Shown here: positions 1 through 64,000 of the stretch, in pieces
How positions within the stretch are numbered: the first letter of the stretch is position 1
Layout of the letters: the number at the start of each line of letters is the position of its first letter
Origin: a bacterium
GTDB lineage: Bacteria > Zixibacteria > MSB-5A5 > GN15 > FEB-12
Assembly: GCA_030605565.1 (NCBI GenBank)
Contig: JAUWIB010000089.1
Location: 12,197-76,196 of the forward strand
DNA: 64,000 nt
Direction: 5' to 3'
The notes under the pieces: model-generated
The model's database searches: none
Told to the model about the DNA's origin: nothing
Seen by the model: the letters and a program-made list of their open reading frames with translations, nothing else
Position numbers and translations under genes: made by a program

Positions 1-1
1 G

Positions 2-571
2 ATATCCTACGGCGCCGAGGGTGTCATCTCCAATAGGGATCCCAATTGGAATCCAAAAATTGAATTCAATGTCAAGTTTCGCATCATCGATGAGATAGAG
101 GTCTTCCCGGCGGTGACGATCGGTTTTTGTTCGCAGGGATTGGGCGCCTGGAATTCAGATATGGATCGATATGCTTTCAAGTCGCGTGGGTTCTATGGTG
201 TCGTCAGTCGCAGTTTCTACTTCTATGACTGGACTTCGGGGTGGCATGCCGGGATAAACTACTCGATGGAGAACGACATCGACGAAGAGACCGACGTTAA
301 CATCTTCGCCGGGTTCGACGCTACTTTCAAGTACAACCTGGCGCTTATGATCGAATACGACGCCGCGCTGAATGACAACAAGTCGAAACTGCCCGATGGG
401 ACCCCGAACGGGTTCGCGGGGCATGGTCGTGGGTATCTCAACAGTGCGATCAAGTGGTTGGTCACCGAGAACCTTGAAATTGAGTTTCTGATGAAGGACC
501 TTTTCGTCAATCGCCGCGAAGCGGACACGTTCACCCGCGCCGTGCGACTGACGTATATCGAGAGGTTCTGA
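2..571 (+). CDS. Outer-membrane beta-barrel-like protein, 5' end outside window
   Basis: The frame is open from nt 2 (ISYGAEGVISNRDPNW...) and runs into the listed ORF 113..571. It shows an alternating beta-strand-like pattern and ends ...RLTYIERF with a terminal Phe, as in OMP barrels. I did not recognise a family. Confidence 0.45.
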   Translation: MSYGAEGVISNRDPNWNPKIEFNVKFRIIDEIEVFPAVTIGFCSQGLGAWNSDMDRYAFKSRGFYGVVSRSFYFYDWTSGWHAGINYSMENDIDEETDVNIFAGFDATFKYNLALMIEYDAALNDNKSKLPDGTPNGFAGHGRGYLNSAIKWLVTENLEIEFLMKDLFVNRREADTFTRAVRLTYIERF

Positions 572-628
572 GGGGGGGCGGGGTGGTGGCGCATGGACGA
601 CCATGTCTGAGAAACCTATACATTGTGA

Positions 629-1534
629 GTGAATGTGATGAAGAGGAGTCGTTTCGGAATCGGTGAGTGGTTCGGACGGTCTTTCGTGCATATGAGCCAT
701 GGTGACAGGATTGCCATAGCGAAAGGTTTGGACTCACCTAAGAATGAGCAACCACGCAGACCTTGTCCTTTTCTGCCAAGTGGAGATTGTAACAAGGCTG
801 GAGGAGTCTGCTCGATCCGTCTGTACGAACAACTGTGTCCAGGAGAACCCGCCGTCACTCACCGCGGAGAGAAAGGAATGTTACGGGCAGTCTGTCCTCA
901 GAGATTTTGGGAGGCGAACACTATATTTGAGTTCGTCGGAAGTACGATTCTCAACAACCGCGATCCTATCATTGTTAAGGAGGTCGGATTTCTGCAGAAA
1001 GTAGGAAGTGATAGTAGCGGTGGCCGCAGAGACGAGGTCGGAAGGATTGACTCGATCCTTGTCGACTCCAGTTCAAAAAAACTCGAATGGTGTGCATTGG
1101 AAATCCAGGCAGTCTATTTTTCTGGGAGCAAAATGGGGCAAGAGTTTCAGGCTATCAGGCGGTCCAGTTCTCGGGAGTTGCCTTTTCCGGTGGCGCAGAG
1201 ACGTCCAGACTATAGGAGTAGTGGTCCTAAACGTCTAATGCCGCAACTGCAAATAAAAGTGCCTACGCTACGCAGATGGGGCAAGAAAATGGCTGTGGTG
1301 ATAGACAGTTCTTTCTTTGGCTCGATAGGTGATATGGACAGCGTCAGTGATATCTCTAGTTGTGATATAGCTTGGTTTGTGATGAAGTTTGAATCGACCG
1401 GTGAGCGGTACAAACTTCAACCAGACTTCGTTCACTATACAACTTTGGAGGATGCCGTGGAAGGATTAACCGGAGGAGTTCCCTTGACGCTATTGGCATT
1501 TGAGGAGCGGATACGGCAAAAACTCAATCGGTAG
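629..1534 (+). CDS. NotI-family type II restriction endonuclease
   Basis: The N-terminal Cys4 layout (CPFLPSGDC-x6-GVC ... AVCPQRF) and the LEIQAVYFSGS block parallel the NotI metal-Cys4 and core motifs (CPF..C..GVC..VCPNR, LEIQTMDFHGS). The start is GTG at 629 or ATG at 638. The gene is convergent with, and overlaps, a DNA methyltransferase gene. Confidence 0.75.
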   Translation: MNVMKRSRFGIGEWFGRSFVHMSHGDRIAIAKGLDSPKNEQPRRPCPFLPSGDCNKAGGVCSIRLYEQLCPGEPAVTHRGEKGMLRAVCPQRFWEANTIFEFVGSTILNNRDPIIVKEVGFLQKVGSDSSGGRRDEVGRIDSILVDSSSKKLEWCALEIQAVYFSGSKMGQEFQAIRRSSSRELPFPVAQRRPDYRSSGPKRLMPQLQIKVPTLRRWGKKMAVVIDSSFFGSIGDMDSVSDISSCDIAWFVMKFESTGERYKLQPDFVHYTTLEDAVEGLTGGVPLTLLAFEERIRQKLNR

Positions 1535-2384
1535 GCCTGAGCCAACTGAGATCCCTTCCGACAAGAAGCTCTACTTTGCGAGCGTGGTGAGTGTTCTTCA
1601 TAGGCACAGTAGCCACTTGGAAGCCAAATTCATCTGCCATGGTACGAATTTCAGGGGCGTCATCATAGGTCATCAAGAAATCGCCGGCTGATCTTGCAGT
1701 AAGCGCAAACAGGCTCCGATGGTCGATATTAGAGTATTTGTATAAACGGCGCCCTGCCACAGTGTAGGGCGGATCGACAAAAAAAACGACGTTGTAACTG
1801 CGAAGATTCTCTCTGATGACTGGAATCCCGTCCCCCTGAATAAACCTGAATCGGTTTTTCATCTGCACAATGGACAGTATTCGTTTGCGGAGAGTATCCG
1901 GATACCACCTAGATAACAGGCCCTTACCATTCTCTCCTGTTTTCACAACACCAGCGCCAGGGGCCAAGATACCGCCCCGGTTTATGCGATTTCGGAGAAT
2001 AGTAATGAAGGCGTGCTCGCGCAGGGAACAACCGGGGTAGTTTGCGAGCCGGTCAGCCACATTCTCATGTGTCATTGCGAAGTTCGAAATCTGGTTGCTC
2101 AACCACGCACCTTGACCGTTTAGAATGGTGCGCCATACCGAAGCAATATCTTCGTCCAATTCAACCATAGTAGCTGTCTCAGCCAGATTCTCGAATACCG
2201 CGGTGAGACTGACAACACCTCCGCCCGCAAATGGTTCAATCAACTCCTTGACCGGATACGCGCATGCCTTCAACCATTTCCTGATGACTGGAATTAGCCA
2301 AGTCTTGCCCCCAGGATATCGAAAGGGGCTTCGTTGTGGCACTGACGCTACGTTTACTACATTCATCACGAGAGAACTCCACAC
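1524..2384 (-). CDS. D12-class (Dam-like) N6-adenine DNA methyltransferase
   Basis: Motifs FRYPGGK, EPFAGGG (SAM motif I) and FFVDPPY (motif IV) occur in alpha-class order. The track start at 2384 is GTG. The ATG at 2366 with GGAG about 10 nt upstream is the more likely start. Confidence 0.9.
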   Translation of the reverse strand: MWSSLVMNVVNVASVPQRSPFRYPGGKTWLIPVIRKWLKACAYPVKELIEPFAGGGVVSLTAVFENLAETATMVELDEDIASVWRTILNGQGAWLSNQISNFAMTHENVADRLANYPGCSLREHAFITILRNRINRGGILAPGAGVVKTGENGKGLLSRWYPDTLRKRILSIVQMKNRFRFIQGDGIPVIRENLRSYNVVFFVDPPYTVAGRRLYKYSNIDHRSLFALTARSAGDFLMTYDDAPEIRTMADEFGFQVATVPMKNTHHARKVELLVGRDLSWLRPTD

Positions 2385-2565
2385 ATGCCGTTAAGGGAAC
2401 TATAACGCCAACAGTGGTTGGCCGCAATCACATTTTGCGGTTGACCGATCACTTTTTTTGTGCGGTATTGTGATGGGAAAGATGGCAACCATATAGGAAC
2501 AATGTAGAAATGTCTAACTCCTGCCCGGCAAGTATGTGCAATCCAATATAGAGGTAGCATAAAGA

Positions 2566-3282
2566 ATGAAACCCTCACCCTTCATCACCCATCTCGCCAA
2601 GGAACTCAAGAAGTACAAGTCGCGCAAGTATCGCATCAACGCCCAACGGTTCTTCAAAGAAAAGCTCGATCAACCCTGGATGCTCAAGGGTGCGATTTTC
2701 AAACAGTTGGCCAACGATGCATGGCAGGGGATCAAAGGTCGTCCCAAGAAGGAGGTTTTTGAGCTGTGCGAGGAGTTGCTTGAGAGCGACCTCGAGGCGC
2801 ATGTCGGTTTCGCCTTCGACTTCGCCTATCGTTGCCGCAAGGATTTCACGAAGTCCGATTTCGCACGGTTTGAACGGTGGGGCAAGACGTACTTCACCAA
2901 TTGGGGCAATGTCGACAACCTCTGCTGCCGTGCGTTGGGGCATCTGATCTACATGTACCCGGAACTGATCCCAAGGACCAGGAAGTGGGCGCGCTCCAAG
3001 AACATGTGGATGCGTCGCGCCTCGGCGGTATGCTTGATCGTATCCCTTCGGAAGGGTCAGGCGCTGCCGGATGCTTTCAAAGTTGCTGATATCCTCATGA
3101 TGGATGAGGAAGACCTGGTGCAGAAGGGGTACGGCTGGATGCTCAAGGAGGCGACCCACGAGTTCCGCGACGAAGTTTACGAGTACGTGCTGAAACATCG
3201 CGCTGTCATGCCGCGGACGGCGCTACGTTACGCGATCGAGAAACTCCCCAAAGAGATGCGCAAGGAGGCGATGAAGAAGTAG
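2566..3282 (+). CDS. DNA alkylation repair protein (AlkD-like HEAT-repeat family)
   Basis: AQRFFKEK..., WMRRASAVCLIV and DLVQKGYGWMLKEA match the signature blocks of the DNA_alkylation family. Confidence 0.75.
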   Translation: MKPSPFITHLAKELKKYKSRKYRINAQRFFKEKLDQPWMLKGAIFKQLANDAWQGIKGRPKKEVFELCEELLESDLEAHVGFAFDFAYRCRKDFTKSDFARFERWGKTYFTNWGNVDNLCCRALGHLIYMYPELIPRTRKWARSKNMWMRRASAVCLIVSLRKGQALPDAFKVADILMMDEEDLVQKGYGWMLKEATHEFRDEVYEYVLKHRAVMPRTALRYAIEKLPKEMRKEAMKK

Positions 3283-3502
3283 TGGTGTCGTTGTGGGATT
3301 GTCAGGTCCACAAGGGACCTGACCGTCGAGTGGTGGATATTCAATCATCCTTCGACTCCGCTCAGGATGAGGTTGTGCCGCTCAGGATGGGGTTGTGGAA
3401 CCTGTTTAGGATATCGCCCTTTTCGCAATATCAGGATGACACGGTCAAGCCGCCCATAAATGGGTTTCATGCGCTACGCGCGCCACAAAACGTAGGTCAG
3501 GA

Positions 3503-4237
3503 TCACAGCCCCTGTTCGCGCCAGCGCTTGAGCACCAACTCGGCGAACTCGCCGACGGCAGCGATGACTTTGTCGCGATACTGCCGGGACTTTTCCGCAT
3601 CGTATTCCGGCAGCCCTTCGCCCTCTTTGTACAGCAGGATTGAACCGGGGACGGGGTAGACATCGGCGCCGGGGCGGAAAAACCATGCTTGCTTAGGATC
3701 GTAGGCTTCTTTGTCGACCAGCGTCTCATCGATGGCCTGAACCATCGCGCTTTCGTCGGTGCCGGCATGACCGCCGACGTGCCCGAAGAACTCCTCAGTC
3801 ATCTCAGCGCACAACTCCCACCAGTGGATGACACAGATATTGAGGCCGTGGTCGCGGTGCCAATCATGCGCCACGGTCTTTAGCACGCTGTTGTTGCCGC
3901 CGTGACCATTCATGATGATCACGTTTTTGAAGCCGCTGTGTCCGAACGATTCGACAATATCTCCAAGGCACTGTGCAAATGTGTCCGGCCGCAGAGTGAC
4001 GCAGCCGGAGTATCGGTGCAGGGATTTCGTGATCCCGAACGGCAGGGTCGGGGCGATCAGGGCGTTGATACGCTCCGCGATTCCGTGCGCGATATTCTCT
4101 GGAATGTAGTTGTCGGTACCGAGGCAGTCACTGCCATGAGCCTCAACTGTGCCCACCGGCAGGATGACGGTGTCGATCTGACTGGGAACAAGGTCGCGGA
4201 CTTTCAGCCAACTGAGTTTCTGCAGTTCGCGTTCCAT
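3503..4237 (-). CDS. Creatininase-family amidohydrolase
   Basis: ILPVGTVEAHGSDCLGTDNYIPE and IIMNGHGGNN are the metal-ligand motifs of the creatininase/MftE/ArfB family. The start codon abuts the stop of the upstream gene. Confidence 0.85.
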   Translation of the reverse strand: MERELQKLSWLKVRDLVPSQIDTVILPVGTVEAHGSDCLGTDNYIPENIAHGIAERINALIAPTLPFGITKSLHRYSGCVTLRPDTFAQCLGDIVESFGHSGFKNVIIMNGHGGNNSVLKTVAHDWHRDHGLNICVIHWWELCAEMTEEFFGHVGGHAGTDESAMVQAIDETLVDKEAYDPKQAWFFRPGADVYPVPGSILLYKEGEGLPEYDAEKSRQYRDKVIAAVGEFAELVLKRWREQGL

Positions 4238-4987
4238 CTAATTTCCCAGCTTAGCCAGCAGCCGCTCCATGACTTTTTCAGTTTCGACGGCTGTCGTATC
4301 GTCCCCTTCGTAACGGTACTGATTGATGTCGCGCACCATCATTTCAAGTTCATCGGTGGTTTCAACCGCGTACCAGATTTCCTGCTCCGCCCAGGCCAGA
4401 CCTTCACGATCAAGGGCATCAACCACCTCGGAATAGATTGACGGCGACTTCCAGTCGAAATCGCTGAGATTGATGTGTGCCGCACCGGACATGCCGATAA
4501 TATAGTAACGACCCTCCGGCGTCGGTCCAAACACAGCATCCGACTTCTCAAGCATGTGCAAGGACGCCTTGAGCGTAGCGGGGCGAATGGTGGGTGTGCG
4601 ACTACCGATGACGAGGACACTCTTATATCCGGCCTGAAAGCATTCGGCGAACACTTGTTCGATTCGGATTCCCCAGCGTTCTTTGGCTTGTTCGTGCAGA
4701 CTGAAGCGCTTACTGAAAGCCGTTGCCCGCTTCCCATTCAGCTTCTTCGCCAGGTAGTCGTTGATGATCTGAACAAACCGCTTGCGATCGGGATCATCGA
4801 TATAGTACAACCGTGTGTCGGATGAGTCGAGATCAAGAGCGTGTGTAATGGTGTCGGAAATAAATGCTTGATGCAGAAAACGCAGATCGTCGCCCTGAAT
4901 GGAGCCAAGGTCCATACAGGATCCATCCTCAAACGGTTCCTGCACGCAGACAGCGATAACGGATGAGTTCTTACGGCTTGGTGACAT
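4238..4987 (-). CDS. DUF2064/TIGR04282-like protein (divergent)
   Basis: The central block VLVIGSRTPTIRP...AVFGPTPEGRYYIIGM resembles the DUF2064 core (GSDCP...GPa.DGGYyLiG). The usual N-terminal K.P.PG.VKTRL motif and the DCP motif are not conserved. Confidence 0.5.
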   Translation of the reverse strand: MSPSRKNSSVIAVCVQEPFEDGSCMDLGSIQGDDLRFLHQAFISDTITHALDLDSSDTRLYYIDDPDRKRFVQIINDYLAKKLNGKRATAFSKRFSLHEQAKERWGIRIEQVFAECFQAGYKSVLVIGSRTPTIRPATLKASLHMLEKSDAVFGPTPEGRYYIIGMSGAAHINLSDFDWKSPSIYSEVVDALDREGLAWAEQEIWYAVETTDELEMMVRDINQYRYEGDDTTAVETEKVMERLLAKLGN

Positions 4988-5109
4988 GTTCCTTCTATCA
5001 AACAGTGTTCATCAAATCGGCGTCAATATAAAGTCGCCCCCAGGCGGAGTCAAGAAGGCCTCGGTAAAAAAGTGACGAATGACGAAGAATCGGGATCGAA
5101 AGAACGTTG

Positions 5110-7023
5110 TCACTTCACCCGACGCATTTCGGCTATTATGTCGTCCGGGGGGATCACGCCTTGTCGGATCATTCGCACCTGGCCGTTTGAGTCGAGCAGC
5201 AGGGTTGTGGGCAATGAGTATTGCTTGAGCCCGAAGTGTTCCATGAAGTTCCTGGTGATTTCGGAGTCGGCCTTTTCCAATTGTACTCGTATCGCCATGA
5301 AGCGCTCCGCCTCGCGGATAACGTTGGGATGACCGAACGTCTTTTTCTCCAGCACGCGACAGTTGGCGCACCAGGTTGCCCAGGTGTCGATCAACACCGG
5401 TTTGCCCTCGGCCTTGGCGCGCGCGAGTCCATCGTCCAGCCCGGATACCCAGGTGATACCGTGCTCAGTTTGCTCGGAAGTTCCCTGAGAGACTGTCGGA
5501 AGCCATTGGGAAGCGGGGGGCAGGATCAACCCCTCCCGGAGGACGGTCCCTATGAGCAGATAGGCGCCAATGAGAAAAGCGACGAAACCGAGGAATTTCT
5601 TCAGGCGCGCGAACATGCCCGACTCGGCGGTGAGACGATCCAGTCCGCCTCCAAAGACACCAAAAGCCAGCAGGACCAGACTGGTCAGGATAGCTAAGAT
5701 GACCGGCGATATGATCGTTCGAAGGAAGAACAGCGCCATCAACAAAAGGACGAAGCCGAAAAACTTCTTGACGGATTCCATCCATTCGCCGGCGTGAGGC
5801 AGCGAGTTGATAGCTGATGAAAACGTACCGATGATGAGAAACAGCGTGCCCAGCCCCAGGGCAAAAACGAACAACACCAAAAATCCGACAATCGGCGAGC
5901 CGTGCGTTGCGATGTACAAGAGGATGCCGGCGACAAACGGTCCCACGCACGGCGACACCACCAGCGCAGCCACCACACCCAGGACGATGGCCCCACCGAT
6001 CCCACCCCCCCCCTTGGTAGTCCCCAGTTTCTGTCTCAGGAACATCGGTACCTGCAACTCGTACAGCCCGAACATAGATAACGAGAACACTACAAAAACC
6101 ACCGCGATCCCGATTACGACGGGTGTGCTGGCCAGCCAGGCGCCGAAAACACCGCCCACCAACGATACGATCAACCCCATGATGCCATACACGACTGCCA
6201 TGGATCCCACATAGAAGAGAGACATGATGAAACCGCGCCCAAGCGAGCGCTGCTGTCCGGCGAAAATGCTGACCGTGATAGGGATCATCGGATAGGTACA
6301 GGGGGAGAACGACAGAAGCAGTCCGGTCACGAAAGCCAGTCCCAGGGTGAGGAAGTATCCCCAAAACCCGTAGCGGTCGACCAGCCGCTGGAGATCGTTT
6401 TCCGGTTCAACCACGCCGGCGGCATCCACCGGAGACTCCTCTGTCTGTTCACCACCGGCGAAAATGTCGGCGTGGGTCGGTGGTCCCAGTTGACCGACAG
6501 TTATCTCGAGGGTTGCCTCAAGGGTTTCGGGTGCGCGGCATGTTGAATCATCGCAGGCCTGATAGGTGAAACTGAGCGGCAACTGGCGCCTGCCATCGTC
6601 CATATCCACATCCAGCGTCACGGCAAACATCACCACCACGCGATCACTGTAAACAGACATCTTCTCATCTAACAGCGCGGCGTCATGGCCCGCCGGATAC
6701 TTGATGTCGTGAGGCGTTACACCGCTGATGGTGTCACACGAAAGCTGTACCGGGATCAGCCAATCCTGGTACGGCTGAGCCGAATTAATGTGCCAACCTG
6801 GTTTTATGTCCGCGATCAGTGCCGCCTGATAGGTTTCGCCGGCCTCAATGCTCTCGAATGAAAGAGCCGTTGCTATCTCAACCAGTTGTTCTTCTTCGAT
6901 CTGTTGAAAGCCTGAAAACTCTACTTCAGCTTGTGTAGTGCTGTAAAGCAGGTAAAGCGAAAGAAGTGCCGATGCCGCGACCATTCGGAGGCGCAGCCCG
7001 TTGCAGCTTTTCATGATTTGCAT
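5110..7023 (-). CDS. dsbD: Thiol:disulfide interchange protein DsbD (three-domain)
   Basis: There is a signal peptide, then an N-terminal DsbD-alpha-like domain (KPGWHINS, YQACDDSTC). A multi-TM core carries SPCTYPMIP and SPCVGPF. The C-terminal thioredoxin fold carries WATWCANC. Confidence 0.85.
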   Translation of the reverse strand: MQIMKSCNGLRLRMVAASALLSLYLLYSTTQAEVEFSGFQQIEEEQLVEIATALSFESIEAGETYQAALIADIKPGWHINSAQPYQDWLIPVQLSCDTISGVTPHDIKYPAGHDAALLDEKMSVYSDRVVVMFAVTLDVDMDDGRRQLPLSFTYQACDDSTCRAPETLEATLEITVGQLGPPTHADIFAGGEQTEESPVDAAGVVEPENDLQRLVDRYGFWGYFLTLGLAFVTGLLLSFSPCTYPMIPITVSIFAGQQRSLGRGFIMSLFYVGSMAVVYGIMGLIVSLVGGVFGAWLASTPVVIGIAVVFVVFSLSMFGLYELQVPMFLRQKLGTTKGGGGIGGAIVLGVVAALVVSPCVGPFVAGILLYIATHGSPIVGFLVLFVFALGLGTLFLIIGTFSSAINSLPHAGEWMESVKKFFGFVLLLMALFFLRTIISPVILAILTSLVLLAFGVFGGGLDRLTAESGMFARLKKFLGFVAFLIGAYLLIGTVLREGLILPPASQWLPTVSQGTSEQTEHGITWVSGLDDGLARAKAEGKPVLIDTWATWCANCRVLEKKTFGHPNVIREAERFMAIRVQLEKADSEITRNFMEHFGLKQYSLPTTLLLDSNGQVRMIRQGVIPPDDIIAEMRRVK

Positions 7024-7101
7024 TCCCCGAATGACATCCTATGATGGGGTCAATGTCGTTCCAATGTTGATTCTATTTGAGTGCAGGGGCATCCTGGTCC
7101 A

Positions 7102-8355
7102 TCAAGCCTGCCCTTGCTTTTTCCGTGCCGCCTGAGCCATGATTTCGGTCTTCAGCAGAGCGAGCAACTTCTCCCCGTCGATTTTTGCCGCGATTTTCTC
7201 TGCAATCCTCTCGGCGAGGGTATTGACGAATTCTTTCGTAAACCACTCGATTCGGTCCGGTGCAATCTTCTCAAGCGAATTCTCCCAGTCGTGGTCAGCG
7301 TCGGTCGACGAGGCCGACTGTTGATCCGCTTCGACCAGGATGCTCTCCGGCTCGGAGTCGTGAATCTTCTCGACTTCCTTCTTGAACTCGTCGATGAATT
7401 TCTCGACTGCTTGCCCAGGACTCGGCGGCTGCGATCCGACCGGCGAATCGGGCGGCGGTGTGATCGGATCTACGAAAGACGACGGTTCGGCTGTCGTCAG
7501 TTCCGGCTGCTGCGAGGCCGAAGAAGTGTCGGCCGGCGGTTGCGACTTGGCCTCTTGCTGCATTTCATTGATGAACCATTCATAATCGTGGGTCCGATCA
7601 GCGACGCCGGGTCCCGGCTGATCCGGATTGGACATTCCGTACTGATCGGAGGCGTTTAGGATGTCGAGCTTACCGGATGCGGCTGGGTCCGGACGCGCAC
7701 TGTGGCTATTCTTAGCCGGCGCGATATCGGCGGACTCATCGTGGATCATAATACTCTCAATCCGAGAGGAATCGGTCAGGTCGGTATCGGTATTATCGAC
7801 ATGGTTATAACCGACCATCTTCTCAGAGACCTTCACTTTGCCGGTCCGACCGGTCCGTGTCTTGTCCATCACCTCCGAATCGGTAACCTCGATACGGTCC
7901 AGACCCAGGGCGGCATCAAGGGTGGCATCCTCCAGGCCAATGCCTTCCAGAGGGTTGGTGGTCTCAGTCGACGGCGATCGTGGAGCAGCAGGCGGAGCCT
8001 GCGACGGACCGGTATAGGCATTAACCCGGTCAACGAACTCTTTGGGGTCGAAAGGAAGGTCGATCACAACGTCCGACGGAAACGGCAACCGTGGCTGACC
8101 AGGCTCTGCGAACAACAACATTGGTGTCGATGCAAAGCGATGGTCGGCGCTGACCCGTTCGTAGAACAGCGAACCACTGGGATCAGCGAGCGTCCCACCC
8201 ACAATCAACAGATTGGGGCGAGTGTGATTGAGAACTTCCATCGCCTTTTGAGCAGTGCCAACAGATATCACCTCGAGACCGTTCTGTCTGAGAACGGTGG
8301 TGGCGACACCGCGAATGGTATCCGATGCTTCGGCCAGGAGAATTCGTTTGGGCAT
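7102..8355 (-). CDS. Receiver-domain-like protein with a long P/S/D-rich linker and C-terminal helical region (pseudo-receiver)
   Basis: The N-terminal ~120 aa follow the CheY-like pattern (KRILLAE..., PMLLFAE). The acidic pocket is EASD rather than (D/E)DD. The phospho-acceptor position reads NLLIVGGTLADPSG instead of DLxxLD. Confidence 0.55.
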   Translation of the reverse strand: MPKRILLAEASDTIRGVATTVLRQNGLEVISVGTAQKAMEVLNHTRPNLLIVGGTLADPSGSLFYERVSADHRFASTPMLLFAEPGQPRLPFPSDVVIDLPFDPKEFVDRVNAYTGPSQAPPAAPRSPSTETTNPLEGIGLEDATLDAALGLDRIEVTDSEVMDKTRTGRTGKVKVSEKMVGYNHVDNTDTDLTDSSRIESIMIHDESADIAPAKNSHSARPDPAASGKLDILNASDQYGMSNPDQPGPGVADRTHDYEWFINEMQQEAKSQPPADTSSASQQPELTTAEPSSFVDPITPPPDSPVGSQPPSPGQAVEKFIDEFKKEVEKIHDSEPESILVEADQQSASSTDADHDWENSLEKIAPDRIEWFTKEFVNTLAERIAEKIAAKIDGEKLLALLKTEIMAQAARKKQGQA

Positions 8356-8363
8356 AATACCAC

Positions 8364-9191
8364 TCAGTCCTTGATTTGCTTGTCGGCCAGTTTCGAGGAT
8401 GCCTCCTCAAGAAATTTCCGGTCGGCCTTGCTGATATTATCAATGCCGACTTCGTTGATCTTGTCGAGGATAGTATCCACTCGTTTCATTATATCCTGCG
8501 CCTGATGACGGTTTTTCTCGAGCTTGGCGCTCTGACGTTGATAGCGATAATCCTTGATCTTTCTGCCCAGACGCATCCATCGCCAGTCCAGTTTGAGATA
8601 GGCCAGTCCGAACAAAGCGCCGCCCAGGTGCGCCCAGTGGGCAACGTTGCCGCCGGAAAAGAGAAATCCCAAAAGCATCATGCCGGGGATAGCATATTTG
8701 ACCTTCAGCGGGAAGAGGAAGTAAATGTACAAGAGACGGTTGGGAAACATTATCCAGTAAGCCATCAGCATGCCGTAGATTGCCGCCGACGCTCCGATCA
8801 CCGGGAAGGGTTGCCCGGGGTTAATCGTCATGGTCAGGAGCGCTCCGGCCAGCCCCGCCAGCAGGTAGAAGCGACCGAAATTCCTGCTACCCCAGGTCCG
8901 TTCGATCTCGGTTCCAAACATCCAAAGCACAAACATATTGAAAAATATGTGACCGAACCCGCCGTGCAGAAACATATAGGTCAACGGCTGGTAAAAAAGG
9001 TTCGGGAATTCGCTGAAAAACCGGGCCGGGGTCAGACCAAGCGCGGTGGTCAGTGGCGGGTGAAGATACTGAATGAGATAGAGAACGCCGTTGGATATCA
9101 GCATCAGCTTGATAAACGGCGAGATACCTCCGGGGCCAAACCGAAAACCACCGGCGCGTGGCTGATTATTGAACTGAAATGGCCTCATCAT
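8364..9191 (-). CDS. Rhomboid-family intramembrane serine protease
   Basis: It has multi-TM topology with GASAAIYGMLMAY (catalytic Ser motif) and HWAHLGGALFGLAY (catalytic His), plus HGGFGHIFFNM. A charged C-terminal tail follows. Confidence 0.85.
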   Translation of the reverse strand: MMRPFQFNNQPRAGGFRFGPGGISPFIKLMLISNGVLYLIQYLHPPLTTALGLTPARFFSEFPNLFYQPLTYMFLHGGFGHIFFNMFVLWMFGTEIERTWGSRNFGRFYLLAGLAGALLTMTINPGQPFPVIGASAAIYGMLMAYWIMFPNRLLYIYFLFPLKVKYAIPGMMLLGFLFSGGNVAHWAHLGGALFGLAYLKLDWRWMRLGRKIKDYRYQRQSAKLEKNRHQAQDIMKRVDTILDKINEVGIDNISKADRKFLEEASSKLADKQIKD

Positions 9192-9299
9192 GCTATTTAT
9201 CGGTTGTTACGGACAAACCATTCACCGGCCATCATCGCCGTTTTGGCTGTCTTGTCCACTTTTCTTATCTCCCTCCGGGAGATTCTGCGGGCCGACGCC

Positions 9300-9395
9300 T
9301 CATCCTCCGGCTCCATATCGGGGCAGCACTACTTTCACCAGCAGCACGCCCAGGGCCAAAATCACAATCCAGGAAACCAACTCGTGCCAAACCAT
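9300..9395 (-). CDS. Candidate 31-aa single-TM micro-protein
   Basis: An internal ATG of ORF 9300..9485 has AGGAG 8 nt upstream (plus-strand ctcct at 9404-9408). The product is MVWHELVSWIVILALGVLLVKVVLPRYGAGG. It lies 108 nt upstream of the rhomboid gene on the same strand. There is no homology evidence. Confidence 0.25.
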   Translation of the reverse strand: MVWHELVSWIVILALGVLLVKVVLPRYGAGG

Positions 9396-9521
9396 TAACA
9401 CTTCTCCTGACCGGCATGTTACCGATCTATTATACGCAAAACCATCATAATCTAAAACGGATTTTTGGGCCAAAGGCTCCCGCACCTACCGAGATTCTGG
9501 CATAGTATGCCAGGAAATGAT

Positions 9522-9543
9522 CGGCAGATGTCCACATCTGCCG
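9522..9543. repeat. 22-bp perfect palindrome, family A (cggcagatgtSSacatctgccg)
   Basis: The sequence cggcagatgtccacatctgccg was read directly. It is intergenic. Confidence 0.9.
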
Positions 9544-9553
9544 GAGCCTGGGT

Positions 9554-9602
9554 CTTGTAGGTCAGCCCTCAGTCCTGCAGTTAGGTTCCTTGCGAACCTG
9601 AC
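9554..9602. repeat. Family B hairpin repeat (cttgtaggtcagg..ttcc-ttg-..aacctgac) with an 18-nt insertion
   Basis: cttgtaggtcag[ccctcagtcctgcagtta]ggttccttgcgaacctgacg. Compare 35694-35748. Confidence 0.75.
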
Positions 9603-9785
9603 GAATTCTTGCTCCAGGAAGCTTCCAAGAACTACCGGGTGGTGGTTATTCCTTTGCTGTGGGCGGCAGACGTCCTCGGCTGCCCCTTGATTACCTTGGA
9701 TACGTCCTTCAAACGGGCAGACCGGGAGGTCTGCCCGGGCCGCGCACGATATCATGGGTTTTTGGAAGGTCCCTCTACCACGGAT

Positions 9786-9850
9786 GTCGAAACCCGTCCT
9801 TCGACTACGCTCAGGACGACCCTTCGGGTCAGGGGTTTCGACCTACAAGA
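9786..9850. repeat. Family C long hairpin (gtcgaaaccc...cttcgactNcgctcagg...gggtttcgac, then ctacaag)
   Basis: gtcgaaacccgtccttcgactacgctcaggacgacccttcgggtcaggggtttcgacctacaag. It lies directly 3' of trxA. Confidence 0.8.
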
Positions 9851-10189
9851 TTAAGCCAACACCTTTTGCAAACGGTCGGTCAATTGCCCCTTGGGCACGG
9901 CGCCCACAATCTGGTCAACCACTTCGCCGTTTCGGAAAATTAACAGAGAGGGGATAGACATGATATTGTACTTGCCAGCCGTCTGGTTATTGGAATCAAC
10001 ATCTAACTTGGTGACTTTCAGTTTGTCGCCGTATTCGCTCGCAATTTCCTCAAGGACCGGCGCAATCATCTTGCACGGGCCGCACCAGGTAGCCCAGAAG
10101 TCGACGATAACGGGGATATCTGACTGAAGTACTTCGGCCTCAAAACTGTCGTCGGTAATCACAATGGGTTTGCTCATCGGTTCCTCCAA
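9851..10189 (-). CDS. trxA: Thioredoxin
   Basis: It has [10 protein letters not shown] and is 112 aa, with a typical TrxA layout ([13 protein letters not shown]...[12 protein letters not shown]). Confidence 0.95.
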
Positions 10190-10274
10190 TATCGGTCAAA
10201 AACTCGTTTCTTCTTTTCCCTTCAACGTCGGTTGCCCGGCAAGGTTCCTGGTGGGTGGCGCCCTCAAACTACTC

Positions 10275-10382
10275 GTGCCCGCTGAGTCTTCAGACTCAGC
10301 GGATTCATGGCCGAGTCTGAAGACTCGGCCACCACAAGAAACCTGCCACCCGTTGCGGCAGATGTGGACATCTGCCGGGCAC
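10275..10382 (+). repeat. Composite hairpin repeat, copy 1 (three stacked palindromes)
   Basis: It consists of gtgcccGCTGAGTCTtcAGACTCAGCg, 7 nt, GGCCGAGTCTgaAGACTCGGCC, accacaagaaacctgccacccgttg, and the family A palindrome plus ggcac. Confidence 0.9.
10356..10377. repeat. 22-bp perfect palindrome, family A
   Basis: cggcagatgtggacatctgccg, followed by ggcac. It is part of composite repeat copy 1. Confidence 0.9.
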
Positions 10383-10813
10383 AGAGTAGCCGAGCTTACA
10401 TATTGGATTCCAATATACGCGCTAATGATTCAAGGGAAAGGACTTTATCTCTGCGTCCAGACCACGCCCAGTGCGGGGTGGAAGTGTGGCGTGCATAATT
10501 GTGGGGTCGGGCGGGGTCGCCCGACCCCTGTGATCGAACTGGGAGACTGTCAGGCGAGTTGCCTGACAGCACCTGAAAAAGTCGTTTGTGAAGGGTGCGG
10601 GCAAACCGGCTGAAAGTATAGTGAAAGACATTGGTACCCCACCTAAAGCGCAGCGACAGGTGGGATCCCCAAGCGCGATGCAAACAATCCCACCCGACGC
10701 TGACGCTCTGGGTGGGGTACCGAACCGGTCACAACGTGCAAGGGCGTCTAATTGTAGTCATTGCGAGGAGCGAAGACACTCGTGTCGTAGCGAACGCGGC
10801 AATCTCATCCTTT

Positions 10814-10941
10814 GTGCCCGCTGAGTCTTCAGACTCAGCGTGGCAGGCGTAGCCTGTCTTTCTTGTGGCCGAGTCTGAAGACTCGTCCACCACAAGAAGC
10901 CTGCCACCTGTTCGCGGCAGATGTGGACATCTGCCGGGCAC
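10814..10941 (+). repeat. Composite hairpin repeat, copy 2 (direct repeat of copy 1 with a 26-nt instead of 7-nt internal linker)
   Basis: It has the same three palindromes in the same order, with a few substitutions (actcgtcc, aagcctgccacctgttcg). Confidence 0.9.
10915..10936. repeat. 22-bp perfect palindrome, family A
   Basis: cggcagatgtggacatctgccg, followed by ggcac. It is part of composite repeat copy 2 and lies just 3' of satP. Confidence 0.9.
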
Positions 10942-10969
10942 AATGAACATCAGGTCTTCAAAAATCGTG

Positions 10970-11581
10970 CTATTTTTTCAAAATACCCAAAGGAAGTACT
11001 GTTTTTCCATAGACCTCATTAAGCACCTGCGCCGTGGCGGCATATATGGCTGAGCAGCCGCACAGGATTCCCTCATAACCAGCGATACGGGTTATGAAAA
11101 CATTGCCGGTTACGTGACCAAGAGATAGAAGCCAAAACAGGATTGTTAAAGAGGCGAACACAACCTGAGTAGCACGGTTAAGTTTCAAAGTCCCAATAAA
11201 CATGATAAAGGTAAACAAACCCCACAAGAACAGATAGGCAACCATAGCTCCATTTGACGGTTCGTCAGCCCACCCCATCCTGGGTAGAACTATGAGCGCA
11301 ACGAGGGTCAGCCAGAAGAACCCAAAAGATGTAAATGCGACCGTGCCGAAGGTATTGTTCTTCTTCCATTCCATCATACCAGCAATAATCTGTGCAATGC
11401 CCCCGTAAAATATCCCCATCCCGAGTATCATAGCATCAAGTCCGAATAAACCGGCATTGTGAAGATTCAGAAGCACAGTTGTTATTCCGAAGCCGAAAAG
11501 CCCCAGAGGTGCTGGATTCGCAGTGTTATCTTTGATACAAGTAACTGTTTCCATGGTCTGACCTGCTACCTTCTTTCGCAT
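10970..11581 (-). CDS. satP: GPR1/FUN34/YaaH-family acetate/succinate channel
   Basis: It has the [11 protein letters not shown] signature and six predicted TM segments. The true start may be the second Met (METVTC..., nt 11554). Confidence 0.85.
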
Positions 11582-11787
11582 TGTTATATTGGCCTACAAA
11601 ACAACGGCCAACATATTGATAAATTCGTTTTCTTTCCGGGAGAGAGTCCTCCTGAAAAGCTTTCACAGATGCGAATAAAACGGCTGTCTTATCACAGTCA
11701 AGGGATTTCGGACTTTCCCCAAAAAAGTTATGAGTTGAAGAGGGACACTTGGTATTTGTGGCCGGTGTACGTTTTCGTGCGGCGGCC

Positions 11788-14700
11788 TCACACCCGCTGC
11801 GTCGCCCGCTTGGCCAACCCCTGTGAGAAGGATTTGACCTGCTCGGCGAAGGCCTCAAGGCGCGTGTCCTCCCCTGAGTCGCGCAGACCCTCGTAGCTGA
11901 TGTTCAGCCAAGGAATAGAATCGTAGTCTTCGGAAATTTTCTTGGACAGCGAACTGACCACCGTGCCCGGCATACAGTTGAACGGCATCGCATTCACAAT
12001 CCCGCCCGCACCCTCAAGCGCCATCTCGATAGCTTTGCCGACCGACAGCAGCGCCTCGCCCTTGTAGTCACGCGGCAGATAGACCGAGGCCAGATCAAGC
12101 GTCTTGGTAGTAGTGTACTCGTGGCCGAGATCGAGCTTTTGGGAGGCGGCTTTGATCAGTTTGTGTTCCTGCCGCTGCTGCATGTATATTTGAAGGCTGC
12201 CTTTCAGCAGGCCCCTGTAGTCACGCTTCAGCCAGGCATCGCGGCGGAAATCGAGCGAGGTGTACATCGGCCACTCGCAGAATGAGGCCAGCCAAACCTC
12301 GAGCCCAAGTTTCTCAAGCTTCTCGATCAGGAAATTATTCGAGAATCGGTTGTTGCGAAGGTATATCTCTCCCACCACGCCGACTATCGGACGGTGTTCC
12401 TGCGAAGTCTTGATCCGGCTGAATTCGGTGGCCGCCTCCACCAGCACTTTATCGAGCGGCTCGTCATTGAGGATGGCCTGATCCATCCGGCCGATATAGT
12501 GGTAATACAGTTTCTCTGCTTTACCACGGGTCGATTCGTAAGGACGGGTCCGGTACAGCATTTTGGCCACGCAATCCACGAACACCGCGCCACTCCAGGC
12601 GAGTTTCCGAAACGGTGTGTTCTCCAGTCCAAACTGGCTGTACCCATCCCGCGAATTAGGGGAGAAGATCGGCACGTCTTTGTAACCCAGATCGTCCAGC
12701 ACGATTCGATGGTACTGGCTGTACAAACCGAAGCGACAGGGTCCGTCGGCGCCCGGCATGAAGAAAACCGCGCGCGACTGGTCGACCTCGCCGGATTTGA
12801 GTTTCTTGATCATGTCGCCGGTGGTGACCAGACAGGGGAAACACTCTTTGCCGGAGGTGAATTTTTTGCCGTACTCGACCGTCAAGTCATCCGGCTCGTC
12901 GAGCACCTCGGCCGTCAAACCACATCGTTCCATCGCCGACCGCACGGGATAGGCGTGGTCGCACATGTTGGGGATGTAGATCGTCTTCTCAAACGGACGG
13001 AACTCATCTTTGGCGATGTTGAACGTCGTCACCGGTGGGCTGAATTCGTAGAAGCGCAAGGAATCAATAAACGCCTCGCATCGTGTGATCATGCCGGCGT
13101 CGGCTGAATGTTCGTCCAGTTCCAGCAGCAAGTATGGTTTGCCGGACATCTGTTTGCGGAAGAAGTGCGTAATGAACGAATCCGGGCCGCAACCGAAAGA
13201 CGTGATGTAAATCGCGAACAGATTGGGATGTTTGCGAATCCGGTCAGCCGCCCCGAGGATGGTCCGACCGTAGCGCCAGTACATGTCCGGGATTTCCTCG
13301 TCGCCGTTCGCCGGCAGGAAATCAAGCGGCAGCGCCTTAAGGCCGAGGTTACGGACCTTGTCCGGTAACTCCAGTGACAGTCGGGGATCGTAACCGTTGT
13401 ACGGACGGCTGATAATCACCAGCACTTTCTCGTCCGGGGTAAGTTCCCTGAGGACTTTTTCACCCTCAGCATGAAGTTCCTGCTTGTACGCTTTGTAAGC
13501 CCGCCGGCCGCATTCCACAGCGCGGCTCAGTTGGCGATTGGACAGCTTGAATTCACTGGCCACCTGTTTGAGGCCATGCTTGAGGTTGGCCACATCCGGA
13601 CTCAGACGAATAGCCGGCGTGATCAGTTTTACTCCCTCAGCCTCAAAGTCAAAGGCCGGCCTGATTGATGAACCAATTGCCTGGACGTAGGGACAGATGT
13701 ACGCGCCGTCCTTGGATTCGTCGATTTCTTCGGCCACTTTTATCAGGGACGGCAGGAAGATGCAATCGACGTCCTTTTTCAGCAAATTGGCCACATGGCC
13801 AAAGACGATTTTAACGGGAAAGCAGGTCTCGGCGCTGAACAGTTCAAGAGCATCCTCGACGATAGCCTGATTGGAGACATCGGAGTTGACGACGCGATAG
13901 CCAAGCGACTCGAAGAAAGCCAGCCAGAACGGATAGTACTCCATGAAATGAAGCACCCTCGGTATGCCGATCCGCCCACGAGGCTTGGCCGGTTTCTTGA
14001 ACTTCAGATAGCGGCGGTACTGGAGCTTCTGACGGATTTTGACATAGTCCGGCGGCAGGTCCTCTTTGGATTTCTGGGTAACATCGTACTTTTCGCAGCG
14101 ACTACCGTAATACAACGGCTCCTCACCCTCCAACTCCACCTTATGGATCTCACATTGGTTGGAGCAGTCCTCACAGGTGAAACCGCTGACGGTGTACTTT
14201 CTCTTATGCAAATCGAAACCGCGAAAAGTAGTCTGGAAACCGGGCTGGTCAAGTTTTTCCATGGCCAGGATAGCTGCTCCGATGGCCCCGGTGACATCGT
14301 GGTGGGGAGGCACGGTGATAGTCTTGCCGATCAGTTTCTCAAAGGCTGCCACCACTGCTTTATTCCAGGCCACCCCCCCCTGGAAAAAGATGTTATCGCC
14401 GATGCGCCGGTCCCCCACCACTTTGGTGAGGTAGTTGCTCACGATTGAATACGCCAACCCTGCGATCAAATCGTCTTTGCAGGCGCCGGTGCGCTGATGC
14501 GCCACCAGATCGGATTCCATGAACACCGTGCAGCGTTCGCCGCAGCCGACCGGACACTGTGCCTTCAGAGCCCTCTCGCCGAATTCATGCTCGATCCTTA
14601 TGGCCAGTTTTTCCGCTTGTTCCTGCAGGAACGATCCGGTACCGGCGGCGCAGGCTTTGTTCATCTCGAAATCGATCACGGTCCGCTTGTTGATCGAAAT

Positions 14701-15987
14701 ATACTTGGAGTCCTGGCCACCGATTTCAAAGATAGTGTCGACGTCGGGATTGATGGCGACAGCCGCCGTGGCCTGAGCAGTGATTTCGTTGCGGACGACA
14801 TCACCGCCGACGAAATCGCTGGTCAGGTAACGCCCGGAACCGGTGGTCCCGACGGCCAGGATGTTAACACGATCGCCTACCTCTTCGCCGATTTCGGCCA
14901 GTCCGCGGCGGACCGCCTCAATCGGACGGCCCTCGGTCATAAGGTAGCGCCGGGCGATGACGCGCTGGTCTTTGTCGATCAGCACTAAGTTCGTTGAGAG
15001 TGAGCCGACATCGATGCCCAGGAAGACATCCAGGTTGTCAATATCCTGCGGTCTGGCCGCCAGTGTGATGTCGTAGTGTTTGGTGTCGGGGAAATTGAAC
15101 GAAAGCGCCTCACGCCCGGAGTCCGGCACCTGACGGTACTTAAGGTAGGCGTCGATCTTCGCCGGATCGAAATTCTCGACTATGGTTTTCTTTTGTTGGG
15201 CCAATAGTGCCGCCCCCAGAGCGCAGATCGTGTTGAAGTGTTCGGGGACGATCAGTTCGCCCGGCTCGAGTTCGAGAATCTCAGTGAAGGCACGCACCAT
15301 CCCAGGGTTGGCGGCCACGCCGCCTTCGAAGGCGATTGGCTTAATGAATTTCTTACCGCGAGCGATCGAACTCTTGAAATTCCGCGCGACGGCAAAACAG
15401 AGACCGGCCACGATGTCATAGTCGGGCGTGGCCACCTGCTGCAAGTGGATCATGTCGGTTTTGGCGAATACCGAACAGCGCCCGGCGATGCGCGGCGGAT
15501 TCTTCGATTTCAGCGCCAGTTGACCGAACTCTTCCTCAATGCTGATCTTCAGCCGCCCGGCCTGTTGATCCAAAAATGAGCCGGTCCCGGCGGCGCACTG
15601 TGCGTTCATGGCAAAATCGACAACCAAGTGTCGTTCGCTGTCGAGAAGCAGCAGCTTGGAATCCTCGCCGCCCATCTCGATAACGGTCTTTGCTTCGGGG
15701 ATGATCCGGTAGTTACCGGCAGCGAGGGCGCCGATCTCACCAAAGAAACGACCACCCAACACTTTCTGGGCGGTCTTGCCGCCGATCCCGCTGGCGCCCA
15801 GACAGAATGACTGTGCAGTGAGATGACCAAACTGCTCATCCAGCAGTTCTCTGAGCGTCTCGAATGGATTACCCTGAAAACGACGATAAGCCGAGGTTAC
15901 GATTTTGTCGTTCTCGACCAGAACCAACTTCACCGACACCGAACCGATGTCGATCCCTAAAGACCTGCTGCGTGCATCCATGCGCAC
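11788..15987 (-). CDS. Fused double BadF/BadG/BcrA/BcrD (HgdC-like) activase ATPase with dehydratase-component-like and DUF2229-like C-terminal domains
   Basis: There are two actin-fold ATPase units (LGIDIGSVSVKLV...GGEDSK and LGIDVGSLSTNLV...GGQDSK, each with AAGTGSFLDQQA/AAGTGSFLQEQA). About 750 aa follow that resemble 2-hydroxyacyl-CoA dehydratase-related domains. The ~1,400-aa size is typical of acyl-CoA dehydratase activase-related proteins. Confidence 0.8.
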   Translation of the reverse strand: MRMDARSRSLGIDIGSVSVKLVLVENDKIVTSAYRRFQGNPFETLRELLDEQFGHLTAQSFCLGASGIGGKTAQKVLGGRFFGEIGALAAGNYRIIPEAKTVIEMGGEDSKLLLLDSERHLVVDFAMNAQCAAGTGSFLDQQAGRLKISIEEEFGQLALKSKNPPRIAGRCSVFAKTDMIHLQQVATPDYDIVAGLCFAVARNFKSSIARGKKFIKPIAFEGGVAANPGMVRAFTEILELEPGELIVPEHFNTICALGAALLAQQKKTIVENFDPAKIDAYLKYRQVPDSGREALSFNFPDTKHYDITLAARPQDIDNLDVFLGIDVGSLSTNLVLIDKDQRVIARRYLMTEGRPIEAVRRGLAEIGEEVGDRVNILAVGTTGSGRYLTSDFVGGDVVRNEITAQATAAVAINPDVDTIFEIGGQDSKYISINKRTVIDFEMNKACAAGTGSFLQEQAEKLAIRIEHEFGERALKAQCPVGCGERCTVFMESDLVAHQRTGACKDDLIAGLAYSIVSNYLTKVVGDRRIGDNIFFQGGVAWNKAVVAAFEKLIGKTITVPPHHDVTGAIGAAILAMEKLDQPGFQTTFRGFDLHKRKYTVSGFTCEDCSNQCEIHKVELEGEEPLYYGSRCEKYDVTQKSKEDLPPDYVKIRQKLQYRRYLKFKKPAKPRGRIGIPRVLHFMEYYPFWLAFFESLGYRVVNSDVSNQAIVEDALELFSAETCFPVKIVFGHVANLLKKDVDCIFLPSLIKVAEEIDESKDGAYICPYVQAIGSSIRPAFDFEAEGVKLITPAIRLSPDVANLKHGLKQVASEFKLSNRQLSRAVECGRRAYKAYKQELHAEGEKVLRELTPDEKVLVIISRPYNGYDPRLSLELPDKVRNLGLKALPLDFLPANGDEEIPDMYWRYGRTILGAADRIRKHPNLFAIYITSFGCGPDSFITHFFRKQMSGKPYLLLELDEHSADAGMITRCEAFIDSLRFYEFSPPVTTFNIAKDEFRPFEKTIYIPNMCDHAYPVRSAMERCGLTAEVLDEPDDLTVEYGKKFTSGKECFPCLVTTGDMIKKLKSGEVDQSRAVFFMPGADGPCRFGLYSQYHRIVLDDLGYKDVPIFSPNSRDGYSQFGLENTPFRKLAWSGAVFVDCVAKMLYRTRPYESTRGKAEKLYYHYIGRMDQAILNDEPLDKVLVEAATEFSRIKTSQEHRPIVGVVGEIYLRNNRFSNNFLIEKLEKLGLEVWLASFCEWPMYTSLDFRRDAWLKRDYRGLLKGSLQIYMQQRQEHKLIKAASQKLDLGHEYTTTKTLDLASVYLPRDYKGEALLSVGKAIEMALEGAGGIVNAMPFNCMPGTVVSSLSKKISEDYDSIPWLNISYEGLRDSGEDTRLEAFAEQVKSFSQGLAKRATQRV

Positions 15988-16103
15988 AAATCAACACCTG
16001 TCCTATATGGAATGCAAGTGATTTATACTATTCTTACGCCAACTTTCTAAATCCGTTTGTCTTTGACCGGCAATGCCGTATATTCAGCGCTCAAAGGAGT
16101 GTA

Positions 16104-16547
16104 ATGCGGCTGGTAGTACAGAGAACAACAGGTGCCGAGGTTTTAATCGACGGCAAAACGCATAGCGCGACATCAAAAGGATTGCTGGTGCTGTTCGGGA
16201 CAAAACGTGGCGACCAGGAGGCATCGTGCTCTTGGCTGGCCGACAAGCTGGTCAATTTGCGCATCTTTGACGACGACGACGGCAAGATGAATCTCTCAGC
16301 GGTTGATGTCGGCGGTGAGATCATGATCGTCTCACAGTTCACCCTGTACGCCGATACGCGCAAAGGGAGACGGCCCTCCTACAACGATGCCCAGGAACCA
16401 AAAGAGGCCGAACGGCTGTACGAATGTTTCATCGAACAGGTAAGACGATCCGGGTTGAAGGTGCAAAGCGGCGTGTTTGGCGCTCGGATGGATGTTCGTT
16501 TCGTGAATCAGGGACCGGTCACGATCATCATTGACCATGATGTATAA
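16104..16547 (+). CDS. dtd: D-aminoacyl-tRNA deacylase
   Basis: MRLVVQRTTGAEV...SQFTLYADTRKGRRPSY is present. AAAGGAG lies upstream of the ATG at 16104. The track ORF starts further upstream at 15864, in frame. Confidence 0.9.
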   Translation: MRLVVQRTTGAEVLIDGKTHSATSKGLLVLFGTKRGDQEASCSWLADKLVNLRIFDDDDGKMNLSAVDVGGEIMIVSQFTLYADTRKGRRPSYNDAQEPKEAERLYECFIEQVRRSGLKVQSGVFGARMDVRFVNQGPVTIIIDHDV

Positions 16548-17139
16548 GCGCCTCCTGCTCCTGGCCGAGCGCTACCGGTTGGTGCTTGGCTCCCGCTCAC
16601 CACGGCGGGACAGGCTACTGTCTGAAACCGGTGTTTCCTTCGATCAGATCATACCCGGAATTGATGAACATTGTCGACCTGACGAGAAACCGTACGATTT
16701 CGCCGAGCGGATTGCAGGGGAGAAGGCAATCTGGGTGTCCCATCGTACCGATAAAGAACGCGTCGTCATCGGTTGTGACACTATTGTGGTGCTCGATAAT
16801 AAACTGCTGGGTAAACCTGTCGACGAGCCGGATGCTATGCGCATTCTGACGGCACTGTCGGGTCGGCAGCACACGGTCTGTACAGGGGTGGTGCTGGTTC
16901 GACGTGGAGAGGTAGTCGCCTCCGGCTACGAGTTGACCGATGTATTCTTTAATGACGTCGGCAGCGAGCAGATTCGAACGTATATCGACAGCGGCGAACC
17001 GATGGACAAGGCGGGAGCGTACGGTATTCAGGGGATGGGGGGCTTTTTAGTTGACAGAATCGAGGGTCGTCTGGATAATGTGATCGGTTTACCACGTCTT
17101 TTGCTGGATGAGCTGGCGGGACGAGTATTGAAGTTGTAA
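16531..17139 (+). CDS. maf: Maf-like nucleoside triphosphate pyrophosphatase
   Basis: LVLGSRSPRRDRLL, GCDTIVVLD, GKP and AGAYGIQG are present. The gene overlaps the dtd 3' end by 17 nt. Confidence 0.9.
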   Translation: MTMMYKRLLLLAERYRLVLGSRSPRRDRLLSETGVSFDQIIPGIDEHCRPDEKPYDFAERIAGEKAIWVSHRTDKERVVIGCDTIVVLDNKLLGKPVDEPDAMRILTALSGRQHTVCTGVVLVRRGEVVASGYELTDVFFNDVGSEQIRTYIDSGEPMDKAGAYGIQGMGGFLVDRIEGRLDNVIGLPRLLLDELAGRVLKL

Positions 17140-17161
17140 CGGCAGGAACGCGCGTACGACC

Positions 17162-18148
17162 ATGACGGAACTATACGTGAAGATTGGAAAGCTGCTCCAG
17201 ATGGAACGGACGCGGCAGGATGTAAAGCTGGACGATCTGGCTGCGGAGTTGAAAATCTCTCCGGCTCATCTTGAGGCGATCGAGAATGGTGACAGTACCA
17301 GCCTGCCGTCGGAGCTTTACTTCAAACTGTTTGCCAAGTCCTACGCCGAAGCGTTGGGGATCGACTACGAGGCCACCGTCGAGGCAATCGAACAGGATTT
17401 GACATCATCCGAGCAGCCTGCCGCCGCTACGGCGGACGATCCTGAGTCTGAATCCGTATCCGGCGAAGCTGCTGAGGAATGGGCCGAAAGTGCGACTACG
17501 AATGGCTCACGGCGGCAAGTCTCCCGATTGGTCTACCTGCTGGCTGCGGTGGTGGTCCTGTTTGTAATCGTAGTGGCCGTGAACGAACTGTTCCTCAAGG
17601 AATCTGAAACAGAGGCGGTAGTTGACTCCACCGAGGCGGCCGACGTGGAACCACTGACGATCACACCGTCCGTGAGCGATGAGTTGGCCGGTTACGACTG
17701 GAATGTCCCGGTCTACGCGGAGCCGGTTGCCCTGACGTTGGTCCTTGTCGCTCGGACGGAAAGCTGGGCCACGGTGCTCTCGGACGGTGATACCGCCGTT
17801 TACCGCACCCTGACGCCGGGTCGACGATACGAAGTGACGGCCAGGTACAGAATGAGAGTCTCGGTGGGGGTGCCTTCGTCCGTATCGATTGAACTCAACG
17901 GACAACCGGTCAATCTTCGCAACCCGGAATCAGGTCGCATCGCCGGCATCGAAATCGATCAGATCAACCTCGATCGATTTCTTGCCCGACCGTTAACGAC
18001 CTTCCGCAGCACGAGGCAGCCATCGGTAAGTGCAACACCACCGTCGCTGACTAACCAGCCGATGCCTGCAAGTGAAGACACCACCGATAGGACGATGGCC
18101 ACCGAGGAACCATCGTTGTCCGATGATGAACCGCAGGATAGTATTTGA
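17162..18148 (+). CDS. RodZ-like cytoskeleton protein (HTH, TM and DUF4115-like domains)
   Basis: The N-terminal XRE-type HTH (IGKLLQMERTRQDVKLDDLAAELKISPAHLEAIENG) is followed by an acidic linker and one TM segment (LVYLLAAVVVLFVIVVAV). The C-terminal beta domain reads ESWATVLSDGD...SVSIELNGQPV. Confidence 0.7.
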   Translation: MTELYVKIGKLLQMERTRQDVKLDDLAAELKISPAHLEAIENGDSTSLPSELYFKLFAKSYAEALGIDYEATVEAIEQDLTSSEQPAAATADDPESESVSGEAAEEWAESATTNGSRRQVSRLVYLLAAVVVLFVIVVAVNELFLKESETEAVVDSTEAADVEPLTITPSVSDELAGYDWNVPVYAEPVALTLVLVARTESWATVLSDGDTAVYRTLTPGRRYEVTARYRMRVSVGVPSSVSIELNGQPVNLRNPESGRIAGIEIDQINLDRFLARPLTTFRSTRQPSVSATPPSLTNQPMPASEDTTDRTMATEEPSLSDDEPQDSI

Positions 18149-18157
18149 GATAGGCGG

Positions 18158-18739
18158 GTGAGTATGAGTTTCAGATCACTGGTCGGCCGTATCAAACTGA
18201 ACCAACTGAAGAACCGCATGGAACCGCAGCAGTTGGCTTTTCCATCATCATTGGTCAAGCCAAAACATATCCTGGTCTGTCTGCCGGGCGGCTTGAGAGA
18301 ACTCACTCTTCTGAAACAGTTCCTGCCGACCATCAAGGAAATGTTCAAGGCGACCGAGATCACTCTGCTGTCGCAACCCGGCGTCAGAGTCAACGACATT
18401 TACCCCCGCCGGGGGTTTCATATACTCTCGCCGTCAGTCGACCAGATGACCTGGACAGGCCTGCCCAAGGGGAGCTATATCAAGATGCTAAAGGAATACG
18501 AGTTTGACCTGGTGCTCGATCTTAATCTGGAACCATCGCCGTTTACTTCGGCGATTCTGCTGAGTTTTCCCGCGGCGGTGCGGGTGGGTCGCGGAAACCA
18601 ACTGGGGGAACCGTTCTACAACCTTGAGATCAAAACCAGATATCTGCGCGACGAGCGAAACATCTATCGTTCCATGCTGAAAACCCTTTCAATCATAAAG
18701 TCTGCCGGCGACCCGTCCTCGGTCGGGAGCGCCAACTGA
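18158..18739 (+). CDS. Hypothetical protein resembling only the N-terminal half of GT9 glycosyltransferases
   Basis: KHILVCLPGG...YEFDLVLDLNLEPSPFTSAILLSFPAAVRVGRGN parallels the GT9 N-domain pattern (ILVI..LGD...yDlviDL....SAll..lsgA..RIGf). The LGD motif and the whole C-terminal catalytic half are missing. Confidence 0.45.
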   Translation: MSMSFRSLVGRIKLNQLKNRMEPQQLAFPSSLVKPKHILVCLPGGLRELTLLKQFLPTIKEMFKATEITLLSQPGVRVNDIYPRRGFHILSPSVDQMTWTGLPKGSYIKMLKEYEFDLVLDLNLEPSPFTSAILLSFPAAVRVGRGNQLGEPFYNLEIKTRYLRDERNIYRSMLKTLSIIKSAGDPSSVGSAN

Positions 18740-18755
18740 TCAATTCGGAGGCACT

Positions 18756-21700
18756 GTGTATCTAAAGCGGCTCGACATCCTCGGTTTCAAATCATTCGCA
18801 AATAAAACGGCATTGCATTTCTCTACCGGCATAACGGCCATCGTCGGACCAAACGGTTGCGGCAAGACCAACATACTCGATGCTATGCGCTGGGTACTTG
18901 GTGAGCAGCGCGTCAGCCTCCTGCGCGGAAACAAGATGGAGGAGGTCATTTTCAACGGTACGCGCGATGTGAAATCGCTCGGCATGTCTGAGGTGACCTT
19001 GTCTCTGATCAACAACCGTGGTGTTCTGCCAACCGAATACAACGAAGTGCAGGTGACGCGGCGGCTGTTTCGCTCTGGTGAGTCGGAGTACTTGCTGAAC
19101 AAGGTTCCCTGCCGACTTCGTGATATCCATGACTTGTTCTACGACACGGGGATGGGCGCTCATTCGTACTCCGTTATTCAGCAGGATATGATCGATGCCG
19201 TCATTTCCGACAGGGCCGAGGAACGTCGTTTCCTCTTTGAAGAAGCGGCCGGCATCACCAAGTACAAACAGCGTAAGAAGGCGGCGTTGCGCAAGCTCGA
19301 GGCTACTGAGGGCGATATGCTGCGCCTGAATGATATCTACTCCGAGGTGCAAACGCAGGTTCGTTCGCTGAACCGACAGCAAAAGAAGGCACAGCGATAT
19401 CAGAATCTGCTTAATGAAATCAAGGACTGGGAACTGTACTTGAGCGGCGTTCGTCTGGCCAATGCTCAAACGGAAAAGCAGCAGTTGCGAGATGAATTAG
19501 GCACGCTGACCGACCGCCGCATGGAGCGAGAGGCGCTGGTCAATCGCGTCTCGTCTCAACTGGAGAACGACCGCAAGGAACAAATCGACCTCGAACAGGA
19601 CCTCAGTTCCATCAGCAACGAAGTGTTCGACGTTTCCGAGAAAGCTCATGGTCTCGAACGCGAGATATCCGTTCTGGTGGAGAAGCGGGCCAATGCCCGC
19701 TCACTAATCGAGCGCAATCACAACGATATCCAGGCTCTCAAGGCGCGCACTGAGATCCTTACCGAGCAGACTCAACAGAGTCATCAGGACTTGATCGACC
19801 AGAAAACGGAGCATGAGAATCGTGCCGAACGATTGACCGAGGCTGAGAGTGCACAGGCTGTCGCCGACCGGGAACTGCTTCAGGCGCGCGCGGTCAAAGA
19901 GGATGACAACAAGAAGCTGATTGACCTGGAGGGCAAGCTCTCCTCCGGGAAGACGGCAGACGACAACCTGCGTCGACAAGAACAGGAGATCGGCGAGATG
20001 GTGGCCGACCTGCAGCAACAAGTCTCACAGCAGCAGGCCCATCGTTCCCAGTTGCAGGCCCGCCTGGTCGAGGAACAACAAGCTCTGGCCGACCTCAAGG
20101 CCGACAAGGATGTCACTGAGGAGTCTGAAGCGGCGGTGTCGGAACGTATCGAACAGTTGATCGAGAAGGGGGAGGAGCTTTCGCTTGAGTTGTCCAATTT
20201 GGGCGCATCGTTGGAGGCCTGTCAGGCACGACGCAATTTGCTCGAGGACATGATTCTGCACTATGAAGGTTACGCTACCGGCGTGGTGGAGGTCATGGAG
20301 ATCAAAGACCGTTTTTCAGGCATTCACGGCACGGTCGCCGAGAAGTTTGTGCCGGCGGAAGGGCTTGAGGCGGCTATGGAGGCCGCCCTGGGTGAAATGG
20401 CCGGGTTCATCGTCTGCGACAATCGTCCGCACGCCGAACAGATCATCGAGTATCTCAAGACCGAGGGCAAGGGCAAGGTCGGCATCCTGGTGCCCGACAC
20501 CGGTACTATCAACCCGCTGGTGAAGCGGCCGGAAATCGAGTCGGAGAGTTTCCTCGGCTGGCTGGACCGCTCCGTTACAACGGATGACGAACTCAGACCG
20601 CTGATGCAGGCCGTGCTCTCACGCACCGCCGTGTTCAAAGCCGGCGCCGACCCGAAAGAGATACTTGAACGACTGCCGTACGGGTTCAGCGCCGTTTCCA
20701 CCGACGGTGTGCGTTACAGCCGAAACATCATTGCCGGCGGGGCTGAGGAAAAGTTTCCGTTGTTCCGCCGCGAGGAAAAGTTGGCTGAGCAGGACCGCAT
20801 GATTGCCGCGATTACTGAAAAGCAGGAGCTTGCACAGAAAAGCAAAGATCGCAACAATGCCGAGATAGCTGCCGCTCGCGCCGAGTCGACGCAATTGGCC
20901 GACAAGTTAGACAGCCTTACCGAAGAGCTTAACAAGGCCGGGCAGAAGACCAGCGAGACCGAGTACCGGTTGGGCACGATTGGGGATGAGCTCGCTCGGC
21001 TGGAAAAAGAACGCCGCAACCAGTCGGACAAACTCGAGAGGATTCGTAGTCAGCAGTACACGCTGGGCATCGACTTCGACCAACTGGCCGACCAGAAGCA
21101 GACGCTGGTCGGGAGCATGTCCAAAGCCGGCAACGATCTTGAATCTCTGGAAGCGAAAGTAACGGTTCTTCTCGATCAGGTGTCGAAGCTGCAAGTCGAG
21201 ATGGTCGAATCGCGCAGCCGCACCGAACAGATCGAAAGCAAGATATCCCACCTGACCGAGTTGAAGCTTGAAATCGAGAATACGACCGGCGCTAAGCAGA
21301 ACGAGATAGAGCGCGCCGATCTGGACATCACGAATGCTGATGAAAGAGTATCCGAACTTGAGCAGACTCTTAAAACAGTGTTCCGCAGTCGCACCGAGGC
21401 CACCGAACGTCAGAACCGGCTGCGAGGCATTCAGGCCGATGTCATGGCCCGCGTCACGCAGCGCGAGGAACAACTGAAGGAAGTCCGCACCGATAAGGAC
21501 TCGTTGAGCGAGCAAATACACCAGATCGAAATGCGTATCAACACCTTTGACTCCGAGATAGGTGCTGTCCGGCAGCGCATTCGTGATGAGTACGAACTTG
21601 ACATCGAAACTGTCGAAATAGTGCGACCCGACGACAAGCGTACCGATGAGGAAGCACGCGCCTACCTCGCCGACCGGAAAGAGCGGTTTAAGAACTTCGG

Positions 21701-22472
21701 CGCCGTCAATCTGCTGGCGCTGGAAGAGTACCGCAAGGCGTGTGAGAGAGAGTCGTTCCTCTCCGAGCAGCTTAATGATCTGACCACAGCCAAGGATGAC
21801 CTTAAGACAACTATCTCGAAGATCAACCAGACCGCCAAGCAGCTCTTTCTGGAGACGTTCGAGAGAGCCCGCGGCAATTTCAAGAGACTTTTTGTGGATC
21901 TCTTCACCGGGGGCGAGGCCGATATCTACCTTGAGTATCCATCCGAACCGCTGGAATCGGATATCATGATTATCGCCAGGCCGCGCGGTAAGAAGCTGCT
22001 GTCGATCACTATGATGTCCGGCGGTGAGCGCGCCCTGACCGCGATTGCGCTGCTGTTCAGCCTCTATCAGGTCAAACCCTCGCCGTTCTGCATCCTTGAT
22101 GAGATCGATGCACCCCTTGATGATGCCAACTGTCGGCGTTTTCTGAATATCATTCACAAGTTCTCTCTGCAAACCCAGTTTGTCATCATCACGCATAATA
22201 AAATCACTATGGAGACGGCCGAAAACCTCTACGGCGTGACCATGGAGCAGGCGGGTATCTCACAACTTGTGGCCGTCAAGTTCAACGATGTCGCCGAGGA
22301 TGCGCAGACCGGTCATCTGGTTATCAATGTTGCTGAACCTTCAGGTGAGGCGGTGGCGCCCCGGCCTGATCTAACGCTGACACACGAAGTCGACACCGTG
22401 TTGCCGGACAACGTCGCCGAACGGATGGACCCTGACCTCAGCATGGCCGACGACAAGAAGACCGACGACTGA
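18756..22472 (+). CDS. smc: Chromosome segregation protein SMC
   Basis: It has Walker A (GPNGCGKTN), long coiled coils, a hinge (GYATGVVE...), the signature LSGGERALTAIALLF and Walker B (ILDEIDAPLDDAN). The start is GTG with GGAGG 6 nt upstream. Confidence 0.95.
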   Translation: MYLKRLDILGFKSFANKTALHFSTGITAIVGPNGCGKTNILDAMRWVLGEQRVSLLRGNKMEEVIFNGTRDVKSLGMSEVTLSLINNRGVLPTEYNEVQVTRRLFRSGESEYLLNKVPCRLRDIHDLFYDTGMGAHSYSVIQQDMIDAVISDRAEERRFLFEEAAGITKYKQRKKAALRKLEATEGDMLRLNDIYSEVQTQVRSLNRQQKKAQRYQNLLNEIKDWELYLSGVRLANAQTEKQQLRDELGTLTDRRMEREALVNRVSSQLENDRKEQIDLEQDLSSISNEVFDVSEKAHGLEREISVLVEKRANARSLIERNHNDIQALKARTEILTEQTQQSHQDLIDQKTEHENRAERLTEAESAQAVADRELLQARAVKEDDNKKLIDLEGKLSSGKTADDNLRRQEQEIGEMVADLQQQVSQQQAHRSQLQARLVEEQQALADLKADKDVTEESEAAVSERIEQLIEKGEELSLELSNLGASLEACQARRNLLEDMILHYEGYATGVVEVMEIKDRFSGIHGTVAEKFVPAEGLEAAMEAALGEMAGFIVCDNRPHAEQIIEYLKTEGKGKVGILVPDTGTINPLVKRPEIESESFLGWLDRSVTTDDELRPLMQAVLSRTAVFKAGADPKEILERLPYGFSAVSTDGVRYSRNIIAGGAEEKFPLFRREEKLAEQDRMIAAITEKQELAQKSKDRNNAEIAAARAESTQLADKLDSLTEELNKAGQKTSETEYRLGTIGDELARLEKERRNQSDKLERIRSQQYTLGIDFDQLADQKQTLVGSMSKAGNDLESLEAKVTVLLDQVSKLQVEMVESRSRTEQIESKISHLTELKLEIENTTGAKQNEIERADLDITNADERVSELEQTLKTVFRSRTEATERQNRLRGIQADVMARVTQREEQLKEVRTDKDSLSEQIHQIEMRINTFDSEIGAVRQRIRDEYELDIETVEIVRPDDKRTDEEARAYLADRKERFKNFGAVNLLALEEYRKACERESFLSEQLNDLTTAKDDLKTTISKINQTAKQLFLETFERARGNFKRLFVDLFTGGEADIYLEYPSEPLESDIMIIARPRGKKLLSITMMSGGERALTAIALLFSLYQVKPSPFCILDEIDAPLDDANCRRFLNIIHKFSLQTQFVIITHNKITMETAENLYGVTMEQAGISQLVAVKFNDVAEDAQTGHLVINVAEPSGEAVAPRPDLTLTHEVDTVLPDNVAERMDPDLSMADDKKTDD

Positions 22473-22485
22473 TCGGTACCGCAGT

Positions 22486-23397
22486 ATGTTCAATGCTTTT
22501 CAGAAGCTGAAGGATTCCCTCAGTCGCACCAAGGACAATATCCTCGGAAAGATTTCGGAGGTCGTTCTTCGGCGGCGCATTGATGATGATCTGCTCGAGG
22601 AGATCGAGGAGATCCTGATCGAGGCCGATGTCGGGGTGCCCGCGACCATGAGACTGATCGAAAGCGTCAAGAAGAGAGCGCGCGAGCGGAAATTGTCTGA
22701 GGGGAGCGAAGTTGTGGGGCTGTTGAAAGAAGAGATTGCCGCCATCCTGACGCAGAGTCAGGCGGTCGGTTCCGCCGATTCTTCCGGGCCGGTCATCTGG
22801 TTGATCGTCGGTGTCAACGGCGTCGGCAAAACTACCACGATCGGCAAACTGGCTACGTTGTTTGCCGCTGAAGGCAAGAATACGATGATTGCCGCCTGCG
22901 ACACATTCCGGGCGGCGGCGATTGAACAGATAGCTATCTGGGCGGAACGCAGCAACGTCGAAATGGTTCGCTCTCAGAGTGGCTCCGACCCTGCAGCCGT
23001 GGCTTTTGATGCCGCCAAAGCGGCGAAGGCCAGAGGCGTCGATATACTTTTGGTTGATACGGCCGGCCGTTTGCACACCAAGGCAAATCTGATGGAAGAG
23101 TTGAAAAAGATCCGTCGAGTCGTCAACAAGGCGGCGCCGGATGCGCTGGTTTGCAGCAAGTTGATTATCGATGGTTCCACCGGTCAGAATGCTCTGTCAC
23201 AGGTCAAGGTGTTCACCGAGGCGGTCGGGTGTGATGGGATCATCGTGACCAAGCTGGACGGCACGGCCAAGGGTGGCGTCATGATCGCCGTCTCCGAGGA
23301 ACTGGGTGTCCCGGTGGAGTTCATCGGACTGGGAGAGGGGATCGACGACCTGCAACGGTTTGACCCGGAGAAGTTTGCTGAGGCGCTGTTCGCATGA
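22486..23397 (+). CDS. ftsY: Signal recognition particle receptor FtsY
   Basis: GVNGVGKTTTIGKLA, DTAGRLH and TKLDGTAKGG are present. It is a short form without a long A-domain. Confidence 0.95.
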   Translation: MFNAFQKLKDSLSRTKDNILGKISEVVLRRRIDDDLLEEIEEILIEADVGVPATMRLIESVKKRARERKLSEGSEVVGLLKEEIAAILTQSQAVGSADSSGPVIWLIVGVNGVGKTTTIGKLATLFAAEGKNTMIAACDTFRAAAIEQIAIWAERSNVEMVRSQSGSDPAAVAFDAAKAAKARGVDILLVDTAGRLHTKANLMEELKKIRRVVNKAAPDALVCSKLIIDGSTGQNALSQVKVFTEAVGCDGIIVTKLDGTAKGGVMIAVSEELGVPVEFIGLGEGIDDLQRFDPEKFAEALFA

Positions 23398-23792
23398 AAA
23401 CACTAACGGTCGAGACGCAAGTGCGGCGGCAGATGATCGATGTTACGGCGCGGGTGCAGGAGATTGTCACTGAGAGCAATCGCCCCTCAGGCCTCGTCGT
23501 CTGTTTCGTCCCGCACACAACTGCCGCCATAACCATCAATGAAAACGCCGACCCGGATGTTGCTCGCGACATTCTGTACAAGCTGGGCAAAGAGATTCCG
23601 CCGGACGACGGTTACCATCACCTCGAAGGTAACTCGGACGCCCATATCCAGGCGTCACTTTTGGGCGCTTCGCAGCAGATACTGTTTGAGAATCGTCGCC
23701 TGGTGCTGGGACGCTGGCAGGCTGTTTACTTCTGCGAATTCGACGGGCCTCGACAGCGCCGCCTGATTGTCGAGGTTATGCCGTTTGCTTAA
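23394..23792 (+). CDS. yjbQ: YjbQ/UPF0047-family protein (secondary thiamine-phosphate synthase-like)
   Basis: HTTAAITINENADPDV, HLEGNSDAHIQASLLG and LGRWQAVYFCEFDGPR are present. It overlaps ftsY by ATGA. Confidence 0.85.
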   Translation: MKTLTVETQVRRQMIDVTARVQEIVTESNRPSGLVVCFVPHTTAAITINENADPDVARDILYKLGKEIPPDDGYHHLEGNSDAHIQASLLGASQQILFENRRLVLGRWQAVYFCEFDGPRQRRLIVEVMPFA

Positions 23793-24255
23793 GGTCCACC
23801 TTATCTGTGTGGGGAAAGATAAGGATGCATGGATCACCGACGGGTGTGCTCATTTCAAAAAGTTGCTTTCGCGGTATGCTGAGGTTTCCTGGCGCGTCCT
23901 GCCTGCGGAGAAGTCCGGTTCCGGGTTGTCGGCTTCCGAAGTGAAGAAGCGAGAAGCGATCCGCATACTGAAAGCTCTCGACAAGGGGTTCCATATCGCT
24001 TTGGCGGACAAGGGTACTGACCTGGATTCGCACGGACTGGCCCGACAACTGGAAAACTGGCAGACGCGCTGCGGCGGTTGTATTGAGTTTATCATTGGTG
24101 GGGCTTACGGTCTTGATGAGTCTGTCCTGAATCGCGCGGATTTGGTACTGTCGTTGTCGCCGCTTACTTTTTCGCACCAATTGGTGCGGCTGGTTCTGCT
24201 GGAGCAGCTCTACCGCGCCTTCTCTATTCTGCACAACACCGACTATCACAAATAG
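23785..24255 (+). CDS. rlmH: 23S rRNA (pseudouridine1915-N3)-methyltransferase RlmH
   Basis: (M)LKVHLICVGK..., FIIGGAYGL and LSLSPLTFSHQLVRLVLLEQLYRAFSI are present. The start is uncertain: TTG at 23785, or the track start TTG at 23767. Confidence 0.85.
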   Translation: MLKVHLICVGKDKDAWITDGCAHFKKLLSRYAEVSWRVLPAEKSGSGLSASEVKKREAIRILKALDKGFHIALADKGTDLDSHGLARQLENWQTRCGGCIEFIIGGAYGLDESVLNRADLVLSLSPLTFSHQLVRLVLLEQLYRAFSILHNTDYHK

Positions 24256-24256
24256 A

Positions 24257-24284
24257 AACGTCCGGCCGTGTGCGACCGGACGTT
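24257..24284. terminator. Hairpin between convergent rlmH and the giant gene (possible terminator)
   Basis: AACGTCCGG-ccgtgtgcga-CCGGACGTT. A T-rich run follows only in the minus-strand direction (tttctattt). Confidence 0.35.
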
Positions 24285-24311
24285 ACAGGGAAAAAGATAC
24301 GAGGTGGAGAT

Positions 24312-27300
24312 TTATTTCAGCAGAACCATTTTCTTGGTATCGGTGAAGCTGCCGGCATCGAGGCGATAGAAGTAAACGCCTGATGCAGCCGTGCCGCCAC
24401 GGGAATCGAGACCGTCCCAGGTTATCGTCTGATGACCGGCCGGGGCGTGCCCGCTGAAGGAGCGCACCAGCTTACCGGTGACATTGTAGATGTGAAGCGT
24501 CCAGTCGGCCGTCTGCGGCGTGGAGAAGCTGATTGAGGTCGCCGGGTTGAACGGATTCGGGTAGTTTTGCGACAGTGAGAACTCGGTCGGCAACTCGCCG
24601 CCCTTGTTGACACATCGGTAGGGCCTGCCCTGGTAGTCGACGATCTCCTTGCGCTTCAGAATCGGCGCCGTGTCACCGCTATACGTAATCTCAACCAAAC
24701 GGTGCTCGCCGGGTTCGATTAGGTCCGTTCCGAGATTCCAGATGAGGATCCGCAGTTCGCCGTCAACAACAGCGTGCATGAGATTCATATCTTCGGCGGC
24801 AGTTGCCAATTGAGGTATGTCGATTGTCGTCGCGTCGTTCACGTCGAAGACGAACAGAGCCGCGCCGATTTCGCCGACCGCATCAGTGGATACACTAAGG
24901 TGACCGTCGCTGTATTCGGTCGTGACAAACAACTCCTCCGGATAAGGGCTCAACTTGGGAATCGGGTCGGCATCGCCAATGATGACCCGGATTAAGAGCA
25001 CCAGGTCGGCTACGCTGAGGGTGACACCGTCGGCGTTGACGTCGGTGGCGGCAATCTGACCGGCCACATTCACCACGAACACGCTTAGGCCCTTGACGAA
25101 GTAGTTGGAGAAGACTACCGCGTCGGCGATCTCGTAAGCCACGCCGTTGAGGTTGACGTCACCGCGATCGTCCAGCGAATCGGGATGGGTGACGCAGATG
25201 CCGCCGTTGATATACTCGATACAGCGGATCGGGTCGATCTTGCCGCCGCCGAAACAGTCATCACGGGTACCCATGCCGAAGGGACGAGACGACTCCGGGT
25301 AGTTGATGTCGTCGTTTTCATCCCAGATCATCGAACCCTCGAAGTTGAGAATACGTACATCCACGAACAGATCGTAACCGGAGGTGTCGGAGAAAGCATT
25401 GTCGGCGCAGGAATACCATGCAAAGTTGATCGGCAGGAACTGATCGCCAAGGTTCTGGTCATTGGCCACCTGGAATTGCATCTCGACCAGGACACCGTTC
25501 GGGAACAAAGTCTCGTGCGGAGGGTGATTGGGACCGTTGTTTATGTCGGCGATTCCGACCAGACGAACCAGACCGGAAGGGCAGGAGGCGCCGCAGTCAG
25601 CGGCGCCGATGCGGTACTCGAAGTACTCCCAGCCATCCACCGCAGAACCTTCGATGCCGGCATAAGTGAACGCCATTACCGAGGCGTCGTAGGCCAGCAG
25701 GATGTCAAAGCCGCCCAGCCACTCGCGCGTCTCGATGTTCAGGTCAACGGTCTTAAGAAGACCGACCGGGGTGCAACTGCCGCCGTCGATCGACACCCGC
25801 ACGCAGACGTCGCAGTCCTCAAGTTCCTGAATGTCGACGAAGAAAGACCCGACAGTGATGTTGCAGCCGTCGTCCACTTCGAAGCAGAACTCGTACAGTC
25901 CGAAGGCGTCCGGCAGGAAGCAGACCCGACCGCTGTCGTCGGTAATCAACTCGAACCCATCAGGGCCGCAGGTTTGTGTCAGGGTCACGCTGTCTTCAAG
26001 ATCGGTGGCGTAGATGCCGTCGACGCAGACCAGGGTCGTGTCGTCGCTACAGCGTTCAAATACCAGCGTTTCTTCCGGCAGGAACAACTGAGGCGCCTGA
26101 TCACCGGTGACGTTGATTGTCGTCACACAGGTGTCGGCATCGCAGCGCCCGGTTGCAATCAGGGTGATATCATAGGAACCGGGCTGGTCGATTATCACGC
26201 AAACTTCGCCATCGGCATAGGATCCTTCGGGTTCCACGGTGATTATCGGATCAGTTCCGGTCACTGTCACCGGATAGCACAACTCAACCGGATCGGTCAG
26301 GCAGAGCAGGGTGTCAATGATGCCGGGGCAGGTGATGACAGGGGGCTGGGGCACCTGAATATCGAGATCAAACTCGCAGGTGTCAACGCCGCACTGGGCT
26401 TCGGCTGTCACCATAATGTTATACAGTCCGGTCTCATCGATATAAACACACAGCTCGCCGGTGGCGGGGTCGTATGAACCGTTCGGCAAAACCGTTACGA
26501 CCGCATCGCCTGGACTGATCGGCATCGTGATGCAAATGGAATCCGCTGTACACAGAGTGTCGTATACCGTCGTGGGAGGACAAATGATCAAGGGTGACCC
26601 ACCCGGCAAAATAGTAACAACCGTCGTGTCGCAGGCTGTTTCACCACAGGCGTCACGCACGGACACTACGACAGTGTGAATACCGAAGTCGGTCGGGATG
26701 AAACATACTTCATCTTCAACGATCTGACCGTGCGAAGATGACACCTCTATTATGTTATCATCAACATCACTATAGGTGATAGGGATACAGACCTCGTATG
26801 GCTCGCACACGGTCAAACTGGTGTCCGGGCCGGAAACAATCTCCGGAGGGCTGTTGAAGTCCGCGGTAACCGTAAAGCTGCAAGTGTCGGAGTTGCAGAT
26901 CGACGTAGCGATCATCGTGATCTCAAGTGACCCGGCCTCGAGCACCGGTACACAAACCTGATTCTCGCTCAGGTACGCCGGTTCCGTCACACTTACCATT
27001 CCTACGGATGCTGAGACTGTATAGTCCAGACACAGGGTGTCGGGACCACAGACCAGCAGAGCGGTGTCGGCGGGGCAGGTGATTACCGCCTCGTCCGGAA
27101 TGGTAACCTCAACATACACCACGCAGGTATCACTGTTGCACTCGGCATTGCCGATCACCGTGATCATGTAGATACCGGCAGTGTCCGCCGGGAAGCAGAG
27201 TTCGCCCTCGCCGTAAGTGCCGATTGACGAAGTGACGGTGAAGTTATTGCCAATGATTTCAAGTGGTACGCAGACTTCGGTCGGACCGCAGATCGGTTCG

Positions 27301-30300
27301 GCTTGTAAGGTATCCTGCGGACAGTTGATCTGCACGAATTCACCGATGTTAACCGTGACACAAGCATCCAGCGTGTCGGCCAGACCGCATACATCGATAG
27401 CTATAACCTCGACGCAGTAAAACCCGGAGCTTTCGGCGGTGAAACATATTTCGCCGGTCGCTTCGTCGTAGTAGCCGATGTCGGTCAGTACCTCAACCAG
27501 ATTGTCTTCGGCGTCACCAAATACTATAGGTACGCAGATGTTGGGCTGGCAGGTGGTGATAACAGAGTCGGCCCAATCGTAGATGATAAACGGCGCAGTA
27601 TTGAATTCAATCGTGACCGCCATAGTGTCGCTGTCCTCTTCGCCGCATTCATCGACAGCCGTCACGATCAGGTTGTAAACGCCGGCTGTGTCAGCGGTGA
27701 AGCAGACGCGGCCGTGCAGCGGATCGTACAAGCCGCCGGTGACCATGACATCAGCGATATTTCCGTCCGGATCGTACACACCCACCGGCACGCAGACCTC
27801 CGACGGATCGCAGAACATGATGCTGCTGTCGGGTGGCAGGAGAACGAGGGGATCGTGGTTGCACTCGATTGTCACTGTGAAACTGCAACTGAAGCTGCCG
27901 CAAGGGGTGACAACCTCGAGGGTGACTTGGTTGGTATTACCACACTCGGAGATGAAACAGACAGATTGCAGTTCATCATCGAACCAGGTGTTGATGCCGG
28001 TCACGTTGACGGTTGCTATCTCAGGGATGCCGCCGATCGGCAGGCAAAAAGTGTCACCGACACAAGTGAAGATAGTCGTGTCGTTCGGACAGACAAGCTC
28101 TATCCCCTGGTCGGTCAGGATTGTCACATAAGCGGTGTCGGTATCGACCATGTTGCAACTGTCGGTAACCGTCACGATAATCTCGAAAGTGCCACTGTCG
28201 TAAGGTGTGAAACAGACCTGCCCGTCGCTGTACGAACCGCGGTTGACATCAATACTCTGGATATTGTCATCCGGATCGGAGATGTCTATCGGCAGGCATA
28301 TCGCCTGCGGATAGCACAGGTATACCGTTGTGTCGGGCATTCCTGTCGCGACCGGCGGGCTGTTGATGTCCACGCTTATGTTGATGGTGTCGGCGGCCGT
28401 CAGGTCGCACGTATCAACCACTGTCACGATCATGGTGTAATTGCCCGGTCCGTCAGGCATGAAGCAGACTTGCGAGGTAACCTCATTGTAGATACCCAGG
28501 CTGGTTGTTAATGACTGGTAAACGCTGATCGTGTTGACATCGACGCAGATTTCGCCCAGTTCACACAAGTCGAGATCGAGATCGTCACCAAGATCGACAA
28601 ATGGCGGCGCGCCGGAGGTCACAGTGACTGTCACCGTATCCGCCGCCGTTGCACCGCACTCGTCGGTGGCTTCGACGATCAACTCGTAGGCGCCGTCATG
28701 GTCAACCTCGAAACAGACCTTGCCGGTCTGCGGATCGTAACTGCCGAGATTCGGAGTTACGCTAAGCAGGTTGCCGTCCTCGTCACCAACGGTAACGTCG
28801 ACACAAACTTCGGTGAGGCCGCACAAACCGACCTCGAAATCGGCGCCAAGATCAACATACGGCGGTTCGTTCAGGTCAACCGTGACCACCGTTGTGTCAC
28901 TTGCAGTAGCGCCGCAGGAATCGGCCGCAGTGACGATTATCATGTAGCTGCCGGCAGTGTCGGCGTTGAAGCAGACCTGCCCGGCGTCGCTGTCATATGT
29001 CCCATTATTGACTGTGACAGTGAGAACATCCATGTCGGCATCCGTGACGGCGACATCAAAGCAGATTTCCGACGGTTCGCAAAGGAACGCTGCAAAGTCA
29101 TCTGCCGTGGTGACACTTGGCGCGTGGTTGCCCTCGATTGTCACCGGCACGATGCAGGTGTCGGAGTGGTCACAACTGTCCACGACCTCAATGACGATGT
29201 CAAACTGGTCATTGCCGACGGCATCGAAGCAAACCGATCCCGCGTCGTAGATTGCATTCTGCGAGAGGATGTTCACCGTCAGGTCCGGATCGCCGGGGTC
29301 GAAGTCAAAACAGAGTGTCTGCGGTTCACATATCGAGAACAACTGAGGTTCCGGACACTCAACGACCGGGGGGCGGTCGAGCAGTATGGTAATCCTGATC
29401 GTATCCGGATCGCACGGCGGACACTCGGGGCATGCTTCGCTGTAAATCTTGGTGCCGGTACAAGGATCGGTAACACAATATTCAAATATGTATGTGGCTG
29501 AGTCGACGTCGTCCGGCATGAAGCAGGTCTGTCCGGAACTGTCGGTCAACATCGTAAACCCGCCCGGACCGGATTCCTGGGTGATGCTAAGAATATCGCC
29601 GTCAGCATCGGTTGCGACAACGTCGAAACAGATCTCCTGAATGTTGCACAGATAGATGGTAGAGTCAAACGTCAGGAGAATCGGCGGACTGTTTATTGCT
29701 ATCGTGTCGTAGACAAAACCGGTATCGCCGGCGCAAGTGTCATAGGCCGCCACTTCAAAGGTGTAGACACCGGATGTATCCGGGAAGTAACTGATCAATC
29801 CCGTCTGGGTATCGACAGTGCCGACGCCGGACAGCATGATGAAGGTCATCGGGTCGCCATCGGCGTCAAAAGCAGTAACGCCAACCTCGCGGAGTTGGTC
29901 GGGTTCACACAAGGTCGCTGAGGTAAACCGATCATAGACAATCGGCGGTGTATTGATCTCGATGGTCACTGTGAATTCGGCGTCACAGTAGGCGCCGCAA
30001 CTATCGAAGCAGCGGACAGTGATAGTACCGCCGACGCTCTTGTCCGGAGTATAGCACCAGTAACCGTCAACGATTTCACCCACACCGGAGAAGACCTCAC
30101 AACGATCGAAATTGCCGTTAGGGTCGGTAGCCGACACCGGTAGACAGATTTCTTCAGGTTCGCAAAGGACGATAGTGGTATCATTCGGCGGGTTGCAGAT
30201 GGGCGGGTCGTTGAGATCAACGGTCACGATAGTCTCACAAGAACTCTCGGCGCCGCAAGCGTCGAGAGCTGTCAGGACGATGACGTTAGGTCCTTCAATC

Positions 30301-33300
30301 GGCGTGAAGCAGACAGTGCCGTTAGCCATATTGACCTGAGCGCCGTTGACTGTTACGATAACAGACTCCAGCGCACCCTCCGGGTCGGACGCCGCAAAGC
30401 CACCGATGCAAACGTCACTCATGTCGCAGGTCCAGAGGGTGGTGTCACCGGGGCAGGTGACTATCGGCGGCTGATTGATTTCAAAGGTAACGGTGAATGT
30501 CTGGTCGCAGTAGGCACCGCATGAATCGCTGGCGCGAACTGTGACCGTGACTGTTTCGGCGCCTACTGGCGTGTAGCACCACTGGTCGCCGTTGATAGCG
30601 CCGGGACCGGAGATCAGTTCCCATCCGTAGAGGTTGCCGTCCGGGTCATCGGCTACGAGTGGCAGGCAGAGTTCCTGCGGGCCGCAGTTGAAGAGGGTGG
30701 TGTCGGTTGGCATCAGGCAAACCGGCTCGCTGTTGAGAATAACCTCGATGACGGCATCGCACCAACTGGTATCACCGCAATCATCAACGGCATAGAGAAT
30801 CATCGAGTTGGCGCCTTCGGTCGGCGCGAAGCAGACGCTGTTTTCGATGACCGGGTAGTCGCCGCCGTTGACGGTGACCCATATAGTGTCAAGATTCCCG
30901 TCCTCATCTATCGCGCCAAAACCCTCGACACAGATTTCATCATCCAGGTTGCATACGAAAACCGGTTCGAGGAGATCGACACAGGTAACCGCCGGTGGTG
31001 CGTTCAGGTCGAACGTTACGGTGAAGCTGCTTTCACAGGTAGCGCCGCATTCATCGGTGCACTGGATTGTGACGGTGATAGTCTCATCGCCGGACGGAGT
31101 GTAAGTCCAGAGTCCATTGATGAGTTGTCCCGGACCGCTGACGACTGAACAACCGGTCAGGTTGCCGTCGATGTCGTCGGCACTAATCGGCAAGCTTACT
31201 TCGGCCAAATCACATTGGAAAATCGTAGTGTCGTTCGGTGTGTTGCAGGTCGGCGGAGTATTCGGCAGAATCGGGACAACCGACTGACACTGGTCCTGAG
31301 CGCCGCAGCTATCAATTGCTGTCACCACAATGATATTGTCACCGGCCATCGGCGTGAAACAAATCTGTCCTTGATCCCATGTGACCGGCACTCCGTTGGC
31401 GGTAACAGTAACGCTGGCCAGATTTCCGTTGGCATCAGAGACCAGGAAGTTATCCAGGCAAATCTCGGAGAGATCGCAGACCAATACAGGATCAGGGAAG
31501 TCGGGACAGGCGACTGTCGGCGGCTGGTTCATCTCCAGCGTTACGGTGAATGTCTGGTCGCAGTATGCGCCGCACGAATCCAGAGCGCGCACGGTGACAG
31601 CTAATTGTTCCGCCTTATCTCCGCCATAGCACCACTGGTCACCGTTAAGGTAGCCGGGACCGGAGATGAGATCCCATCGGTCAAAGTTTCCATCGCCATC
31701 GCCGGCCGTCAGCGGAAGGCAGATTTCGATCAAGTCGCACAGGAATAGTGTAGTGTCGTTCGGACCTTCGCAGACCGGCTCTGAGTTGAGGGTAACATCA
31801 ATAACTGCACTGCAGATGCTCATGGCGCCGCAACTGTCGGTCGCCAATAGCTGAACTTCATTGAAACCCTCTATCGGCGGGAAGCAGATGGAACCATCAC
31901 TAAGTGGAGTCGACTCGCCATTGGCTATGGCAATTACGGACTCAAGATTGCCGTCCTCGTCAGTAGCTGCGAAACCGCTGAGGCTGAGGCAGAGTTCTTC
32001 AAGGTTGCACACCAGAATCGGATCGAAGGTGTCAGGACAGGTTACCACGGGATGTGCGTTTAAATCAAAGTCGACCGTAAAGCTGCTCTCGCAGGTTGCG
32101 CCACAGTCGTCGGTGCACTGTATTGTGACAGTAACAGTCTCATCACCGTCCGGAATATAGAACCAATTGCCGTCCACAATCTCGCCGGGACCGCTCGTGA
32201 TCGTGCAACCGATCAGGTTGTCGTCAACGTCCACGCCCGACACCGGCAACGAGATGCCCACCGCACCACAGTAGAAGATACTCGTGTCGTTGGGGACATC
32301 ACAGACAGGAGCCTCGTTGAAGAGCACGGTCACGAATATCTCATCGGCATCCTCACCGCCGCAGTCATCAACCGCCGTCACCACGACCTGATACGTACCG
32401 GCGGTGTCGGCGGTGAAGCAGACTTGTCCGGTGGCGGCGTTATAGATGCCACCGTCGACTTGGATGTTTGATATATTGTTATTAGCGTCGCTGATGCCGA
32501 CCGGCAGGCAAATAGCGCTCGGACTACACAGCATCATAGTCGTATCCGGCGGCAACAGCACCAGCGGGTCAACGTTACATTCGACCGTCACCGTGAACTC
32601 ACAGGTGTAAGTGCTGCATGGCGTGTGCACCATGATCTGGATGTTGTTCTGATTGGAACACTCAGTGTAAAAACAGACCGAATGCGTGGCGTCGTCGTAC
32701 CAGGTGTTGAGTCCCAGGACGTCAACAGTGATATCATCCGACCGGGGAATGCCGCTCAACGGGAGACAGATGGTATCCTGCACGCAGACAGACAGGGTAG
32801 TGTCATTAGGACATTCGATGACGATATCCTGGTCGGTCATAACGGTGAGGTTGATAGTAGTCGAAGCGGACTCTCCGCATTCATCAGTGGCCGTCACGAC
32901 TATTTGGTAGTTGCCCGCGGCGTAGGGTGTGAAACAGACCAGTCCGTTATCGTAGTAACCCTGACTGGTAGTAATTTCGACAATATTCTGGTCGGCATCA
33001 TTGATATCAACCGGCAGACAGATTGCCTGCGGGAAGCACAGGTAGAAGGAAGTATCAGCGACCGCGCTCACTGTCGGCGCCTGGTTGATCGACACCGTGA
33101 TATCCATCGTGTCCGCAGCCACCAGACCACAGGTGTCGGTGACCTCGACGATCAAGTTGTACAGCCCGTCACCTTCGGGTGTAAAACAGACCTGGCCGGT
33201 CTGAACGTCGTAAGCGCCGAGATTAGTTGTCAGCGATCCGTACTCGGCGATAGTAGTAACGTCCACGCAAATCGATTCCCCCCCGCAAAGAAGGGTATCG

Positions 33301-35162
33301 AAATCGTTCGGCAGAATCACAAACGGATCCACACCGGGATCGGCGGTGATTGTTACCGTATCTACTGCCGTGACGCCACAGGCATCAACGGCCTCGACAA
33401 TCAGATCGTAGGAGCCGGGCTCCTGAATGGTCATGCAGACCTGACCCTCGGCAACGTGCCCCAGGTTGGTAGTAACGTCGACGATGTTGTCATCGACATC
33501 AATCAAATCAAGAGCGATGCAGATATCGCGTGGATAGCAGGGATAGATGGTCGTGTCAACACCCAGCGAAACTTGTGGAGACTGATTGAATGTCACCGTC
33601 ACGGCGACCGTGTCAGACGCTGTCTGCCCGCAGGTGTCGGTCACTTCGACGATCATGTCATAGACGCCGTCCATCTCAGGAGTAAAACAGACCTGTCCGA
33701 CATCAGCGTTATAGATTCCAAGGTTGGTGGTGAGATTGGCGAAGGCATCGATAGTAAGCACGTCGATGCATATCTCAGTTGGCTCACACAAGAATCGCTC
33801 AAAGTCGGGGCCGAGCTCGACAAACACTGTCGGTCCCGGGTCGGCGGTGATGTTCATAGTTGCAACCGAGGTCTCGCCGCAATTGTCAATAACCGTAACT
33901 TCCAACGGGTAATCGCCCGGCTGGTTGATTGTGATGCAAACCTGACCGTTGGCATAAGCACCGATACTCGGTGTAATACTCACGATGTTGTCGTCAACGT
34001 CGGCTACCGTCACCGGCACGCAGACTTCCTTCGGATAGCAGGGATAAACCGTCGTGTCCGGCGGGAGATCGACTGTCGGATCACTGTTCATAGTAATCTC
34101 AAAGGTAGCGGTGCATTGGTCGCTCTGACCTGTGCTGTCGGTTACCGTTACATTGATGTAATAGTATCCGGTAGTGTCGGGGGTGAGGCAAAGCTCTCCG
34201 GTAACCGGATCGATAGTGCACGGCAACTCACCGGGAATCGTGAACAATAGATCGCCGGCGCCGTCATAGACTACGGTCGTCGGTAAGCAAACCGTCTCAC
34301 CGGCGCAGACAAAAAACTGACCGGTCGAACATTCGATCTCAACAGGATCCCAGATTATGTCGAACCTGGTGCAGTCGATCGAGGCGAGAATCTTGACGCG
34401 ATTATCAGGGTTGCAAGCCGAGTTGGGCGGGTCATCCGGTCCCGGCTGATCTTCTCCGGCGTACTTGACGCCGATAGTGAACAGTCCGACCTCGGTCGCT
34501 GTCAGGGTGGCCGTGGCCACGCCGTTCTCGTCGGTGACAGCAGTTGCTGTCGGGTCACCCTCTATCGGTATCCCACATTCTTCCTGGTGGAGGTAGAACC
34601 CGATCAGCCGATCCGGCATTGGGGCGTAAACTCCATCGCAACAGTCCTGCTCCAGCAGAACCGTCACCTCGTATGGCACCTCGGTCATGATCGTAGCCGG
34701 CATTGATATGATGGTCAAACGACTATCGATTTCGGTCAGAGGCGCACTGGCCTCAACATCGTAGCCAGAGGCGGTGACGATAATCGGCAGCCAGGCGTGA
34801 AACTCGTCTTCGACTACCCATAGCGCCTTGATGGCGCCATCGGCAGTAGCCTGGACGTCGAACTGTGCCAGTTCAACGTTGCTGCCCGACTGATTCTGGT
34901 GCAACACCAGTATCGAAACCGTCTCATCGGAGGCAAAACCACTCCCCTCAATGAATACGGTATCTCCCTGGGCACGACCTGCCGACTGCAAGTCCAGTCG
35001 CGGTGATTCATCACCGACGACAGGCAGTGGCGACTCCGATCCGGCTGGGTTGGTATCTCCGGCAGCAAAAACCGGCAAGGCACAAAAGACCAGGCCGATA
35101 GCTATAAACAGTAATCTCTGACACCTCGATCTTATCATCAGGTCCTCCAAAAAATTCATCAA
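24312..35162 (-). CDS. Giant secreted Cys-rich tandem-repeat surface protein with C-terminal cohesin-like domain, dockerin and T9SS C-terminal sorting domain
   Basis: The product is 3,616 aa with a signal peptide (LLFIAIGLVFCALPVFAAG). Roughly 30 modules of ~95 aa share PxDTT..C....(I/V)C(L/V)P...D.D.N...G.VCF.P...G.Y..(I/V)V.(A/V).D.CG. The cohesin-like block reads VRVSIDGG...FDILLAYD. The dockerin has two DVN(L/A)(N/D)G loops. The CTD reads LSQNYPNPFNPATSISF...GVYFYRL. Confidence 0.9.
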   Translation of the reverse strand: MMNFLEDLMIRSRCQRLLFIAIGLVFCALPVFAAGDTNPAGSESPLPVVGDESPRLDLQSAGRAQGDTVFIEGSGFASDETVSILVLHQNQSGSNVELAQFDVQATADGAIKALWVVEDEFHAWLPIIVTASGYDVEASAPLTEIDSRLTIISMPATIMTEVPYEVTVLLEQDCCDGVYAPMPDRLIGFYLHQEECGIPIEGDPTATAVTDENGVATATLTATEVGLFTIGVKYAGEDQPGPDDPPNSACNPDNRVKILASIDCTRFDIIWDPVEIECSTGQFFVCAGETVCLPTTVVYDGAGDLLFTIPGELPCTIDPVTGELCLTPDTTGYYYINVTVTDSTGQSDQCTATFEITMNSDPTVDLPPDTTVYPCYPKEVCVPVTVADVDDNIVSITPSIGAYANGQVCITINQPGDYPLEVTVIDNCGETSVATMNITADPGPTVFVELGPDFERFLCEPTEICIDVLTIDAFANLTTNLGIYNADVGQVCFTPEMDGVYDMIVEVTDTCGQTASDTVAVTVTFNQSPQVSLGVDTTIYPCYPRDICIALDLIDVDDNIVDVTTNLGHVAEGQVCMTIQEPGSYDLIVEAVDACGVTAVDTVTITADPGVDPFVILPNDFDTLLCGGESICVDVTTIAEYGSLTTNLGAYDVQTGQVCFTPEGDGLYNLIVEVTDTCGLVAADTMDITVSINQAPTVSAVADTSFYLCFPQAICLPVDINDADQNIVEITTSQGYYDNGLVCFTPYAAGNYQIVVTATDECGESASTTINLTVMTDQDIVIECPNDTTLSVCVQDTICLPLSGIPRSDDITVDVLGLNTWYDDATHSVCFYTECSNQNNIQIMVHTPCSTYTCEFTVTVECNVDPLVLLPPDTTMMLCSPSAICLPVGISDANNNISNIQVDGGIYNAATGQVCFTADTAGTYQVVVTAVDDCGGEDADEIFVTVLFNEAPVCDVPNDTSIFYCGAVGISLPVSGVDVDDNLIGCTITSGPGEIVDGNWFYIPDGDETVTVTIQCTDDCGATCESSFTVDFDLNAHPVVTCPDTFDPILVCNLEELCLSLSGFAATDEDGNLESVIAIANGESTPLSDGSICFPPIEGFNEVQLLATDSCGAMSICSAVIDVTLNSEPVCEGPNDTTLFLCDLIEICLPLTAGDGDGNFDRWDLISGPGYLNGDQWCYGGDKAEQLAVTVRALDSCGAYCDQTFTVTLEMNQPPTVACPDFPDPVLVCDLSEICLDNFLVSDANGNLASVTVTANGVPVTWDQGQICFTPMAGDNIIVVTAIDSCGAQDQCQSVVPILPNTPPTCNTPNDTTIFQCDLAEVSLPISADDIDGNLTGCSVVSGPGQLINGLWTYTPSGDETITVTIQCTDECGATCESSFTVTFDLNAPPAVTCVDLLEPVFVCNLDDEICVEGFGAIDEDGNLDTIWVTVNGGDYPVIENSVCFAPTEGANSMILYAVDDCGDTSWCDAVIEVILNSEPVCLMPTDTTLFNCGPQELCLPLVADDPDGNLYGWELISGPGAINGDQWCYTPVGAETVTVTVRASDSCGAYCDQTFTVTFEINQPPIVTCPGDTTLWTCDMSDVCIGGFAASDPEGALESVIVTVNGAQVNMANGTVCFTPIEGPNVIVLTALDACGAESSCETIVTVDLNDPPICNPPNDTTIVLCEPEEICLPVSATDPNGNFDRCEVFSGVGEIVDGYWCYTPDKSVGGTITVRCFDSCGAYCDAEFTVTIEINTPPIVYDRFTSATLCEPDQLREVGVTAFDADGDPMTFIMLSGVGTVDTQTGLISYFPDTSGVYTFEVAAYDTCAGDTGFVYDTIAINSPPILLTFDSTIYLCNIQEICFDVVATDADGDILSITQESGPGGFTMLTDSSGQTCFMPDDVDSATYIFEYCVTDPCTGTKIYSEACPECPPCDPDTIRITILLDRPPVVECPEPQLFSICEPQTLCFDFDPGDPDLTVNILSQNAIYDAGSVCFDAVGNDQFDIVIEVVDSCDHSDTCIVPVTIEGNHAPSVTTADDFAAFLCEPSEICFDVAVTDADMDVLTVTVNNGTYDSDAGQVCFNADTAGSYMIIVTAADSCGATASDTTVVTVDLNEPPYVDLGADFEVGLCGLTEVCVDVTVGDEDGNLLSVTPNLGSYDPQTGKVCFEVDHDGAYELIVEATDECGATAADTVTVTVTSGAPPFVDLGDDLDLDLCELGEICVDVNTISVYQSLTTSLGIYNEVTSQVCFMPDGPGNYTMIVTVVDTCDLTAADTINISVDINSPPVATGMPDTTVYLCYPQAICLPIDISDPDDNIQSIDVNRGSYSDGQVCFTPYDSGTFEIIVTVTDSCNMVDTDTAYVTILTDQGIELVCPNDTTIFTCVGDTFCLPIGGIPEIATVNVTGINTWFDDELQSVCFISECGNTNQVTLEVVTPCGSFSCSFTVTIECNHDPLVLLPPDSSIMFCDPSEVCVPVGVYDPDGNIADVMVTGGLYDPLHGRVCFTADTAGVYNLIVTAVDECGEEDSDTMAVTIEFNTAPFIIYDWADSVITTCQPNICVPIVFGDAEDNLVEVLTDIGYYDEATGEICFTAESSGFYCVEVIAIDVCGLADTLDACVTVNIGEFVQINCPQDTLQAEPICGPTEVCVPLEIIGNNFTVTSSIGTYGEGELCFPADTAGIYMITVIGNAECNSDTCVVYVEVTIPDEAVITCPADTALLVCGPDTLCLDYTVSASVGMVSVTEPAYLSENQVCVPVLEAGSLEITMIATSICNSDTCSFTVTADFNSPPEIVSGPDTSLTVCEPYEVCIPITYSDVDDNIIEVSSSHGQIVEDEVCFIPTDFGIHTVVVSVRDACGETACDTTVVTILPGGSPLIICPPTTVYDTLCTADSICITMPISPGDAVVTVLPNGSYDPATGELCVYIDETGLYNIMVTAEAQCGVDTCEFDLDIQVPQPPVITCPGIIDTLLCLTDPVELCYPVTVTGTDPIITVEPEGSYADGEVCVIIDQPGSYDITLIATGRCDADTCVTTINVTGDQAPQLFLPEETLVFERCSDDTTLVCVDGIYATDLEDSVTLTQTCGPDGFELITDDSGRVCFLPDAFGLYEFCFEVDDGCNITVGSFFVDIQELEDCDVCVRVSIDGGSCTPVGLLKTVDLNIETREWLGGFDILLAYDASVMAFTYAGIEGSAVDGWEYFEYRIGAADCGASCPSGLVRLVGIADINNGPNHPPHETLFPNGVLVEMQFQVANDQNLGDQFLPINFAWYSCADNAFSDTSGYDLFVDVRILNFEGSMIWDENDDINYPESSRPFGMGTRDDCFGGGKIDPIRCIEYINGGICVTHPDSLDDRGDVNLNGVAYEIADAVVFSNYFVKGLSVFVVNVAGQIAATDVNADGVTLSVADLVLLIRVIIGDADPIPKLSPYPEELFVTTEYSDGHLSVSTDAVGEIGAALFVFDVNDATTIDIPQLATAAEDMNLMHAVVDGELRILIWNLGTDLIEPGEHRLVEITYSGDTAPILKRKEIVDYQGRPYRCVNKGGELPTEFSLSQNYPNPFNPATSISFSTPQTADWTLHIYNVTGKLVRSFSGHAPAGHQTITWDGLDSRGGTAASGVYFYRLDAGSFTDTKKMVLLK

Positions 35163-35344
35163 GTCGCAGGAGTACGACCTTGTCCGCGGAGCGATGTTGC
35201 GGGTAGATGAACACCTCGTATCTGTTCAGAGGGCGAGTGACCCCCGCTAAGCGCAACATTTACATCTGCTAAGCTCCTACACCGTTTGGGTGACATGTTG
35301 TAGTAAGCTAATGTAGTAAGCAAGCTTAGTTTTTCAAGCATCAT

Positions 35345-35372
35345 AATATAGCCTATCTGGCTGAAAAGTCAA
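35345..35372 (-). promoter_or_regulatory. Candidate sigma70-type promoter of the giant surface-protein gene
   Basis: On the minus strand: TTGACT (35372-35367), a 16-nt spacer, then TATATT (35350-35345). The 5' UTR is about 180 nt. Confidence 0.35.
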
Positions 35373-35640
35373 CCACGCAATAGTCTCACGGCCTATGACG
35401 CAAGAATCGGGCCGAGCCGGTAATCCGTTAAAATGCCGACGGTTACAAGGCTTATCTGAACAGGTTTGCAGCCGTCTGCCTTTTGTATGAAAACAACTTG
35501 CAGGTTTATGCCGATTGGCTGCTCCGGAACTGGAATATCCGAAGGATTTGGGAGCTGATTGACCGATTGGCCCGGAGGCGGGAATCTGCCGGCTGGGTGG
35601 GCTTGGTGGTTCGGTACTCGGCAGTCCCCGTAAGTGGAAA

Positions 35641-35693
35641 CCCCTAGTCCGAAGGACCGCCCTGAGCGGAGTCGAAGCGCGGGTTGCGACAGT
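35641..35693. repeat. Family C element (inverted orientation)
   Basis: cccctagtccgaaggaccgccctgagcggagtcgaagcgcgggttgcgacagt. It is contiguous with the family B copy. Confidence 0.75.
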
Positions 35694-35748
35694 CTTGTAG
35701 GTCAGGTTCCTTGGAACCTGACGCCAAGAAGTAGCTTGCTACCTTGCC
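35694..35748. repeat. Family B hairpin repeat plus tail
   Basis: cttgtaggtcaggttccttggaacctgacgccaagaagtagcttgctaccttgcc. Confidence 0.85.
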
Positions 35749-35916
35749 TCTCGGGATCACAAGAATCTTGACCTGCGAGGCTGACGAACACGAAAACGGT
35801 GGTTTCTCAACGCGCCCGTTCGCGGAAATGACATGGCGTGAACCATACGCAAGAAAAACGGGAGCGACGCGAGACGTCGCTCCCTCAACCATGGGCAGTT
35901 GTCAAACCCCGACGGG

Positions 35917-36726
35917 TTACTGGCCGCCCAGGATGATCGGCAGGCCGTCTTTGCTGTCACCGATAATAATTATCTTCGTGTTGGGTGATTCGGCAATCTT
36001 GATGGTGGCCTCGATCCCTTTCCACTTCAACAGCGAGGGGGTGATACCGGTGGCGACGATTTTCTGGAAGTCGGCGATACCTTTCGCCTCGACCCGTTTG
36101 CGGTCGGCTTCCAGTTTCTCCTTCTCGATCTCGAACATCTTGCGCTGGGCTTCCTGGTCGGCGGTCAGTTTGAAGTTGATCGCCTCGGAAATCTTGGCCG
36201 GCAACTGGACGTCGCGGATCAGCACATTTTCGATTTCGAGGAACTTGTCTGACATGGCCTCCTGCATTTCCGTGACTATCGCAGCGGCCATCTCATCACG
36301 TTTGGTGGAGTAGATCTCTTCAGGTTTGTAGCGACCGGCCACAGCACGAGCTACCGTGCGGATCGACGGCGCGATAGCCACATTGTAGTAGTTTGGGCCG
36401 ATTGTAACCTGAAGCGAGTCAATATGCTGGGCCAGCGGTCTATACAGAATAGACACTTCCATGCGAATAGTGGCGCCATCGGACGACAGCACGACCAAGC
36501 CCTCTTTGTTCTCCTGAAGCTGGGTTTTGTACACGAATATGCTGTTCCACGGCAGGTGCCAATTGAACCCCTCCTGGTAGATCTTACCGAGTTCTGTTCC
36601 CCCGGCGAACTTGTAGTAGAAAACCCCGCGGTGCCCCGAGGGTACCTGGGTACCACAGCCGATCTGGCCGAGTGCAAACGCTGCAACCAGGATCAGTGGC
36701 AACAGGATGCGGTGAGTTTTTGACAT
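35917..36726 (-). CDS. SPFH/Band-7 (prohibitin-like) lipoprotein
   Basis: It has a lipobox (ALGQIGC). VPSGHRGVFYYKF...GFNWHLPWNSIFVY and the QEAQRK/EKEKLEADRKRVEA coiled region are typical of the SPFH family. Confidence 0.85.
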   Translation of the reverse strand: MSKTHRILLPLILVAAFALGQIGCGTQVPSGHRGVFYYKFAGGTELGKIYQEGFNWHLPWNSIFVYKTQLQENKEGLVVLSSDGATIRMEVSILYRPLAQHIDSLQVTIGPNYYNVAIAPSIRTVARAVAGRYKPEEIYSTKRDEMAAAIVTEMQEAMSDKFLEIENVLIRDVQLPAKISEAINFKLTADQEAQRKMFEIEKEKLEADRKRVEAKGIADFQKIVATGITPSLLKWKGIEATIKIAESPNTKIIIIGDSKDGLPIILGGQ

Positions 36727-36833
36727 AGAACCTCCTTGTTATTTTGTTGTTCTTCGATACTGTCTTATTCTCATTGCTACAAGTACCCGGCGGTTTTATT
36801 GATATTCAACAAAAATCGGAGACTGACTTTCCA

Positions 36834-36855
36834 CGGCAGATGTGGACATCTGCCG
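36834..36855. repeat. 22-bp perfect palindrome, family A
   Basis: ccacggcagatgtggacatctgccgggcac. It lies between the lipoprotein gene's 3' end and the SPFH gene's start. Confidence 0.9.
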
Positions 36856-36890
36856 GGCACGGAGCCCACAAGTTGCCGGGTTTGCAGCCG

Positions 36891-37904
36891 CTACTGTGTA
36901 TGATACGGCACACACCAGATACCGCCGGGGCGGTCGACAAACTGAAATTCAAAGAAACAGATGATATCCCAGGTGCAATCGGTGGCTGCCGGAGTTTGGA
37001 TGGTGTCCACATAGTGGGCGGAGTCCGGTCGATGCATCAGACGATAAACCGGGCCATCTTCGGTCTCGGCGGAGATAAACTGGTACACCGAATTGGCATA
37101 GGGTTCTGTCTCCTCATCAACAAACAGATGGTCACCTTTATGAACCCGACCGATCTCATCCAGTAACAAATAGCCCCGTTCGCTCTCGCCGACCATGGTA
37201 TCGAGTGTGACCGAATCCAGGCGATCATCATCTCCGTACCAACTTCTCGTCACGTACATCAGATACCGAAAATCCTGAAAGTGCAGCCCATCGCCTCGAA
37301 ACATCTCGCCGCCGGAGGGTGTGATTTCCATGTAAGCCTCGCGCGGTGTGCCGCCGTTGTAGCCGTGCATATGCCAGCCGCGATACGGCCTATCTTCGGA
37401 ACTGAACCTCAGGAAATAGGCAAACCTGTCCAGCACTCGCTGCTGATACTTGATCGAGGTGTCAGCCTCCTCGACCCGCTGGATACGAACATAAAAGACG
37501 TCACGCACCTGCACTTCGGCGTCGTCGACTATCCCAAACGGTTCACCGTGGTCTTTCTCCACCGTGTCCGCTGTGGTGGTAACATGAAAATGGCGAGTGG
37601 TGGAATCAAGCAGGTCACGGAAAACGGCGTCAGGATCAGTCGGTTTGGTGTACTGAAAGTCTCTGATCAGGCCTTCCGTCCGAAACAGTTCTCTTCCCTC
37701 GGTTGTTTCCTGGATATACCGGATCAATTCGTCGAAGTCATAGGTGTCATAGACGGTCGGCTTGCTGCCGCAACTCGTCTGAAGCAGAGCGACCACTGCG
37801 AAGCCGAGGACAGTAAGAAGAGAAGCCGCACTGACAACGCGCCGGCTGTTGGTAAGCGTGTTTTTTTTCATAACTGATTTCTGATGACGTCGAACGCGAA
37901 TCAC
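36891..37904 (-). CDS. Hypothetical lipoprotein
   Basis: The signal/lipobox [37 protein letters not shown] suggests the real start is the ATG at 37871. The track start at 37904 is a GTG overlapping the uvrB stop (GTGA). I did not recognise a family. Confidence 0.55.
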
Positions 37905-39958
37905 TTGCGCCGACGTTTCTTTTTCATCTCATCCTTTATACGTGCGATCTCGTCGCGAAGCAGAACGGCTGTCTCGAAATCGAGGTTGTCCGCCGCTTTC
38001 TTCATCGCCTTCATCATGAATCCCATCTGATCCTCCCGGCTCATCTGCGCGAAGTTGGACGGCTTGTCGAAAGTTTCCTCCTCCACCGTCCTGGTGTCGG
38101 CAAACTGGGTGGAGCGCAGGATCTCGTCGCGTGTCTTGAAGATAGTCTCCGGATTGATATTATGTTCCTGGTTATAGGCAAGCTGTTTCTTGCGGCGCCG
38201 GTCGGTCTCGTCGATAGCCTTGCGCATGGAATCGGTGATCCTGTCAGCGTAGAAAATGACCTCGCCGTTCTTGTTGCGCGCCGCCCGGCCCGCCGTCTGA
38301 ATCAGCGCACGCGCCGAACGAAGGAAACCTTCCTTGTCGGCGTCGAGAATCGCCACCAGCGACACCTCCGGCAGATCGAGACCCTCACGCAGCAAGTTCA
38401 CGCCGATCAACACGTCGAACGCAGCCAGACGCAGGTCCCGAATGATCTCGGTGCGGTCTATGGAAGCGATCTCGCTATGCAGGTATCGCACGCGCACCCC
38501 GGCTTTGCTGACATAATCGGTCAGTTCCTCGGACATGCGCTTGGTCAGCGTGGTCACCAACACCCGTTCACCTTTGGCCCGGCGCAGCTTGATCTGCTCC
38601 AGAAGATCGTCGACCTGTGTCCCCAGCGGCTTGACAGTGACAATCGGGTCCAACAGCCCGGTCGGTCGGATCACCTGTTCGACGATGACGCCTTCACATT
38701 TCTCCAGTTCATAATCGGCGGGCGTGGCTGAGACGAAAATGCGGTGCTTGATCAGGTTCTCGAACTCCTCGAAATACAGCGGCCGATTGTCCAAAGCCGA
38801 TGGCAACCGGAACCCATGCGCCACCAGCACTTCCTTGCGGCTGCGGTCACCATGATACATCCCTCTGACTTGTGGGATAGTCTGATGTGACTCGTCGATT
38901 ATGGTTAGGAAGTCATCGCCGAGAAAATCGATCAGCGTAAACGGCCGCTCACCCTCCTTCCGATTGGTGAGATGCCGCGAGTAGTTTTCGATCCCCGTGC
39001 AATAGCCTAATTCACGCAGCATCTCCAGGTCGTACTTCGTTCGCATCTCCAGCCGCTGTGCTTCCAGAAGCGAGTTGTTGGCGCGAAATTCCTCAAGACG
39101 CACGGCCAGTTCTTCTTCGATCAATTTGATCGCAACGTTGAGTTGTGGTCGACTGGTGATAAAGTGTTTCGCAGGGTAGACCGCCAGCTTTCTGCGGTCG
39201 GACAGGATTTCGCCGGTCAACGGATTGATCTCACTGATGCGCTCGATCTCGTCACCGAAGAACTCAATGCGGTACGCGTTCTCGTGGTAGGCGGGGATCA
39301 ACTCGATAGTGTCGCCGCGCACCCTGAAATTGCCGCGACTGAAATCGATATCGTTGCGATTGTAATGAATGTCGATCAGTTTACGAATCACCTCGTCACG
39401 GTCCCGTTCCTCACCGACATCCAGAAGCATGAACTGCCGCTTGTATTCCTCCGGCGAGCCGAGACCATAGATGCACGAAACGGAGGCCACGATAATGACG
39501 TCGTCGCGATCCAGCAGCGAGGCCGTGGCGCGCAGGCGCAACCTGTCGATATCTTCGTTGACCGCCGTGTCCTTCTCGATAAAGGTGTCGGTGGTCGGGA
39601 GGTATGCTTCCGGCTGATAGTAGTCGTAGTAGCTGATGAAAAACTCGACGGCGTTGTTGGGGAAGAAGGCCTTGAGTTCACCGAACAATTGCGCCGCCAG
39701 GGTCTTGTTGTGCGACAGCACCAGCGCCTTGCGGCCCCACCGCTGGATGACGTTGGCAATGGTGAACGTTTTGCCGGAACCGGTGACACCCAGCAGCGTC
39801 TGATGTTTGCGGTCAGAGCGCAGTCCCTCGACCAATTCGGCAATCGCCTGCGGCTGGTCCCCTTTTGGGGCGAAGGTCGATTGCAACTGGAAGACACCGG
39901 GAGCGTCGGTTTCTTTAGGCGCTTCGGGTCGTTGGTTTATTTGATCAGTCAGACTCAT
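37901..39958 (-). CDS. uvrB: Excinuclease ABC subunit B
   Basis: [15 protein letters not shown] is present, along with helicase motifs ([22 protein letters not shown]) and the C-terminal UVR domain ([15 protein letters not shown]). Confidence 0.97.
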
Positions 39959-40103
39959 CCACCTCTTAAAACGTGTAACCTTTTAATATATCCAAAAGTT
40001 TCCCAACAGCAATGACAAACAGGCAGGCAAGCCTGTTCTTCGCGCTCCGCGCGTCAAGTACATCTCACTGAACGGTAAACTTCACCTTCGCGGCAAACCT
40101 CAC

Positions 40104-40179
40104 GCTGAGCGGAGTCGAAGGATAAGCTATGTCCGGTAGATCGAAACCCCGATCCGAAGGACTGCCGGCGGGTTTCGAC
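40104..40179. repeat. Family C element (inverted orientation, expanded)
   Basis: gctgagcggagtcgaagg...tcgaaaccccgatccgaaggactgccggcgggtttcgac. Confidence 0.75.
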
Positions 40180-40336
40180 AAAGAGTCACGCATACACTTT
40201 TCCGTCATTCTAGCGAAAGCCGTAATCCAGTTCTGTAGAAGGGACGCACAGCAAGCTATATAGCACACGGTTCTGCCACCTTGTGTGTTGCGGAGGTTGT
40301 TCTGTCAGGAGTCGGAGGGCGACCTGCTATCGTGCG

Positions 40337-40358
40337 CGGCAGATGTCCACATCTGCCG
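40337..40358. repeat. 22-bp perfect palindrome, family A (flanks show inverted orientation)
   Basis: cggcagatgtccacatctgccg. The reverse complement restores the ccacgcggcagatgtggacatctgccgcgcac context. Confidence 0.9.
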
Positions 40359-40415
40359 CGTGGATTGAGACAGCCACCCGATGGCGGATCAGACGCCCGT
40401 GCGTGTTCTATACAA

Positions 40416-41339
40416 TCACGAAGGCACTACCGGCCTGGATGCCTCCTCTTTCCGTTCGCGGTAGAGTTGACCGATTTCGGCCCCTATGATAAACACGATG
40501 GCCGTGTAGTATATCCAAAATCCGACGGCCAGAAAGAGCGCGTAGGCGCCATAGATTCGCTTGAGGGTCACGAAGTGCGACACATAATAACCAAACGCCT
40601 GCTGAGCCACTTGCCACAACAGAGCGGCCGAGAGGGCGCTCACCAGGATCATCTTGAAGTGGGGTCGCTGATGGGGAACGGCCAAATAAACTATCATAAA
40701 GCTGGTAAAGATCAGCAGGAACGAAAGCAGGTGCAGGACCAAACCCTCGGGGAGCCACTGGACGAGAGTGTTCACGGTCTCGTGTTTGAAAGTAAATCGT
40801 TCCATGAGTCGAATGGCGGGGATGATGGCGGTGGACAAAAGGAAATAAATCAGAACCAGGACAATCAGTCCCAAATCGCGCAGTTTGCTGAGCAGGATCG
40901 ATTCGTGCGGGGTAATATTGTACACTCTGTTGAGAGTCGTGCGCATGCTGCTGAAAAGGGAGGTGGCGGCCAGGAGCAAGCCGGTGACACCGATCACACC
41001 GGCCAGACGCTGGTGTCCGACAAACTCGTCGACACGAGCAAACACCATTTCTTTAACCGCCTCGGCATAGTCGGCATACGGAATGGCGTGTTCGATAAAG
41101 GTGGCGATCTGATCCTGAAGCGTCGGCTGCTGCAGCACCATGCCCAATGCGGAGAATACAATCAGCACCAGCGGAATACTGCATACTACCAGCGAGAAGG
41201 CCAGCCCGCTGGCCATAAGAAAAATATGATGCTCGTCAACGCGGTTGTACAGGCCGCCCAGATAGTGTGACAAGAAGGCTCTGGTACCTCGCCACCACAC
41301 CCTCAGATGCGCAAGAGTTCGTAGTCGAGATACCATCAC
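40416..41339 (-). CDS. yihY: YihY/BrkB-family inner membrane protein
   Basis: ASGLAFSLVVCSIPLVLIVFS and GAYALFLAVGFWIYYTAIVFIIGAEI are present with six TM segments. The 329-aa plus-strand ORF opposite is a shadow frame. Confidence 0.85.
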   Translation of the reverse strand: MMVSRLRTLAHLRVWWRGTRAFLSHYLGGLYNRVDEHHIFLMASGLAFSLVVCSIPLVLIVFSALGMVLQQPTLQDQIATFIEHAIPYADYAEAVKEMVFARVDEFVGHQRLAGVIGVTGLLLAATSLFSSMRTTLNRVYNITPHESILLSKLRDLGLIVLVLIYFLLSTAIIPAIRLMERFTFKHETVNTLVQWLPEGLVLHLLSFLLIFTSFMIVYLAVPHQRPHFKMILVSALSAALLWQVAQQAFGYYVSHFVTLKRIYGAYALFLAVGFWIYYTAIVFIIGAEIGQLYRERKEEASRPVVPS

Positions 41340-41505
41340 AGGTTGTTGCCTTTGCCGACCATCACTGAGTTCACATACTCAGCTTTTGGGATTGCGCCTG
41401 ATTTGTCAAGAAGTTTGTTCGGTAATATACATTCTATTGCATTGCAGAGTGGAATACACTCATCATCTAACTTGCCACAAACGGAATAATGACTAAATTA
41501 GGCGC

Positions 41506-42468
41506 ATGTGTCTGTGCAAACGAACCGCTGTTGTCTTGTGTCTCGTTCTGACCGGTCTGAGTTTATCGGCCGCCGAGCCGCAGCCTGTCCAGCGAGAGCA
41601 CTTCACCTTCTATTTCGATAATCCTCGGTATATCGACGCCGCTGACTCGGTGCTGACCCAGACCCGGCGCCGTCTGGCCGAACTACTGGACGACAGCCTC
41701 AGTTACAGACCTTCGATCTACCTGGTGGAGGATATTAAGCAGTTCAAGAAGTTGATCCGGGGACGTTTCCCCGACTGGGGTGCGGCGGCGGCTTTTTCCC
41801 AGCGGCAGTTGATCGCTATCAAGTCTCCGGACAAGTTCAATCTCGGCAAGTCTCTTGATGAATTGTTGGCCCACGAATACACGCACCTGGTAGTGAGTCA
41901 TAAGACCGGATTTCACGAGGCGCCGCGTTGGTTCCATGAGGGGATGGCTATGTTTGTTTCCATGGAGTGGAGATTCTCTGATAATCTGGCCATGAACCGG
42001 GCGGCGATCTTCGGGGATTTCCTGTCGTTTCGCGATATTGAAAACATGAATCGTTTCGGCGAGGGCAAAGCCCATGTGGCCTACGCGCAGTCATACCTGG
42101 CGGTCAAGTACATCTATGACAACTACGGCCGGAAATCACTGGCGGTACTACTTGACGAACTCTCGCAAGGGAAGAACCTCAGAGCCGCCATGCTGGCTTC
42201 CACCGGCGCTACGATGCCGGAATTTGAAAACGAGTTCCACGAATACCTGACCAAACGTTTTAACATAATGACGCTCTTTATGGACACCATGTTCTTCTGG
42301 CTGGGGCTGGCGATGATAGTTATCATCGCGACATTCCTTCGCTATCGCAAGCGCCGTAAGTACTATAAGCAGTGGGAAGAGGAGGAGAAGCTCCACTCGA
42401 CCGACTTCGACTACGGTGACCCCGACAACCCGGAACAGACCGATGATGATGAACCATGGCGAAGCTAA
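41506..42468 (+). CDS. Putative zinc metallopeptidase (HExxH, MA-clan-like) with C-terminal TM anchor
   Basis: It has a signal peptide, LLAHEYTHLVV (HExxH) with a downstream WFHEGMAMF, and a C-terminal TM segment (FFWLGLAMIVIIATFL) followed by an acidic tail. Confidence 0.55.
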   Translation: MCLCKRTAVVLCLVLTGLSLSAAEPQPVQREHFTFYFDNPRYIDAADSVLTQTRRRLAELLDDSLSYRPSIYLVEDIKQFKKLIRGRFPDWGAAAAFSQRQLIAIKSPDKFNLGKSLDELLAHEYTHLVVSHKTGFHEAPRWFHEGMAMFVSMEWRFSDNLAMNRAAIFGDFLSFRDIENMNRFGEGKAHVAYAQSYLAVKYIYDNYGRKSLAVLLDELSQGKNLRAAMLASTGATMPEFENEFHEYLTKRFNIMTLFMDTMFFWLGLAMIVIIATFLRYRKRRKYYKQWEEEEKLHSTDFDYGDPDNPEQTDDDEPWRS

Positions 42469-43334
42469 GCCATGAAATCGAATATCTGTTTACGCTGCTT
42501 GGCGTCAGACTTGCTCAGGCGATGCCGCCTGGTCTGGCCGACTCGTTCGGCGCTACGTTAGGATCGCTGGTGCACTTTGCGCTGGCTTCCCGACGACGGA
42601 TTACGAATGACAACCTCGTGCGCGCGCTGGGTGAAAGCCTGTCCGATACTGAACGCACGTTGATCGTGAAGAATGTGTTTCGGAACACCGGACGAACCTT
42701 GATCGAGTTTGCGCGTATTGGTCGGACTATTAAGGGCGGGCTGGAAGAGATCATCGTCGGGGATGGACTGGATCACTTGAAAGAAGTGCATGACAAAGGT
42801 AAGGGGGGGATCGTTGTGACGGCTCATTTCGGCAGTTTTGAACTGTTCGGCGCCTGGGTCGGAACGCGTGGCTATCCCATGGACTTCCTGACCGGCGTGC
42901 AGCACAATCAGAAAGTAAACAATCTCCTGAACGGTTTTCGTCGGGAGATCGGGGTCGGCCTGGTTTCGATCGATCGGACACTGAGACCGGTTTTCAAGGC
43001 CCTTCGGGCCAACCGCCTTATTGGGTTGATCGCTGACCAGCACGCGCCGTCCGGGGTGGTGGTCGATTTCTTCGGACGTCCGGCGGCCACGCCAAAAGGG
43101 CCGGCGGCCTTTGCTGTCAAGGCAAAGGCGCCGATTCTGCCGTTTGTCATGCGACGCGAGCGGTACAATCGCCATGTGGTCATGGCCGGTGATCCCATCT
43201 ACCCGCCCGCGAGTGGAGACAGCGAACGCGATATCCTCACTATGACAGCCGCTTATACTCGTTTCTTCGAGGACTGTATCCGCGAGTATCCGGACCAATG
43301 GCTCTGGACGCACCGTCGCTGGAAAGTCGACTGA
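42456..43334 (+). CDS. LpxL/HtrB-family lysophospholipid/lipid A acyltransferase
   Basis: GGIVVTAHFGSFE, LIADQH and YPDQWLWTHRRWK are typical of Lip_A_acyltrans. It overlaps the upstream gene by 13 nt. Confidence 0.8.
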   Translation: MAKLSHEIEYLFTLLGVRLAQAMPPGLADSFGATLGSLVHFALASRRRITNDNLVRALGESLSDTERTLIVKNVFRNTGRTLIEFARIGRTIKGGLEEIIVGDGLDHLKEVHDKGKGGIVVTAHFGSFELFGAWVGTRGYPMDFLTGVQHNQKVNNLLNGFRREIGVGLVSIDRTLRPVFKALRANRLIGLIADQHAPSGVVVDFFGRPAATPKGPAAFAVKAKAPILPFVMRRERYNRHVVMAGDPIYPPASGDSERDILTMTAAYTRFFEDCIREYPDQWLWTHRRWKVD

Positions 43335-43461
43335 GTCCGTTGCGCCCAAGCGCAACTTTGCGTACCTTCGAGAGTACATAGTTATGTCGGTCGGGTGCGA
43401 TTGCTGCCATCAGCAGCCTGAATGTCGACAGAACAAAACCGATTTTTTGGCGAGGATTTGG

Positions 43462-44715
43462 ATGAAGAAATATGTCTATATCGGTATCGTTATCGTGGTC
43501 GTGCTGGGTGGGTACTATGGTGTTAACGCCATCTTTTCTACCGGCGTCGACATTCCCACGACTTTCGTTACGCACGGCGAATTCGTCATAGCCCAAAATG
43601 CCAACGGTACGGTCGACGCCAAACGCGCCTACACGCTCAGCGCCCCGCGCATCCGCGGCTTGCAGATAACCTGGCTGGCCCCGGAAGGTTCCACCGTGGC
43701 CGAGGGTGACCCGGTGATAAAATTCGACGCTTCCCAACAGACAGCCAAGGTGACCGATCACCGGTCCGAATTCAAGATCAAGAAATCGGCTCTGGAACGG
43801 GCCAAGAAGGAATACACTATTCAGGAAAAGCAACTCCGACTCAATCTGGAGAAAGCACGCCGCAATTACGATGAGAAGAAGCATGACGCACCCCGTATCG
43901 CCCGTGAAGCGGAGATGGAAAAGGAACTGGCCGAACTTAATTTCGATGCTAAGCTTGACCAGTTAAAAGGTGATGTCGAGAAAGCCGAAGTGGAAGTGCA
44001 ACGGGCGCAGGACAACCTTGATCAGGCCCAGAAGGAACTTGACCAGTTGACAATCACCGCGCCTATTCCGGGTTTGGTTGTCTACCTTGAGATTTGGAAG
44101 GGAAGCGGCATGAGCAAGGTTCAGGAAGGAGACTCCCCCTGGCCCGGGATGGGGTTGGTCAAACTGCCGGACCTTACCGAGATGATCGTCAACAGCATGG
44201 TGTCGGAGGTCGACGCCTTTAAGGTCGATTCCGGCCAGGAAGTGGTGGTGACACTCGACGCTTTGCCGGACAAGAAATACGCAGGCCTGGTATCGAAGAA
44301 AGGCACTCTGGCGCACAAGAAAGAGTTCGGCTCCAAGATCAATGTTTTCGATGTTGAAATAGCCATCCTCGATCACGACGAGAATCTGAAGCCGGGGATG
44401 TCGGCCTCTTGTGACGTTATTATTGAGCGGATTCCAGATGTGGTATCGGTGTCGCTGGAGGCAGTCTTTGAGGAAGAGGGACAGACGGTAGTCTATCTTG
44501 GCAACAAGAAGAAACGGGAAGTCGAGGTAGGACGTCGTAACGATGTGGCCATTGAGATTCTCTCCGGGCTGGAAGGCGGCGATGAGGTCTGTCTGCTGAA
44601 CCCGACTTTGGATAAGCAGGGATTGCCCGGCGACAAAGCGACCGAGCCGGAACTGAACAAGGGTCGCATGTCGAAGCCGCCGGCTGGCGGTCGTCGCGGA
44701 CGAAAAGGGAATTGA
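43462..44715 (+). CDS. HlyD/MacA-family efflux periplasmic adaptor
   Basis: There is an N-terminal TM segment (MKKYVYIGIVIVVVLGGYY), a long coiled-coil hairpin, ITAPIPGLVVY and beta-barrel/MP domains. The ATG at 43462 has GAGGA upstream. The track ORF starts at 43384. Confidence 0.85.
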   Translation: MKKYVYIGIVIVVVLGGYYGVNAIFSTGVDIPTTFVTHGEFVIAQNANGTVDAKRAYTLSAPRIRGLQITWLAPEGSTVAEGDPVIKFDASQQTAKVTDHRSEFKIKKSALERAKKEYTIQEKQLRLNLEKARRNYDEKKHDAPRIAREAEMEKELAELNFDAKLDQLKGDVEKAEVEVQRAQDNLDQAQKELDQLTITAPIPGLVVYLEIWKGSGMSKVQEGDSPWPGMGLVKLPDLTEMIVNSMVSEVDAFKVDSGQEVVVTLDALPDKKYAGLVSKKGTLAHKKEFGSKINVFDVEIAILDHDENLKPGMSASCDVIIERIPDVVSVSLEAVFEEEGQTVVYLGNKKKREVEVGRRNDVAIEILSGLEGGDEVCLLNPTLDKQGLPGDKATEPELNKGRMSKPPAGGRRGRKGN

Positions 44716-44734
44716 GGCTGGGTGAACCGCTCTG

Positions 44735-46042
44735 ATGAAGTACTCGCGCGTTTCCCAAATATCGTTTGACTCTCTCCGAGAGCACAAAATGCGGACGTCG
44801 CTCACTATGTTAGGCGTGATTTTCGGCGTGGGGGCGGTGATCGCCATGCTCTCAATCGGTGAGGGAGCCAAGCGGGAGGCGCTGGAGCAGATATCGATCC
44901 TTGGCATCAACAATATCATCATCAATGCCAAGGCGCCGGATCAGGAACTCAGTTCCGACCAGGGGCTGGCCCGCTCGCAAGGTCTGTCGTTAGCTGATGG
45001 AGAAAACATCGCGTCCTTTACCGAGTTGGTCGACAATGTCGTGCCGCAACGGTTCGAAGCAGCCCAGAAGGTTTACTACGGGTCGGAGGAGGCGCCGGTG
45101 AGGGTGGTGTCGACGTACCCCATCTTTGTGGAATCGTCATCTATCGAGGTTGAGTACGGTCGGTTCATAACTGATTCCGATATCGATTGTTTTGCCCAGG
45201 TGTGTGTGCTGGGGGCCAAGGCCAAACGGGCTTTGTTCGCCTTTGAAAATCCACTGGGAAAACCTGTCAGAATCGACGACCTCAACTTCACCGTGGTTGG
45301 AGTAATGGCGGACAAATATATCGCTCGCGGTAAAGTAGAGGGGTTTGAATTGAAGAACTTCAATGAGGACGTCTACATCCCGTTTACCACTGCTGTCAAG
45401 AAACTCAATCGCCATTTCGCCGGCCAGAAGAGCTTCGGCGGCGGCGGCTTCTATGTGTCCATCAGCACTTCCGACGATCAGAAATTCAACACTCCCGAAA
45501 TCGACCAGCTTACGGTAACAGTGACCGATCTTAAGCATGTTGCCACCGTCACCAAACTGGTGGCTCGACTATTGGAGCGTCGCCATGCCGGAGTGGAGGA
45601 TTACGAGGTGGTGGTGCCGGAATCTTTACTGAGGCAGTCGCAAAAAACGCAGCGGATTTTCAATATCGTCATGGGGGCTATCGCCGGGATTTCACTGCTG
45701 GTCGGCGGCATCGGTATCATGAACATCATGCTGGCGACGGTGCTGGAGCGAACGCGCGAGATCGGGGTCAGGCGGGCGGTCGGCGCCACCCAAAACGATA
45801 TCATGCGGCAGTTCCTGGTCGAGGCGGTGACGATCTGTATGATCGGTTGTGTCATTGGACTGGCCACCGGTCTGATACTGGCCAGGACCATATCCTACTA
45901 CGCCGACTGGCCGACGGTGGTGTCGGCTTATTCGATCGTGCTGGCGGTGGGTGTGTCGACCACAGTTGGAATAGTGTTCGGTTTGTACCCGGCGCGCAAG
46001 GCAGCGAGACTGGACCCGATTGAGGCATTGAGGCATGAGTAG
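44735..46042 (+). CDS. MacB-type ABC transporter permease (MacB_PCD plus FtsX domain), no fused ATPase
   Basis: LREHKMRTSLTMLGVIFGVGAVIAM, a large periplasmic domain and RTREIGVRRAVGATQNDIMRQFLVEAV are present. No Walker motifs occur in this protein. Confidence 0.85.
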   Translation: MKYSRVSQISFDSLREHKMRTSLTMLGVIFGVGAVIAMLSIGEGAKREALEQISILGINNIIINAKAPDQELSSDQGLARSQGLSLADGENIASFTELVDNVVPQRFEAAQKVYYGSEEAPVRVVSTYPIFVESSSIEVEYGRFITDSDIDCFAQVCVLGAKAKRALFAFENPLGKPVRIDDLNFTVVGVMADKYIARGKVEGFELKNFNEDVYIPFTTAVKKLNRHFAGQKSFGGGGFYVSISTSDDQKFNTPEIDQLTVTVTDLKHVATVTKLVARLLERRHAGVEDYEVVVPESLLRQSQKTQRIFNIVMGAIAGISLLVGGIGIMNIMLATVLERTREIGVRRAVGATQNDIMRQFLVEAVTICMIGCVIGLATGLILARTISYYADWPTVVSAYSIVLAVGVSTTVGIVFGLYPARKAARLDPIEALRHE

Positions 46043-46189
46043 GGTGGGTCGGTTGGTTGGGGGAGAATCGGCGGCATCGCAGGGTTCCGTTCTGAAAGCC
46101 TGCATTTCGCGGTGCACGAGGACGTACACCGCGCACAGATAGTGTTTTGGCGGCGATGATGTTGAAAGCATATGAAGGAGCAAGGCGAT

Positions 46190-47689
46190 ATGAATCGGTT
46201 GTTTAAGTGTGTCGCATTCGGATCGATACTGGCTGGACTCGCATTCTCTGCGGTTGCCTCGCGGCAGTTGACATTAGACGAAGCTATCAATATAGCTTTG
46301 AACCGTACTGGTCGTGGCGGCATCATTAAGGGCAACCTTGAGGTGGCCGAGCAGCTGTATTTCGCGGAAAAGATCGGTTTCTACCTGCCGGAAATCTCGA
46401 TCAACGGGCGGTTGCCGGCTTACTCGGTGAACGAAGACTACGATTTCGCCCAGGGCACCGACCTGAAATACTTGATCAAACGCAAGGCTCTCGATTTCGA
46501 CGCCGATATTACCCTCAAGCAAAGCCTGATCACTGGTGGTGAACTGACTCTCCGGGCCAACCTGGTCGACAACGACTGGGAATATCCGGTGCTGAGATCG
46601 TCGGTGGACCCAGTAGACAGTTCCCTGAGCTACTATCTTCAGACGGTTGAAGAGCAAAGACATCGAGGCACTTTCAATTTTGTCTTCGAACAGCCGCTTT
46701 TGAAGCCGTCCGAACCGAAGTACCTGCTGAAGAATCGACGTGACGAACTTCAGATCGCTCGTCTGAAACGGTCCGATGATGCCGCCACTCTCGAAAAGGA
46801 TGTGATTGAGGCCTACTTCGGTATGCTTCAAAGTCAAGTCGAAGTAGAGAAGTCAGAGGACAACCTTGACAGGAGCAGCCTTCAGTTGGGCATTGATTCG
46901 GTCAAACTCTCCGAAGGTGTATTGTCTGAGGAGCAGCTTCTGGAGTCAACTGCCGAGCGCCTCGATGCTGAATTGGAGAAATTCGAGAAAGAATCCGCTG
47001 TCGCCGAACAGAAGCGAGATTTGGCCACACTCCTGGATTTGCCGCCGGCTGATGAAATCGTGCCAATCGTGCCGGAGAATATCGTTCACCTGGACGAGTC
47101 CGCTCAACAGCGCTTTCTCACTCGTTGGGAAGAGTGCGTGCCGCTGGTCAGGGCCAGGCACGAGTATGAAAAGGAGAAGCGTACTTCTGACTACGTGGCC
47201 GGTTCACACGGTTTGACGGGCACGTTGCGCGTCAACTACGGTCTTGATCGGGGTTCGATAGATGACAACCGCTCGGGTTCTATTGCCAGTCGGGATGTTG
47301 AGACCGACAGTTGGGGTGTCTCGGTCAATCTGACCTATCCACTATGGGATGGAGGCGCATCGGGCGCTGCGGTCAAGGCGGCGAGACTGTCAGCCGAACA
47401 GGCCCGTCTGGAGTATGAAAAGAATGAAAAATCGGTGCAGGCGGAAATCGCTGCTCTGATTAACCGGCTCAACGTCAGCTATCGCAAGCTTGATGTGCTG
47501 AAGCAGAAGATAGCGATTGCCCAAACCAAACTGGATATAGCTCACGAACGTATGGATGACGGCCAGATTTCTAAGTTGACCTTTTTGGATAGTCGCGTTT
47601 CTTTTCTGGAGGCCAGGAACAATTACCTGGAGGAATTGAAAACGTACTATACGACCAGAGTGGATCTGGAAAGCAAGTATCTGAACTGA
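46190..47689 (+). CDS. TolC-family outer membrane efflux protein
   Basis: It has a signal peptide (MNRLFKCVAFGSILAGLAFSAVA), LTLDEAINIAL and a duplicated OEP-type coiled repeat. AAGGAG precedes the ATG at 46190. The track start is 46172. Confidence 0.8.
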   Translation: MNRLFKCVAFGSILAGLAFSAVASRQLTLDEAINIALNRTGRGGIIKGNLEVAEQLYFAEKIGFYLPEISINGRLPAYSVNEDYDFAQGTDLKYLIKRKALDFDADITLKQSLITGGELTLRANLVDNDWEYPVLRSSVDPVDSSLSYYLQTVEEQRHRGTFNFVFEQPLLKPSEPKYLLKNRRDELQIARLKRSDDAATLEKDVIEAYFGMLQSQVEVEKSEDNLDRSSLQLGIDSVKLSEGVLSEEQLLESTAERLDAELEKFEKESAVAEQKRDLATLLDLPPADEIVPIVPENIVHLDESAQQRFLTRWEECVPLVRARHEYEKEKRTSDYVAGSHGLTGTLRVNYGLDRGSIDDNRSGSIASRDVETDSWGVSVNLTYPLWDGGASGAAVKAARLSAEQARLEYEKNEKSVQAEIAALINRLNVSYRKLDVLKQKIAIAQTKLDIAHERMDDGQISKLTFLDSRVSFLEARNNYLEELKTYYTTRVDLESKYLN

Positions 47690-48744
47690 TGTCTCGCACT
47701 ATCATCATTCGCACCCCCAACCATCTCGGCGACTGCATTATGGCGTTGCCGATGATCAATGAAACGCGCGAGGCCTACCCCGGCTCCAATGTAACCGTCC
47801 TGGTCCCGGAACACCTGGCCGACCTGTTTGAGTCCAACCCGGCTATCGATCAGGTGCTGAAAATACCGACCGAACACGTCCACGGCTTGATTGCCGTGAT
47901 GAAAATCAAGGACATCATCGCACGGCACAGGTTCGACATTGGTTACATCCTGCCACCTTCGTTCGGTTCCGCTGCCGGGTTCAAGTTAGGTGGGGTCAAA
48001 GAGCGGATTGGTTATATTGCCGATGGTCGCCGCTTGCTTCTGTCGCGCCCCCTACCGCTGTCGACGCCGCTGAGTTCTAGTCACCGTAGCGAGACGTATT
48101 TCAATCTGCTCAGGCGTGGCGCCGGAATCGATATCGAATATGTCCGTCCGAAACTGTTCATCAATGAGGATGATATCGAGGGCGTGACGGCCACGCTGGC
48201 CCGATTTGACGTTTCTGAGAGCGATGCCTATGCGGTGGTTGCTTTCCAGGCGGTGGCGGCCTCGCGACGGTGGGGTCAACAGAAATACATCCAGGCGATC
48301 AAACAGATCATTACGCGCTTCAACCTGAAAGTTATCCTGACCGGTTCAAAAGAGGAAGCAGTGTGCGGTGACGAGATCGCCGCCGCTGCCGGAACCAGAG
48401 AAGTGATCAATCTGGCCGGCAAGACCACTCTGCGCGAGACCCTGGCACTGGTCTCCCGGGCTCGGTTCTTTCTGGGCAACGACTCGGGACCGGCTCACCT
48501 GGCGGCGGCCGTTGGCGTGCCGCTGGTAGTCCTTTCCGGCGCCGATGATCCTGCCGAGACCTCTCCGATCTCCCGACGCAAGCGACTGATCTTCCTTGAG
48601 CATCTGGACTGCATCAGTTGCGTCAAGAATACCTGTCCCCTCAAGGGGGATAGTCACATGCAGTGTATGAATGAGATAAGCGTTGACAGGGTGCTCGACG
48701 AGATCGCTGAGTTGCTTGAAGATACGACGTCACTAGGGCATTAA
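47689..48744 (+). CDS. Glycosyltransferase family 9 (heptosyltransferase-like)
   Basis: IIIRTPNHLGDCIMALPMI, ERIGY and FLGNDSGPAHLAAAVGVPLVVLSG are present. There is a TGATG overlap with the TolC-like gene. Confidence 0.85.
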   Translation: MSRTIIIRTPNHLGDCIMALPMINETREAYPGSNVTVLVPEHLADLFESNPAIDQVLKIPTEHVHGLIAVMKIKDIIARHRFDIGYILPPSFGSAAGFKLGGVKERIGYIADGRRLLLSRPLPLSTPLSSSHRSETYFNLLRRGAGIDIEYVRPKLFINEDDIEGVTATLARFDVSESDAYAVVAFQAVAASRRWGQQKYIQAIKQIITRFNLKVILTGSKEEAVCGDEIAAAAGTREVINLAGKTTLRETLALVSRARFFLGNDSGPAHLAAAVGVPLVVLSGADDPAETSPISRRKRLIFLEHLDCISCVKNTCPLKGDSHMQCMNEISVDRVLDEIAELLEDTTSLGH

Positions 48745-48843
48745 GGGGAATCTCGTGTCAAGTGAACGAGAGATATCGTAGATCAGTCCACCGCGGCGGA
48801 CTGCGCTCCTGACACGCGCGAAGCGCGAAAAGCAGGCTTGCCT

Positions 48844-48869
48844 GTCAGGTTCCAGGGAATCTGACCTAC
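48844..48869. repeat. Family B hairpin repeat (variant)
   Basis: gtcaggttccagggaatctgacctac. It is preceded by cgcgaagcgcgaaaagcaggcttgcctg, which recurs inverted at 40021-40055. Confidence 0.75.
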
Positions 48870-48985
48870 GAGACCTGCCGCGAAGGGAAGAAACTGCTCC
48901 AGGAATGCCTGAAGTTCAGAGCTTTCAGCGACCTGTTACGAGTGCGGGCCCGTCGGCGCAGAAACTGCGTTCTGTAAATTACTGC

Positions 48986-49014
48986 TTGACAAGCGCATAG
49001 TATAGTAGTATCAT
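48986..49014 (+). promoter_or_regulatory. Candidate sigma70-type promoter upstream of the small acidic protein / sigma54 activator genes
   Basis: TTGACA (48986-91), a 17-nt spacer, then TATCAT (49009-14). It lies about 110 nt upstream of the ATG at 49125. Confidence 0.35.
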
Positions 49015-49124
49015 AAAAGCGGCAAGTTATGCGATTTTCGAACTAAATGCGCAGATTACGCGAATTCTTATGTTTCTCTGCCAAGTCGTAAAACGGGTGG
49101 AGCAAACAAAAGGAGGCAAGGCAA

Positions 49125-49460
49125 ATGAAAAGCCCAAGAACGATAGCAGCGATTTTGTTGCTCTCGATCGCTTTTGTATGCTTTATCTCCGCTCCCGTGT
49201 TGTCCGGTGGTGGTGACCCTTGGGATGTCGATGGCGACGACTCAAACGACGGATATGGCGGCGATGATGACGGTCTCGATCCTATTCCAGTTGAAGAAGT
49301 GGATCAGATTGACGGCGGTTTCGGCCCTGATTGGCTGTCCAGCCTGGCTGTTGAGTGGACCTGTCAGTTCATCACGTATGTTCTAGGGGATGACGACAAG
49401 TTCTCTGATTCGATGCGGGTAGTGGTAGAAGAGAGCAGCGGCAATGTAGCCGCTCGATAA
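49125..49460 (+). CDS. Small secreted acidic D/G-rich protein (hypothetical)
   Basis: A strong RBS (AAGGAGG) lies 10 nt upstream. The signal peptide is MKSPRTIAAILLLSIAFVCFISAPVLSG. A DPWDVDGDDSNDGYGGDDDGLDP region follows. I did not recognise a family. Confidence 0.5.
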   Translation: MKSPRTIAAILLLSIAFVCFISAPVLSGGGDPWDVDGDDSNDGYGGDDDGLDPIPVEEVDQIDGGFGPDWLSSLAVEWTCQFITYVLGDDDKFSDSMRVVVEESSGNVAAR

Positions 49461-49514
49461 GTTCAGCGATCGACCGTAGGAAAAAAACAAAGCGTAGGGA
49501 CACCTAAGAGACCG

Positions 49515-52460
49515 ATGAATCTTTCCTCACCAAAGATCAGTTTTGATCATCGGCTGCTGGCGATTGAAGAGCAATTTCGCCAGAGGAAGTATCAACACTC
49601 GGCGCGCGAGTTACGCCAACTAGGCGAGCACGAGTTTGAACCGCGCGCGCATGAAGTTGGTCTGTTTCTGTTGCTGTCTGCTGACGGCAGCTTCTCTGAG
49701 GGTAACTACAAGAGAGCGGTAGAAGATGGGCTTCGGGCGGCCAAAATTCTGGCCGGATTCCCGCTGAATCGACGATATGGCAGAGTACAGTTAGTGCTTT
49801 CTAAAGCCTACCTAATGCTCGGTGATCTGAAGAATGCCGAAATGAGGGGTCGTGACGCTGTAGCGGCCTACCGAAGGGCCAACGAAATGGATGGCCAGGT
49901 GGATTCGTTCAACCAGTTGGCTGGTATCGCATACTTGCGCTGTGATTACGCTGCGGTCGTCGGGTTTCTTGAGAATGCACTGGCTATGACCGGCGACAAT
50001 CCGCGCAAAGTGGCGCAGTTGACCGGTAACCTTGGTCGTACTCGCATTCGCACCGGGCAGTGGGCTCAGGCCGAACTGGACCTGAGCGGCTCGGTGAAAT
50101 ACAGCCATGACAACCATGAGGAGATCTCGGAGGCAATGAATCTGCTGTCGCTGGGACTTCTTCAGGTGCACCGTCGCCAGTTCGTGGTGGCCCAACGTAG
50201 TCTTGACGCGGCGTTAGAAATCGTTAACCGGCTCGACCTGAAGTATGAGCGCGTTGTCTATCTGGAGTACTCCGGTGAGTTGGCCTTCGAGAGAGGGGAC
50301 ATGTTCAAGGCCAAGGCGATCCTCAGCGAGGCGTATCGCCACGGTCTCACTCTTTCGTCGTCGTCGTCGCTGGTATCTCAGTCGGGACGCCAGTTGGCCG
50401 ATGTAGAGTTGGCTCTCGACAATTTCGACGAAGCCATGAAATACGCCCAGATAGCGCTGGAGACAGCGCTGCAACTGGGGGAGAGACTGGAGATCGGTCT
50501 GTCGCGCGCTGTGATTGCGCGTGTTTTCACTGTCCAGGCGGATTTCGAGTCGGCCCTGGAACAAGGCCGGTTGGCGCTTGAAGTTCTCAGAGGGATTGGT
50601 GACCCGTACCAACTGGGGCGTACCCTGTTGGTGTTTTCAGATATCTGTCTGGCCGCCCAGACTGAGGAAAAGGATAAGATACGAGCGGCCCTTGATGAGG
50701 CCCACCGCATATTCAGGAGGTTGAAGCTCAACTACTGGATGAGTGAAGCTAACTTCAAGGCGGGTGTATTCGCCTGTCAGTGTGGCGAGTTGGCTGCTGG
50801 ATTCCGCAAGCTCAGCCGGGCTGAGAAGGGGTTCGCATCGTTGGGCGCCAACACCAGGGTTAAAGCGGTCGCAAACTACTTGCGCACTTTATCGGAGCAG
50901 GCCGTGGCTCTGTCGATCTCGGACGACAACGAATTCAAGATTTTCGGCAACCTGATCAGCCCGGACGAGTTGACCGATCTCCAATCGTCACAGATGGAGG
51001 CGATCCTGTCGGTCTTGTTGGAGAAGACAGGTGGTGAACGAGCACTGATTTACGTGCCGGGTTCTTCAGATAATCCGGTGATTGCCTCCTTCCCGCTCGA
51101 GGGTGGGCAGGCCAAACGATTCACTGGTAGTCTTGGCGGTCTGTTGGGCGAGGAGATTGCCGTTGACCGGCCCACCTTGCTTTTGGACTGCCGCCGCGAT
51201 CCCTTCATCAACGAACTATTCACGGATGTAGCTGATGTTGTGGCCAGTGTTATTGTTGTGCCTTTCAAAACCAGCGATGGCTCGGCTGGGTATCTCTATC
51301 TCGATCGATTGTCACAGGACAACTGTCTTAATCCGTTCAATCAGACACAACTGAATTTTGCGGTCGGCTTTTCCGATCTCATTGCGTTCAAATGGACCGA
51401 GATCCAGAAGAATAAGCTATTAGAGGACAACCGAAGGCTCAAGAGTCAATTGATGGAGGAAGCCGCCTTCCCGAACATCATCACCGGCAATCCCGAGATG
51501 CTGAGAATGCTGTCCCAGGTGAGGCAGGTGGTAGACTCCAACATTTCGCTTTCTATCGAGGGTGAGACCGGCTGTGGCAAAGATCTACTGGCCCGAGCCA
51601 TTCACTACAATTCAATTCGGAAGAACCATCGCTTCATCACGGTTAACTGTGCCGCTCTTCCGGAGTCACTTCTGGAGTCGGAGTTGTTCGGTTATCGCAA
51701 AGGGGCGTTTACGGGCGCCGACCGTGATAAGCCAGGCTTATTCGAGGAAGCCGACGGCGGCACCTTCTTCCTTGACGAAATAGCCGACATGCCGCTCAGT
51801 ATCCAGGCCAAGGTGTTGCGGATACTTGAGGAAAAAGAAATCGTTCGACTGGGTGAAACTACACCGCGTCAGGTCGATGTGCGCATCGTGTCGGCCACCA
51901 ACAAGGATCTGAAAGAACAGATGAGCGCCGGTCTGTTTCGACAGGATCTGTACTATCGGTTGTCCGCGATGACTTTCAGACTGCCGCCGTTGCGCGAACG
52001 TAGAGAAGATATTCTGTTATTGGTCGAACACTTCCTCGCTCCCACGGGCAGGAGATTGTCGCCGGAAGTGGTGAAGGCATTAGTGGATTACAATTGGCCG
52101 GGTAACGTGCGTGAACTCGACAATGAAATCAAGAAGCTGGTGCTGTTGTCCGGTGATGATGAGGAAATCACCTCCCATCTCCTGTCGAGCAAGATTGGCG
52201 AACAGTCTTCTGTTGCTAACGGAGGCAATGGTGACGGCCGGGCGGCTGCGGCGCCTCCGGATGTTATTGAGTTCAACGAACGGTTTGGCCTTTACGACTA
52301 CCTGGCCGACCATGAAAAGACTTTCATCCTGAAGGCTTTGATGGCCAAACGCGGCGTCAAGAAACACGCTGCCGCATTCTTGAATATCCCCGAATCGACC
52401 TTGCGTCTCAAGATCAAGCAGTACGATATCGACCTCGGCCAATTCAAACGTCCTTCCTGA
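49515..52460 (+). CDS. Sigma54-dependent transcriptional activator with N-terminal TPR-like and GAF-like sensor regions
   Basis: The AAA+ core has GETGCGKDLLARAIH, ESELFGYRKGAFTGA and FFLDEIADMP. The C-terminal Fis-type HTH reads AAAFLNIPESTLRLKIKQY. About 450 aa of helical repeats and a GAF-like block (VVPFKTSDGSAGYLYLDR) precede it. There is no receiver domain. Confidence 0.9.
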   Translation: MNLSSPKISFDHRLLAIEEQFRQRKYQHSARELRQLGEHEFEPRAHEVGLFLLLSADGSFSEGNYKRAVEDGLRAAKILAGFPLNRRYGRVQLVLSKAYLMLGDLKNAEMRGRDAVAAYRRANEMDGQVDSFNQLAGIAYLRCDYAAVVGFLENALAMTGDNPRKVAQLTGNLGRTRIRTGQWAQAELDLSGSVKYSHDNHEEISEAMNLLSLGLLQVHRRQFVVAQRSLDAALEIVNRLDLKYERVVYLEYSGELAFERGDMFKAKAILSEAYRHGLTLSSSSSLVSQSGRQLADVELALDNFDEAMKYAQIALETALQLGERLEIGLSRAVIARVFTVQADFESALEQGRLALEVLRGIGDPYQLGRTLLVFSDICLAAQTEEKDKIRAALDEAHRIFRRLKLNYWMSEANFKAGVFACQCGELAAGFRKLSRAEKGFASLGANTRVKAVANYLRTLSEQAVALSISDDNEFKIFGNLISPDELTDLQSSQMEAILSVLLEKTGGERALIYVPGSSDNPVIASFPLEGGQAKRFTGSLGGLLGEEIAVDRPTLLLDCRRDPFINELFTDVADVVASVIVVPFKTSDGSAGYLYLDRLSQDNCLNPFNQTQLNFAVGFSDLIAFKWTEIQKNKLLEDNRRLKSQLMEEAAFPNIITGNPEMLRMLSQVRQVVDSNISLSIEGETGCGKDLLARAIHYNSIRKNHRFITVNCAALPESLLESELFGYRKGAFTGADRDKPGLFEEADGGTFFLDEIADMPLSIQAKVLRILEEKEIVRLGETTPRQVDVRIVSATNKDLKEQMSAGLFRQDLYYRLSAMTFRLPPLRERREDILLLVEHFLAPTGRRLSPEVVKALVDYNWPGNVRELDNEIKKLVLLSGDDEEITSHLLSSKIGEQSSVANGGNGDGRAAAAPPDVIEFNERFGLYDYLADHEKTFILKALMAKRGVKKHAAAFLNIPESTLRLKIKQYDIDLGQFKRPS

Positions 52461-52605
52461 CAGTTAACGGCAGTCGCCCTGGGGTTGTCTCATAAGCTCG
52501 TGGTCCGCGTACGTCCTTGTGCGCCGGCCTTTGGATGCCGGCGCGGTAGACTCAGACGTCCACCGCGCACAGGGCGAGTGTCATTTCGGCGAAAGCCGGA
52601 ATCCG

Positions 52606-52712
52606 GTAGGTCAGGATCCTTGTGATCCTGACAGGCAAGGTAGCAAGCTACTGTTGGCGTCAGGTTCCAAGGATGTAGAGGATCATGAGATCCTTGGAAC
52701 CTGACCTACAAG
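52606..52712. repeat. Two adjacent family B hairpins; the second is the inverse of 35694-35748 with a 17-nt loop insertion
   Basis: The first is gtaggtcaggatccttgtgatcctgac. The second is ggcaaggtagcaagctactgttggcgtcaggttccaagga[tgtagaggatcatgaga]tccttggaacctgacctacaag. Confidence 0.85.
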
Positions 52713-52761
52713 ATGTCGAAACCGCCCTTCGGCTGCGCTCAAGACAGGCTTGGTTTCGACC
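52706..52761. repeat. Family C element
   Basis: ctacaagatgtcgaaaccgcccttcggctgcgctcaagacaggcttggtttcgacc. Confidence 0.75.
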
Positions 52762-52894
52762 TATGATTCCTCCGCTCAGGGTGAGGTGTGGAGCGCAATG
52801 TTGAAGGCGGTCATGGTTCGCGGCAGTATAATCTGTTACTACCAACACACATAACGTGACTGAGTCGCAGGCAAATTTTTTTCTCAACTAACAG

Positions 52895-52922
52895 TTGACA
52901 TTCGGTTGGATTCTGGTATAAT
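52895..52922 (+). promoter_or_regulatory. Near-consensus sigma70-type promoter with extended -10
   Basis: TTGACA (52895-52900), a 16-nt spacer, then TGgTATAAT (TATAAT at 52917-52922). An A/T-rich tract (aaattttttt) lies upstream. Confidence 0.5.
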
Positions 52923-52928
52923 AACGGT

Positions 52929-53006
52929 TGACGAGGACTTGGGTAGATCGTCCACTGGTAGCTCCCTAGCCCCCTCTACCATCGATCTACCCGCCCTCTT
53001 TTTTTT
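52929..53006 (+). ncRNA. Candidate ~75-nt small RNA: one extended hairpin plus U8 tail
   Basis: Paired segments are GAGG(52933-36)/CCTC(52995-98), GGGTAGATCG(52941-50)/CGATCTACCC(52983-92) and TGGTAG(52956-61)/CTACCA(52976-81). The apical loop is C-rich (ctccctagccccct). T8 lies at 52999-53006. There is no ORF with an RBS. Confidence 0.3.
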
Positions 53007-53126
53007 GTGCCCCCAGTTCTTCTGTCTCCCCAACCCGGCCGCATCACAGAGCCGACCGTCGTCTATGGCTGAACTCAACATAACAGCAGTGACTGTCAGA
53101 CCGTGTCAGTCAAAGTTGTTCGCATC

Positions 53127-53148
53127 CGGCAGATGTGGGCATCTGCCG
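53127..53148. repeat. Family A palindrome, one mismatch
   Basis: cggcagatgtgggcatctgccg, with gggc in place of ggac. Confidence 0.85.
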
Positions 53149-53435
53149 TTCACCTAGTTTTTTGTGAGGCGGGATCCTTGCGATCCTGCCGAAACGTCTG
53201 TTTTCCCACAACGCCTTAACTCGAATCGCAGGGTCACAATCCGCCTGGGCGGATCAGGACCCTGCGAAACGGCTTTATGACACAGTCTGGCAGTCGAAGG
53301 GTGGCGTACCCTGTGGGCGGATACTGCGTACCCTGACTTCACAACCGAAGTGCAACAACCTACTAAGGGTTAATCAGACTCGCATTCGGCTGAGCCGGGC
53401 TTGCGTTGTGCCCCGATCATGTGTAATATGTTGCC

Positions 53436-54242
53436 ATGTCCAGGCTGCTCTTCTATCGTCAGTTCGCGTGTGACCCGCATTACAACATGGCCGTCGATGA
53501 GTGGTTGTTTGATCGGGCGCGCAATGCCCCGGGGTCGTTGTTCGTTCGCTTGTACAGTTGGGCTGAGGGAGCGATCACTTTCGGAGTCAATCAGGACATG
53601 GAGCGTGCCTTCGATTCTTCCCAACTGAACGGTACGCCGGTGATACGTCGCGTAACCGGCGGGCGTGCTCTCTATCATGACTGCTCTGAGCTAACCTACA
53701 GCATTGCCGTCAATCTCTCCGGGTGGCATGGTTACGAATGGGCGACGGGTAGGTCGAGTTTCTACCGCGCCGTGGCTGAGGCTCTGGCCGAATTCGTGAG
53801 AGTCATGGGCAAAGACGCAGGCTACTGTCGCCGTTCGGCTGAGAGTAATTCGTGTTCTGATTTTTTCCACAAGGCGGCCTGCTTTGCGTCGGTTTCACGT
53901 TATGAGGTGTTGGCCGAAGGCGGGAAGATTGTGGCTTCGGCGGCGCGCCGAATTGAGGATACCATCTTGCAGCACGGATCGATCAAACTTGACGGCGTGG
54001 CGCAGCATCCGGCGCTCTACTACCCGGCGGTTGACGGCCTCTCGCAATCGGTTTGTTTGCAGCCGCTTAGCGGCCCGCGTTGGGAACTGGCGTGTGATAT
54101 CTTCCCCAATGTGCTTGGTCGCCATCTCGGCATTGATCTGCGGCGGGGTGAGTTCGACCTTCAGGAGTCGGCCGAGTTGGAAGGCCGAGCCAGGTTGGTT
54201 AGTGAAACAGCTCTTAGGCAGAGGATTTTATTAAACAGTTGA
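53436..54242 (+). CDS. Lipoate/octanoate-protein ligase family protein (BPL_LplA_LipB)
   Basis: NMAVDEWLF, VRLYSWAEGAITFG, IRRVTGGRALYHD and KIVASAARRIEDTILQHGSIKLD are present. Confidence 0.8.
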   Translation: MSRLLFYRQFACDPHYNMAVDEWLFDRARNAPGSLFVRLYSWAEGAITFGVNQDMERAFDSSQLNGTPVIRRVTGGRALYHDCSELTYSIAVNLSGWHGYEWATGRSSFYRAVAEALAEFVRVMGKDAGYCRRSAESNSCSDFFHKAACFASVSRYEVLAEGGKIVASAARRIEDTILQHGSIKLDGVAQHPALYYPAVDGLSQSVCLQPLSGPRWELACDIFPNVLGRHLGIDLRRGEFDLQESAELEGRARLVSETALRQRILLNS

Positions 54243-54310
54243 CTACTTTCGGGAGTCTATGGGTGTGGCGCAAGACATTGCGGCAGGCAACGGTTGGCGG
54301 CAAAAACCGC

Positions 54311-54340
54311 TTGACTTTGCCGCCGTCGATGAGCTATTAT
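54311..54340 (+). promoter_or_regulatory. Candidate sigma70-type promoter of the TBDR-like/PorV-like/lipoprotein operon
   Basis: TTGACT (54311-16), an 18-nt spacer, then TATTAT (54335-40). It leaves a leader of about 190 nt. Confidence 0.35.
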
Positions 54341-54533
54341 AGTTGCTTGAAAGCGGATTCCGGTATGGACAAGATGCCCCGGGAATCCTTAGAGTTTGGA
54401 GAGTTCAGGCGGACCGGTAGGTAACGGATCAGGACTGAATCGTTCGATTCTCTCACTGCACAGGGTCGGCTTGGAATCTGATATTATTGGTTGGGAAACA
54501 AGTAGAGTCGTCTCTGCATATATCGTAGGAGGA

Positions 54534-57500
54534 ATGGTAATGCCTTTCGGGCCCAGGAAGTTTTTGATTTCGTTCGTGGTCCTGGTGCTGGCAATAGCGA
54601 TCGGGCCAGTGAACCTTTACGCAGCGGCTGTGGGACAGATTAAGGGGACTATCACTGACAAGGAAACCGGCGAGTTGATTCCCGGTGCATCGGTCATGGT
54701 TGTCGGCCTTGAGGGGGTCGGTGCAATGACCGACTTCGATGGCAAGTTTATTATCCGCCGCATGGAGCCGGGCAAGTACACCGTGCGCATCACGCACCTC
54801 AAGTACAACACTTTGGAGGTCACCGATGTCGAAGTCAAGTCTGATCTGACTGTTGAGGTGACCCAGGCGCTGGAGAAGAAGATCGCTGAGTTAGACAAAA
54901 CCATCACTGTCAGAGGTGAACGGGACATTATCGAGAAATTCCAGACCTCCAACCAGGTCACCATCTCCAAAGAACAGATTATGTCTCAGCCGGTCACTTC
55001 GGTGGATGAGTTGCTGACGCAGGTGGCCGGTGTGGTCACCAACGCCTCCGGTGAGATATTCATCCGAGGTGGTCGCGCCGGTGAGGTTGCGTACATCGTT
55101 GATGGTGTGCCGATCGGCGATCCGCTGGGTGGTCTGGGAGAGATGGGCGCCAATCTTTCGTTGGTTTCCGGTTCGATTCAGGAGTTCACGGTGATTAAGG
55201 ACGGGTTTGATCCGGAGTACGGCAACGCCCTTTCCGGTATCGTCAGGATCACTACGCAAACCGGATCGAGAGACAACACCCGGATTAACATGCAGTTCAT
55301 CACCGATGATTTCGGCGACAAGTCCCTTAACAAGTATTCACGTAACCACGATTACGTGCGATTTTCCGTAAGCGGTCCGGACCCGATTTTCAAGAACAAG
55401 ATTCTTCCGGCTTTGGGTTTGAGCTATATGGAGGATAAGGAGCTTACGTACTACTTCTACGGTGAGGTGGACAAGGATGACGGTATCCATCAATACGAAT
55501 CTTACGACACGCCGATAACTCGTCGGAACTACGGATCGTTCAACCTTCTTGGGTTTGACATTCCGGAGCGTAAGAACAACAAGTACTCCTATGTGAGCAA
55601 CCTCAGGTTCCGCCCCTTGCAGAATTTGAGGTTTATCCTTTCGTACAGGAACACTCAGACGCGGTGGACTCATTTCAATTGGAACTATCGTTACTCACCT
55701 AACACTGCACCGGTGCAGTCGAATCGCTGGGAGATATTGTCGCTGGAGGTTTCGCAGTCTGTCTCCCGTAACATTAGCTACGAGGCGGTTCTGTCCTATT
55801 CGAAGAACAGCGTGACCCGTAAGCCGGGTGATCCCAACAATCCGGGGCATGGACTGGACCCCGATGAATTCCGTCTGAACTCGGAGTGGGAGGACTTTGA
55901 TGATCGTAACCACAATGGTGTTTATGATGCCCCGGAGCCGATCATCAACCTGTTCCCGGACACGGCTATCTACGGATTCGATTTCACCGGTCCCGCCTAT
56001 ACTTTCGGTGAGGAGTCGCTCTGGGAAATCAACCAGCAGGGCGGTTTCGCCTTTCCATCTGATTTCCGTTTCAATGACAACGGTATTATCGACAACCTTG
56101 AGGGTGAGCCGTTTATCGACCTGAATGGGAACGGTGTTTGGGACCAGGGAGATTTCCTCAGGGATAAGAACGGTAATGGGTTGCTCGACGATGATCGTAT
56201 CAGCTACATCAACAACCGTCTGCCCGAGCCGTACATTGATGGTGATTCGATCGTAGGTGAGGATTTCAACGATATTAACGGCAACAACATCTATGATCCC
56301 GGCATCGACCTGTTTATCATGTCGGTCGGTGATGATAACCAGGACCTCAACGACAATGGTAAGCACGACGGTCCGCTGGATCGCTGGGAGCCGCGTATTC
56401 CGTACATCGACCGGAACGGCGACGGTATCTACAACCCTCCTAATGAGCGTTACGATCAAGGCGAACCGTTTACCGATGTGAACGGCAACGGTCGCTATGA
56501 TTACGGTGGTTCTTCGAATTTCCTGAACCCGGGCAATTACGACGAGACAGCAATGTGGCACTATCACAACACGAACACCTATCGGTTGGAGGCCAAGGTG
56601 TTCTGGCAGTTGGGCTCTCACGAGCTCAAGGGTGGTGTTGCGATGCAGGCCAACGAATACGACTACGAAGAAATCGAAAAGCCATACTATCCTTACAGTG
56701 GACGCGACGACGGTGGGCCGTACCCGGGGCGCGGCTCTTTCCGGGATATGTTCCATTATGAGCCGTACCAGGGTACGGTGTACTTCCGCGATAAGCTGGA
56801 GTACGGATCGATGATCGCGTCGCTGGGTTTCCGGTGGGATTTCTTCCTGCAGGATCGCTATGGTTTGGTGGAAGTGGCCAAGCAGGATGATCTGGGCTCC
56901 GGTGTGATCTTGGGTGACCGTCAAAAGTTCTCACCGCGTATTGGTTTCTCCTATCCGATCTCCGACAAGGCCAAAATCCACTTCAACTACGGGCACTTCT
57001 TCCAGCTTCCTTTACTTGAGCGGATGTACCGTCGGAATACTTCCTCGGTGGCTCAGAACGTTGTGATCGGTAACTATAACCTCGATTATCAAAAGACCAT
57101 TCAGTATTCGTTTGGTGTCAAGTACGCGATGTCTGAGAACTATTCGCTGGATGCCCAGGGCTATTTCAAGGACGAATTTGATAAGATTAACTCTGCGCAG
57201 GTTCGGGTTGGTGGTTTGACGCGTCAGCAGTATCAGAACAGTGACTATGGCCGCAGCCGTGGCTTTGAATTCACTCTCGAAAAGCGAGGCGGCGGTTATG
57301 TCAATGGTCAGTTGAGTTACACCTATGCTTTTGCTTTCGGCAAGGCGTCGCAGACTAACCAGAACTACATGAGCGACTTCGAACTCTCACGTGAGCCTCT
57401 CTCCGAGTCGGCGCTCAATAACGATATTCGGCACCGTATTAGTGGCAATATTCAGGTGTTTGTACCCAGGACGGTCAAACCCCGCCTGTTCGGTTTGCCC

Positions 57501-57881
57501 ATCCCCAACGGCTGGACGCTGGCTCTCAATTGTATAATCGAGAGTGGGCGTCCTTTTACTCCTGACCGGTCGTACCCGAACCTGACGTTGACAACCGGTG
57601 AGGACATCCAAACCAACTCGATGCGCAAGCCGGGTATTTTCAATATCGACGTCCGTTTCGCCAAGGATTTCGAGTTCATCGGGATCGATTACAGTGTGAT
57701 TATGTGGGTAGAGAATATCTTTGACAGCCGCAATGTCAATACAGTTTACAACAAAACTGGTCGACCTGATACCCGGCAGAATCAGAGTCAGGTCATCAAG
57801 GGAGGCACGCCCTACGACCTAAACCCATACAACTGGGATTACGGTCGGCAGATCCGCCTGGGACTTGAGGTGAACCTGTAA
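54534..57881 (+). CDS. TonB-dependent-receptor-like outer membrane protein (CarboxypepD_reg, plug and barrel) with a large Asp-rich loop insertion
   Basis: It has a signal peptide and a CarboxypepD_reg-like domain (IKGTITDKETGELIPGASVMVVG...GKYTVRITHLKY). The plug reads FIRGGRAGEVAYIVDGVPIGDP and DPEYGNALSGIVRITT. A long barrel follows. The start is ATG at 54534 or 54540, after TAGGAGG. The track ORF starts at 54396. Confidence 0.85.
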   Translation: MVMPFGPRKFLISFVVLVLAIAIGPVNLYAAAVGQIKGTITDKETGELIPGASVMVVGLEGVGAMTDFDGKFIIRRMEPGKYTVRITHLKYNTLEVTDVEVKSDLTVEVTQALEKKIAELDKTITVRGERDIIEKFQTSNQVTISKEQIMSQPVTSVDELLTQVAGVVTNASGEIFIRGGRAGEVAYIVDGVPIGDPLGGLGEMGANLSLVSGSIQEFTVIKDGFDPEYGNALSGIVRITTQTGSRDNTRINMQFITDDFGDKSLNKYSRNHDYVRFSVSGPDPIFKNKILPALGLSYMEDKELTYYFYGEVDKDDGIHQYESYDTPITRRNYGSFNLLGFDIPERKNNKYSYVSNLRFRPLQNLRFILSYRNTQTRWTHFNWNYRYSPNTAPVQSNRWEILSLEVSQSVSRNISYEAVLSYSKNSVTRKPGDPNNPGHGLDPDEFRLNSEWEDFDDRNHNGVYDAPEPIINLFPDTAIYGFDFTGPAYTFGEESLWEINQQGGFAFPSDFRFNDNGIIDNLEGEPFIDLNGNGVWDQGDFLRDKNGNGLLDDDRISYINNRLPEPYIDGDSIVGEDFNDINGNNIYDPGIDLFIMSVGDDNQDLNDNGKHDGPLDRWEPRIPYIDRNGDGIYNPPNERYDQGEPFTDVNGNGRYDYGGSSNFLNPGNYDETAMWHYHNTNTYRLEAKVFWQLGSHELKGGVAMQANEYDYEEIEKPYYPYSGRDDGGPYPGRGSFRDMFHYEPYQGTVYFRDKLEYGSMIASLGFRWDFFLQDRYGLVEVAKQDDLGSGVILGDRQKFSPRIGFSYPISDKAKIHFNYGHFFQLPLLERMYRRNTSSVAQNVVIGNYNLDYQKTIQYSFGVKYAMSENYSLDAQGYFKDEFDKINSAQVRVGGLTRQQYQNSDYGRSRGFEFTLEKRGGGYVNGQLSYTYAFAFGKASQTNQNYMSDFELSREPLSESALNNDIRHRISGNIQVFVPRTVKPRLFGLPIPNGWTLALNCIIESGRPFTPDRSYPNLTLTTGEDIQTNSMRKPGIFNIDVRFAKDFEFIGIDYSVIMWVENIFDSRNVNTVYNKTGRPDTRQNQSQVIKGGTPYDLNPYNWDYGRQIRLGLEVNL

Positions 57882-57904
57882 GCAGCTCAATGTGAAGAAT
57901 AGAT

Positions 57905-58924
57905 ATGAATGACACAATAGATGAGGATGAAATGCTTCTGAAACACAATAGATCGCTGCCACTGAGACCGCCCAGGTATTTAAGAACAGCGCTTCTCGGA
58001 CTGGTATTGCTTTGTATTGGCGTCGCCTGGATGCCTCACAACGCCTTGGCTCAGGCCAAAGTAGGCACTACCGGCGCCCAGTTCCTGGAGCTTGGCGTCT
58101 CGGCGCGGGCGATGGGTATGGCGGAGGCCTTTACAGCGGTCACGGACGACATCATGGCGGTATACTACAACCCGGCCGGTCTTACCTCGCTCTATGGCCG
58201 TGAGGTGGCATTCACTTACATCGACATGCCGGCCGATGTCGGCTACGGTTTCGGTGCTATTGGTCTGCCGCTGGAATCAATCGGCGGTGTCCTGGGGATA
58301 AGCGCGTACGGCTTGTCCTCCGGTGAAATGATCGAACGCACTTGGAGCAAGGGCCAACAAGAGGGTACCGGGCGGACTTTCGGATGGAACGACTTCGCTA
58401 TGGGTGTCAGCTATGGCCGGTATCTGACCGACCGGTTTTCGGTGGGTTTCACGGTCAAGTTTGTCGGTCAATTCGTTCACGACTACAGCGCCAGCGGTTG
58501 GTGTGCTGATGTCGGCACTATGTACGACACCGGCCACCGCGGCTTCAGAATCGCTATGATGATCAGTAATTTCGGGCCGGATATGACTATGATCAGCCAG
58601 TCCTATCCGTTACCGATCAACTTCAGGTTTGGTGGTTGCATCAACCTGGTTGAACAGGCGGATCACCTGGTGACCTTCGCGGCCGAGGGCTCCCACCCCT
58701 CGGACAACCTCGAGAAGTACAACACCGGTCTGGAATATACCTTTCGGGACCGTTTCTCACTGCGCGCGGGGCGCCGCTTCAACTATGACGAAGACGGCTT
58801 CACGGCCGGCGGCGGTCTTGCCTTGCCGTTTGGAGAAGAGAGTGAGATTCGTATCGATTACGCCTTCCAGGATTTCGGAATCCTGACGCAGGTTCACCGT
58901 TTCAGTATGGCCTTTGCGTTTTAG
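57905..58924 (+). CDS. PorV/PorQ-family outer membrane beta-barrel protein
   Basis: After the signal peptide comes GTTGAQFLELGVSARAMGMAEAFTAVTDDIMAVYYNPAGL, the signature N-terminal block of PorV/PorQ-type barrels. The protein ends in ...FSMAFAF. Confidence 0.7.
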   Translation: MNDTIDEDEMLLKHNRSLPLRPPRYLRTALLGLVLLCIGVAWMPHNALAQAKVGTTGAQFLELGVSARAMGMAEAFTAVTDDIMAVYYNPAGLTSLYGREVAFTYIDMPADVGYGFGAIGLPLESIGGVLGISAYGLSSGEMIERTWSKGQQEGTGRTFGWNDFAMGVSYGRYLTDRFSVGFTVKFVGQFVHDYSASGWCADVGTMYDTGHRGFRIAMMISNFGPDMTMISQSYPLPINFRFGGCINLVEQADHLVTFAAEGSHPSDNLEKYNTGLEYTFRDRFSLRAGRRFNYDEDGFTAGGGLALPFGEESEIRIDYAFQDFGILTQVHRFSMAFAF

Positions 58925-58944
58925 ACAGAGAGTACCAGATAATT

Positions 58945-61086
58945 ATGAGGAATCAAATCAACAAAGCAAGAATAGCAGCAGTGCTGCTGGCGTTGGCCGC
59001 AGTGCTCATAGTGTCGGTAGTACTCACTGTCGGGTGTACAAAACGATTGGACGGCGAGGTTACCGCAAACGAGAAACCAGTCGTCTACTTTGTCAATATC
59101 CCACCCGAAGGACACAGGTTTTCACGTAACCCGGAGGTTCACTGGGTCGGCACCGACCGCGACGGGTTGATCGCCTATTTCCGTTACCATGTGGTTACGG
59201 CGGGTGGTTTGGGTGGACTAGACCCGATGGATTACATCTCGACGGTTCCAAACAGTGCTTGGATCAGGCTTGATGTCGACCCGAAGGGGCCGGACCCGAT
59301 GACGTCGAATATCGTCTCAATGTCGGCTGATCTCACTGATCCGGTACTAACGTACGTGGATCAATACGTCTTCCTGCAGGCGTATGATGAGGAAGGGCTC
59401 GGTTCCGATATCATTTACCGGCTGTTCTCTCGCAACGACCATCCGCCGACCTCATTTGTCTCCGGTTTCTGGCCCACTGATACACCGTTTGTGAATTCGA
59501 TAAATCCGGGTGGGATTATCACTGGTGTCAAGTTGCGCTGGCAAGGCGATGATCCGATTGACTACCCTAGTGATCCGCCACCGTTTGAATTCGACTGGCG
59601 ACTCTACGGTCCGTACTTCACTGAGGAAATGCAGGTCATCCGAGATTCCTTTATGACGTGTGTTTATGTCACTAACGACGGGAGTATATATCGAGTTGGT
59701 GACACGGTGATCCGGTGCGATACTTTCTTTGTTGATGGCGGTCTCGAAGAGGAATGTGATACTCTGATCGTGATTGATTCCACTTTCGATACGCCTTTTG
59801 GCGCTACGGAACCGTACATGAGAGTCGACGATCCGGACTTCCTTGCCTCACCGTATAACAAAATCCAGCAATCCGAAGGCTGGGTCAGCAACGAGGCTGA
59901 TACCTTGTGGAACGTATTTGAGGGCTTTCACTCCGATACGACGGTTCAGATGTCGTTCGTGTTCTGGCTTAGATCACGTGACGATGCTCTGGTTCCCGAC
60001 TTGGTGCCGTACTTTTTGGAATTCCCCGTCATCAATCCCCGCTACGAGCGCGATATTGTCGTCCTTGACTTTAGCAAAATTTTGCCGGCAGGCTTGAATG
60101 ATCCCATCAAGCGTGACACCGTCAAGGCCTACTGGAAGACAACCATCGACGCCTGGGCGGCCAACACCGGTCGAGAAATCGTCTTTGATACCAACGCCAT
60201 CACCGAGGGTTATCTGGCAGACATAGGAGTCAGCGCCGACTTTATCTGTATGACTAACAGTCGTCTGGACCCAGGGGCGCCGATCTCTGAACTCTTGAAA
60301 CACAAAGTGATAATCCTCTATGATGATGTGCTGGGTGTCCCACTGGACCCTCAGTGGACTACAATCTACAAAGCCATAGATGCCGGCATCAACATTTGGG
60401 TGACCGGACGCACTTTAATTATCTCTGGAGGCACAGCACAGGGGCCGACGGGTACCGTACCACCGTTCAATTACAGGCGCTACTTCGGCGTCGACTCCAT
60501 AGGTCACACCGGATGGGCCAGTTACGTGCCGGGACTCGGTGGGAATCCACCACTCGGCCTTTATCAGGATTTCATCGGAACGTTTTCCACTAAACCGGGT
60601 GAGTGGCCTGATCTGGCAATCGATACGGGGTATTTGCACACTCGTTACAAGTGGGACCTGTATGGCCAGATCTCCTACTGGAACGAGGATTGCCCGAGTC
60701 TGCCGGAAGTTGATTGGTGCGTACGGTCGTTCGGTACCGAAATCCTCTATAAGTACAAGTCCTGCTACGGGGCATCACATCCTATGGGTGGGAATCATAT
60801 TTTACACGGTCGCCCGGTAGCGCATCGGTTGGCCACCAGTCTGTTCAAGACGGTGCATTTCAAGTTTACGCCGCTATCGATCGACTCAGCCACAATGCAG
60901 GTGGTGGTCGATTCGGTACTGGAATGGTTGTATGATCCGACGCTCGGTGGAGGTAACGGTCAGGTATCTGAAAACCGTTATCCGGATGCTGCGGTGAAAG
61001 TATCGCTTTCTGAGGCGCGCCGCAACTACGATGCGCGGTGCGAGGAATACGAGAAGAGGCGGCAGGAGGCGATAATTATCGATTGA
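58945..61086 (+). CDS. Hypothetical 713-aa lipoprotein
   Basis: It has a lipobox (VVLTVGCTK), lies 20 nt after the PorV-like gene and is followed by an intrinsic terminator. I did not recognise a family. The C-terminal half has an alternating beta-alpha pattern (DIVVLDFSK...KVIILYDDV...INIWVTGR). Confidence 0.6.
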   Translation: MRNQINKARIAAVLLALAAVLIVSVVLTVGCTKRLDGEVTANEKPVVYFVNIPPEGHRFSRNPEVHWVGTDRDGLIAYFRYHVVTAGGLGGLDPMDYISTVPNSAWIRLDVDPKGPDPMTSNIVSMSADLTDPVLTYVDQYVFLQAYDEEGLGSDIIYRLFSRNDHPPTSFVSGFWPTDTPFVNSINPGGIITGVKLRWQGDDPIDYPSDPPPFEFDWRLYGPYFTEEMQVIRDSFMTCVYVTNDGSIYRVGDTVIRCDTFFVDGGLEEECDTLIVIDSTFDTPFGATEPYMRVDDPDFLASPYNKIQQSEGWVSNEADTLWNVFEGFHSDTTVQMSFVFWLRSRDDALVPDLVPYFLEFPVINPRYERDIVVLDFSKILPAGLNDPIKRDTVKAYWKTTIDAWAANTGREIVFDTNAITEGYLADIGVSADFICMTNSRLDPGAPISELLKHKVIILYDDVLGVPLDPQWTTIYKAIDAGINIWVTGRTLIISGGTAQGPTGTVPPFNYRRYFGVDSIGHTGWASYVPGLGGNPPLGLYQDFIGTFSTKPGEWPDLAIDTGYLHTRYKWDLYGQISYWNEDCPSLPEVDWCVRSFGTEILYKYKSCYGASHPMGGNHILHGRPVAHRLATSLFKTVHFKFTPLSIDSATMQVVVDSVLEWLYDPTLGGGNGQVSENRYPDAAVKVSLSEARRNYDARCEEYEKRRQEAIIID

Positions 61087-61130
61087 GATAGTAATCGTCG
61101 TAGAACGTCGCCATAAGTTTGGCACATACC

Positions 61131-61160
61131 ACGGGACCGAGTTACTCGGTCCCGTTTTTA
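61131..61160 (+). terminator. Rho-independent terminator after the lipoprotein gene
   Basis: ACGGGACCGAG-tta-CTCGGTCCCGT followed by TTTTATT. It overlaps the stop codon of the convergent GT39 gene. Confidence 0.6.
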
Positions 61161-63428
61161 TTGATTGAGTCGAGGGGTAAGCTGTCTTATCAACTCATTA
61201 GTGGGGAAACGTCGGGCGGCTATGATCATCACCGAATCCGCCGACTCTATCTGTCCGGTGTACCGGTAACCACCGGCCAGGTTTACCCAGGCCTCAACCA
61301 GATTCGAGTCGGCTGCAATTGCCTGCCGGTTGTGGCTGATTGCCAGATGATACTTTCCGGACAGGCCGGCCAACAGACCGAGGTGATAATGGGTGCGAGC
61401 TGTCTCGTGGCGTCGCCTCAAAAAGTGGTTGGGGAAATTTCGGTCAAAGGCGCCGTCGTCAGTCTCGATCGGCGGAGGCCGCGAATGTAACGCTCGTTGC
61501 AGCAGTGATTCGGCCTGGGCAGTGTCGCCGCGTCGAAGCAAGAGCAGGGCGGCATCGTTCAGCAGGTAGAGATCATTGTCGGTGCGCTCTGTGGCTTGTT
61601 CCACCCGGGTGACGAAGCTACCGGTCGCTATGCTGTCGATTCCGGCCAGGGCGCGCAGGTAGATCATGTTGGCGGTGACATCCCAGTCGGCCAGGGCCAG
61701 GGCCTTCTCGGCCTGGACAGCAGCTTCAGGGTAGCGACCGTTGATCAGGTGCAGCGAGGCCAGGTTGCTGTGTGTCTTGGGTCGATCGGGGTGCAGTTGG
61801 CGTTCTTGCTCGAGACAGAAAAGCGCTGAATCGGCTATCCCAAGCCGCAGATAACAAGCGCCGATGTTCAGGTTGGTCTCTGCCGGTGGAGGATCATACA
61901 TCCGAGCGGCCTGAAAGTAGCCGAGCGCACTCCGGAAGTCCCCTTTTGCGTAATAATGGATCCCTTTGGAAACGAAGTCCTGCGCCGGCGAACCGGGTGG
62001 AAGTTTCACCATCGGATACCACGAGAACGCCCAGACTGCAACAATGGCCAGCATCATGCCGGCGCCTCGCTTGATATCGGTGGCGAACAAATCCAGAACC
62101 GTCATCGCCCCCACGGCGGCCAGCACCGTCATGAAGGGCAGTACCGGTACGCGAAAGCGGCTGCTGAAAAAGAACAAGGCCATCGTCATCAGGTAGGTAA
62201 GTATCAACCCTATCAGCAGCCGCACACGGCTGCCTCCGTGACGCCATCCGACTAGAGCGCCCACTACAGCGAAGGCCAGTATGATCGAAAACGAGACGGG
62301 GTTGAGTCGCAGCAACGGCATGGCGGCGGAGAATAGTCCCAGGTCACGGTTGTTGGACACTTCACGGTCGCCGATGCTGAGATACAGTTTCTTGAGATAC
62401 AGTTTCACAAATGTACCGGGGTTCCGCACTATCCATTGGAATGCCTGCGATGTCCAATAATCCGAAACTTCGCCAGGTTTGAGACGTCGCGCCGATGCCT
62501 CCTCGGCTGCTCGTACCACCTGTTTGAGACGCCAGTTGTGACCCATCGGTTCCGGCATTCGGGCTGAGACGCCGTCGGCGATTTCATTATTGCCGATATA
62601 GAAATTGATCCCTCCCTGCGATGCTATCAAGACCGGATCATCCGCTACGTAGAGGTTGCGCACGAAGACAGGACCAATCACCAAAGCCAAACCGACGACG
62701 AACATCACCAGCCGCTTCAGGCGGACGACGGCATCACCGGACAAGAGCAGCAACCATGCAAATACCAGTCCAGCCCATACTAAGGCGGTCGGTCGCGTGA
62801 TAGCGGCGACGCCGGTTACCAGTCCGGCCAAAAGGAGAGTGCCCAGTTTTCGATTGTCCCGCCAGCGCCAGACGGTTAGCAATGATATCTGCAAAAGCAA
62901 CGTGAACAGCACGTCCAAAAGCAACTCGGCTTCAAAATAGAGGAAGACGGGGTTGATGCTCTGAACAGCCGCGGCCACAAGGCCGACTTGGTGCGAGAAT
63001 GCTTGTCGGCCAATGCGGTAAGTACAGTATATCGAAGCCAGTCCCACTACCAGGCCGAACAATCGGGCCGCCCACAACGAGGCGCCGAAGAAAGTGTAAA
63101 CCAGGCCCAGGACATAGATGTAGAAAGGCGCCCGGAAGTACGTCGTGTCTCCAAGAATGTTCCCGCCGGCCAGAGTTTCCGCCCAATGATGGTGGTAGTA
63201 GTTATCGACGGTCAACTGGTCCCACTGTGGCAGGTCGGAGTAATTTAGCAGGTAGAGAACCCGGATCACCGTGGCGAATATCAGCAGGGCGGGCAGGAAC
63301 CAGCGGCCTGCCACCGGCATGTCGGACCGTGAACTCATTTGCTCAATATAGACATTAGGTTTGTGGGGGGCGTGTAAAACTTTGCGATAAGAATCCGCCA
63401 AAACGGCAATCCATATCACATTATGCAA
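61158..63428 (-). CDS. GT39 (ArnT/PMT-like) membrane glycosyltransferase fused to C-terminal TPR repeats
   Basis: The N-terminal ~480 aa are polytopic (YFRAPFYIYVLGLVYTFFG, many TM segments). The C-terminal ~270 aa are TPR-like (YYAKGDFRSALGYFQAA, NLASLHLINGRYPEAA...). The likely start is internal, at MSSRSD (nt 63338). Confidence 0.75.
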   Translation of the reverse strand: MHNVIWIAVLADSYRKVLHAPHKPNVYIEQMSSRSDMPVAGRWFLPALLIFATVIRVLYLLNYSDLPQWDQLTVDNYYHHHWAETLAGGNILGDTTYFRAPFYIYVLGLVYTFFGASLWAARLFGLVVGLASIYCTYRIGRQAFSHQVGLVAAAVQSINPVFLYFEAELLLDVLFTLLLQISLLTVWRWRDNRKLGTLLLAGLVTGVAAITRPTALVWAGLVFAWLLLLSGDAVVRLKRLVMFVVGLALVIGPVFVRNLYVADDPVLIASQGGINFYIGNNEIADGVSARMPEPMGHNWRLKQVVRAAEEASARRLKPGEVSDYWTSQAFQWIVRNPGTFVKLYLKKLYLSIGDREVSNNRDLGLFSAAMPLLRLNPVSFSIILAFAVVGALVGWRHGGSRVRLLIGLILTYLMTMALFFFSSRFRVPVLPFMTVLAAVGAMTVLDLFATDIKRGAGMMLAIVAVWAFSWYPMVKLPPGSPAQDFVSKGIHYYAKGDFRSALGYFQAARMYDPPPAETNLNIGACYLRLGIADSALFCLEQERQLHPDRPKTHSNLASLHLINGRYPEAAVQAEKALALADWDVTANMIYLRALAGIDSIATGSFVTRVEQATERTDNDLYLLNDAALLLLRRGDTAQAESLLQRALHSRPPPIETDDGAFDRNFPNHFLRRRHETARTHYHLGLLAGLSGKYHLAISHNRQAIAADSNLVEAWVNLAGGYRYTGQIESADSVMIIAARRFPTNELIRQLTPRLNQ

Positions 63429-63625
63429 AAGCCGACCTCAGGGAGCCCATCCCCGTTCGGGCGTCGGTCGCGTCGACCCCTCCATAATTCCTTGTGATTC
63501 AGTCTGTTGACGCCTGGCGGTGATGGCCGGTTGCATTCGGTTGCGCGGGTCTGATCCGCCTGTATGCTCGATAGGTGCGGCACAACCTTTGCTCAAAGGG
63601 GGTAGGATCAGGTCAAGGAGACAGG

Positions 63626-64000
63626 ATGAACATGAGACACTCATTAATAGCAATAGTCACCGCCGCCCTTCTGAGCACAATCTTCGGTAGCGTGGCTAAC
63701 GCCGATGTGTTGGCCCCGGGTTTACAGAACAGGCTCAATCCGGTCGTACAGACAGCCTCCGACAGTCCGATTTCGGTCGTGGTGTTCATCAATGCTGAAC
63801 CGCCGGTCTCGCTCGGTCTGCTCAAGGCTGCCCCGTCGCTGAGGCGTGATCAGAGAATCAAACTGTTGTTAGGCGAGTTGCTTCACCGGTCGCTGAAGTC
63901 GTGCGACCAGGTAGCTCAGTATCTGAATGAGAATTCATCCGCGCCGGTAACCCGCCATTGGATAGTACCGGCTTTTACAGCCACCCTAACAGTCCAGGCA
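63626..64000 (+). CDS. Secreted protein, 3' end outside window (possibly a peptidase propeptide-like N-terminus)
   Basis: AAGGAG lies 5 nt upstream of the ATG at 63626. The frame is open to the window end. The signal peptide is MNMRHSLIAIVTAALLSTIFGSVANA. The function guess is weak. Confidence 0.5.
   Translation, partial: MNMRHSLIAIVTAALLSTIFGSVANADVLAPGLQNRLNPVVQTASDSPISVVVFINAEPPVSLGLLKAAPSLRRDQRIKLLLGELLHRSLKSCDQVAQYLNENSSAPVTRHWIVPAFTATLTVQA

Follow-up and report, generated by a model that had tools for sequence, protein, structure and literature searches.

A giant tandem-module gene of Zixibacteria with a type IX secretion sorting domain and covarying cysteines

Within a 64,000-nt stretch of a Zixibacteria contig (JAUWIB010000089.1, positions 12,197–76,196, assembly GCA_030605565.1), hereafter the window, a single reading frame occupies more than 10 kb and encodes a protein exceptionally rich in cysteine. 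The locus raises the question of what kind of protein this is, where in the cell it is displayed, and how its cysteines are paired.

Gene, expression signals, and secretion route

Positions 24312-35162 on the minus strand were read as a single unbroken ORF of 3,616 codons starting from TTG, with the stop codon at 24312-24314. A GGAGGA box (35148-35143) is located 4 nt 5′ of an ATG (35138-35136; both elements within 35136..35148, minus strand), and the closest full-length relative (P0142) likewise begins with MIRS at the equivalent position. From the spacing of the box and the start of P0142, the ATG at 35138 is probably the true start, and the product therefore probably comprises 3,608 aa. The protein contains 196 Cys (5.4%), 15.6% Asp and Glu, and 1.8% Lys and Arg, and an exact look-up of the protein returned no record.

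A consensus scan yielded a sigma-70-like promoter candidate (TTGACT, 16-nt spacer, TATATT; 35345..35372, minus strand), a consensus match only, at 10 of 12 positions. The Band7 gene's own terminator-like hairpin (35884-35860) lies upstream of this candidate. The stretch of approximately 480 non-coding nt upstream of the candidate had no Rfam or tRNA match, and the Rfam search and tRNA scan of the full 64-kb window gave none. Immediately 3′ of the stop codon, the consensus scan placed a terminator-like hairpin with a 12-bp stem, eight G-C pairs, and a weak T-tail (24257..24284, minus strand). An operon with the adjacent genes was rejected, as the gene has promoter-like and terminator-like sites of its own and its neighbors are housekeeping genes (SMC, FtsY, YjbQ, and RlmH; Band7 and UvrB).

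Read by eye from the translation, the N-terminus (MIRSR + LLFIAIGLVFCALPVFA + AG) has the form typical of a Sec signal peptide; the putative peptide, MIRSRCQRLLFIAIGLVFCALPVFA (aa 9-33; 35064..35138, minus strand), comprises a basic n-region, a hydrophobic core, and an A-rich end. It is followed by an N-terminal head of two Ig-like domains (aa 34-272; 34347..35063, minus strand), which is common to P0142 and which weakly matched Big_1, Invasin_D3, Neocarzinostatin, and Filamin (E 3e-4 to 0.14) and, in the PDB, filamin repeats (E 0.03). As no adhesive or enzymatic domain was recognized in aa 34-272, the word adhesin is used here by analogy. The two head domains precede 33 tandem modules, a cohesin fold, a dockerin-like segment, a β-sandwich, and a C-terminal sorting domain.

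The sorting domain (aa 3531-3616; 24315..24572, minus strand) was assigned to the type A class of the secretion system of type IX (T9SS) by matches to TIGR04183 (39.3 bits, cut-off 23; aa 3534-3613 of 3616, the very C-terminus), PF18962 (30.6-34.6 bits, cut-off 27), and FlgD_ig (31.7-36.3 bits). The original prediction of a giant, Cys-rich, Sec-exported tandem-module protein with a T9SS sorting domain was borne out, the sorting domain scoring above the curated cut-offs of TIGR04183 and PF18962, and relatives are named [quoted passage not shown] by NCBI. A PorV/PorQ-family outer-membrane protein, a T9SS component, is encoded at 57905..58924 on the plus strand (NF033709, 197.8 bits vs. a cut-off of 90) and, at the level of this profile match, shows that the organism encodes at least one T9SS-type component. 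It was the one T9SS component seen in the 64-kb window, from which the core genes SprA/Sov, PorK-N, and PorU were absent.

In established T9SS biology, the type A C-terminal domain is recognized and the cargo passes the outer membrane already folded; in Porphyromonas, cleavage of the tag leaves a new C-terminus, which becomes attached to the cell surface. By extension, the Sec signal peptide would deliver the giant chain to the periplasm, where it would be folded and oxidized, and the T9SS would then recognize the type A domain and pass the folded protein through the outer membrane. By analogy with Porphyromonas, the tag would be cleaved and the new C-terminus bound to the surface, so that the N-terminus would face outward. 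Our best explanation, to which we assign a probability of approximately 0.7, is that this is a chromosomal, monocistronic Zixibacteria gene for a T9SS cargo, a stalk or adhesin-type protein of the cell surface with the stalk and base proposed below.

A known cargo of this kind is SprB of Flavobacterium johnsoniae (Bacteroidota), a giant, repetitive, β-rich protein displayed on the outer membrane, which drives gliding and has a type B C-terminal domain, a dedicated PorP/SprF-like partner, and its own repeat family. The giant protein and SprB share a repetitive β-rich chain of several thousand residues and a T9SS domain at the C-terminus, along with a Sec signal peptide that is putative in the giant protein. 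Unlike SprB, the giant protein has a type A domain (TIGR04183), no adjacent partner gene, putatively Cys-stapled modules, and a cohesin-dockerin cassette, and it belongs to another phylum.

Module array and cysteine pairing

An HMM iterated from one module retrieved 33 tandem copies (domain E-values 1e-13 to 1e-30), which form an array of Cys-containing Ig-like modules at aa 273-3119 (25806..34346, minus strand). Module lengths ranged from 78 to 103 aa, mostly 83-89 aa, with approximately 86 aa being typical, and the mean protein identity among modules was 29%. The array constitutes 85% of the protein, as 33 contiguous β-sandwich modules with short linkers. A tandem array had been anticipated correctly, while its estimated dimensions (roughly 30 modules of ~95 aa) were replaced by 33 modules of ~86 aa. 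The sequence skeleton quoted for it (P.DTT..C......IC.P, D.D.N, G.VCF.P, G.Y...V.A.D.CG, and VT...N..P) was recovered entirely in the consensus.

The AF2 model of module 22 is an Ig-like sandwich of seven strands (pLDDT 93.9). The nearest solved folds were the SraP cadherin-like, PKD, dystroglycan cadherin-like, and Rib domains (TM 0.6-0.68), and the best PDB match of the module profile was to the SiiE BIg domains (E 1.4e-7). Big_9 (PF17963) scored 91.2 bits against the whole protein (cut-off 23.6) from five stretches, one of which was full length (aa 1301-1383); on single modules, its best E-value was 2.1e-5. The modules share with Big_9-type domains a D-x-D-G-N after strand B, a Y-x-x-x-V-x-A-x-D-x-x-G, and a V-T-V...N-x-x-P ending, and on these profile matches they are placed as a distant branch relative to Big_9 and not as typical members. 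The tandem-95 repeat (NF012211) was rejected, as it scored 21.1 bits against the 90 required and the period is ~86 aa and not 95. HYR (PF02494) was also rejected, giving no match at E ≤ 1 to the whole protein or to single modules, and the resemblance to HYR domains seen at first was not upheld. That the modules lack a named family did hold, as E ≤ 0.01 was reached by 6 of 33 modules with Big_9 and by 3 of 33 with tandem-95. On the modeled structure, the module is an Ig-like sandwich that is distantly Big_9/PKD/cadherin-like and has no curated family at the module level.

The conserved acidic cluster reported from the sequence was confirmed: D25, D27, and N29, together with D6, D65, and N82, are conserved in 47-74% of the modules, and the predicted location of all six is the N-terminal pole or the linker. 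Each junction would gather D6, D25, D27, N29, and D65 with N82 of the incoming linker, beside the C12-C67 staple considered below. AF2 models contain no ions, and calcium coordination at the interdomain junction is suggestive only, on the pattern of conserved residues. By analogy, the cluster is similar to calcium sites found in cadherins and in the extenders of RTX adhesins. Classical cadherin EC repeats share with the modules the Ig-like fold (Foldseek TM ~0.6), acidic residues in the B-C and F-G regions, and an N-containing linker ending in P, which are predicted at the junction. No significant sequence match to cadherins was found (Pfam Cadherin, E 0.002, below the cut-off), and we know of no cadherin with inter-repeat disulfides of the C12(n)-C67(n+1) kind. 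The extenders of RTX adhesins (SiiE, MpIBP, MhLap, and AhLap; PMC7493085, PMC5466336), for which calcium-stiffened regions are documented (PMC7493085), have a tandem Ig-like stalk and acidic junction residues in common with the giant protein. RTX adhesins exit unfolded via the type I system, whereas the giant protein has a T9SS tag, 5.4% Cys that are predicted to be paired, and no RTX repeats; no RTX family match was found in the protein, and its C-terminus is a T9SS domain and not a T1SS signal. Among the module-profile matches as a whole, those nearly free of Cys (0-0.1%) align to the C-terminal half of the module only.

Cys co-occurrence was scored in two sets of approximately 1,200 and 960 modules, the latter from GTDB loci, with species overlapping between the sets. 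Within a module, C18 co-varied with C48 (phi 0.93-0.98), and the extra Cys of module subtypes occurred as C3-C73 (phi 0.90), C58-C76 (phi 0.99), or a C1/C33/C63/C71 set; the five co-varying intradomain pairs all lie at matching heights in the AF2 module model. An alternative reading of the same T9SS surface protein leaves every Cys either free or bonded inside its own module, and the stalk would then be kept straight only by calcium and prolines in the linkers, as is the case for cadherins and RTX adhesins. In its favor are the three clear intradomain pairs, a type of disulfide usual in Ig-like domains, and the conservation of the acidic junction cluster and the N-x-x-P linker. A C12-C67 bond inside one module was the first reading, reached by elimination; it was overturned by the strand alternation of the model and by the statistics of neighboring modules.

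C12 and C67, the two near-invariant Cys, were not lost together within the same module (phi -0.03; 1074/39/21/0 modules with both, first only, second only, and neither), whereas C12(n) and C67(n+1) were tightly coupled (phi 0.93; counts 1044/0/2/14; Fisher p 5e-30), and the reverse-direction control gave a phi of -0.03. The repeat on the 960 GTDB-locus modules gave 790/0/0/10 (phi 1.00); joint loss thus made up 14 of the 16 loss cases of the first set and all 10 of the second. As related sequences are not independent, the Fisher p-values overstate the number of evolutionary events; the 14 double losses were spread over at least seven unrelated junction contexts. C67 was missing from the first array module in 27 of 50 proteins, compared with 20 of 1,150 other modules, and module 1 of the present protein also lacks it. 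In the AF2 module model, the strands are 11-12 residues long and all loops but one have at most four residues; the strands therefore alternate, and the C12 turn and the F-G turn with C67 are placed at opposite poles. Against these observations, the confinement of all pairing to single modules is improbable, although it is the best surviving of the alternatives. The coupling between neighbors (phi 0.93-1.0), together with its absence within the module (phi -0.03), implies a disulfide staple, C12(n)-C67(n+1), at every module junction, as read from covariation and the predicted fold. The "early Cys pair" of the original prediction is hence not a pair of partners, as C18 co-varies with C48 and C12 with C67 of the next module.

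In the stalk proposed here, each module would have an internal B-E strand disulfide (C18-C48, from covariation and model topology), and each junction would be bridged from C12, in a turn at the C-terminal pole of the one module (n), to the F-G-turn C67 at the N-terminal pole of the next (n+1). Such a stalk would form a stiff and very acidic rod without a break in its covalent links, ~130 nm long if each module contributes ~4 nm. Zixibacteria often inhabit anoxic, reducing environments, and, as a counterpoint to a stapled stalk, exposed disulfides might not persist in reducing habitats. A literature search for "interdomain disulfide" with Ig-like and adhesin retrieved nothing. The giant adhesin of the Gram-positive Mobiluncus mulieris (PMC10619420) is likewise built of tandem Ig-like domains, each covalently cross-linked, disulfides included. 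Its ester, isopeptide, thioester, and disulfide links are described as intramolecular within each domain, whereas the invariant Cys pair of the giant protein is predicted to join consecutive domains.

The cohesin and dockerin-like cassette

The array is separated from the secretion tag by a 410-aa cassette of a cohesin fold, a dockerin-like segment, and a β-sandwich, which the original prediction had overlooked. The cohesin-fold β-sandwich (aa 3121-3324; 25191..25802, minus strand) was modeled with pLDDT mostly >90. Foldseek returned 64 PDB matches at E ≤ 0.001 for it, and the 50 listed were mostly cohesins, the others being chiefly integrin ectodomains; the best-ranked matches were mostly cohesins (3l8q, 1.7e-9; 2xdh, 2.5e-7; 3ul4_A, target TM 0.79). 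The type II cohesin dyad 3l8q aligned over the entire cassette. Pfam Cohesin (PF00963) had no match in the present protein, either whole or as the isolated C-terminal region, and matched 13 of 36 homologous cassettes (best 4.4e-6).

The type-I-dockerin-like segment (aa 3327-3408; 24939..25184, minus strand) contains two D-x-N-x-(N/D)-G...D loops with a helix after each, GDVNLNGVAYEIADAVVF and TDVNADGVTLSVADLVLL; the loops have 13 residues vs. the canonical 12. A profile of 24 homologous segments, searched against 177,635 PDB sequences, gave three weak matches, all of them type I dockerins (3ul4_B, E 0.0088, followed by 0.12 and 0.68). The helices were modeled by AF2 with pLDDT 44-84, the lowest-confidence part of the cassette. 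Pfam dockerin (PF00404) had no match in the present protein, and Dockerin_1 weakly matched 3 of 36 homologs. As Pfam was silent on the isolated C-terminal region, the cohesin and dockerin were assigned via homolog profiles and the structure model. The second β-sandwich (aa 3410-3519; 24606..24935, minus strand) was modeled with pLDDT 93-97 and was placed in no family.

The cassette resembles the type I pair OlpA-Doc918 of C. thermocellum (PDB 3ul4) in its cohesin (TM 0.79) and type I dockerins in its two calcium-loop-plus-helix repeats, the profile's PDB matches being type I dockerins only. Unlike cellulosomal pairs, the cohesin and dockerin are neighbors within a single chain, immediately ahead of a T9SS tag; an SLH anchor, a CAZyme, and a cohesin array are all absent, each loop exceeds the usual length by one residue, and Pfam is silent. 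At the base of the stalk, the cohesin and dockerin may lock to each other or link neighboring molecules. Possible partners are relatives that end in a canonical dockerin and lack a secretion tag, through which stalks would be tied into a surface network; the dockerin-terminated relatives seen are all giant module proteins themselves.

We consider it distinctly unlikely that the protein is chiefly scaffoldin-like, with the cohesin recruiting dockerin-bearing enzymes to a cellulosome-type complex. Beyond the presence of a cohesin fold and a dockerin-like segment, this has a precedent in the related phylum Cloacimonadota, where a 3,755-aa cohesin scaffoldin with a T9SS C-terminal domain was proposed for 'Ca. 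Stygibacter' (PMC8542988), a protein of the same bacterial superphylum, similar size, and similar use of a cohesin and a T9SS domain for surface attachment. That protein, however, carries tandem cohesins with CBM2/CBM3 and is interpreted as an enzyme scaffold (PMC8542988), whereas the giant protein consists mainly of a Cys-module array (85% of its length) with one basal cohesin-dockerin unit; its cohesin-like domains number two at most, and domains for carbohydrate binding or catalysis are absent. No dockerin-bearing enzyme was found in the 64-kb window, and the restriction of terminal dockerins to giant module proteins among the relatives seen also argues against enzyme recruitment.

Distribution, neighbors, and assembly of the locus

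The module family comprised 851 representative proteins at E ≤ 1e-30, and the cassette was found at no fewer than 367 genome loci, nearly all in Zixibacteria-labeled MAGs, where it recurs with the array. Of 81 fetched loci from Zixibacteria-labeled MAGs, 78 have modules directly upstream of the cassette, a count that covers array and cassette only. Dozens of full-length relatives were found, each with 24-34 modules. Members of the family are labeled by NCBI as "hypothetical" or by the secretion tag alone, and the literature searched contained nothing linking Zixibacteria with dockerin, type IX secretion, or T9SS. The module-array family is widespread and previously undescribed.

No other module or cassette genes were found in the 64-kb window. 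A recently acquired island was rejected by uniform GC, that of the giant gene being similar to that of neighboring genes, and by synteny with rlmH-yjbQ-ftsY-smc, which was kept in three related contigs. The gene had been regarded as an accessory, lineage-specific element; its specificity to the phylum was retained, and its accessory status at the strain level was not, given the GC, the synteny, and the 78 of 81 loci. The gene is phylum-typical, specific to the phylum and not to the strain.

The window does encode, as had been pointed out, a DsbD-like protein-disulfide reductase (5110..7023, minus strand; DsbD_N, DsbD_TM, and thioredoxin-like domains; NF001419, 322 bits, just under the cut-off of 330) and a thioredoxin of 112 aa (9851..10189, minus strand; PF00085, 117 bits). 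They are located 14-19 kb from the giant gene (17 kb for DsbD) among housekeeping genes, and their link to the giant protein is only circumstantial. Zixibacteria MAGs commonly come from sediments and groundwater, according to their record titles. This origin, the Cys content of 5.4%, which is unusually dense for an extracellular protein, and the two Cys beside several carboxylates at each junction would suit conserved Cys that act as free thiols, binding metals or metal-sulfide minerals or performing surface redox in an anaerobe. Such a role is very unlikely: Cys are gained and lost strictly in twos, with an even number in 84% of 1,180 distinct modules; the intradomain pairs occupy cross-strand positions typical of disulfides; and the modules lack a conserved His as well as CxxC and CxxCH motifs. 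DsbD and thioredoxin point, circumstantially, to a managed periplasmic thiol-disulfide system.

At the DNA level, the best module-to-module match was 71% over 243 nt, identities were at most ~71-76% over 74-243 nt, with short stretches up to 76-87%, and Tandem Repeats Finder detected no array. Contigs of two independent MAGs (L002, 92.6% nt identity; L003, 70%) were colinear with window positions 20596-29817 in single alignments, covering the 3′ half of the array (the 3′ 5.5 kb of the gene plus flank), and the order of modules 18-33 is the same in P0142. Although the sequence is of a repeat-rich metagenome type and the 5′ half (modules 1-19) is without such a contig, there is hardly any chance that the array is an assembly artefact of collapsed or chimeric repeats, because divergence among the modules is too great (mean 29% protein identity, DNA identity no higher than ~76%), the 10.8-kb reading frame is unbroken, and dozens of full-length relatives have comparable arrays.

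Giant tandem-Ig surface proteins are common, and the gene class is therefore not new. What goes beyond earlier descriptions is a large unnamed module family, seemingly typical of an uncultured phylum, and a very clean covariation for domain-to-domain disulfide staples along a whole stalk; the alternatives known so far are stiffening by calcium only, in type I secreted adhesins, and cross-links within domains, in adhesins of Gram-positive bacteria. The staple signal ties the chemistry of the stalk to its secretion route, folded export by the T9SS, and the fusion of a cohesin-dockerin unit to a T9SS anchor suggests that proteins assemble with one another on the Zixibacteria surface. The module family would be useful as a Pfam/NCBIfam model for annotating Zixibacteria MAGs. 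More tentatively, and with somewhat less than even odds, Zixibacteria may build rods of ~33 modules in which every junction is disulfide-linked beside a calcium-type acidic site, and network them by the built-in cohesin-dockerin, which would also dock the dockerin-terminated giants that lack a tag; only the folding of T9SS cargo in the periplasm, ahead of export, would allow such a stapled rod. If true, this would be an undescribed way to build and assemble a bacterial surface layer and a hallmark of Zixibacteria.

The giant gene and its module array

The ORF encoding the giant protein was uninterrupted on the minus strand (24312-35162), with 3,616 codons counted from a TTG. Four bases separate a GGAGGA box from the ATG at 35138, and P0142, the closest of the full-length relatives, likewise begins with MIRS; this ATG was therefore taken as the start, predicting a product of 3,608 aa with 196 Cys (5.4%), 363 Asp, 200 Glu, and only 19 Lys and 45 Arg. 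The gene has the same GC content as its flanks, and its neighbours are housekeeping genes (SMC, FtsY, YjbQ, and RlmH on one side; Band7, an unknown ORF, and UvrB on the other). Given its own sigma-70-like site (35372-35345, minus strand), a GC-rich hairpin 3' of the stop codon (24284-24257, minus strand), and a separate hairpin ending the Band7 gene at its 5' side, it looks monocistronic. The ~480 nt of non-coding sequence that separate the promoter-like site from the terminator-like hairpin of Band7 (35373-35860, minus strand) contained no ORF of at least 100 aa on the giant-gene strand, and neither Rfam nor a tRNA scan gave a match there.

An HMM iterated from one module until convergence identified 33 tandem modules (aa 273-3119) of 78-103 aa, mostly 83-89 aa, with 2-8 Cys each; the tandem array of the original prediction was retained, and its figures of ~30 modules and ~95 aa were corrected. 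Pairwise protein identity between modules averaged 29% (maximum 67%), the top inter-module DNA match was 71% over 243 nt, and the array was not reported by Tandem Repeats Finder. As the modules are so diverged, repeat collapse was ruled out. Higher-order structure was observed within the array (25806-34346, minus strand): modules 3-8 resemble modules 21/22-26, with the re-used pairs 7/25, 8/26, 6/24, and 5/23 sharing 49-57% identity, and two subtypes alternate in modules 9-17. P0142 has 24 modules versus 33 here and is colinear with modules 18-33; from this difference and the re-used blocks, the array appears to grow and shrink by blocks.

Judging from sequence searches, the module is not covered by any curated family. 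Pfam returned only summed weak matches to Big_9, Big_13, PKD-like, and Cadherin for the giant protein, and single modules matched Big_9 (6 of 33) and NCBIfam tandem-95 (3 of 33) at E ≤ 0.01; HYR, to which the modules had been likened, was absent from the Pfam matches. Modelled with AF2 from an alignment of all 33 modules, module 22 was confidently predicted as a seven-strand sandwich (pLDDT 93.9). Foldseek found no PDB match for it at E ≤ 0.001, the nearest folds being the cadherin-like domains of SraP and dystroglycan, the PKD domains of collagenase and AAVR, and Rib (TM 0.6-0.68). The module sequence profile resembled the BIg domains of SiiE (E 1.4e-7) and also PKD domains, in alignments that covered the C-terminal half of the module only.

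Elsewhere in the window, a NotI-family restriction endonuclease gene (629-1534, plus strand; PF12183, 212 bits) is convergent with an ORF resembling D12-class adenine methyltransferases (1524-2384, minus strand), and the two are likely a restriction-modification pair. A 1,399-aa fusion protein (11788-15987, minus strand) combines two BadF/BcrA-type ATPase domains with a CoA-enzyme-activase domain (DUF2229), a type of fusion typical of anaerobes. The two ORFs of ~330 aa flanking UvrB (36891-37904, minus strand; 40281-41270, plus strand) matched no Pfam or NCBIfam family.

Cysteine pairing and the conserved acidic cluster of the modules

Four Cys are near-invariant in each module (C12, C18, C48, and C67 in module-22 numbering). 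Pairing was analyzed in 1,180 distinct modules from 50 non-redundant giant relatives, 84% of which had an even Cys count. C18 and C48 were jointly present or absent (phi 0.98), as were C3/C73 (phi 0.90), C58/C76 (phi 0.99), and the four-Cys set C1/C33/C63/C71. By elimination, the first guess was a C12-C67 bond inside the same module, which was contradicted by both the model topology and the junction statistics. Since all loops but one in the module-22 model have at most four residues, the strands must alternate. C12, in the turn that follows strand one, is thereby placed at the C-terminal pole, and C67, in the F-G turn, at the N-terminal pole, with strands of 11-12 residues between them. The five intradomain Cys pairs all lie at matching heights in the model; the invariant pair C12/C67 alone does not, and it would match across a junction.

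With small alignment shifts allowed, C12 and C67 of the same module were not associated (both present, first only, second only, and neither in 1074, 39, 21, and 0 cases; phi -0.03), and nor were C67 and the C12 of the next module in the reverse control (1027, 20, 42, and 0; phi -0.03). C12 and the C67 of the next module were strongly coupled (1044, 0, 2, and 14; phi 0.93; Fisher p 5e-30), and the 14 double losses fell in at least seven unrelated junction contexts. The same comparison in 960 modules from 80 GTDB loci, a set that shares species with the first, gave 790, 0, 0, and 10 (phi 1.00). C67 was missing from the first array module in 27 of the 50 proteins, versus 20 of the 1,150 other modules, and module 1 of the giant protein likewise lacks it. 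At the other end, a last module with C12 is usually followed by a Cys cluster (DCDVC...C) opening the C-terminal cassette, whereas this cluster is usually down to one Cys after a last module without C12. Covariation and topology together make it most likely that a disulfide joins each module to the next; the "early Cys pair" of the original prediction is not a pair, as its two members co-vary with C67 of the next module and with C48, respectively.

Six acidic or amide positions are conserved across the module family: D6 (74%), D25 (70%), D27 (58%; 82% D/E/N), N29 (47%; 64% D/E/N), D65 (74%), and N82 (67%). By topology, each of them would fall either in the incoming linker or at the N-terminal pole, and so at the very junction where the C12/C67 pair is predicted. 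This arrangement resembles the one that serves calcium in cadherins and in the extenders of RTX adhesins, whose stalks are stiffened by linker calcium (PMC7493085). By analogy, the calcium site proposed from the acidic positions is a probable calcium-type site.

The C-terminal cassette and secretion

In the giant protein itself, no Pfam family matched the 410-aa cassette that separates the array from the secretion tag. This cassette has at least 300 homologs, mostly Zixibacteria fragments named 'T9SS type A sorting domain-containing', and 13 of 36 aligned homologs matched Pfam Cohesin and three weakly matched Dockerin_1. In its AF2 model (pLDDT 85.9), a helical segment lies between two beta-sandwiches. 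Foldseek returned 64 PDB matches at E ≤ 0.001; among the 50 listed, most, as well as most of the best-ranked, were cohesins (3l8q, E 1.7e-9; 3ul4_A and 1aoh, target TM 0.77-0.79), and the remainder were chiefly integrin ectodomains. On the predicted structure, the cohesin fold assignment for aa 3121-3324 is solid. In the helical segment (aa 3327-3408), two D-x-N-x-(N/D)-G...D loops are accompanied by helices, and each loop exceeds the canonical dockerin loop by one residue. The profile of this segment matched only three of 177,635 PDB sequences, all type I dockerins (best E 0.0088); the dockerin assignment is thus specific, though weak. This cohesin-dockerin base had been missed in the original prediction.

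The last 86 aa scored above the curated thresholds of the T9SS type A sorting-domain models. The predicted T9SS-routed surface protein with Cys-rich Ig-like modules was borne out. From established T9SS biology, the protein would be folded and oxidized in the periplasm, exported in the folded state, and anchored at the surface by its C-terminus. A PorV/PorQ-family gene lies in the window (57905-58924, plus strand; NF033709, 197.8 bits), and the other T9SS machinery lies outside it. This gene is flanked by two unusual ORFs, encoding a TonB-dependent-receptor-like protein of 1,161 aa that carries a CarboxypepD_reg domain (54396-57881, plus strand) and a 713-aa product matching no family (58945-61086, plus strand); the trio (54396-61086, plus strand) may be a T9SS-related outer-membrane unit. 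The DsbD-like gene and the thioredoxin gene pointed out in the original prediction are real and lie 14-19 kb away, and a link between them and the giant protein is only plausible. An envelope cluster (42456-48744, plus strand) encoding an LpxL-like lipid A acyltransferase, a MacA/MacB-like adaptor and permease, a TolC-like channel, and LPS heptosyltransferase II indicates a diderm, LPS-making organism, which fits T9SS anchoring.

Distribution in Zixibacteria and overall reading

At E ≤ 0.001, the module profile matched 31,129 representative proteins, and 851 matches reached E ≤ 1e-30. The ~100 best were 1.5-4.1 kaa long with 13-34 full-length modules. Near-Cys-free matches, which are the generic Ig relatives, aligned only with the C-terminal module half. 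Named relatives were Zixibacteria proteins labelled 'VWA domain-containing', 'hypothetical', or 'T9SS type A sorting domain-containing', and most relatives follow one plan, in which a variable head precedes the module array and the protein closes with the cassette and secretion tag (4.4-7.4% Cys). In a second class (P0126, P0161, P0163, P0194, and P0227; Zixibacteria where named), a VWA head and modules are combined with extra Cys-rich HYR-like inserts and a C-terminal canonical type I dockerin (e.g., GDVDGSGEINVTDL...ADVNCDGYINQADV), and the T9SS tag is lacking; these proteins are candidate partners for the cassette cohesin.

The scan of GTDB species genomes yielded at least 367 cassette loci, several of them in some genomes, nearly all labelled Zixibacteria or carrying placeholder names. 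Modules precede the cassette in 78 of 81 fetched loci, and the downstream order rlmH-yjbQ-ftsY is kept in three related contigs. The protein had been regarded as an accessory, lineage-specific element; it is typical of the phylum rather than a strain-level trait. Among loci L004-L081, many MAGs with a Zixibacteria-type protein were titled 'uncultured Ignavibacteriales/Ignavibacteria' and one 'Candidatus Deferrimicrobium'; the labels may be placeholders or in error, or the family may truly extend beyond Zixibacteria.

Overall, the observation behind the original prediction was confirmed with corrected numbers and its interpretation was right in part. The giant protein is best read as a long stalk with covalent reinforcement and a C-terminal anchor; the proposed staples between modules and the cohesin-dockerin-T9SS cassette merit testing.

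Follow-up and report, generated by a model that had tools for sequence, protein, structure and literature searches.

The window, meaning the whole 64-kb stretch of DNA analyzed in this study, contains on its minus strand one unbroken ORF encoding a giant protein of 3,616 aa, and positions 24312-25810 (-) represent its C-terminal stretch. The sequence strings quoted in an earlier note on this DNA were all present in this one minus-strand ORF, with CVRVSIDGG starting at aa 3120 (25805), GDVNLNG at aa 3334 (25163), ATDVNADG at aa 3372 (25049), and LSQNYPNPF at aa 3530 (24575). The features assigned to the giant gene and its surroundings are listed in Table 1.

Table 1. Coordinates of the features assigned in the window, with the basis of each assignment
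Feature	Position	Strand	Basis
Giant secreted surface protein	24312..35162	-	Single intact ORF, 3,616 aa
Probable Sec signal peptide, MMNFLEDLMIRSRCQRLLFIAIGLVFCALPVFA/AG	35064..35162	-	n-h-c appearance by eye in the translation
Passenger region, ~30 tandem Ig-like repeats	25863..34265	-	Big_9, Big_13, and PKD/cadherin-like Pfam matches
Predicted divergent cohesin, aa ~3120-3325 (~205 aa)	25188..25805	-	AF2, Foldseek, and Pfam PF00963 matches of homologs
Putative divergent dockerin, aa 3334-3397	24972..25163	-	Sub-threshold Pfam Dockerin_1, family profile against PDB, AF2 helices
X module, aa ~3410-3519 (~112 aa)	24606..24935	-	AF2 of Doc+X, Foldseek
Type A T9SS C-terminal sorting domain, aa 3530-3616	24315..24575	-	TIGR04183, PF18962, FlgD_ig
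PorV/PorQ-family outer-membrane protein	57905..58924	+	NCBIfam NF033709, 197.8 bits (cut-off 90)

The giant protein and its sorting domain

The giant protein was very acidic (D+E 15.6% versus K+R 1.8%) and contained 196 Cys residues. Its N-terminus is probably a Sec signal peptide, judging from the appearance of the translated sequence. The passenger region was composed of repeats of approximately 85 aa, each with conserved cysteines, and a D/T/N-x-C-G motif recurred every 83-91 aa. When 100-aa windows of the protein were compared by BLAST, each had 12-31 other matching sites within the same protein. The Pfam matches in the passenger included Big_9 (8.3e-26), Big_13 (2.7e-14), and K319L-like PKD (8.5e-13).

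The type A T9SS sorting domain (CTD) named in the earlier note was confirmed at the extreme C-terminus, where the profile match spanned aa 3534-3613 of 3,616. The curated cut-offs were passed by both TIGR04183 (46.9 bits, cut-off 23) and PF18962 (34.4-37.2 bits, cut-off 27). The CTD also matched FlgD_ig at 36-40 bits, and its profile matches in the PDB were the structures 8glj_D and 8glk_D. It was the sole NCBIfam match on the window protein, and a phmmer search of this protein against the PDB gave FlgD-like matches to the CTD only.

The PorV/PorQ-family gene, a T9SS-type component located 33 kb from the giant gene in the same window, is reported as context only. Its product scored below the equivalog cut-offs for both PorQ and PorV. 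A literature search returned no paper joining Zixibacteria with T9SS or dockerin.

The tail of the giant protein consists of four modules in the order Coh-(Doc·X)-CTD, in which Coh is the cohesin and Doc the dockerin. The earlier note had described a three-part tail with the dockerin directly before the sorting domain. This arrangement was corrected, as the X module intervenes between the two.

Cohesin, dockerin, and X modules

Beyond its nine-strand core, the model of the cohesin module contained a short helix linking strands 6 and 7 and, past strand 8, an insertion bridged by Cys residues. Pfam Cohesin (PF00963, gathering score 24.1 bits) gave no match to the window protein, even at E<=10. 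At the aligned domain of homologs, the same model scored above its gathering score in P0064 (26.8 bits) and P0086 (27.4 bits), and P0003 reached 23.5 bits over profile positions 17-137 of 139. In the family, 18 of 70 members matched PF00963 at E<=0.01.

The AF2 model with the cohesin (pLDDT 89.7) showed a nine-strand beta-jelly-roll superposable on solved cohesins. The best 19 Foldseek matches in the PDB were all cohesins, with a probability of 1.0. The target-normalized TM-scores were 0.76-0.77 for 1aoh, 0.75 for 5nrm, and 0.72 for 3ul4_A, and 3l8q was matched at E=4e-10. The whole-cassette profile reached cohesins in the PDB only at E 0.4-0.8, which is consistent with this assignment and not significant alone, and PDB 2xdh was the fifth-best Foldseek match of the whole cassette. 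Because the aligned domain of homologs passes PF00963 and the top fold matches of the AF2 model are cohesins, the cohesin-like beta sandwich of the earlier note was upheld as a predicted cohesin, despite the missing Pfam match on the window protein.

Conservation among the cohesin strands was uneven, at 0.69-0.81 in strands 3, 5, 6, and 8 and 0.41-0.56 in strands 1, 2, 4, 7, and 9. The conserved strands match those of the canonical dockerin-binding sheet (8-3-6-5) and may represent a binding face, in a numbering that follows strand order alone and with conservation that could also stem from core packing.

A canonical dockerin carries the motif D-x-N/D-x-D/N-G...D/E, with the last ligand at position 12 and a helix, in two copies approximately 35 residues apart. 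The module of the giant protein contained two putative calcium loops of the form D-x-N-x-[ND]-G...D, 38 residues apart, and three helices, predicted at 233-249, 254-260, and 272-283 in the AF2 cassette model. The positions D1, N3, [ND]5, and G6 of the loops were invariant across the family. Both loops were 13 residues long, compared with the canonical 12, with the final acidic ligand at position 13, and the HMMER alignment to solved dockerins placed a one-residue gap in the solved sequences.

Pfam Dockerin_1 (PF00404, gathering score 22.9 bits) was below threshold on the window protein (13.6 bits, E=0.081, aa 3334-3392), and at the aligned position of homologs it gave 20.1 bits in P0051 and 13.6 bits in P0086. 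The Cohesin and Dockerin_1 assignments were thus only partly borne out by Pfam, with the window protein below both thresholds and Cohesin passing in homologs. Neither model fired in 52 of the 70 members scanned, including the window protein.

The dockerin family profile A2, built from 41 sequences and searched against 177,635 PDB sequences at E<=10, gave six matches, and the top five were dockerins. These were 3ul4_B (E=0.0017, both repeats aligned), 4dh2_B (0.021), 5nrk_B (0.032), 5m2s_B (0.05), and the dockerin region of R. bromii Amy10 (0.63), while the sixth and last, 2gas (E=1.9), was unrelated to dockerins. Because dockerins lead the PDB matches of A2 and the calcium-ligand positions are invariant, the two-loop dockerin of the earlier note was retained as a putative dockerin by sequence, though sub-threshold in Pfam. 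A chance motif was rejected, as the family-wide invariance and the fold evidence stand against it. The dockerin was the most conserved segment of the cassette (0.80; mean column identity 67%), in keeping with constraint acting on more than one of its faces. A Foldseek search of the Doc+X model against the PDB showed no dockerin-specific fold match, because the list was dominated by X.

The X module is a conserved small eight-strand beta-sandwich between the dockerin and the CTD. The AF2 model of Doc+X had a pLDDT of 90.7 and a pTM of 0.87, and the two modules are predicted to form a rigid pair. The best Foldseek match of X was 2xdh (E=1.6e-7, TMt 0.65), followed by 4dh2_C, 6kgc_A, 2vn5_A, and 1g1k_A, all of which are cohesins. 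After the cohesins, X matched CBM2/CBM3 folds (3ndy_E, 6qfs, 1exg, 2cwr, and 4c8x) at E ~1e-4 to 1e-3. No sequence relationship was detected by hhalign between X and either the first cohesin or the dockerin (prob <1%), and X is therefore called cohesin-like by predicted fold only. An ad hoc 'ctd' HMM match between the dockerin and X was set aside as an artefact.

The AF2 model of the three domains (Coh, Doc, and X) had a pTM of 0.65. This value is above the ~0.5 that was expected, by our own arithmetic, for two independent bodies, and therefore some fixed arrangement of Coh and Doc·X is predicted. Mean-field DCA (346 units, Meff ~319, L=386) gave few inter-domain pairs, all involving gap columns. 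Because of these gap columns, and because the dockerin is too conserved to covary, DCA was silent on cis versus trans contacts.

Distribution of the cassette and comparison with known systems

Cassette proteins clustered at 50% identity formed 1,618 clusters at E<=1e-3, 1,340 at E<=1e-10, and 708 at E<=1e-30, mostly from Zixibacteria. Orthologs of 2,000-3,600 aa carried the same C-terminal cassette, and Coh-Doc-X-CTD was present in at least 205 of 261 proteins. The module order and the short linkers (~8-12 aa) were constant across 346 units. With more than 1,300 clusters, divergence from both Pfam models, a tie to a T9SS signal in an uncultured phylum, and, in the proteins examined, only non-enzymatic Ig-repeat giants as carriers, the cassette is noteworthy. 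The giant gene was syntenic in approximately 65 of 80 genomes, where it adjoined rlmH-yjbQ-ftsY-smc, and exactly one cassette was present per locus in the window and the 80 related loci.

The relatives also included approximately 25 tandem (Coh-Doc-X)n arrays, Coh-Coh-Doc-X proteins, four-cohesin variants, and Doc-X units without cohesin. These architectures, with their extra cohesins, lone Doc-X units, and tandem arrays, resemble the behavior of interacting partners. On the sequences, the cohesin:dockerin stoichiometry is not fixed at 1:1, as expected for partners binding in trans.

Few known non-covalent links between proteins are as strong as cohesin-dockerin pairs, a textbook feature of Gram-positive cellulosomes. 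The giant protein contained one cohesin and the cohesin-like X, with no CBM and no enzyme domain. The passengers of the window protein, 10 homologs, and 9 mid-size members were Ig-like or unassigned, with no enzymes among them, and the 64-kb window contained no other cohesin or dockerin genes. A true cellulosome was rejected, as the cassette carries neither an enzyme nor a CBM and a scaffoldin with several cohesins was not found here. The cassette probably links surface proteins together. The earlier note had envisaged cellulosome-type glue exported by T9SS in place of sortase/SLH anchoring. This general idea fits, with a PorV/PorQ-family gene in the window, the partner-like architectures of the family, and the conserved strands of the cohesin, and 'cellulosome' applies to the glue only, as opposed to the function.

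Type II/III X-dockerin systems, namely C. thermocellum CipA XDocII-SdbA CohII (2b59/5k39) and A. cellulolyticus ScaA/ScaB (4u3s/3l8q), share several features with the cassette. In their cohesins, too, strands 6 and 7 are linked by a helix and strand 8 carries an insertion, their dockerin is rigidly buttressed by an adjoining beta-sandwich (here as a prediction), and the pair occupies the end nearest the cell in a very large surface protein (here putatively). However, X is C-terminal to the dockerin here (Doc-X) and N-terminal in type II X-dockerins (X-Doc), and it is cohesin-like here, whereas the X module there is Ig-like. Furthermore, the cohesin and Doc·X are on one chain, 8-10 residues apart, the calcium loops have 13 residues, the anchoring would be through a T9SS CTD in a diderm instead of SLH or sortase, and no enzymes or CBMs are attached.

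The GH84/GH33 toxin complexes of C. perfringens (2jh2, 2o4e, 2w1n, and 2vo8), structures of which appeared among the sequence-profile and fold matches of the cassette, are similar in that non-cellulosomal cohesins join large secreted proteins. In contrast to the cassette, the partners there are glycoside hydrolases on separate chains in a Gram-positive bacterium, with no X pair and no T9SS.

Giant T9SS adhesins of Bacteroidota, such as F. johnsoniae SprB and the P. gingivalis CTD cargo in which an Ig-like domain precedes the CTD, have a signal peptide, Ig-like domains, and a CTD. The giant protein resembles them in its long Ig-like array, its C-terminal sorting domain, and a beta-sandwich directly before the CTD. 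Its CTD is of type A, whereas SprB carries a type B CTD, and we know of no cohesin or dockerin in these adhesins.

Non-cellulosomal cohesin and dockerin modules were reportedly surveyed by Peer et al. in 2009. Like those of Archaeoglobus fulgidus (cohesin 2xdh) and ANME archaea, the present modules are found outside cellulose degraders. In ANME archaea, one protein can hold a dockerin and up to five cohesins (PMC9012536). The cassette differs from the archaeal modules in belonging to an FCB-group bacterium, in its fixed four-part composition with X and a T9SS CTD, and in the occurrence of the whole unit in tandem arrays in the family.

Another cohesin-bearing giant with a T9SS CTD comes from an FCB-related candidate phylum. 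Ca. Stygibacter (Cloacimonadota) encodes a scaffoldin-like protein of 3,755 aa with tandem cohesins, CBM2/3, and a T9SS CTD, for which surface attachment via the CTD was proposed (Williams et al. 2021, PMC8542988). As described there, that protein combines numerous cohesins and CBMs, and the dockerins are on its partner enzymes, whereas here the Ig repeats are followed by a single Coh-Doc-X, and partner enzymes were not observed.

Proposed surface assembly and alternative readings

By analogy with the T9SS of P. gingivalis and F. johnsoniae, the giant protein would cross the inner membrane via Sec and would be directed through T9SS by its type A CTD. The CTD would then be removed, and the new C-terminus just past X would be fixed to the outer membrane. 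Anchoring just past X would keep Coh and Doc·X close to the cell surface, with the ~30 Ig-like repeats projecting outward as an acidic, disulfide-rich fiber or adhesin. With calcium bound, and with X supporting it in cis in the manner of type II/III X-dockerins, the dockerin would bind the 8-3-6-5 face of a cohesin of the same family, on a neighboring molecule or a neighboring unit. Such binding between neighbors would join the copies of the giant protein, along with the tandem (Coh-Doc-X)n relatives, in a cross-linked surface layer or bundle that depends on calcium.

From the sequences, self-docking or family-internal docking of the cassette is plausible. For archaeal cohesins and dockerins, specific binding has been verified in work that PMC9012536 cites. 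The reading that we tentatively prefer, and hold at slightly less than an even chance, is that the cassette is the C-terminal assembly and anchoring unit of a phylum-conserved, T9SS-exported Ig-repeat giant and cross-links its copies in trans. A further-reaching form of it is doubtful, although worth stating. In this form, Coh-(Doc·X)-CTD would be an undescribed cassette of Zixibacteria and some neighbors that polymerizes T9SS-anchored Ig-repeat giants, along with dedicated (Coh-Doc-X)n scaffoldins, into a calcium-dependent surface lattice or fiber by means of a dockerin buttressed in cis and a cohesin resembling type II. Such a structure, if it exists, would give diderms a non-enzymatic counterpart of the cellulosome anchoring system that is based on T9SS.

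Should the modules bind each other, the cassette would show how Zixibacteria build their cell surface and would extend cohesin-dockerin assembly to the T9SS-anchored proteins of diderm bacteria. Protein engineering would gain a new orthogonal Coh/Doc·X pair whose calcium loops have 13 residues, and the phylum would gain a conserved marker surface antigen.

The constant order and short linkers of the 346 units, the predicted rigidity of Doc·X, and a three-domain pTM exceeding our estimate for two independent bodies would also suit a different arrangement. Coh, Doc, and X may be packed in cis as a calcium-stabilized super-domain with no trans partner, supporting the Ig fiber above the outer-membrane anchor like a pedestal or stalk, with the tandem (Coh-Doc-X)n arrays forming rods. 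As X is cohesin-like, the dockerin may already hold a cohesin-like partner in cis. We regard this arrangement as possible and rather unlikely, in view of the relatives that have extra cohesins lacking Doc·X, or Doc·X lacking a cohesin. The canonical binding sheet is also the most conserved cohesin surface, and dockerins in general have two helices able to engage different surfaces. Every characterized cohesin-dockerin pair, to our knowledge, acts between chains or modules. If binding occurred only in cis, the cassette would represent a cohesin-dockerin pair turned into a structural super-domain.

Cross-linking of like copies, as preferred above, was also weighed against heterotypic capture, in which the cohesin and/or X would bind dockerin-bearing enzymes or cargo encoded elsewhere and the giant protein would be a T9SS-anchored scaffoldin. 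Ca. Stygibacter offers a precedent, with its scaffoldin-like cohesin protein carrying a T9SS CTD and with dockerin-bearing peptidases and GHs (PMC8542988). Among the relatives, P0055 has an additional cohesin of canonical type and ends in a canonical dockerin, and it directly follows three Dockerin_1-bearing genes encoding Peptidase_M14, PAD_porph, and a 366-aa protein. At locus L009, the giant gene adjoins an ORF whose C-terminus is dockerin-like, but it was the only match to canonical dockerins obtained with an HMM from L081, and this match was weak and without Pfam support. Moreover, neither the 64-kb window nor ~900 kb of flanks of the 80 related genomes contained another cohesin, dockerin, or X of the family type, the cassette proteins examined had no enzyme passengers, and the giant protein carries just one full cohesin. 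Heterotypic capture is accordingly considered improbable.

Least probable of all is a role in glycan or surface binding, in which both beta-sandwiches would be CBM-like lectins for the cell's own LPS/EPS or a substrate and the dockerin a calcium spacer; X does match CBM2/CBM3 folds, and cohesins and CBMs share the beta-jelly-roll fold, but cohesins outrank CBMs in the fold matches of both domains, homologs pass the Pfam Cohesin threshold, and a mere spacer would hardly account for a dockerin that is nearly invariant throughout.

Modules of the C-terminal cassette

The last part of the giant protein (Table) was analyzed as a cassette of a cohesin (Coh), a dockerin (Doc), a further domain (X) and a T9SS sorting domain (CTD). 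By eye, a Sec signal peptide (…LLFIAIGLVFCALPVFA/AG) can be read at the N-terminus of the protein. Residues ~300-3100 consist of Ig-like repeats in tandem, about 30 in number and each roughly 85 aa long (period 83-91 aa), which matched the Pfam families Big_9 (8.3e-26), Big_13 (2.7e-14) and PKD-like (8.5e-13). The protein contains 196 cysteines and is strongly acidic (D+E 15.6% vs. K+R 1.8%). The long ORFs antisense to its gene are most likely artefacts of the repetitive coding sequence, not genes.

Table. Coordinates of the giant gene, its cassette and other features of the window
Feature	Position	Strand	Details
Giant ORF	24312..35162	minus	3,616 aa, no frameshifts; cassette in last ~500 codons
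CVRVSIDGG (cohesin)	aa 3120		
GDVNLNG (dockerin loop 1)	aa 3334		
ATDVNADG (dockerin loop 2)	aa 3372		
X	aa ~3410-3519		about 112 aa
LSQNYPNPF (CTD)	aa 3530		
CTD profile match	aa 3534-3613		
Antisense long ORFs	25185-26477, 27714-28511, 28698-29501, 32625-34250	+	265-541 aa
rlmH-yjbQ-ftsY-smc	18756-24255	+	
CarboxypepD_reg-Plug-beta-barrel outer-membrane protein	54396-57881	+	1,161 aa; directly before PorV/PorQ-family gene
PorV/PorQ-family outer-membrane protein	57905-58924	+	NF033709, 197.8 bits
713-aa ORF	58945-61086	+	after PorV/PorQ-family gene; no Pfam or NCBIfam match
Activase-type fusion	11788-15987	-	1,399 aa
Metalloprotease-like protein	41506-42468	+	320 aa
Sigma-54 activator	49515-52460	+	981 aa

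The CTD scored 46.9 bits against TIGR04183 (cut-off 23) and 34-37 bits against PF18962 (cut-off 27), which confirms the T9SS sorting domain claimed in the earlier note. The PorV/PorQ-family gene and its two neighbors may form a T9SS-related or TonB-type outer-membrane cluster.

No cohesin was found in the window protein by Pfam, NCBIfam or phmmer against the PDB. A search with aa 3113-3529 as query returned 316 homologs, and Pfam Cohesin was matched at E ≤ 0.01 by 18 members of an alignment of 70 of these. Its threshold (24.1 bits) was exceeded by the homologs P0064 (26.8) and P0086 (27.4) at the position aligned with the window domain, while P0003 reached 23.5 bits with a match that covers positions 17-137 of the 139 in the profile. 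The 19 best PDB fold matches of the AF2 model of Coh-Doc-X (pLDDT 89.7) were all solved cohesins, including 3l8q (E = 4e-10), 1aoh (TMt 0.76-0.77), 5nrm (0.75) and 3ul4_A (0.72). The cohesin identity is thus supported by fold and by profile matches of homologs, but not by profile search of the window protein itself. Two type II-like features are present in the modelled first cohesin: strands 6 and 7 are linked by a short helix, and an insertion follows strand 8.

Pfam Dockerin_1 also remained below its threshold on the window protein (aa 3334-3392, 13.6 bits, E = 0.081, cut-off 22.9), whereas a profile of 41 dockerin segments from the family recovered solved dockerins. Six PDB matches reached E ≤ 10, with dockerins in the first five places: 3ul4_B (E = 0.0017, both repeats aligned), 4dh2_B, 5nrk_B, 5m2s_B and the R. 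bromii Amy10 dockerin region. The sixth, 2gas (E = 1.9), is an unrelated protein. D1, N3, [N/D]5, G6 and the final Asp are (nearly) invariant in both loops across the family, and the three expected helices were predicted by AF2. With the profile matches, these features support the dockerin assignment. Each loop, however, places its final acidic ligand at position 13, not 12, and to align them HMMER opened a gap of one residue on the side of the solved dockerins.

The earlier note had read the tail as three parts with the dockerin immediately before the CTD. All three parts are present, but X, a conserved beta-sandwich, separates the dockerin from the CTD, which gives a unit of the form Coh-(Doc·X)-CTD. 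For Doc and X alone, AF2 gave a pLDDT of 90.7 and a pTM of 0.87; at this pTM for a two-domain construct, the pair is predicted to be one rigid body. Doc·X resembles the type II/III X-dockerin pair in reversed order, with X C-terminal to the dockerin. The best fold matches of X were cohesins, namely 2xdh (E = 1.6e-7, TMt 0.65), then 4dh2_C, 6kgc_A, 2vn5_A and 1g1k_A. The cohesin dyad 3l8q heads the fold list of the three-domain model because X also has a cohesin-like fold. No sequence similarity was detectable between X and the first cohesin.

Distribution and synteny of the cassette

In an exhaustive HMMER search across 1.84 billion representative proteins, 1,618 clusters matched at E ≤ 1e-3; stricter limits of 1e-10 and 1e-30 left 1,340 and 708. 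Prominent among them were giants (2,000-3,600 aa) with a single cassette at the C-terminus, and proteins with 2-6 tandem units. Among 261 retrieved proteins, at least 205 showed Coh-Doc-X-CTD and about 25 showed (Coh-Doc-X)2-3-CTD; the other architectures included Coh-Coh-Doc-X, four-cohesin variants and Doc-X units without cohesin. The passengers were Ig-like (Big_9, PKD, HYR, He_PIG, cadherin-like) or of unknown type. Six proteins of the representative library (P0122, P0126, P0136, P0142, P0146 and P0148) carry 3-6 tandem Coh-Doc-X units each. Some of them end in a T9SS CTD, others in a dockerin with canonical 12-residue loops. In P0136, a Doc-X is preceded by four cohesins in a row.

Species-representative genomes contained at least 471 relatives. 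Nearly all of the best 80, one in each genome, came from Zixibacteria MAGs, some of which bear the label Ignavibacteriales; the nearest were CSMAG_2408 (95%) and CSMAG_2796 (92%). In ~65 of these 80, the giant gene and rlmH-yjbQ-ftsY-smc converge exactly as in the window, which marks the giant gene as an ortholog conserved in the phylum. For a surface protein gene of this size and repeat content, such synteny is unusually stable. Among the related loci L001-L078, the arrangement occurs down to 42% cassette identity. In L009, the giant gene and rlmH are separated by an additional ORF (7715-9103, +) of about 450 aa. Pfam found nothing in it; two internal repeats look cohesin-like by eye, and its C-terminus is dockerin-like (custom HMM, E = 2e-8).

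Possible function of the cassette

The analysis shows the module identities, a conserved unit, conserved synteny and a Doc·X pair that is predicted to be rigid; the route to the surface and the mode of binding described next are proposals. Following the T9SS model, the giant protein would be exported by Sec, translocated through its CTD, relieved of the CTD and attached to the surface. Coh and Doc·X would then sit beside the outer membrane, with the Ig-repeat fiber pointing outward. By analogy with known cohesin-dockerin pairs, X would buttress the calcium-loaded dockerin, which would bind a family cohesin on a neighboring molecule or unit, and such binding in trans would cross-link surface proteins.

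We tentatively favor this trans assembly within the family. It is suggested by the Coh:Doc·X stoichiometry, which varies across relatives, and by the near-invariance of the whole dockerin (conservation 0.80). In addition, predicted cohesin strands 3, 5, 6 and 8, the canonical dockerin-binding sheet of cohesins, are clearly better conserved (0.69-0.81) than strands 1, 2, 4, 7 and 9 (0.41-0.56). A closed unit of Coh, Doc and X in cis we consider rather unlikely. Against binding in trans stand the constant module order and the short linkers. The three-domain model also reached a pTM of 0.65, above our own estimate of ~0.5 for two independent bodies, and X could itself be the cohesin-like partner of the dockerin in cis. 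Covariation analysis of the cassette was uninformative on cis vs. trans.

A heterotypic enzyme scaffold appears improbable. It has some precedent elsewhere. In Ca. Stygibacter (Cloacimonadota), a scaffoldin-like cohesin protein with a T9SS CTD was described together with peptidases and GHs that carry dockerins (PMC8542988). The cassette relative P0055 has a canonical Dockerin_1 (52.5 bits) at its C-terminus rather than a CTD, and its gene follows three Dockerin_1-bearing genes in L081. No such arrangement was seen around the Zixibacteria giant genes. The three genes encode a Peptidase_M14 with an InhA-like MAM domain, a PAD_porph protein and a 366-aa protein, and the L081 group (283-7885, +) is a non-cellulosomal dockerin gene cluster. 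A lectin role is very unlikely; CBM2 and CBM3 ranked below cohesins among the fold matches of X.

Comparison with known systems and other genes

Non-cellulosomal cohesin and dockerin modules were reportedly described by Peer et al. in 2009. Single proteins with a dockerin and multiple cohesins occur in ANME (PMC9012536), and a scaffoldin-like protein with a T9SS CTD occurs in Cloacimonadota (PMC8542988). In a 2025 cellulosome review, Gram-negatives appear only for engineered display. The literature searched contained no paper linking Zixibacteria with dockerin or T9SS. Within this searchable literature, the fixed Coh-(Doc·X)-CTD cassette with 13-residue loops appears to be new, as do its tandem arrays and the phylum-wide syntenic giant carrier. 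The interpretation in the earlier note is partly supported: the modules and the T9SS context stand, and the proposed docking is a prediction.

A cellulosome reading was rejected, with no enzyme among the passengers of the relatives examined and no further cohesin or dockerin in the window, which otherwise holds mostly housekeeping genes. Its other genes include one with a weak partial match to a flagellinolysin-type HExxH metalloprotease (NF033876, 55 bits, far below the cut-off of 205), one that joins two BcrAD_BadFG ATPase domains to DUF2229 (CoA-enzyme activase type) and one for a sigma-54 activator whose long N-terminal region is TPR/MalT-like.

Follow-up and report, generated by a model that had tools for sequence, protein, structure and literature searches.

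A lineage-restricted RNA of Zixibacteria, best read as a new small RNA gene that forms a terminator hairpin with a C-rich loop

Introduction

What is produced from a stretch of bacterial intergenic DNA in which a near-consensus sigma70-type promoter is followed directly by a long hairpin and a run of thymines? The question is raised by a locus from Zixibacteria, an FCB-related candidate phylum, that was analysed as part of a 64 kb stretch of DNA (the whole of which is referred to below as the window). A search of a paper library found no description of regulatory RNAs in Zixibacteria. The original prediction, made from the letters of the window, was that the unit is a candidate small RNA, belonging to no recognised family, which might regulate mRNAs in trans by pairing with their Shine-Dalgarno (SD) regions.

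The analysis described below favors reading the unit as a small RNA gene that is new and restricted to its lineage, the product of which would be a terminator hairpin with a C-rich loop and would represent a new family of a familiar type. Several of the features by which a small RNA gene is ordinarily recognised are present: the unit has its own conserved promoter and a GC-rich stem with a U-run, harbors no conserved open reading frame, and does not form part of the mRNA of a neighboring gene. To the more specific reading, in which a free-standing gene yields a product of approximately 77 nt that likely acts in trans through its C-rich loop, we would give an even chance of being correct.

Anatomy of the unit

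The unit comprises the following elements, numbered by their positions in the 64 kb window.

52876–52882, plus strand: T7 tract, about 12 nt 5' of the −35 box, in an UP-element-like position
52895–52922, plus strand: sigma70-type promoter, with the −35 box TTGACA at 52895–52900, a 16-nt spacer and the −10 box TATAAT at 52917–52922
52923–52932, plus strand: start region and short single-stranded 5' leader, with the predicted start at about 52929–52931
52933–52998, plus strand: 66-nt hairpin of three helices, 21 bp and a 14-nt loop, as given by RNA folding
52933–52936 with 52995–52998, plus strand: basal stem GAGG/CCUC, 4 bp
52940–52950 with 52983–52993, plus strand: middle stem UGGGUAGAUCG/CGAUCUACCCG, 11 bp including one U.G pair
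52956–52961 with 52976–52981, plus strand: apical stem UGGUAG/CUACCA, 6 bp
52962–52975, plus strand: apical loop CUCCCUAGCCCCCU, 14 nt, with two C-rich motifs, UCCC and CCCCCU
52999–53006, plus strand: U8 tail, directly abutting the hairpin, the predicted 3' end of the RNA

The promoter scores 12/12 in a consensus scan and carries, in addition, an extended −10 element (TG at 52914–52915, the last three bases of the spacer being TGg). A scan of both strands of the 64 kb window found no second site scoring 12/12 and two that reach 11/12; TTGACA-16-TGgTATAAT is thus, as had been claimed at the outset, the best sigma70 match that the window contains. The T7 tract may act as an UP element, to judge by its position. 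The spacing from the −10 box predicts that the RNA would start near 52929–52931, which in the window lineage would leave a 5' tail of 2–4 nt ahead of the hairpin and yield a transcript of 76–78 nt (about 77 nt); in other lineages the predicted RNA is about 85 nt in length.

The original prediction had described an imperfect hairpin of about 66 nt with three stem segments, and this structure was recovered by folding at 52933–52998, together with its 14-nt apical loop and the eight T's that follow it immediately. Two of the details that accompanied that description require correction, in that the three segments amount to 21 bp and not 20, and the hairpin begins 10 nt after the −10 box and not about 7. 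The helices are parted by two asymmetric internal loops, ACU/C and UCCAC/U. The minimum free energy (MFE) of the hairpin is −27.6 kcal/mol, and the folding z-score, calculated against dinucleotide shuffles, is −2.8 for positions 52925–53010 and −4.8 for the predicted 80-nt transcript. A single dominant hairpin fold, the same in all lineages, is predicted, and the loop CUCCCUAGCCCCCU is left unpaired in the predicted MFE and centroid structures of every one of them. The hairpin and the U8 tail have the anatomy of a canonical intrinsic terminator; the T8 at 52999–53006 is one of three T runs of at least eight in the window.

Genomic context

The unit is situated within a 976-nt intergenic gap, the surroundings of which are as follows.

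49515–52460: gene for a TPR-containing sigma54 enhancer-binding protein (EBP), upstream of the RNA
53401–53438, plus strand: promoter of the LplA-like gene, with TTGCGT at 53401–53406, 17 nt, TAATAT at 53424–53429, 6 nt, and the ATG at 53436
53436–54242, plus strand: LplA/LipB-family gene, 268 aa, downstream of the RNA

The ATG of the LplA-like gene lies 430 nt from the unit, exactly where the next gene had been placed by the original prediction. That gene is followed by one encoding a CarboxypepD_reg/Plug TonB-dependent receptor, and then by one encoding a FadL/PorV-like outer-membrane protein. The resulting four-gene cluster recurs in metagenome-assembled genomes (MAGs) labelled as Zixibacteria, and the adjacency of the activator and LplA-like genes is found in Ignavibacteriales MAGs as well. 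The intergenic region is rich in palindromic REP-like elements, and ARAGORN reported no tRNA or tmRNA in the window.

The LplA-like gene appears to constitute a transcription unit separate from the RNA, as indicated by its inferred promoter. The same promoter geometry is observed in L015, L017, L018, L020 and L022, and also in two relatives, L023 and L024, that lack the RNA. This geometry implies that the mRNA of the LplA-like gene would be leaderless, without an SD sequence.

Distribution of the RNA among relatives

Homologous loci were drawn from NCBI MAGs, JGI, ENA and Logan by a combination of a protein-anchored genome scan, an exact search of JGI metagenomes for a 22-nt core of the RNA, and exact-protein look-ups with homologues of the LplA-like protein. 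A covariance model (R1) built on the 77-nt RNA was applied to these loci, and the unit was found to be present in ten stretches in addition to the window, which correspond to nine independent loci (L019 being a duplicate of L018). The scores, for the window, L001, L002, L004, L014, L015, L016, L017, L018 (and hence L019), L020 and L022, all fall between 106 and 110 bits. Because the whole unit recurs syntenically in ten other stretches, its occurrence lies far beyond chance; conservation of the hairpin in relatives had been named in the original prediction as a test, and was borne out at nine independent loci.

R1 gave no match in L003, L005–L013, L021 and L023–L026; of these, L003 and L013 extend too short a way beyond the 5' end of the LplA-like gene to be informative. 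At the syntenic position of some close relatives (L021, L023, L024, L025 and L026) the RNA is missing, as judged with R1, and in L021, L023 and L024 it must be considered either dispensable or relocated. The LplA-like genes of those same three relatives are about as diverged from that of the window as are the LplA-like genes of relatives that bear the RNA.

The unit is present as a single copy in the window. Searches of the window and of every locus with R1 found no second copy of the RNA, and the 22-nt core is present once per contig, with only three loci, all syntenic, matched in the scan of JGI metagenomes. One 20-bit R1 match, at 909–957 of L015, was considered as a paralogue and rejected, since it corresponds to an opposite-strand terminator-like hairpin.

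At the positive loci the RNA occupies the intergenic gap that precedes the LplA-like gene and is co-directional with it, with the exception of L016, where a tRNA-Asp follows the RNA and no LplA-like gene is seen. Measured from the U-run to the ATG of the LplA-like gene, the distance is 66–68 nt in L017, L020 and L022, takes values of 245, 430 and about 880 nt at other loci, and exceeds 1.7 kb at its greatest; L002 carries an IS3-family element within this interval and retains an undisturbed RNA unit. The upstream neighbor is also variable: in L015 the activator gene is 6 kb away, beyond two genes on the opposite strand, and in L014 no activator sequence was detected within about 850 nt upstream of the RNA. 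Comparison of the loci shows the unit to be independent of its neighboring genes. A T-tract of 6–8 T was present in all 11 RNA-bearing stretches (window included), with differing flanks; in L014 this tract doubles as the run of U that closes a clear terminator hairpin of the upstream gene, and in L020 as that of a weaker, 5-bp one.

Conservation of the RNA

Sequence identity was calculated relative to the window over the 74 nt that extend from CGAGGA to the U-run. Across that length the RNA is 100% identical in L001, L002 and L004, 98.6% in L017 and L020, 97.3% in L015, L018 and L022, and 94.6% in L014. For the LplA-like gene of L014, L015, L017, L018, L020 and L022, in contrast, protein identity to the window is 48–62% and third-codon identity is 36–48%, which is near saturation. 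Such a degree of conservation is, by our own estimate, what would be expected of a tRNA, and the persistence of a near-invariant RNA beside near-saturated third codons implies that it plays an important cellular role.

The distribution of the changes is equally informative. Between CGAGGA and the U-run only five positions vary across the loci, two of which are in helices; no copy departs from the loop CUCCCUAGCCCCCU, and a U-run of seven to nine T is maintained throughout. Every copy possesses promoter hexamers (TTGACA or TTGACT, 16–17 nt, TATAAT or TATACT), the spacing of which is kept while the spacer sequence itself diverges between loci. The segment that leads from the −10 box to CGAGGA varies in both sequence and length between lineages (12–21 nt), and is A/U-rich in those other than the window's, as exemplified by CAGUUAAGA. 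With the RNA nearly invariant while the neighboring gene, the promoter spacer and the leader drift, selection appears to act on the transcribed part.

All 21 base pairs are standard in every sequence variant. An A-U to G.U change at 52947/52986 maintains pairing, and in L014 both sides of the pair at 52940/52993 have changed, from U.G to A-U; on the minus strand, most lineages would have C.A and A.C mismatches at these helix positions. Because the substitutions preserve pairing on the plus strand only, the constrained molecule is the plus-strand RNA. Covariation in the statistical sense is thin, amounting to one compensatory pair among four distinct variants, and 137 of 500 shuffles do equally well; since four variants yield weak statistics, the case for the RNA is founded on the pattern of conservation and not on covariation.

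Coding potential, repeats and known families

The original prediction reported that no reading frame preceded by a ribosome-binding site is present, and comparison of the loci confirms that none is conserved. Two open reading frames span the hairpin, at 52906–53157 on the plus strand and 52884–53081 on the minus strand, and in L001 a net 2-nt indel throws both out of frame; the sole start candidate within the RNA, a UUG, is CUG in L015, L018 and L022. The unit is therefore non-coding. It is likewise no member of a repeat family of the REP or MITE type, being present in a single copy in the window and, as far as its core is concerned, at syntenic loci only in JGI metagenomes; the concern that the promoter-like sequence might belong to such a family is thereby removed. 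An origin in a mobile element was rejected, since searches of viral contigs, phage records and plasmids returned no match to the unit.

Rfam models produced no match at gathering score in the whole window. At E values up to 10, searches of 1.1 kb and of 96 nt returned only chance miRNA and snoRNA hairpins, of 13–17 bits, and no covariance-model homology to RsaE, 6C, cuckoo or other described families was found in Rfam, in agreement with the initial impression that the hairpin belongs to no known RNA family.

A sigma54 promoter (GG-N10-GC) was sought by eye around the RNA as well as the LplA-like gene, and the idea was given up: the conserved CTTGCGTT is a −35 box and not a −12 element, and a further candidate at 54267–54283 has a spacing of 11 nt.

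Proposed mechanism and target searches

According to the mechanism that we propose, the near-consensus sigma70 promoter, with a T-tract ahead of it, would start transcription at about 52930, and the transcript would fold as a single 66-nt hairpin, the base of which, together with the U8, would terminate transcription. The hairpin would then have a dual role, as a terminator and as a scaffold on which the invariant unpaired loop CUCCCUAGCCCCCU is displayed. This loop, the candidate interaction surface of the RNA, would pair in trans with G-rich stretches in mRNA leaders, either SD-type sites (GGAG, GGGAG or AGGGGG) or G-tracts, and such pairing would alter the translation or the stability of the target. 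Pairing of the anti-SD kind is plausible by analogy with RNAs described elsewhere, and GGAGG-type SDs are used in this lineage, as in GUAGGAGGAAUGG ahead of the receptor gene.

Searches for targets covered the 64 kb window and the syntenic loci. A loop-duplex scan of both strands of the window detected no start-codon-proximal match above background, for which the mean was −7.1 kcal/mol and the 0.1% tail −23.4 kcal/mol. The translation-initiation region of the EBP gene gave only −11 kcal/mol. The best site in the cluster, at the start of the TonB-receptor gene, combines the SD AGGAGG with GGGCUCAGG (codons 4–6) at −16 to −19 kcal/mol; pairing there requires a 16-nt segment to be looped out, and a U-to-C change weakens the site in the window and L020, where the RNA has no compensating change. 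As its energy falls within the background, the receptor site is not significant and was rejected as a target.

Two other candidates were also set aside, namely a 12-bp match within the LplA-like coding region (53557–53572), which is not conserved elsewhere and falls within the background tail, and a UAGAUCG, common to the stem of the RNA and the initiation region of the TonB receptor, which is absent in the window. Of the two parts of the original prediction, then, the candidate small RNA has stood, and the trans-acting anti-SD regulator is a plausible proposal for which searches of the window and the syntenic cluster yielded no complementary sites beyond background.

A further property of the RNA bears on any such mechanism. 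Both arms of the three helices and both internal loops are near-invariant at a divergence that is near-saturating elsewhere, which is more than the needs of seed pairing would account for, and this suggests that the stems are subject to an additional constraint, for example recognition by a protein, processing, or another surface of interaction, and that the helix sequence may itself be read, be it by a protein, an RNase or a second RNA.

Sequence downstream of the U-run

In certain lineages the hairpin is followed by a second conserved segment.

53007–53165, plus strand: lineage-restricted downstream module, kept in the window group, L014 and L015

The module contains a C-rich unpaired block (GUGCCCCC...CUCCCCAACCC), then AUCACAGAGC, then a hairpin, GACUG-N11-CAGUC, that is predicted by folding and has a compensatory first pair in L015; its 3' end is formed by a second terminator-like hairpin with a T6 run, which ends at 53165 in the window, and a sequence scan places a terminator-like site at 53135–53153. 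No promoter belonging to the module itself was recognised. An origin of the C-rich block by partial duplication of the hairpin was considered and rejected, the similarity being marginal in L015 (p about 0.01) and unsupported in the window and L014. The module may arise by read-through, as a longer isoform, or may be a small RNA in its own right, and it is only tentatively counted as part of the unit; because the compact loci L017, L020 and L022 lack it, the hairpin RNA is regarded as the conserved core.

Alternative explanations

A role in cis, in which the hairpin would serve as a leader, attenuator or riboswitch of the LplA-like gene with read-through gated by a ligand or a protein, is suggested by the position of the RNA, which is upstream of that gene and on the same strand wherever both are seen, even where the upstream neighbor differs (L014 and L015), and by a gap of only 66–68 nt in L017, L020 and L022. 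We nevertheless judge it very improbable: the LplA-like gene possesses its own −35 and −10 boxes, 6 nt before its ATG, and these are unchanged in relatives that lack the RNA; without an SD, a read-through transcript of the gene would be poorly translated; the distance between the two is not fixed, extending from 66 nt to as much as 1.7 kb and beyond, and the intervening DNA can hold an IS3 element (L002) or additional terminators; and in L016 a tRNA-Asp occupies the place of the LplA-like gene. A riboswitch or attenuator in particular is contradicted by the 5' leader, which at about 2–14 nt is short and variable and has no space for an antiterminator, as well as by the lack of an alternative antiterminator structure in the single dominant fold. 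Close to negligible is the probability that the unit functions passively or as DNA, whether as a palindromic site for a protein (for example, a sigma54 activator), as a REP or MITE repeat, or as a terminator or insulator of the upstream gene. REP-like palindromes abound in the gap, nested inverted repeats could serve as dimer sites, and an EBP gene lies upstream; yet the element is single-copy, with its 22-nt core found once per contig and at the syntenic locus only in JGI metagenomes, its loop and bulges (which half-sites would not need) are conserved to the same extent as its arms, its substitutions preserve pairing solely as plus-strand RNA, and its promoter hexamers are kept at the proper spacing. 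The upstream gene, moreover, has a separate terminator-like hairpin ahead of the promoter in L014, and a weaker one in L020, and inspection revealed no GG-N10-GC sigma54 promoter nearby, with the activator gene being 6 kb away in L015.

Other explanations accept a small RNA and differ from the reading that we prefer in what the RNA does or where it ends. It is possible, though on the unlikely side, that pairing with mRNA is minor and that the RNA either binds or sequesters a protein or works within an RNP; the partner might be an RNase, a regulator, or an RNA-binding protein of the poly(C) or KH type. Essentially every nucleotide of the arms, of UCCAC/U and of the 14-nt loop is conserved while third codons of the neighbor are near random; at such divergence purely structural helices would be expected to covary, so that the helix sequence itself seems to be read; and no mRNA target in the window or the syntenic cluster rises above background. 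Against this must be set the neighboring genes, which encode an EBP, a ligase-like enzyme and outer-membrane proteins and thus no known RNA binder, the failure to see by eye any CsrA-type GGA repeat, K-turn tandem G.A, 6S or SRP feature (Rfam being likewise negative), and the example of 6C, a base-pairing RNA that is also highly conserved, at 91% among mycobacteria (PMC6486639). A structural RNA that is read by its sequence, as an RNP component, protein sponge or cofactor tied to the cluster of activator, LplA, TonB receptor and porin, and with direct selection on each nucleotide of its helices and loop, is in our estimation unlikely. Decidedly improbable is the proposal that the hairpin is merely the 5' domain of an RNA of about 235 nt that ends near 53165, with a leaky U8 giving rise to short and long isoforms. 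Sequence beyond the U-run is certainly kept in the window group, L014 and L015 (GCCCCC, a CUCCCYARCCC-like block, AUCACAGAGC, ACUGNCAG...UGUCAGU, and a hairpin with a T-run), within a module that has no recognised promoter, a largely unpaired C-rich block, and a terminator-like site at 53135–53153. However, the module is missing in L017, L020 and L022, where the LplA promoter follows about 25 nt after the U-run, and lies about 230 nt further off in L015; a GC-rich hairpin of 21 bp followed by U8 should stop transcription efficiently; and the similarity between block and loop is marginal (p about 0.01, and in L015 only). A short, free-standing RNA that ends at U8 and acts through its loop is the reading that we carry forward.

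Relation to known small RNAs

The finding by itself settles no long-standing question. It would supply a sharply defined example for Zixibacteria: the promoter is clean, the predicted product is 77 nt long, and MAGs can be scanned with the covariance model R1. If the proposed loop pairing is correct, the style of regulation in which a C-rich loop engages a G-rich target, described in Firmicutes, Actinobacteria and Helicobacter, would extend to an FCB-related lineage; if, instead, the invariance of the stem reflects recognition by a protein, a new RNA-protein pair would be indicated; and a structural RNA read by its sequence would amount to a new functional RNA class confined to a candidate phylum.

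Three described systems provide points of comparison. The 6C RNA (B11) of Actinobacteria binds G-rich ribosome-binding sites directly through C-rich loops, without a chaperone (PMC6486639), and its sequence is highly conserved over a large clade (PMC6486639; PMC10470900). Its activity involves more than one such loop, L2 and L3 (PMC6486639), unlike the present RNA, whose one hairpin places both of its C-runs in the same 14-nt loop. The present RNA also comes from FCB-related Zixibacteria, and no match to 6C was returned by Rfam at E values up to 10. The staphylococcal Rsa RNAs and RNAIII carry an unpaired UCCC in their most conserved regions, along with a classical terminator, and bind SDs to block initiation (PMC2790875); their expression is reported to be independent of Hfq (PMC2790875). 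The loop described here holds UCCC, like that of the RsaE/RoxS class, plus CCCCCU. The architectures are different, however, the Rsa helices varying between species where those of the present RNA are invariant, and no RsaE match was obtained in Rfam.

The third system, RepG of Helicobacter pylori, is a short, abundant and highly conserved intergenic small RNA encoded beside a regulator gene, and its seed, the C/U-rich loop of a terminator hairpin, base-pairs to G-rich sequence in the leader of an mRNA (PMC8295292). RepG comes from an unrelated phylum, has no sequence homology to the present RNA, and consists of two stem-loops as opposed to one long interrupted hairpin; a G-repeat target is known for it, and none was identified here in the window and syntenic loci. 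The likeness between the two lies in the placement of the candidate seed: as in RepG, the only conserved unpaired C-rich sequence of the present RNA is the loop of its terminator hairpin.

Gene neighborhood and gene starts

The window at 49515-58924 holds a cluster that encodes a TPR-containing sigma54 activator, an LplA/LipB-like ligase that comprises only the catalytic domain (about 270 aa), an Oar-type TonB-dependent receptor and a FadL/PorV-like porin. In the window and the homologous loci compared with it (L017-L028), this four-gene arrangement is kept in MAGs labelled as Zixibacteria, and adjacency of the activator and LplA genes is also displayed by MAGs from the Ignavibacteriales. No sigma54-type promoter was recognised in the intergenic regions of the cluster. 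Two promoter-like sequences are present:

53401-53438, including the ATG (+): putative, conserved promoter of the LplA-like gene, TTGCGT-17-TAATAT, with the ATG 6 nt past the -10 box
54311-54340 (+): conserved promoter of the receptor gene, TTGACT-18-TATTAT

Judged from its sequence, the LplA-like gene seems to have a leaderless transcript. No Shine-Dalgarno sequence precedes its ATG (window 53401-53438), and the same geometry from promoter to ATG recurs in most related loci, regardless of whether the small RNA is present. For the TonB-dependent receptor gene, the probable start codon is the ATG at 54540, which is accompanied by the Shine-Dalgarno sequence GUAGGAGGAAUGG, rather than the TTG at 54396 given by a mechanical ORF list. 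Its structured 5' UTR of roughly 190 nt, which is conserved across the Zixibacteria loci (GCGGAUUCC...GGGAAUCC; region 54311-54542, +), could be a cis-regulatory leader.

Non-coding sequence surrounding the small RNA

Immediately 3' of the U8 tail of the small RNA lies a second conserved non-coding module (53007-53165, +), in which the following elements are found:

within 53007-53165 (+): C-rich unpaired block, GUGCCCCC...GUCUCCCCAACCC
within 53007-53165 (+): AUCACAGAGC
about 53091-53111 (+): small hairpin, GACUG-N11-CAGUC
53129-53165 (+): terminator-like hairpin followed by T6

This module, which may represent either a read-through isoform of the small RNA or a second small RNA, is common to the window and to L001, L004, L014, L015 and L016; the module seen at window 53007-53165 is lacking from L017, L020 and L022, which also carry the small RNA.

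The remainder of the intergenic region is full of REP/MITE-like palindromes (window 52600-52715, 53168-53190 and 53226-53267), of which GTCAGGATCCTTGTGATCCTGAC and GGATCCTTGCGATCC are examples:

52659-52705: perfect inverted repeat of 16 bp
53226-53267: inverted repeat of 20 nt

Related palindromes (GCAGACGAGGACGTCTGC, CGTCCTTGTGCGCC) occupy the corresponding gap in L004, L018 and L023. When the close relative L016 is aligned by blastn, the segment 52633-52695 drops out; it takes in a large part of the inverted repeat located at 52659-52705.

In that relative (93% identity), the downstream module is followed by a tRNA-Asp(GUC) (389-461, -), and the remaining part of the gap and the LplA-like gene are replaced; the change is due either to a rearrangement at this site or to a join made in assembly. 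In L002 (one MAG), an IS3-family insertion sequence (474-1744), with orfA and orfB transposase frames that overlap, separates the small RNA from the LplA-like gene. Finally, in L015 the small RNA is separated from the downstream module by a terminator-like hairpin, AGAGGGGGCGAAAAG...CUUUUUGCCCUC followed by U7 (909-957, on the locus + strand, opposite to the RNA); read on the RNA strand, this segment is CGCCCCCUCUCCCUAGCCC..AUCGAUC, a sequence with weak similarity to the small RNA's loop and 3' arm.
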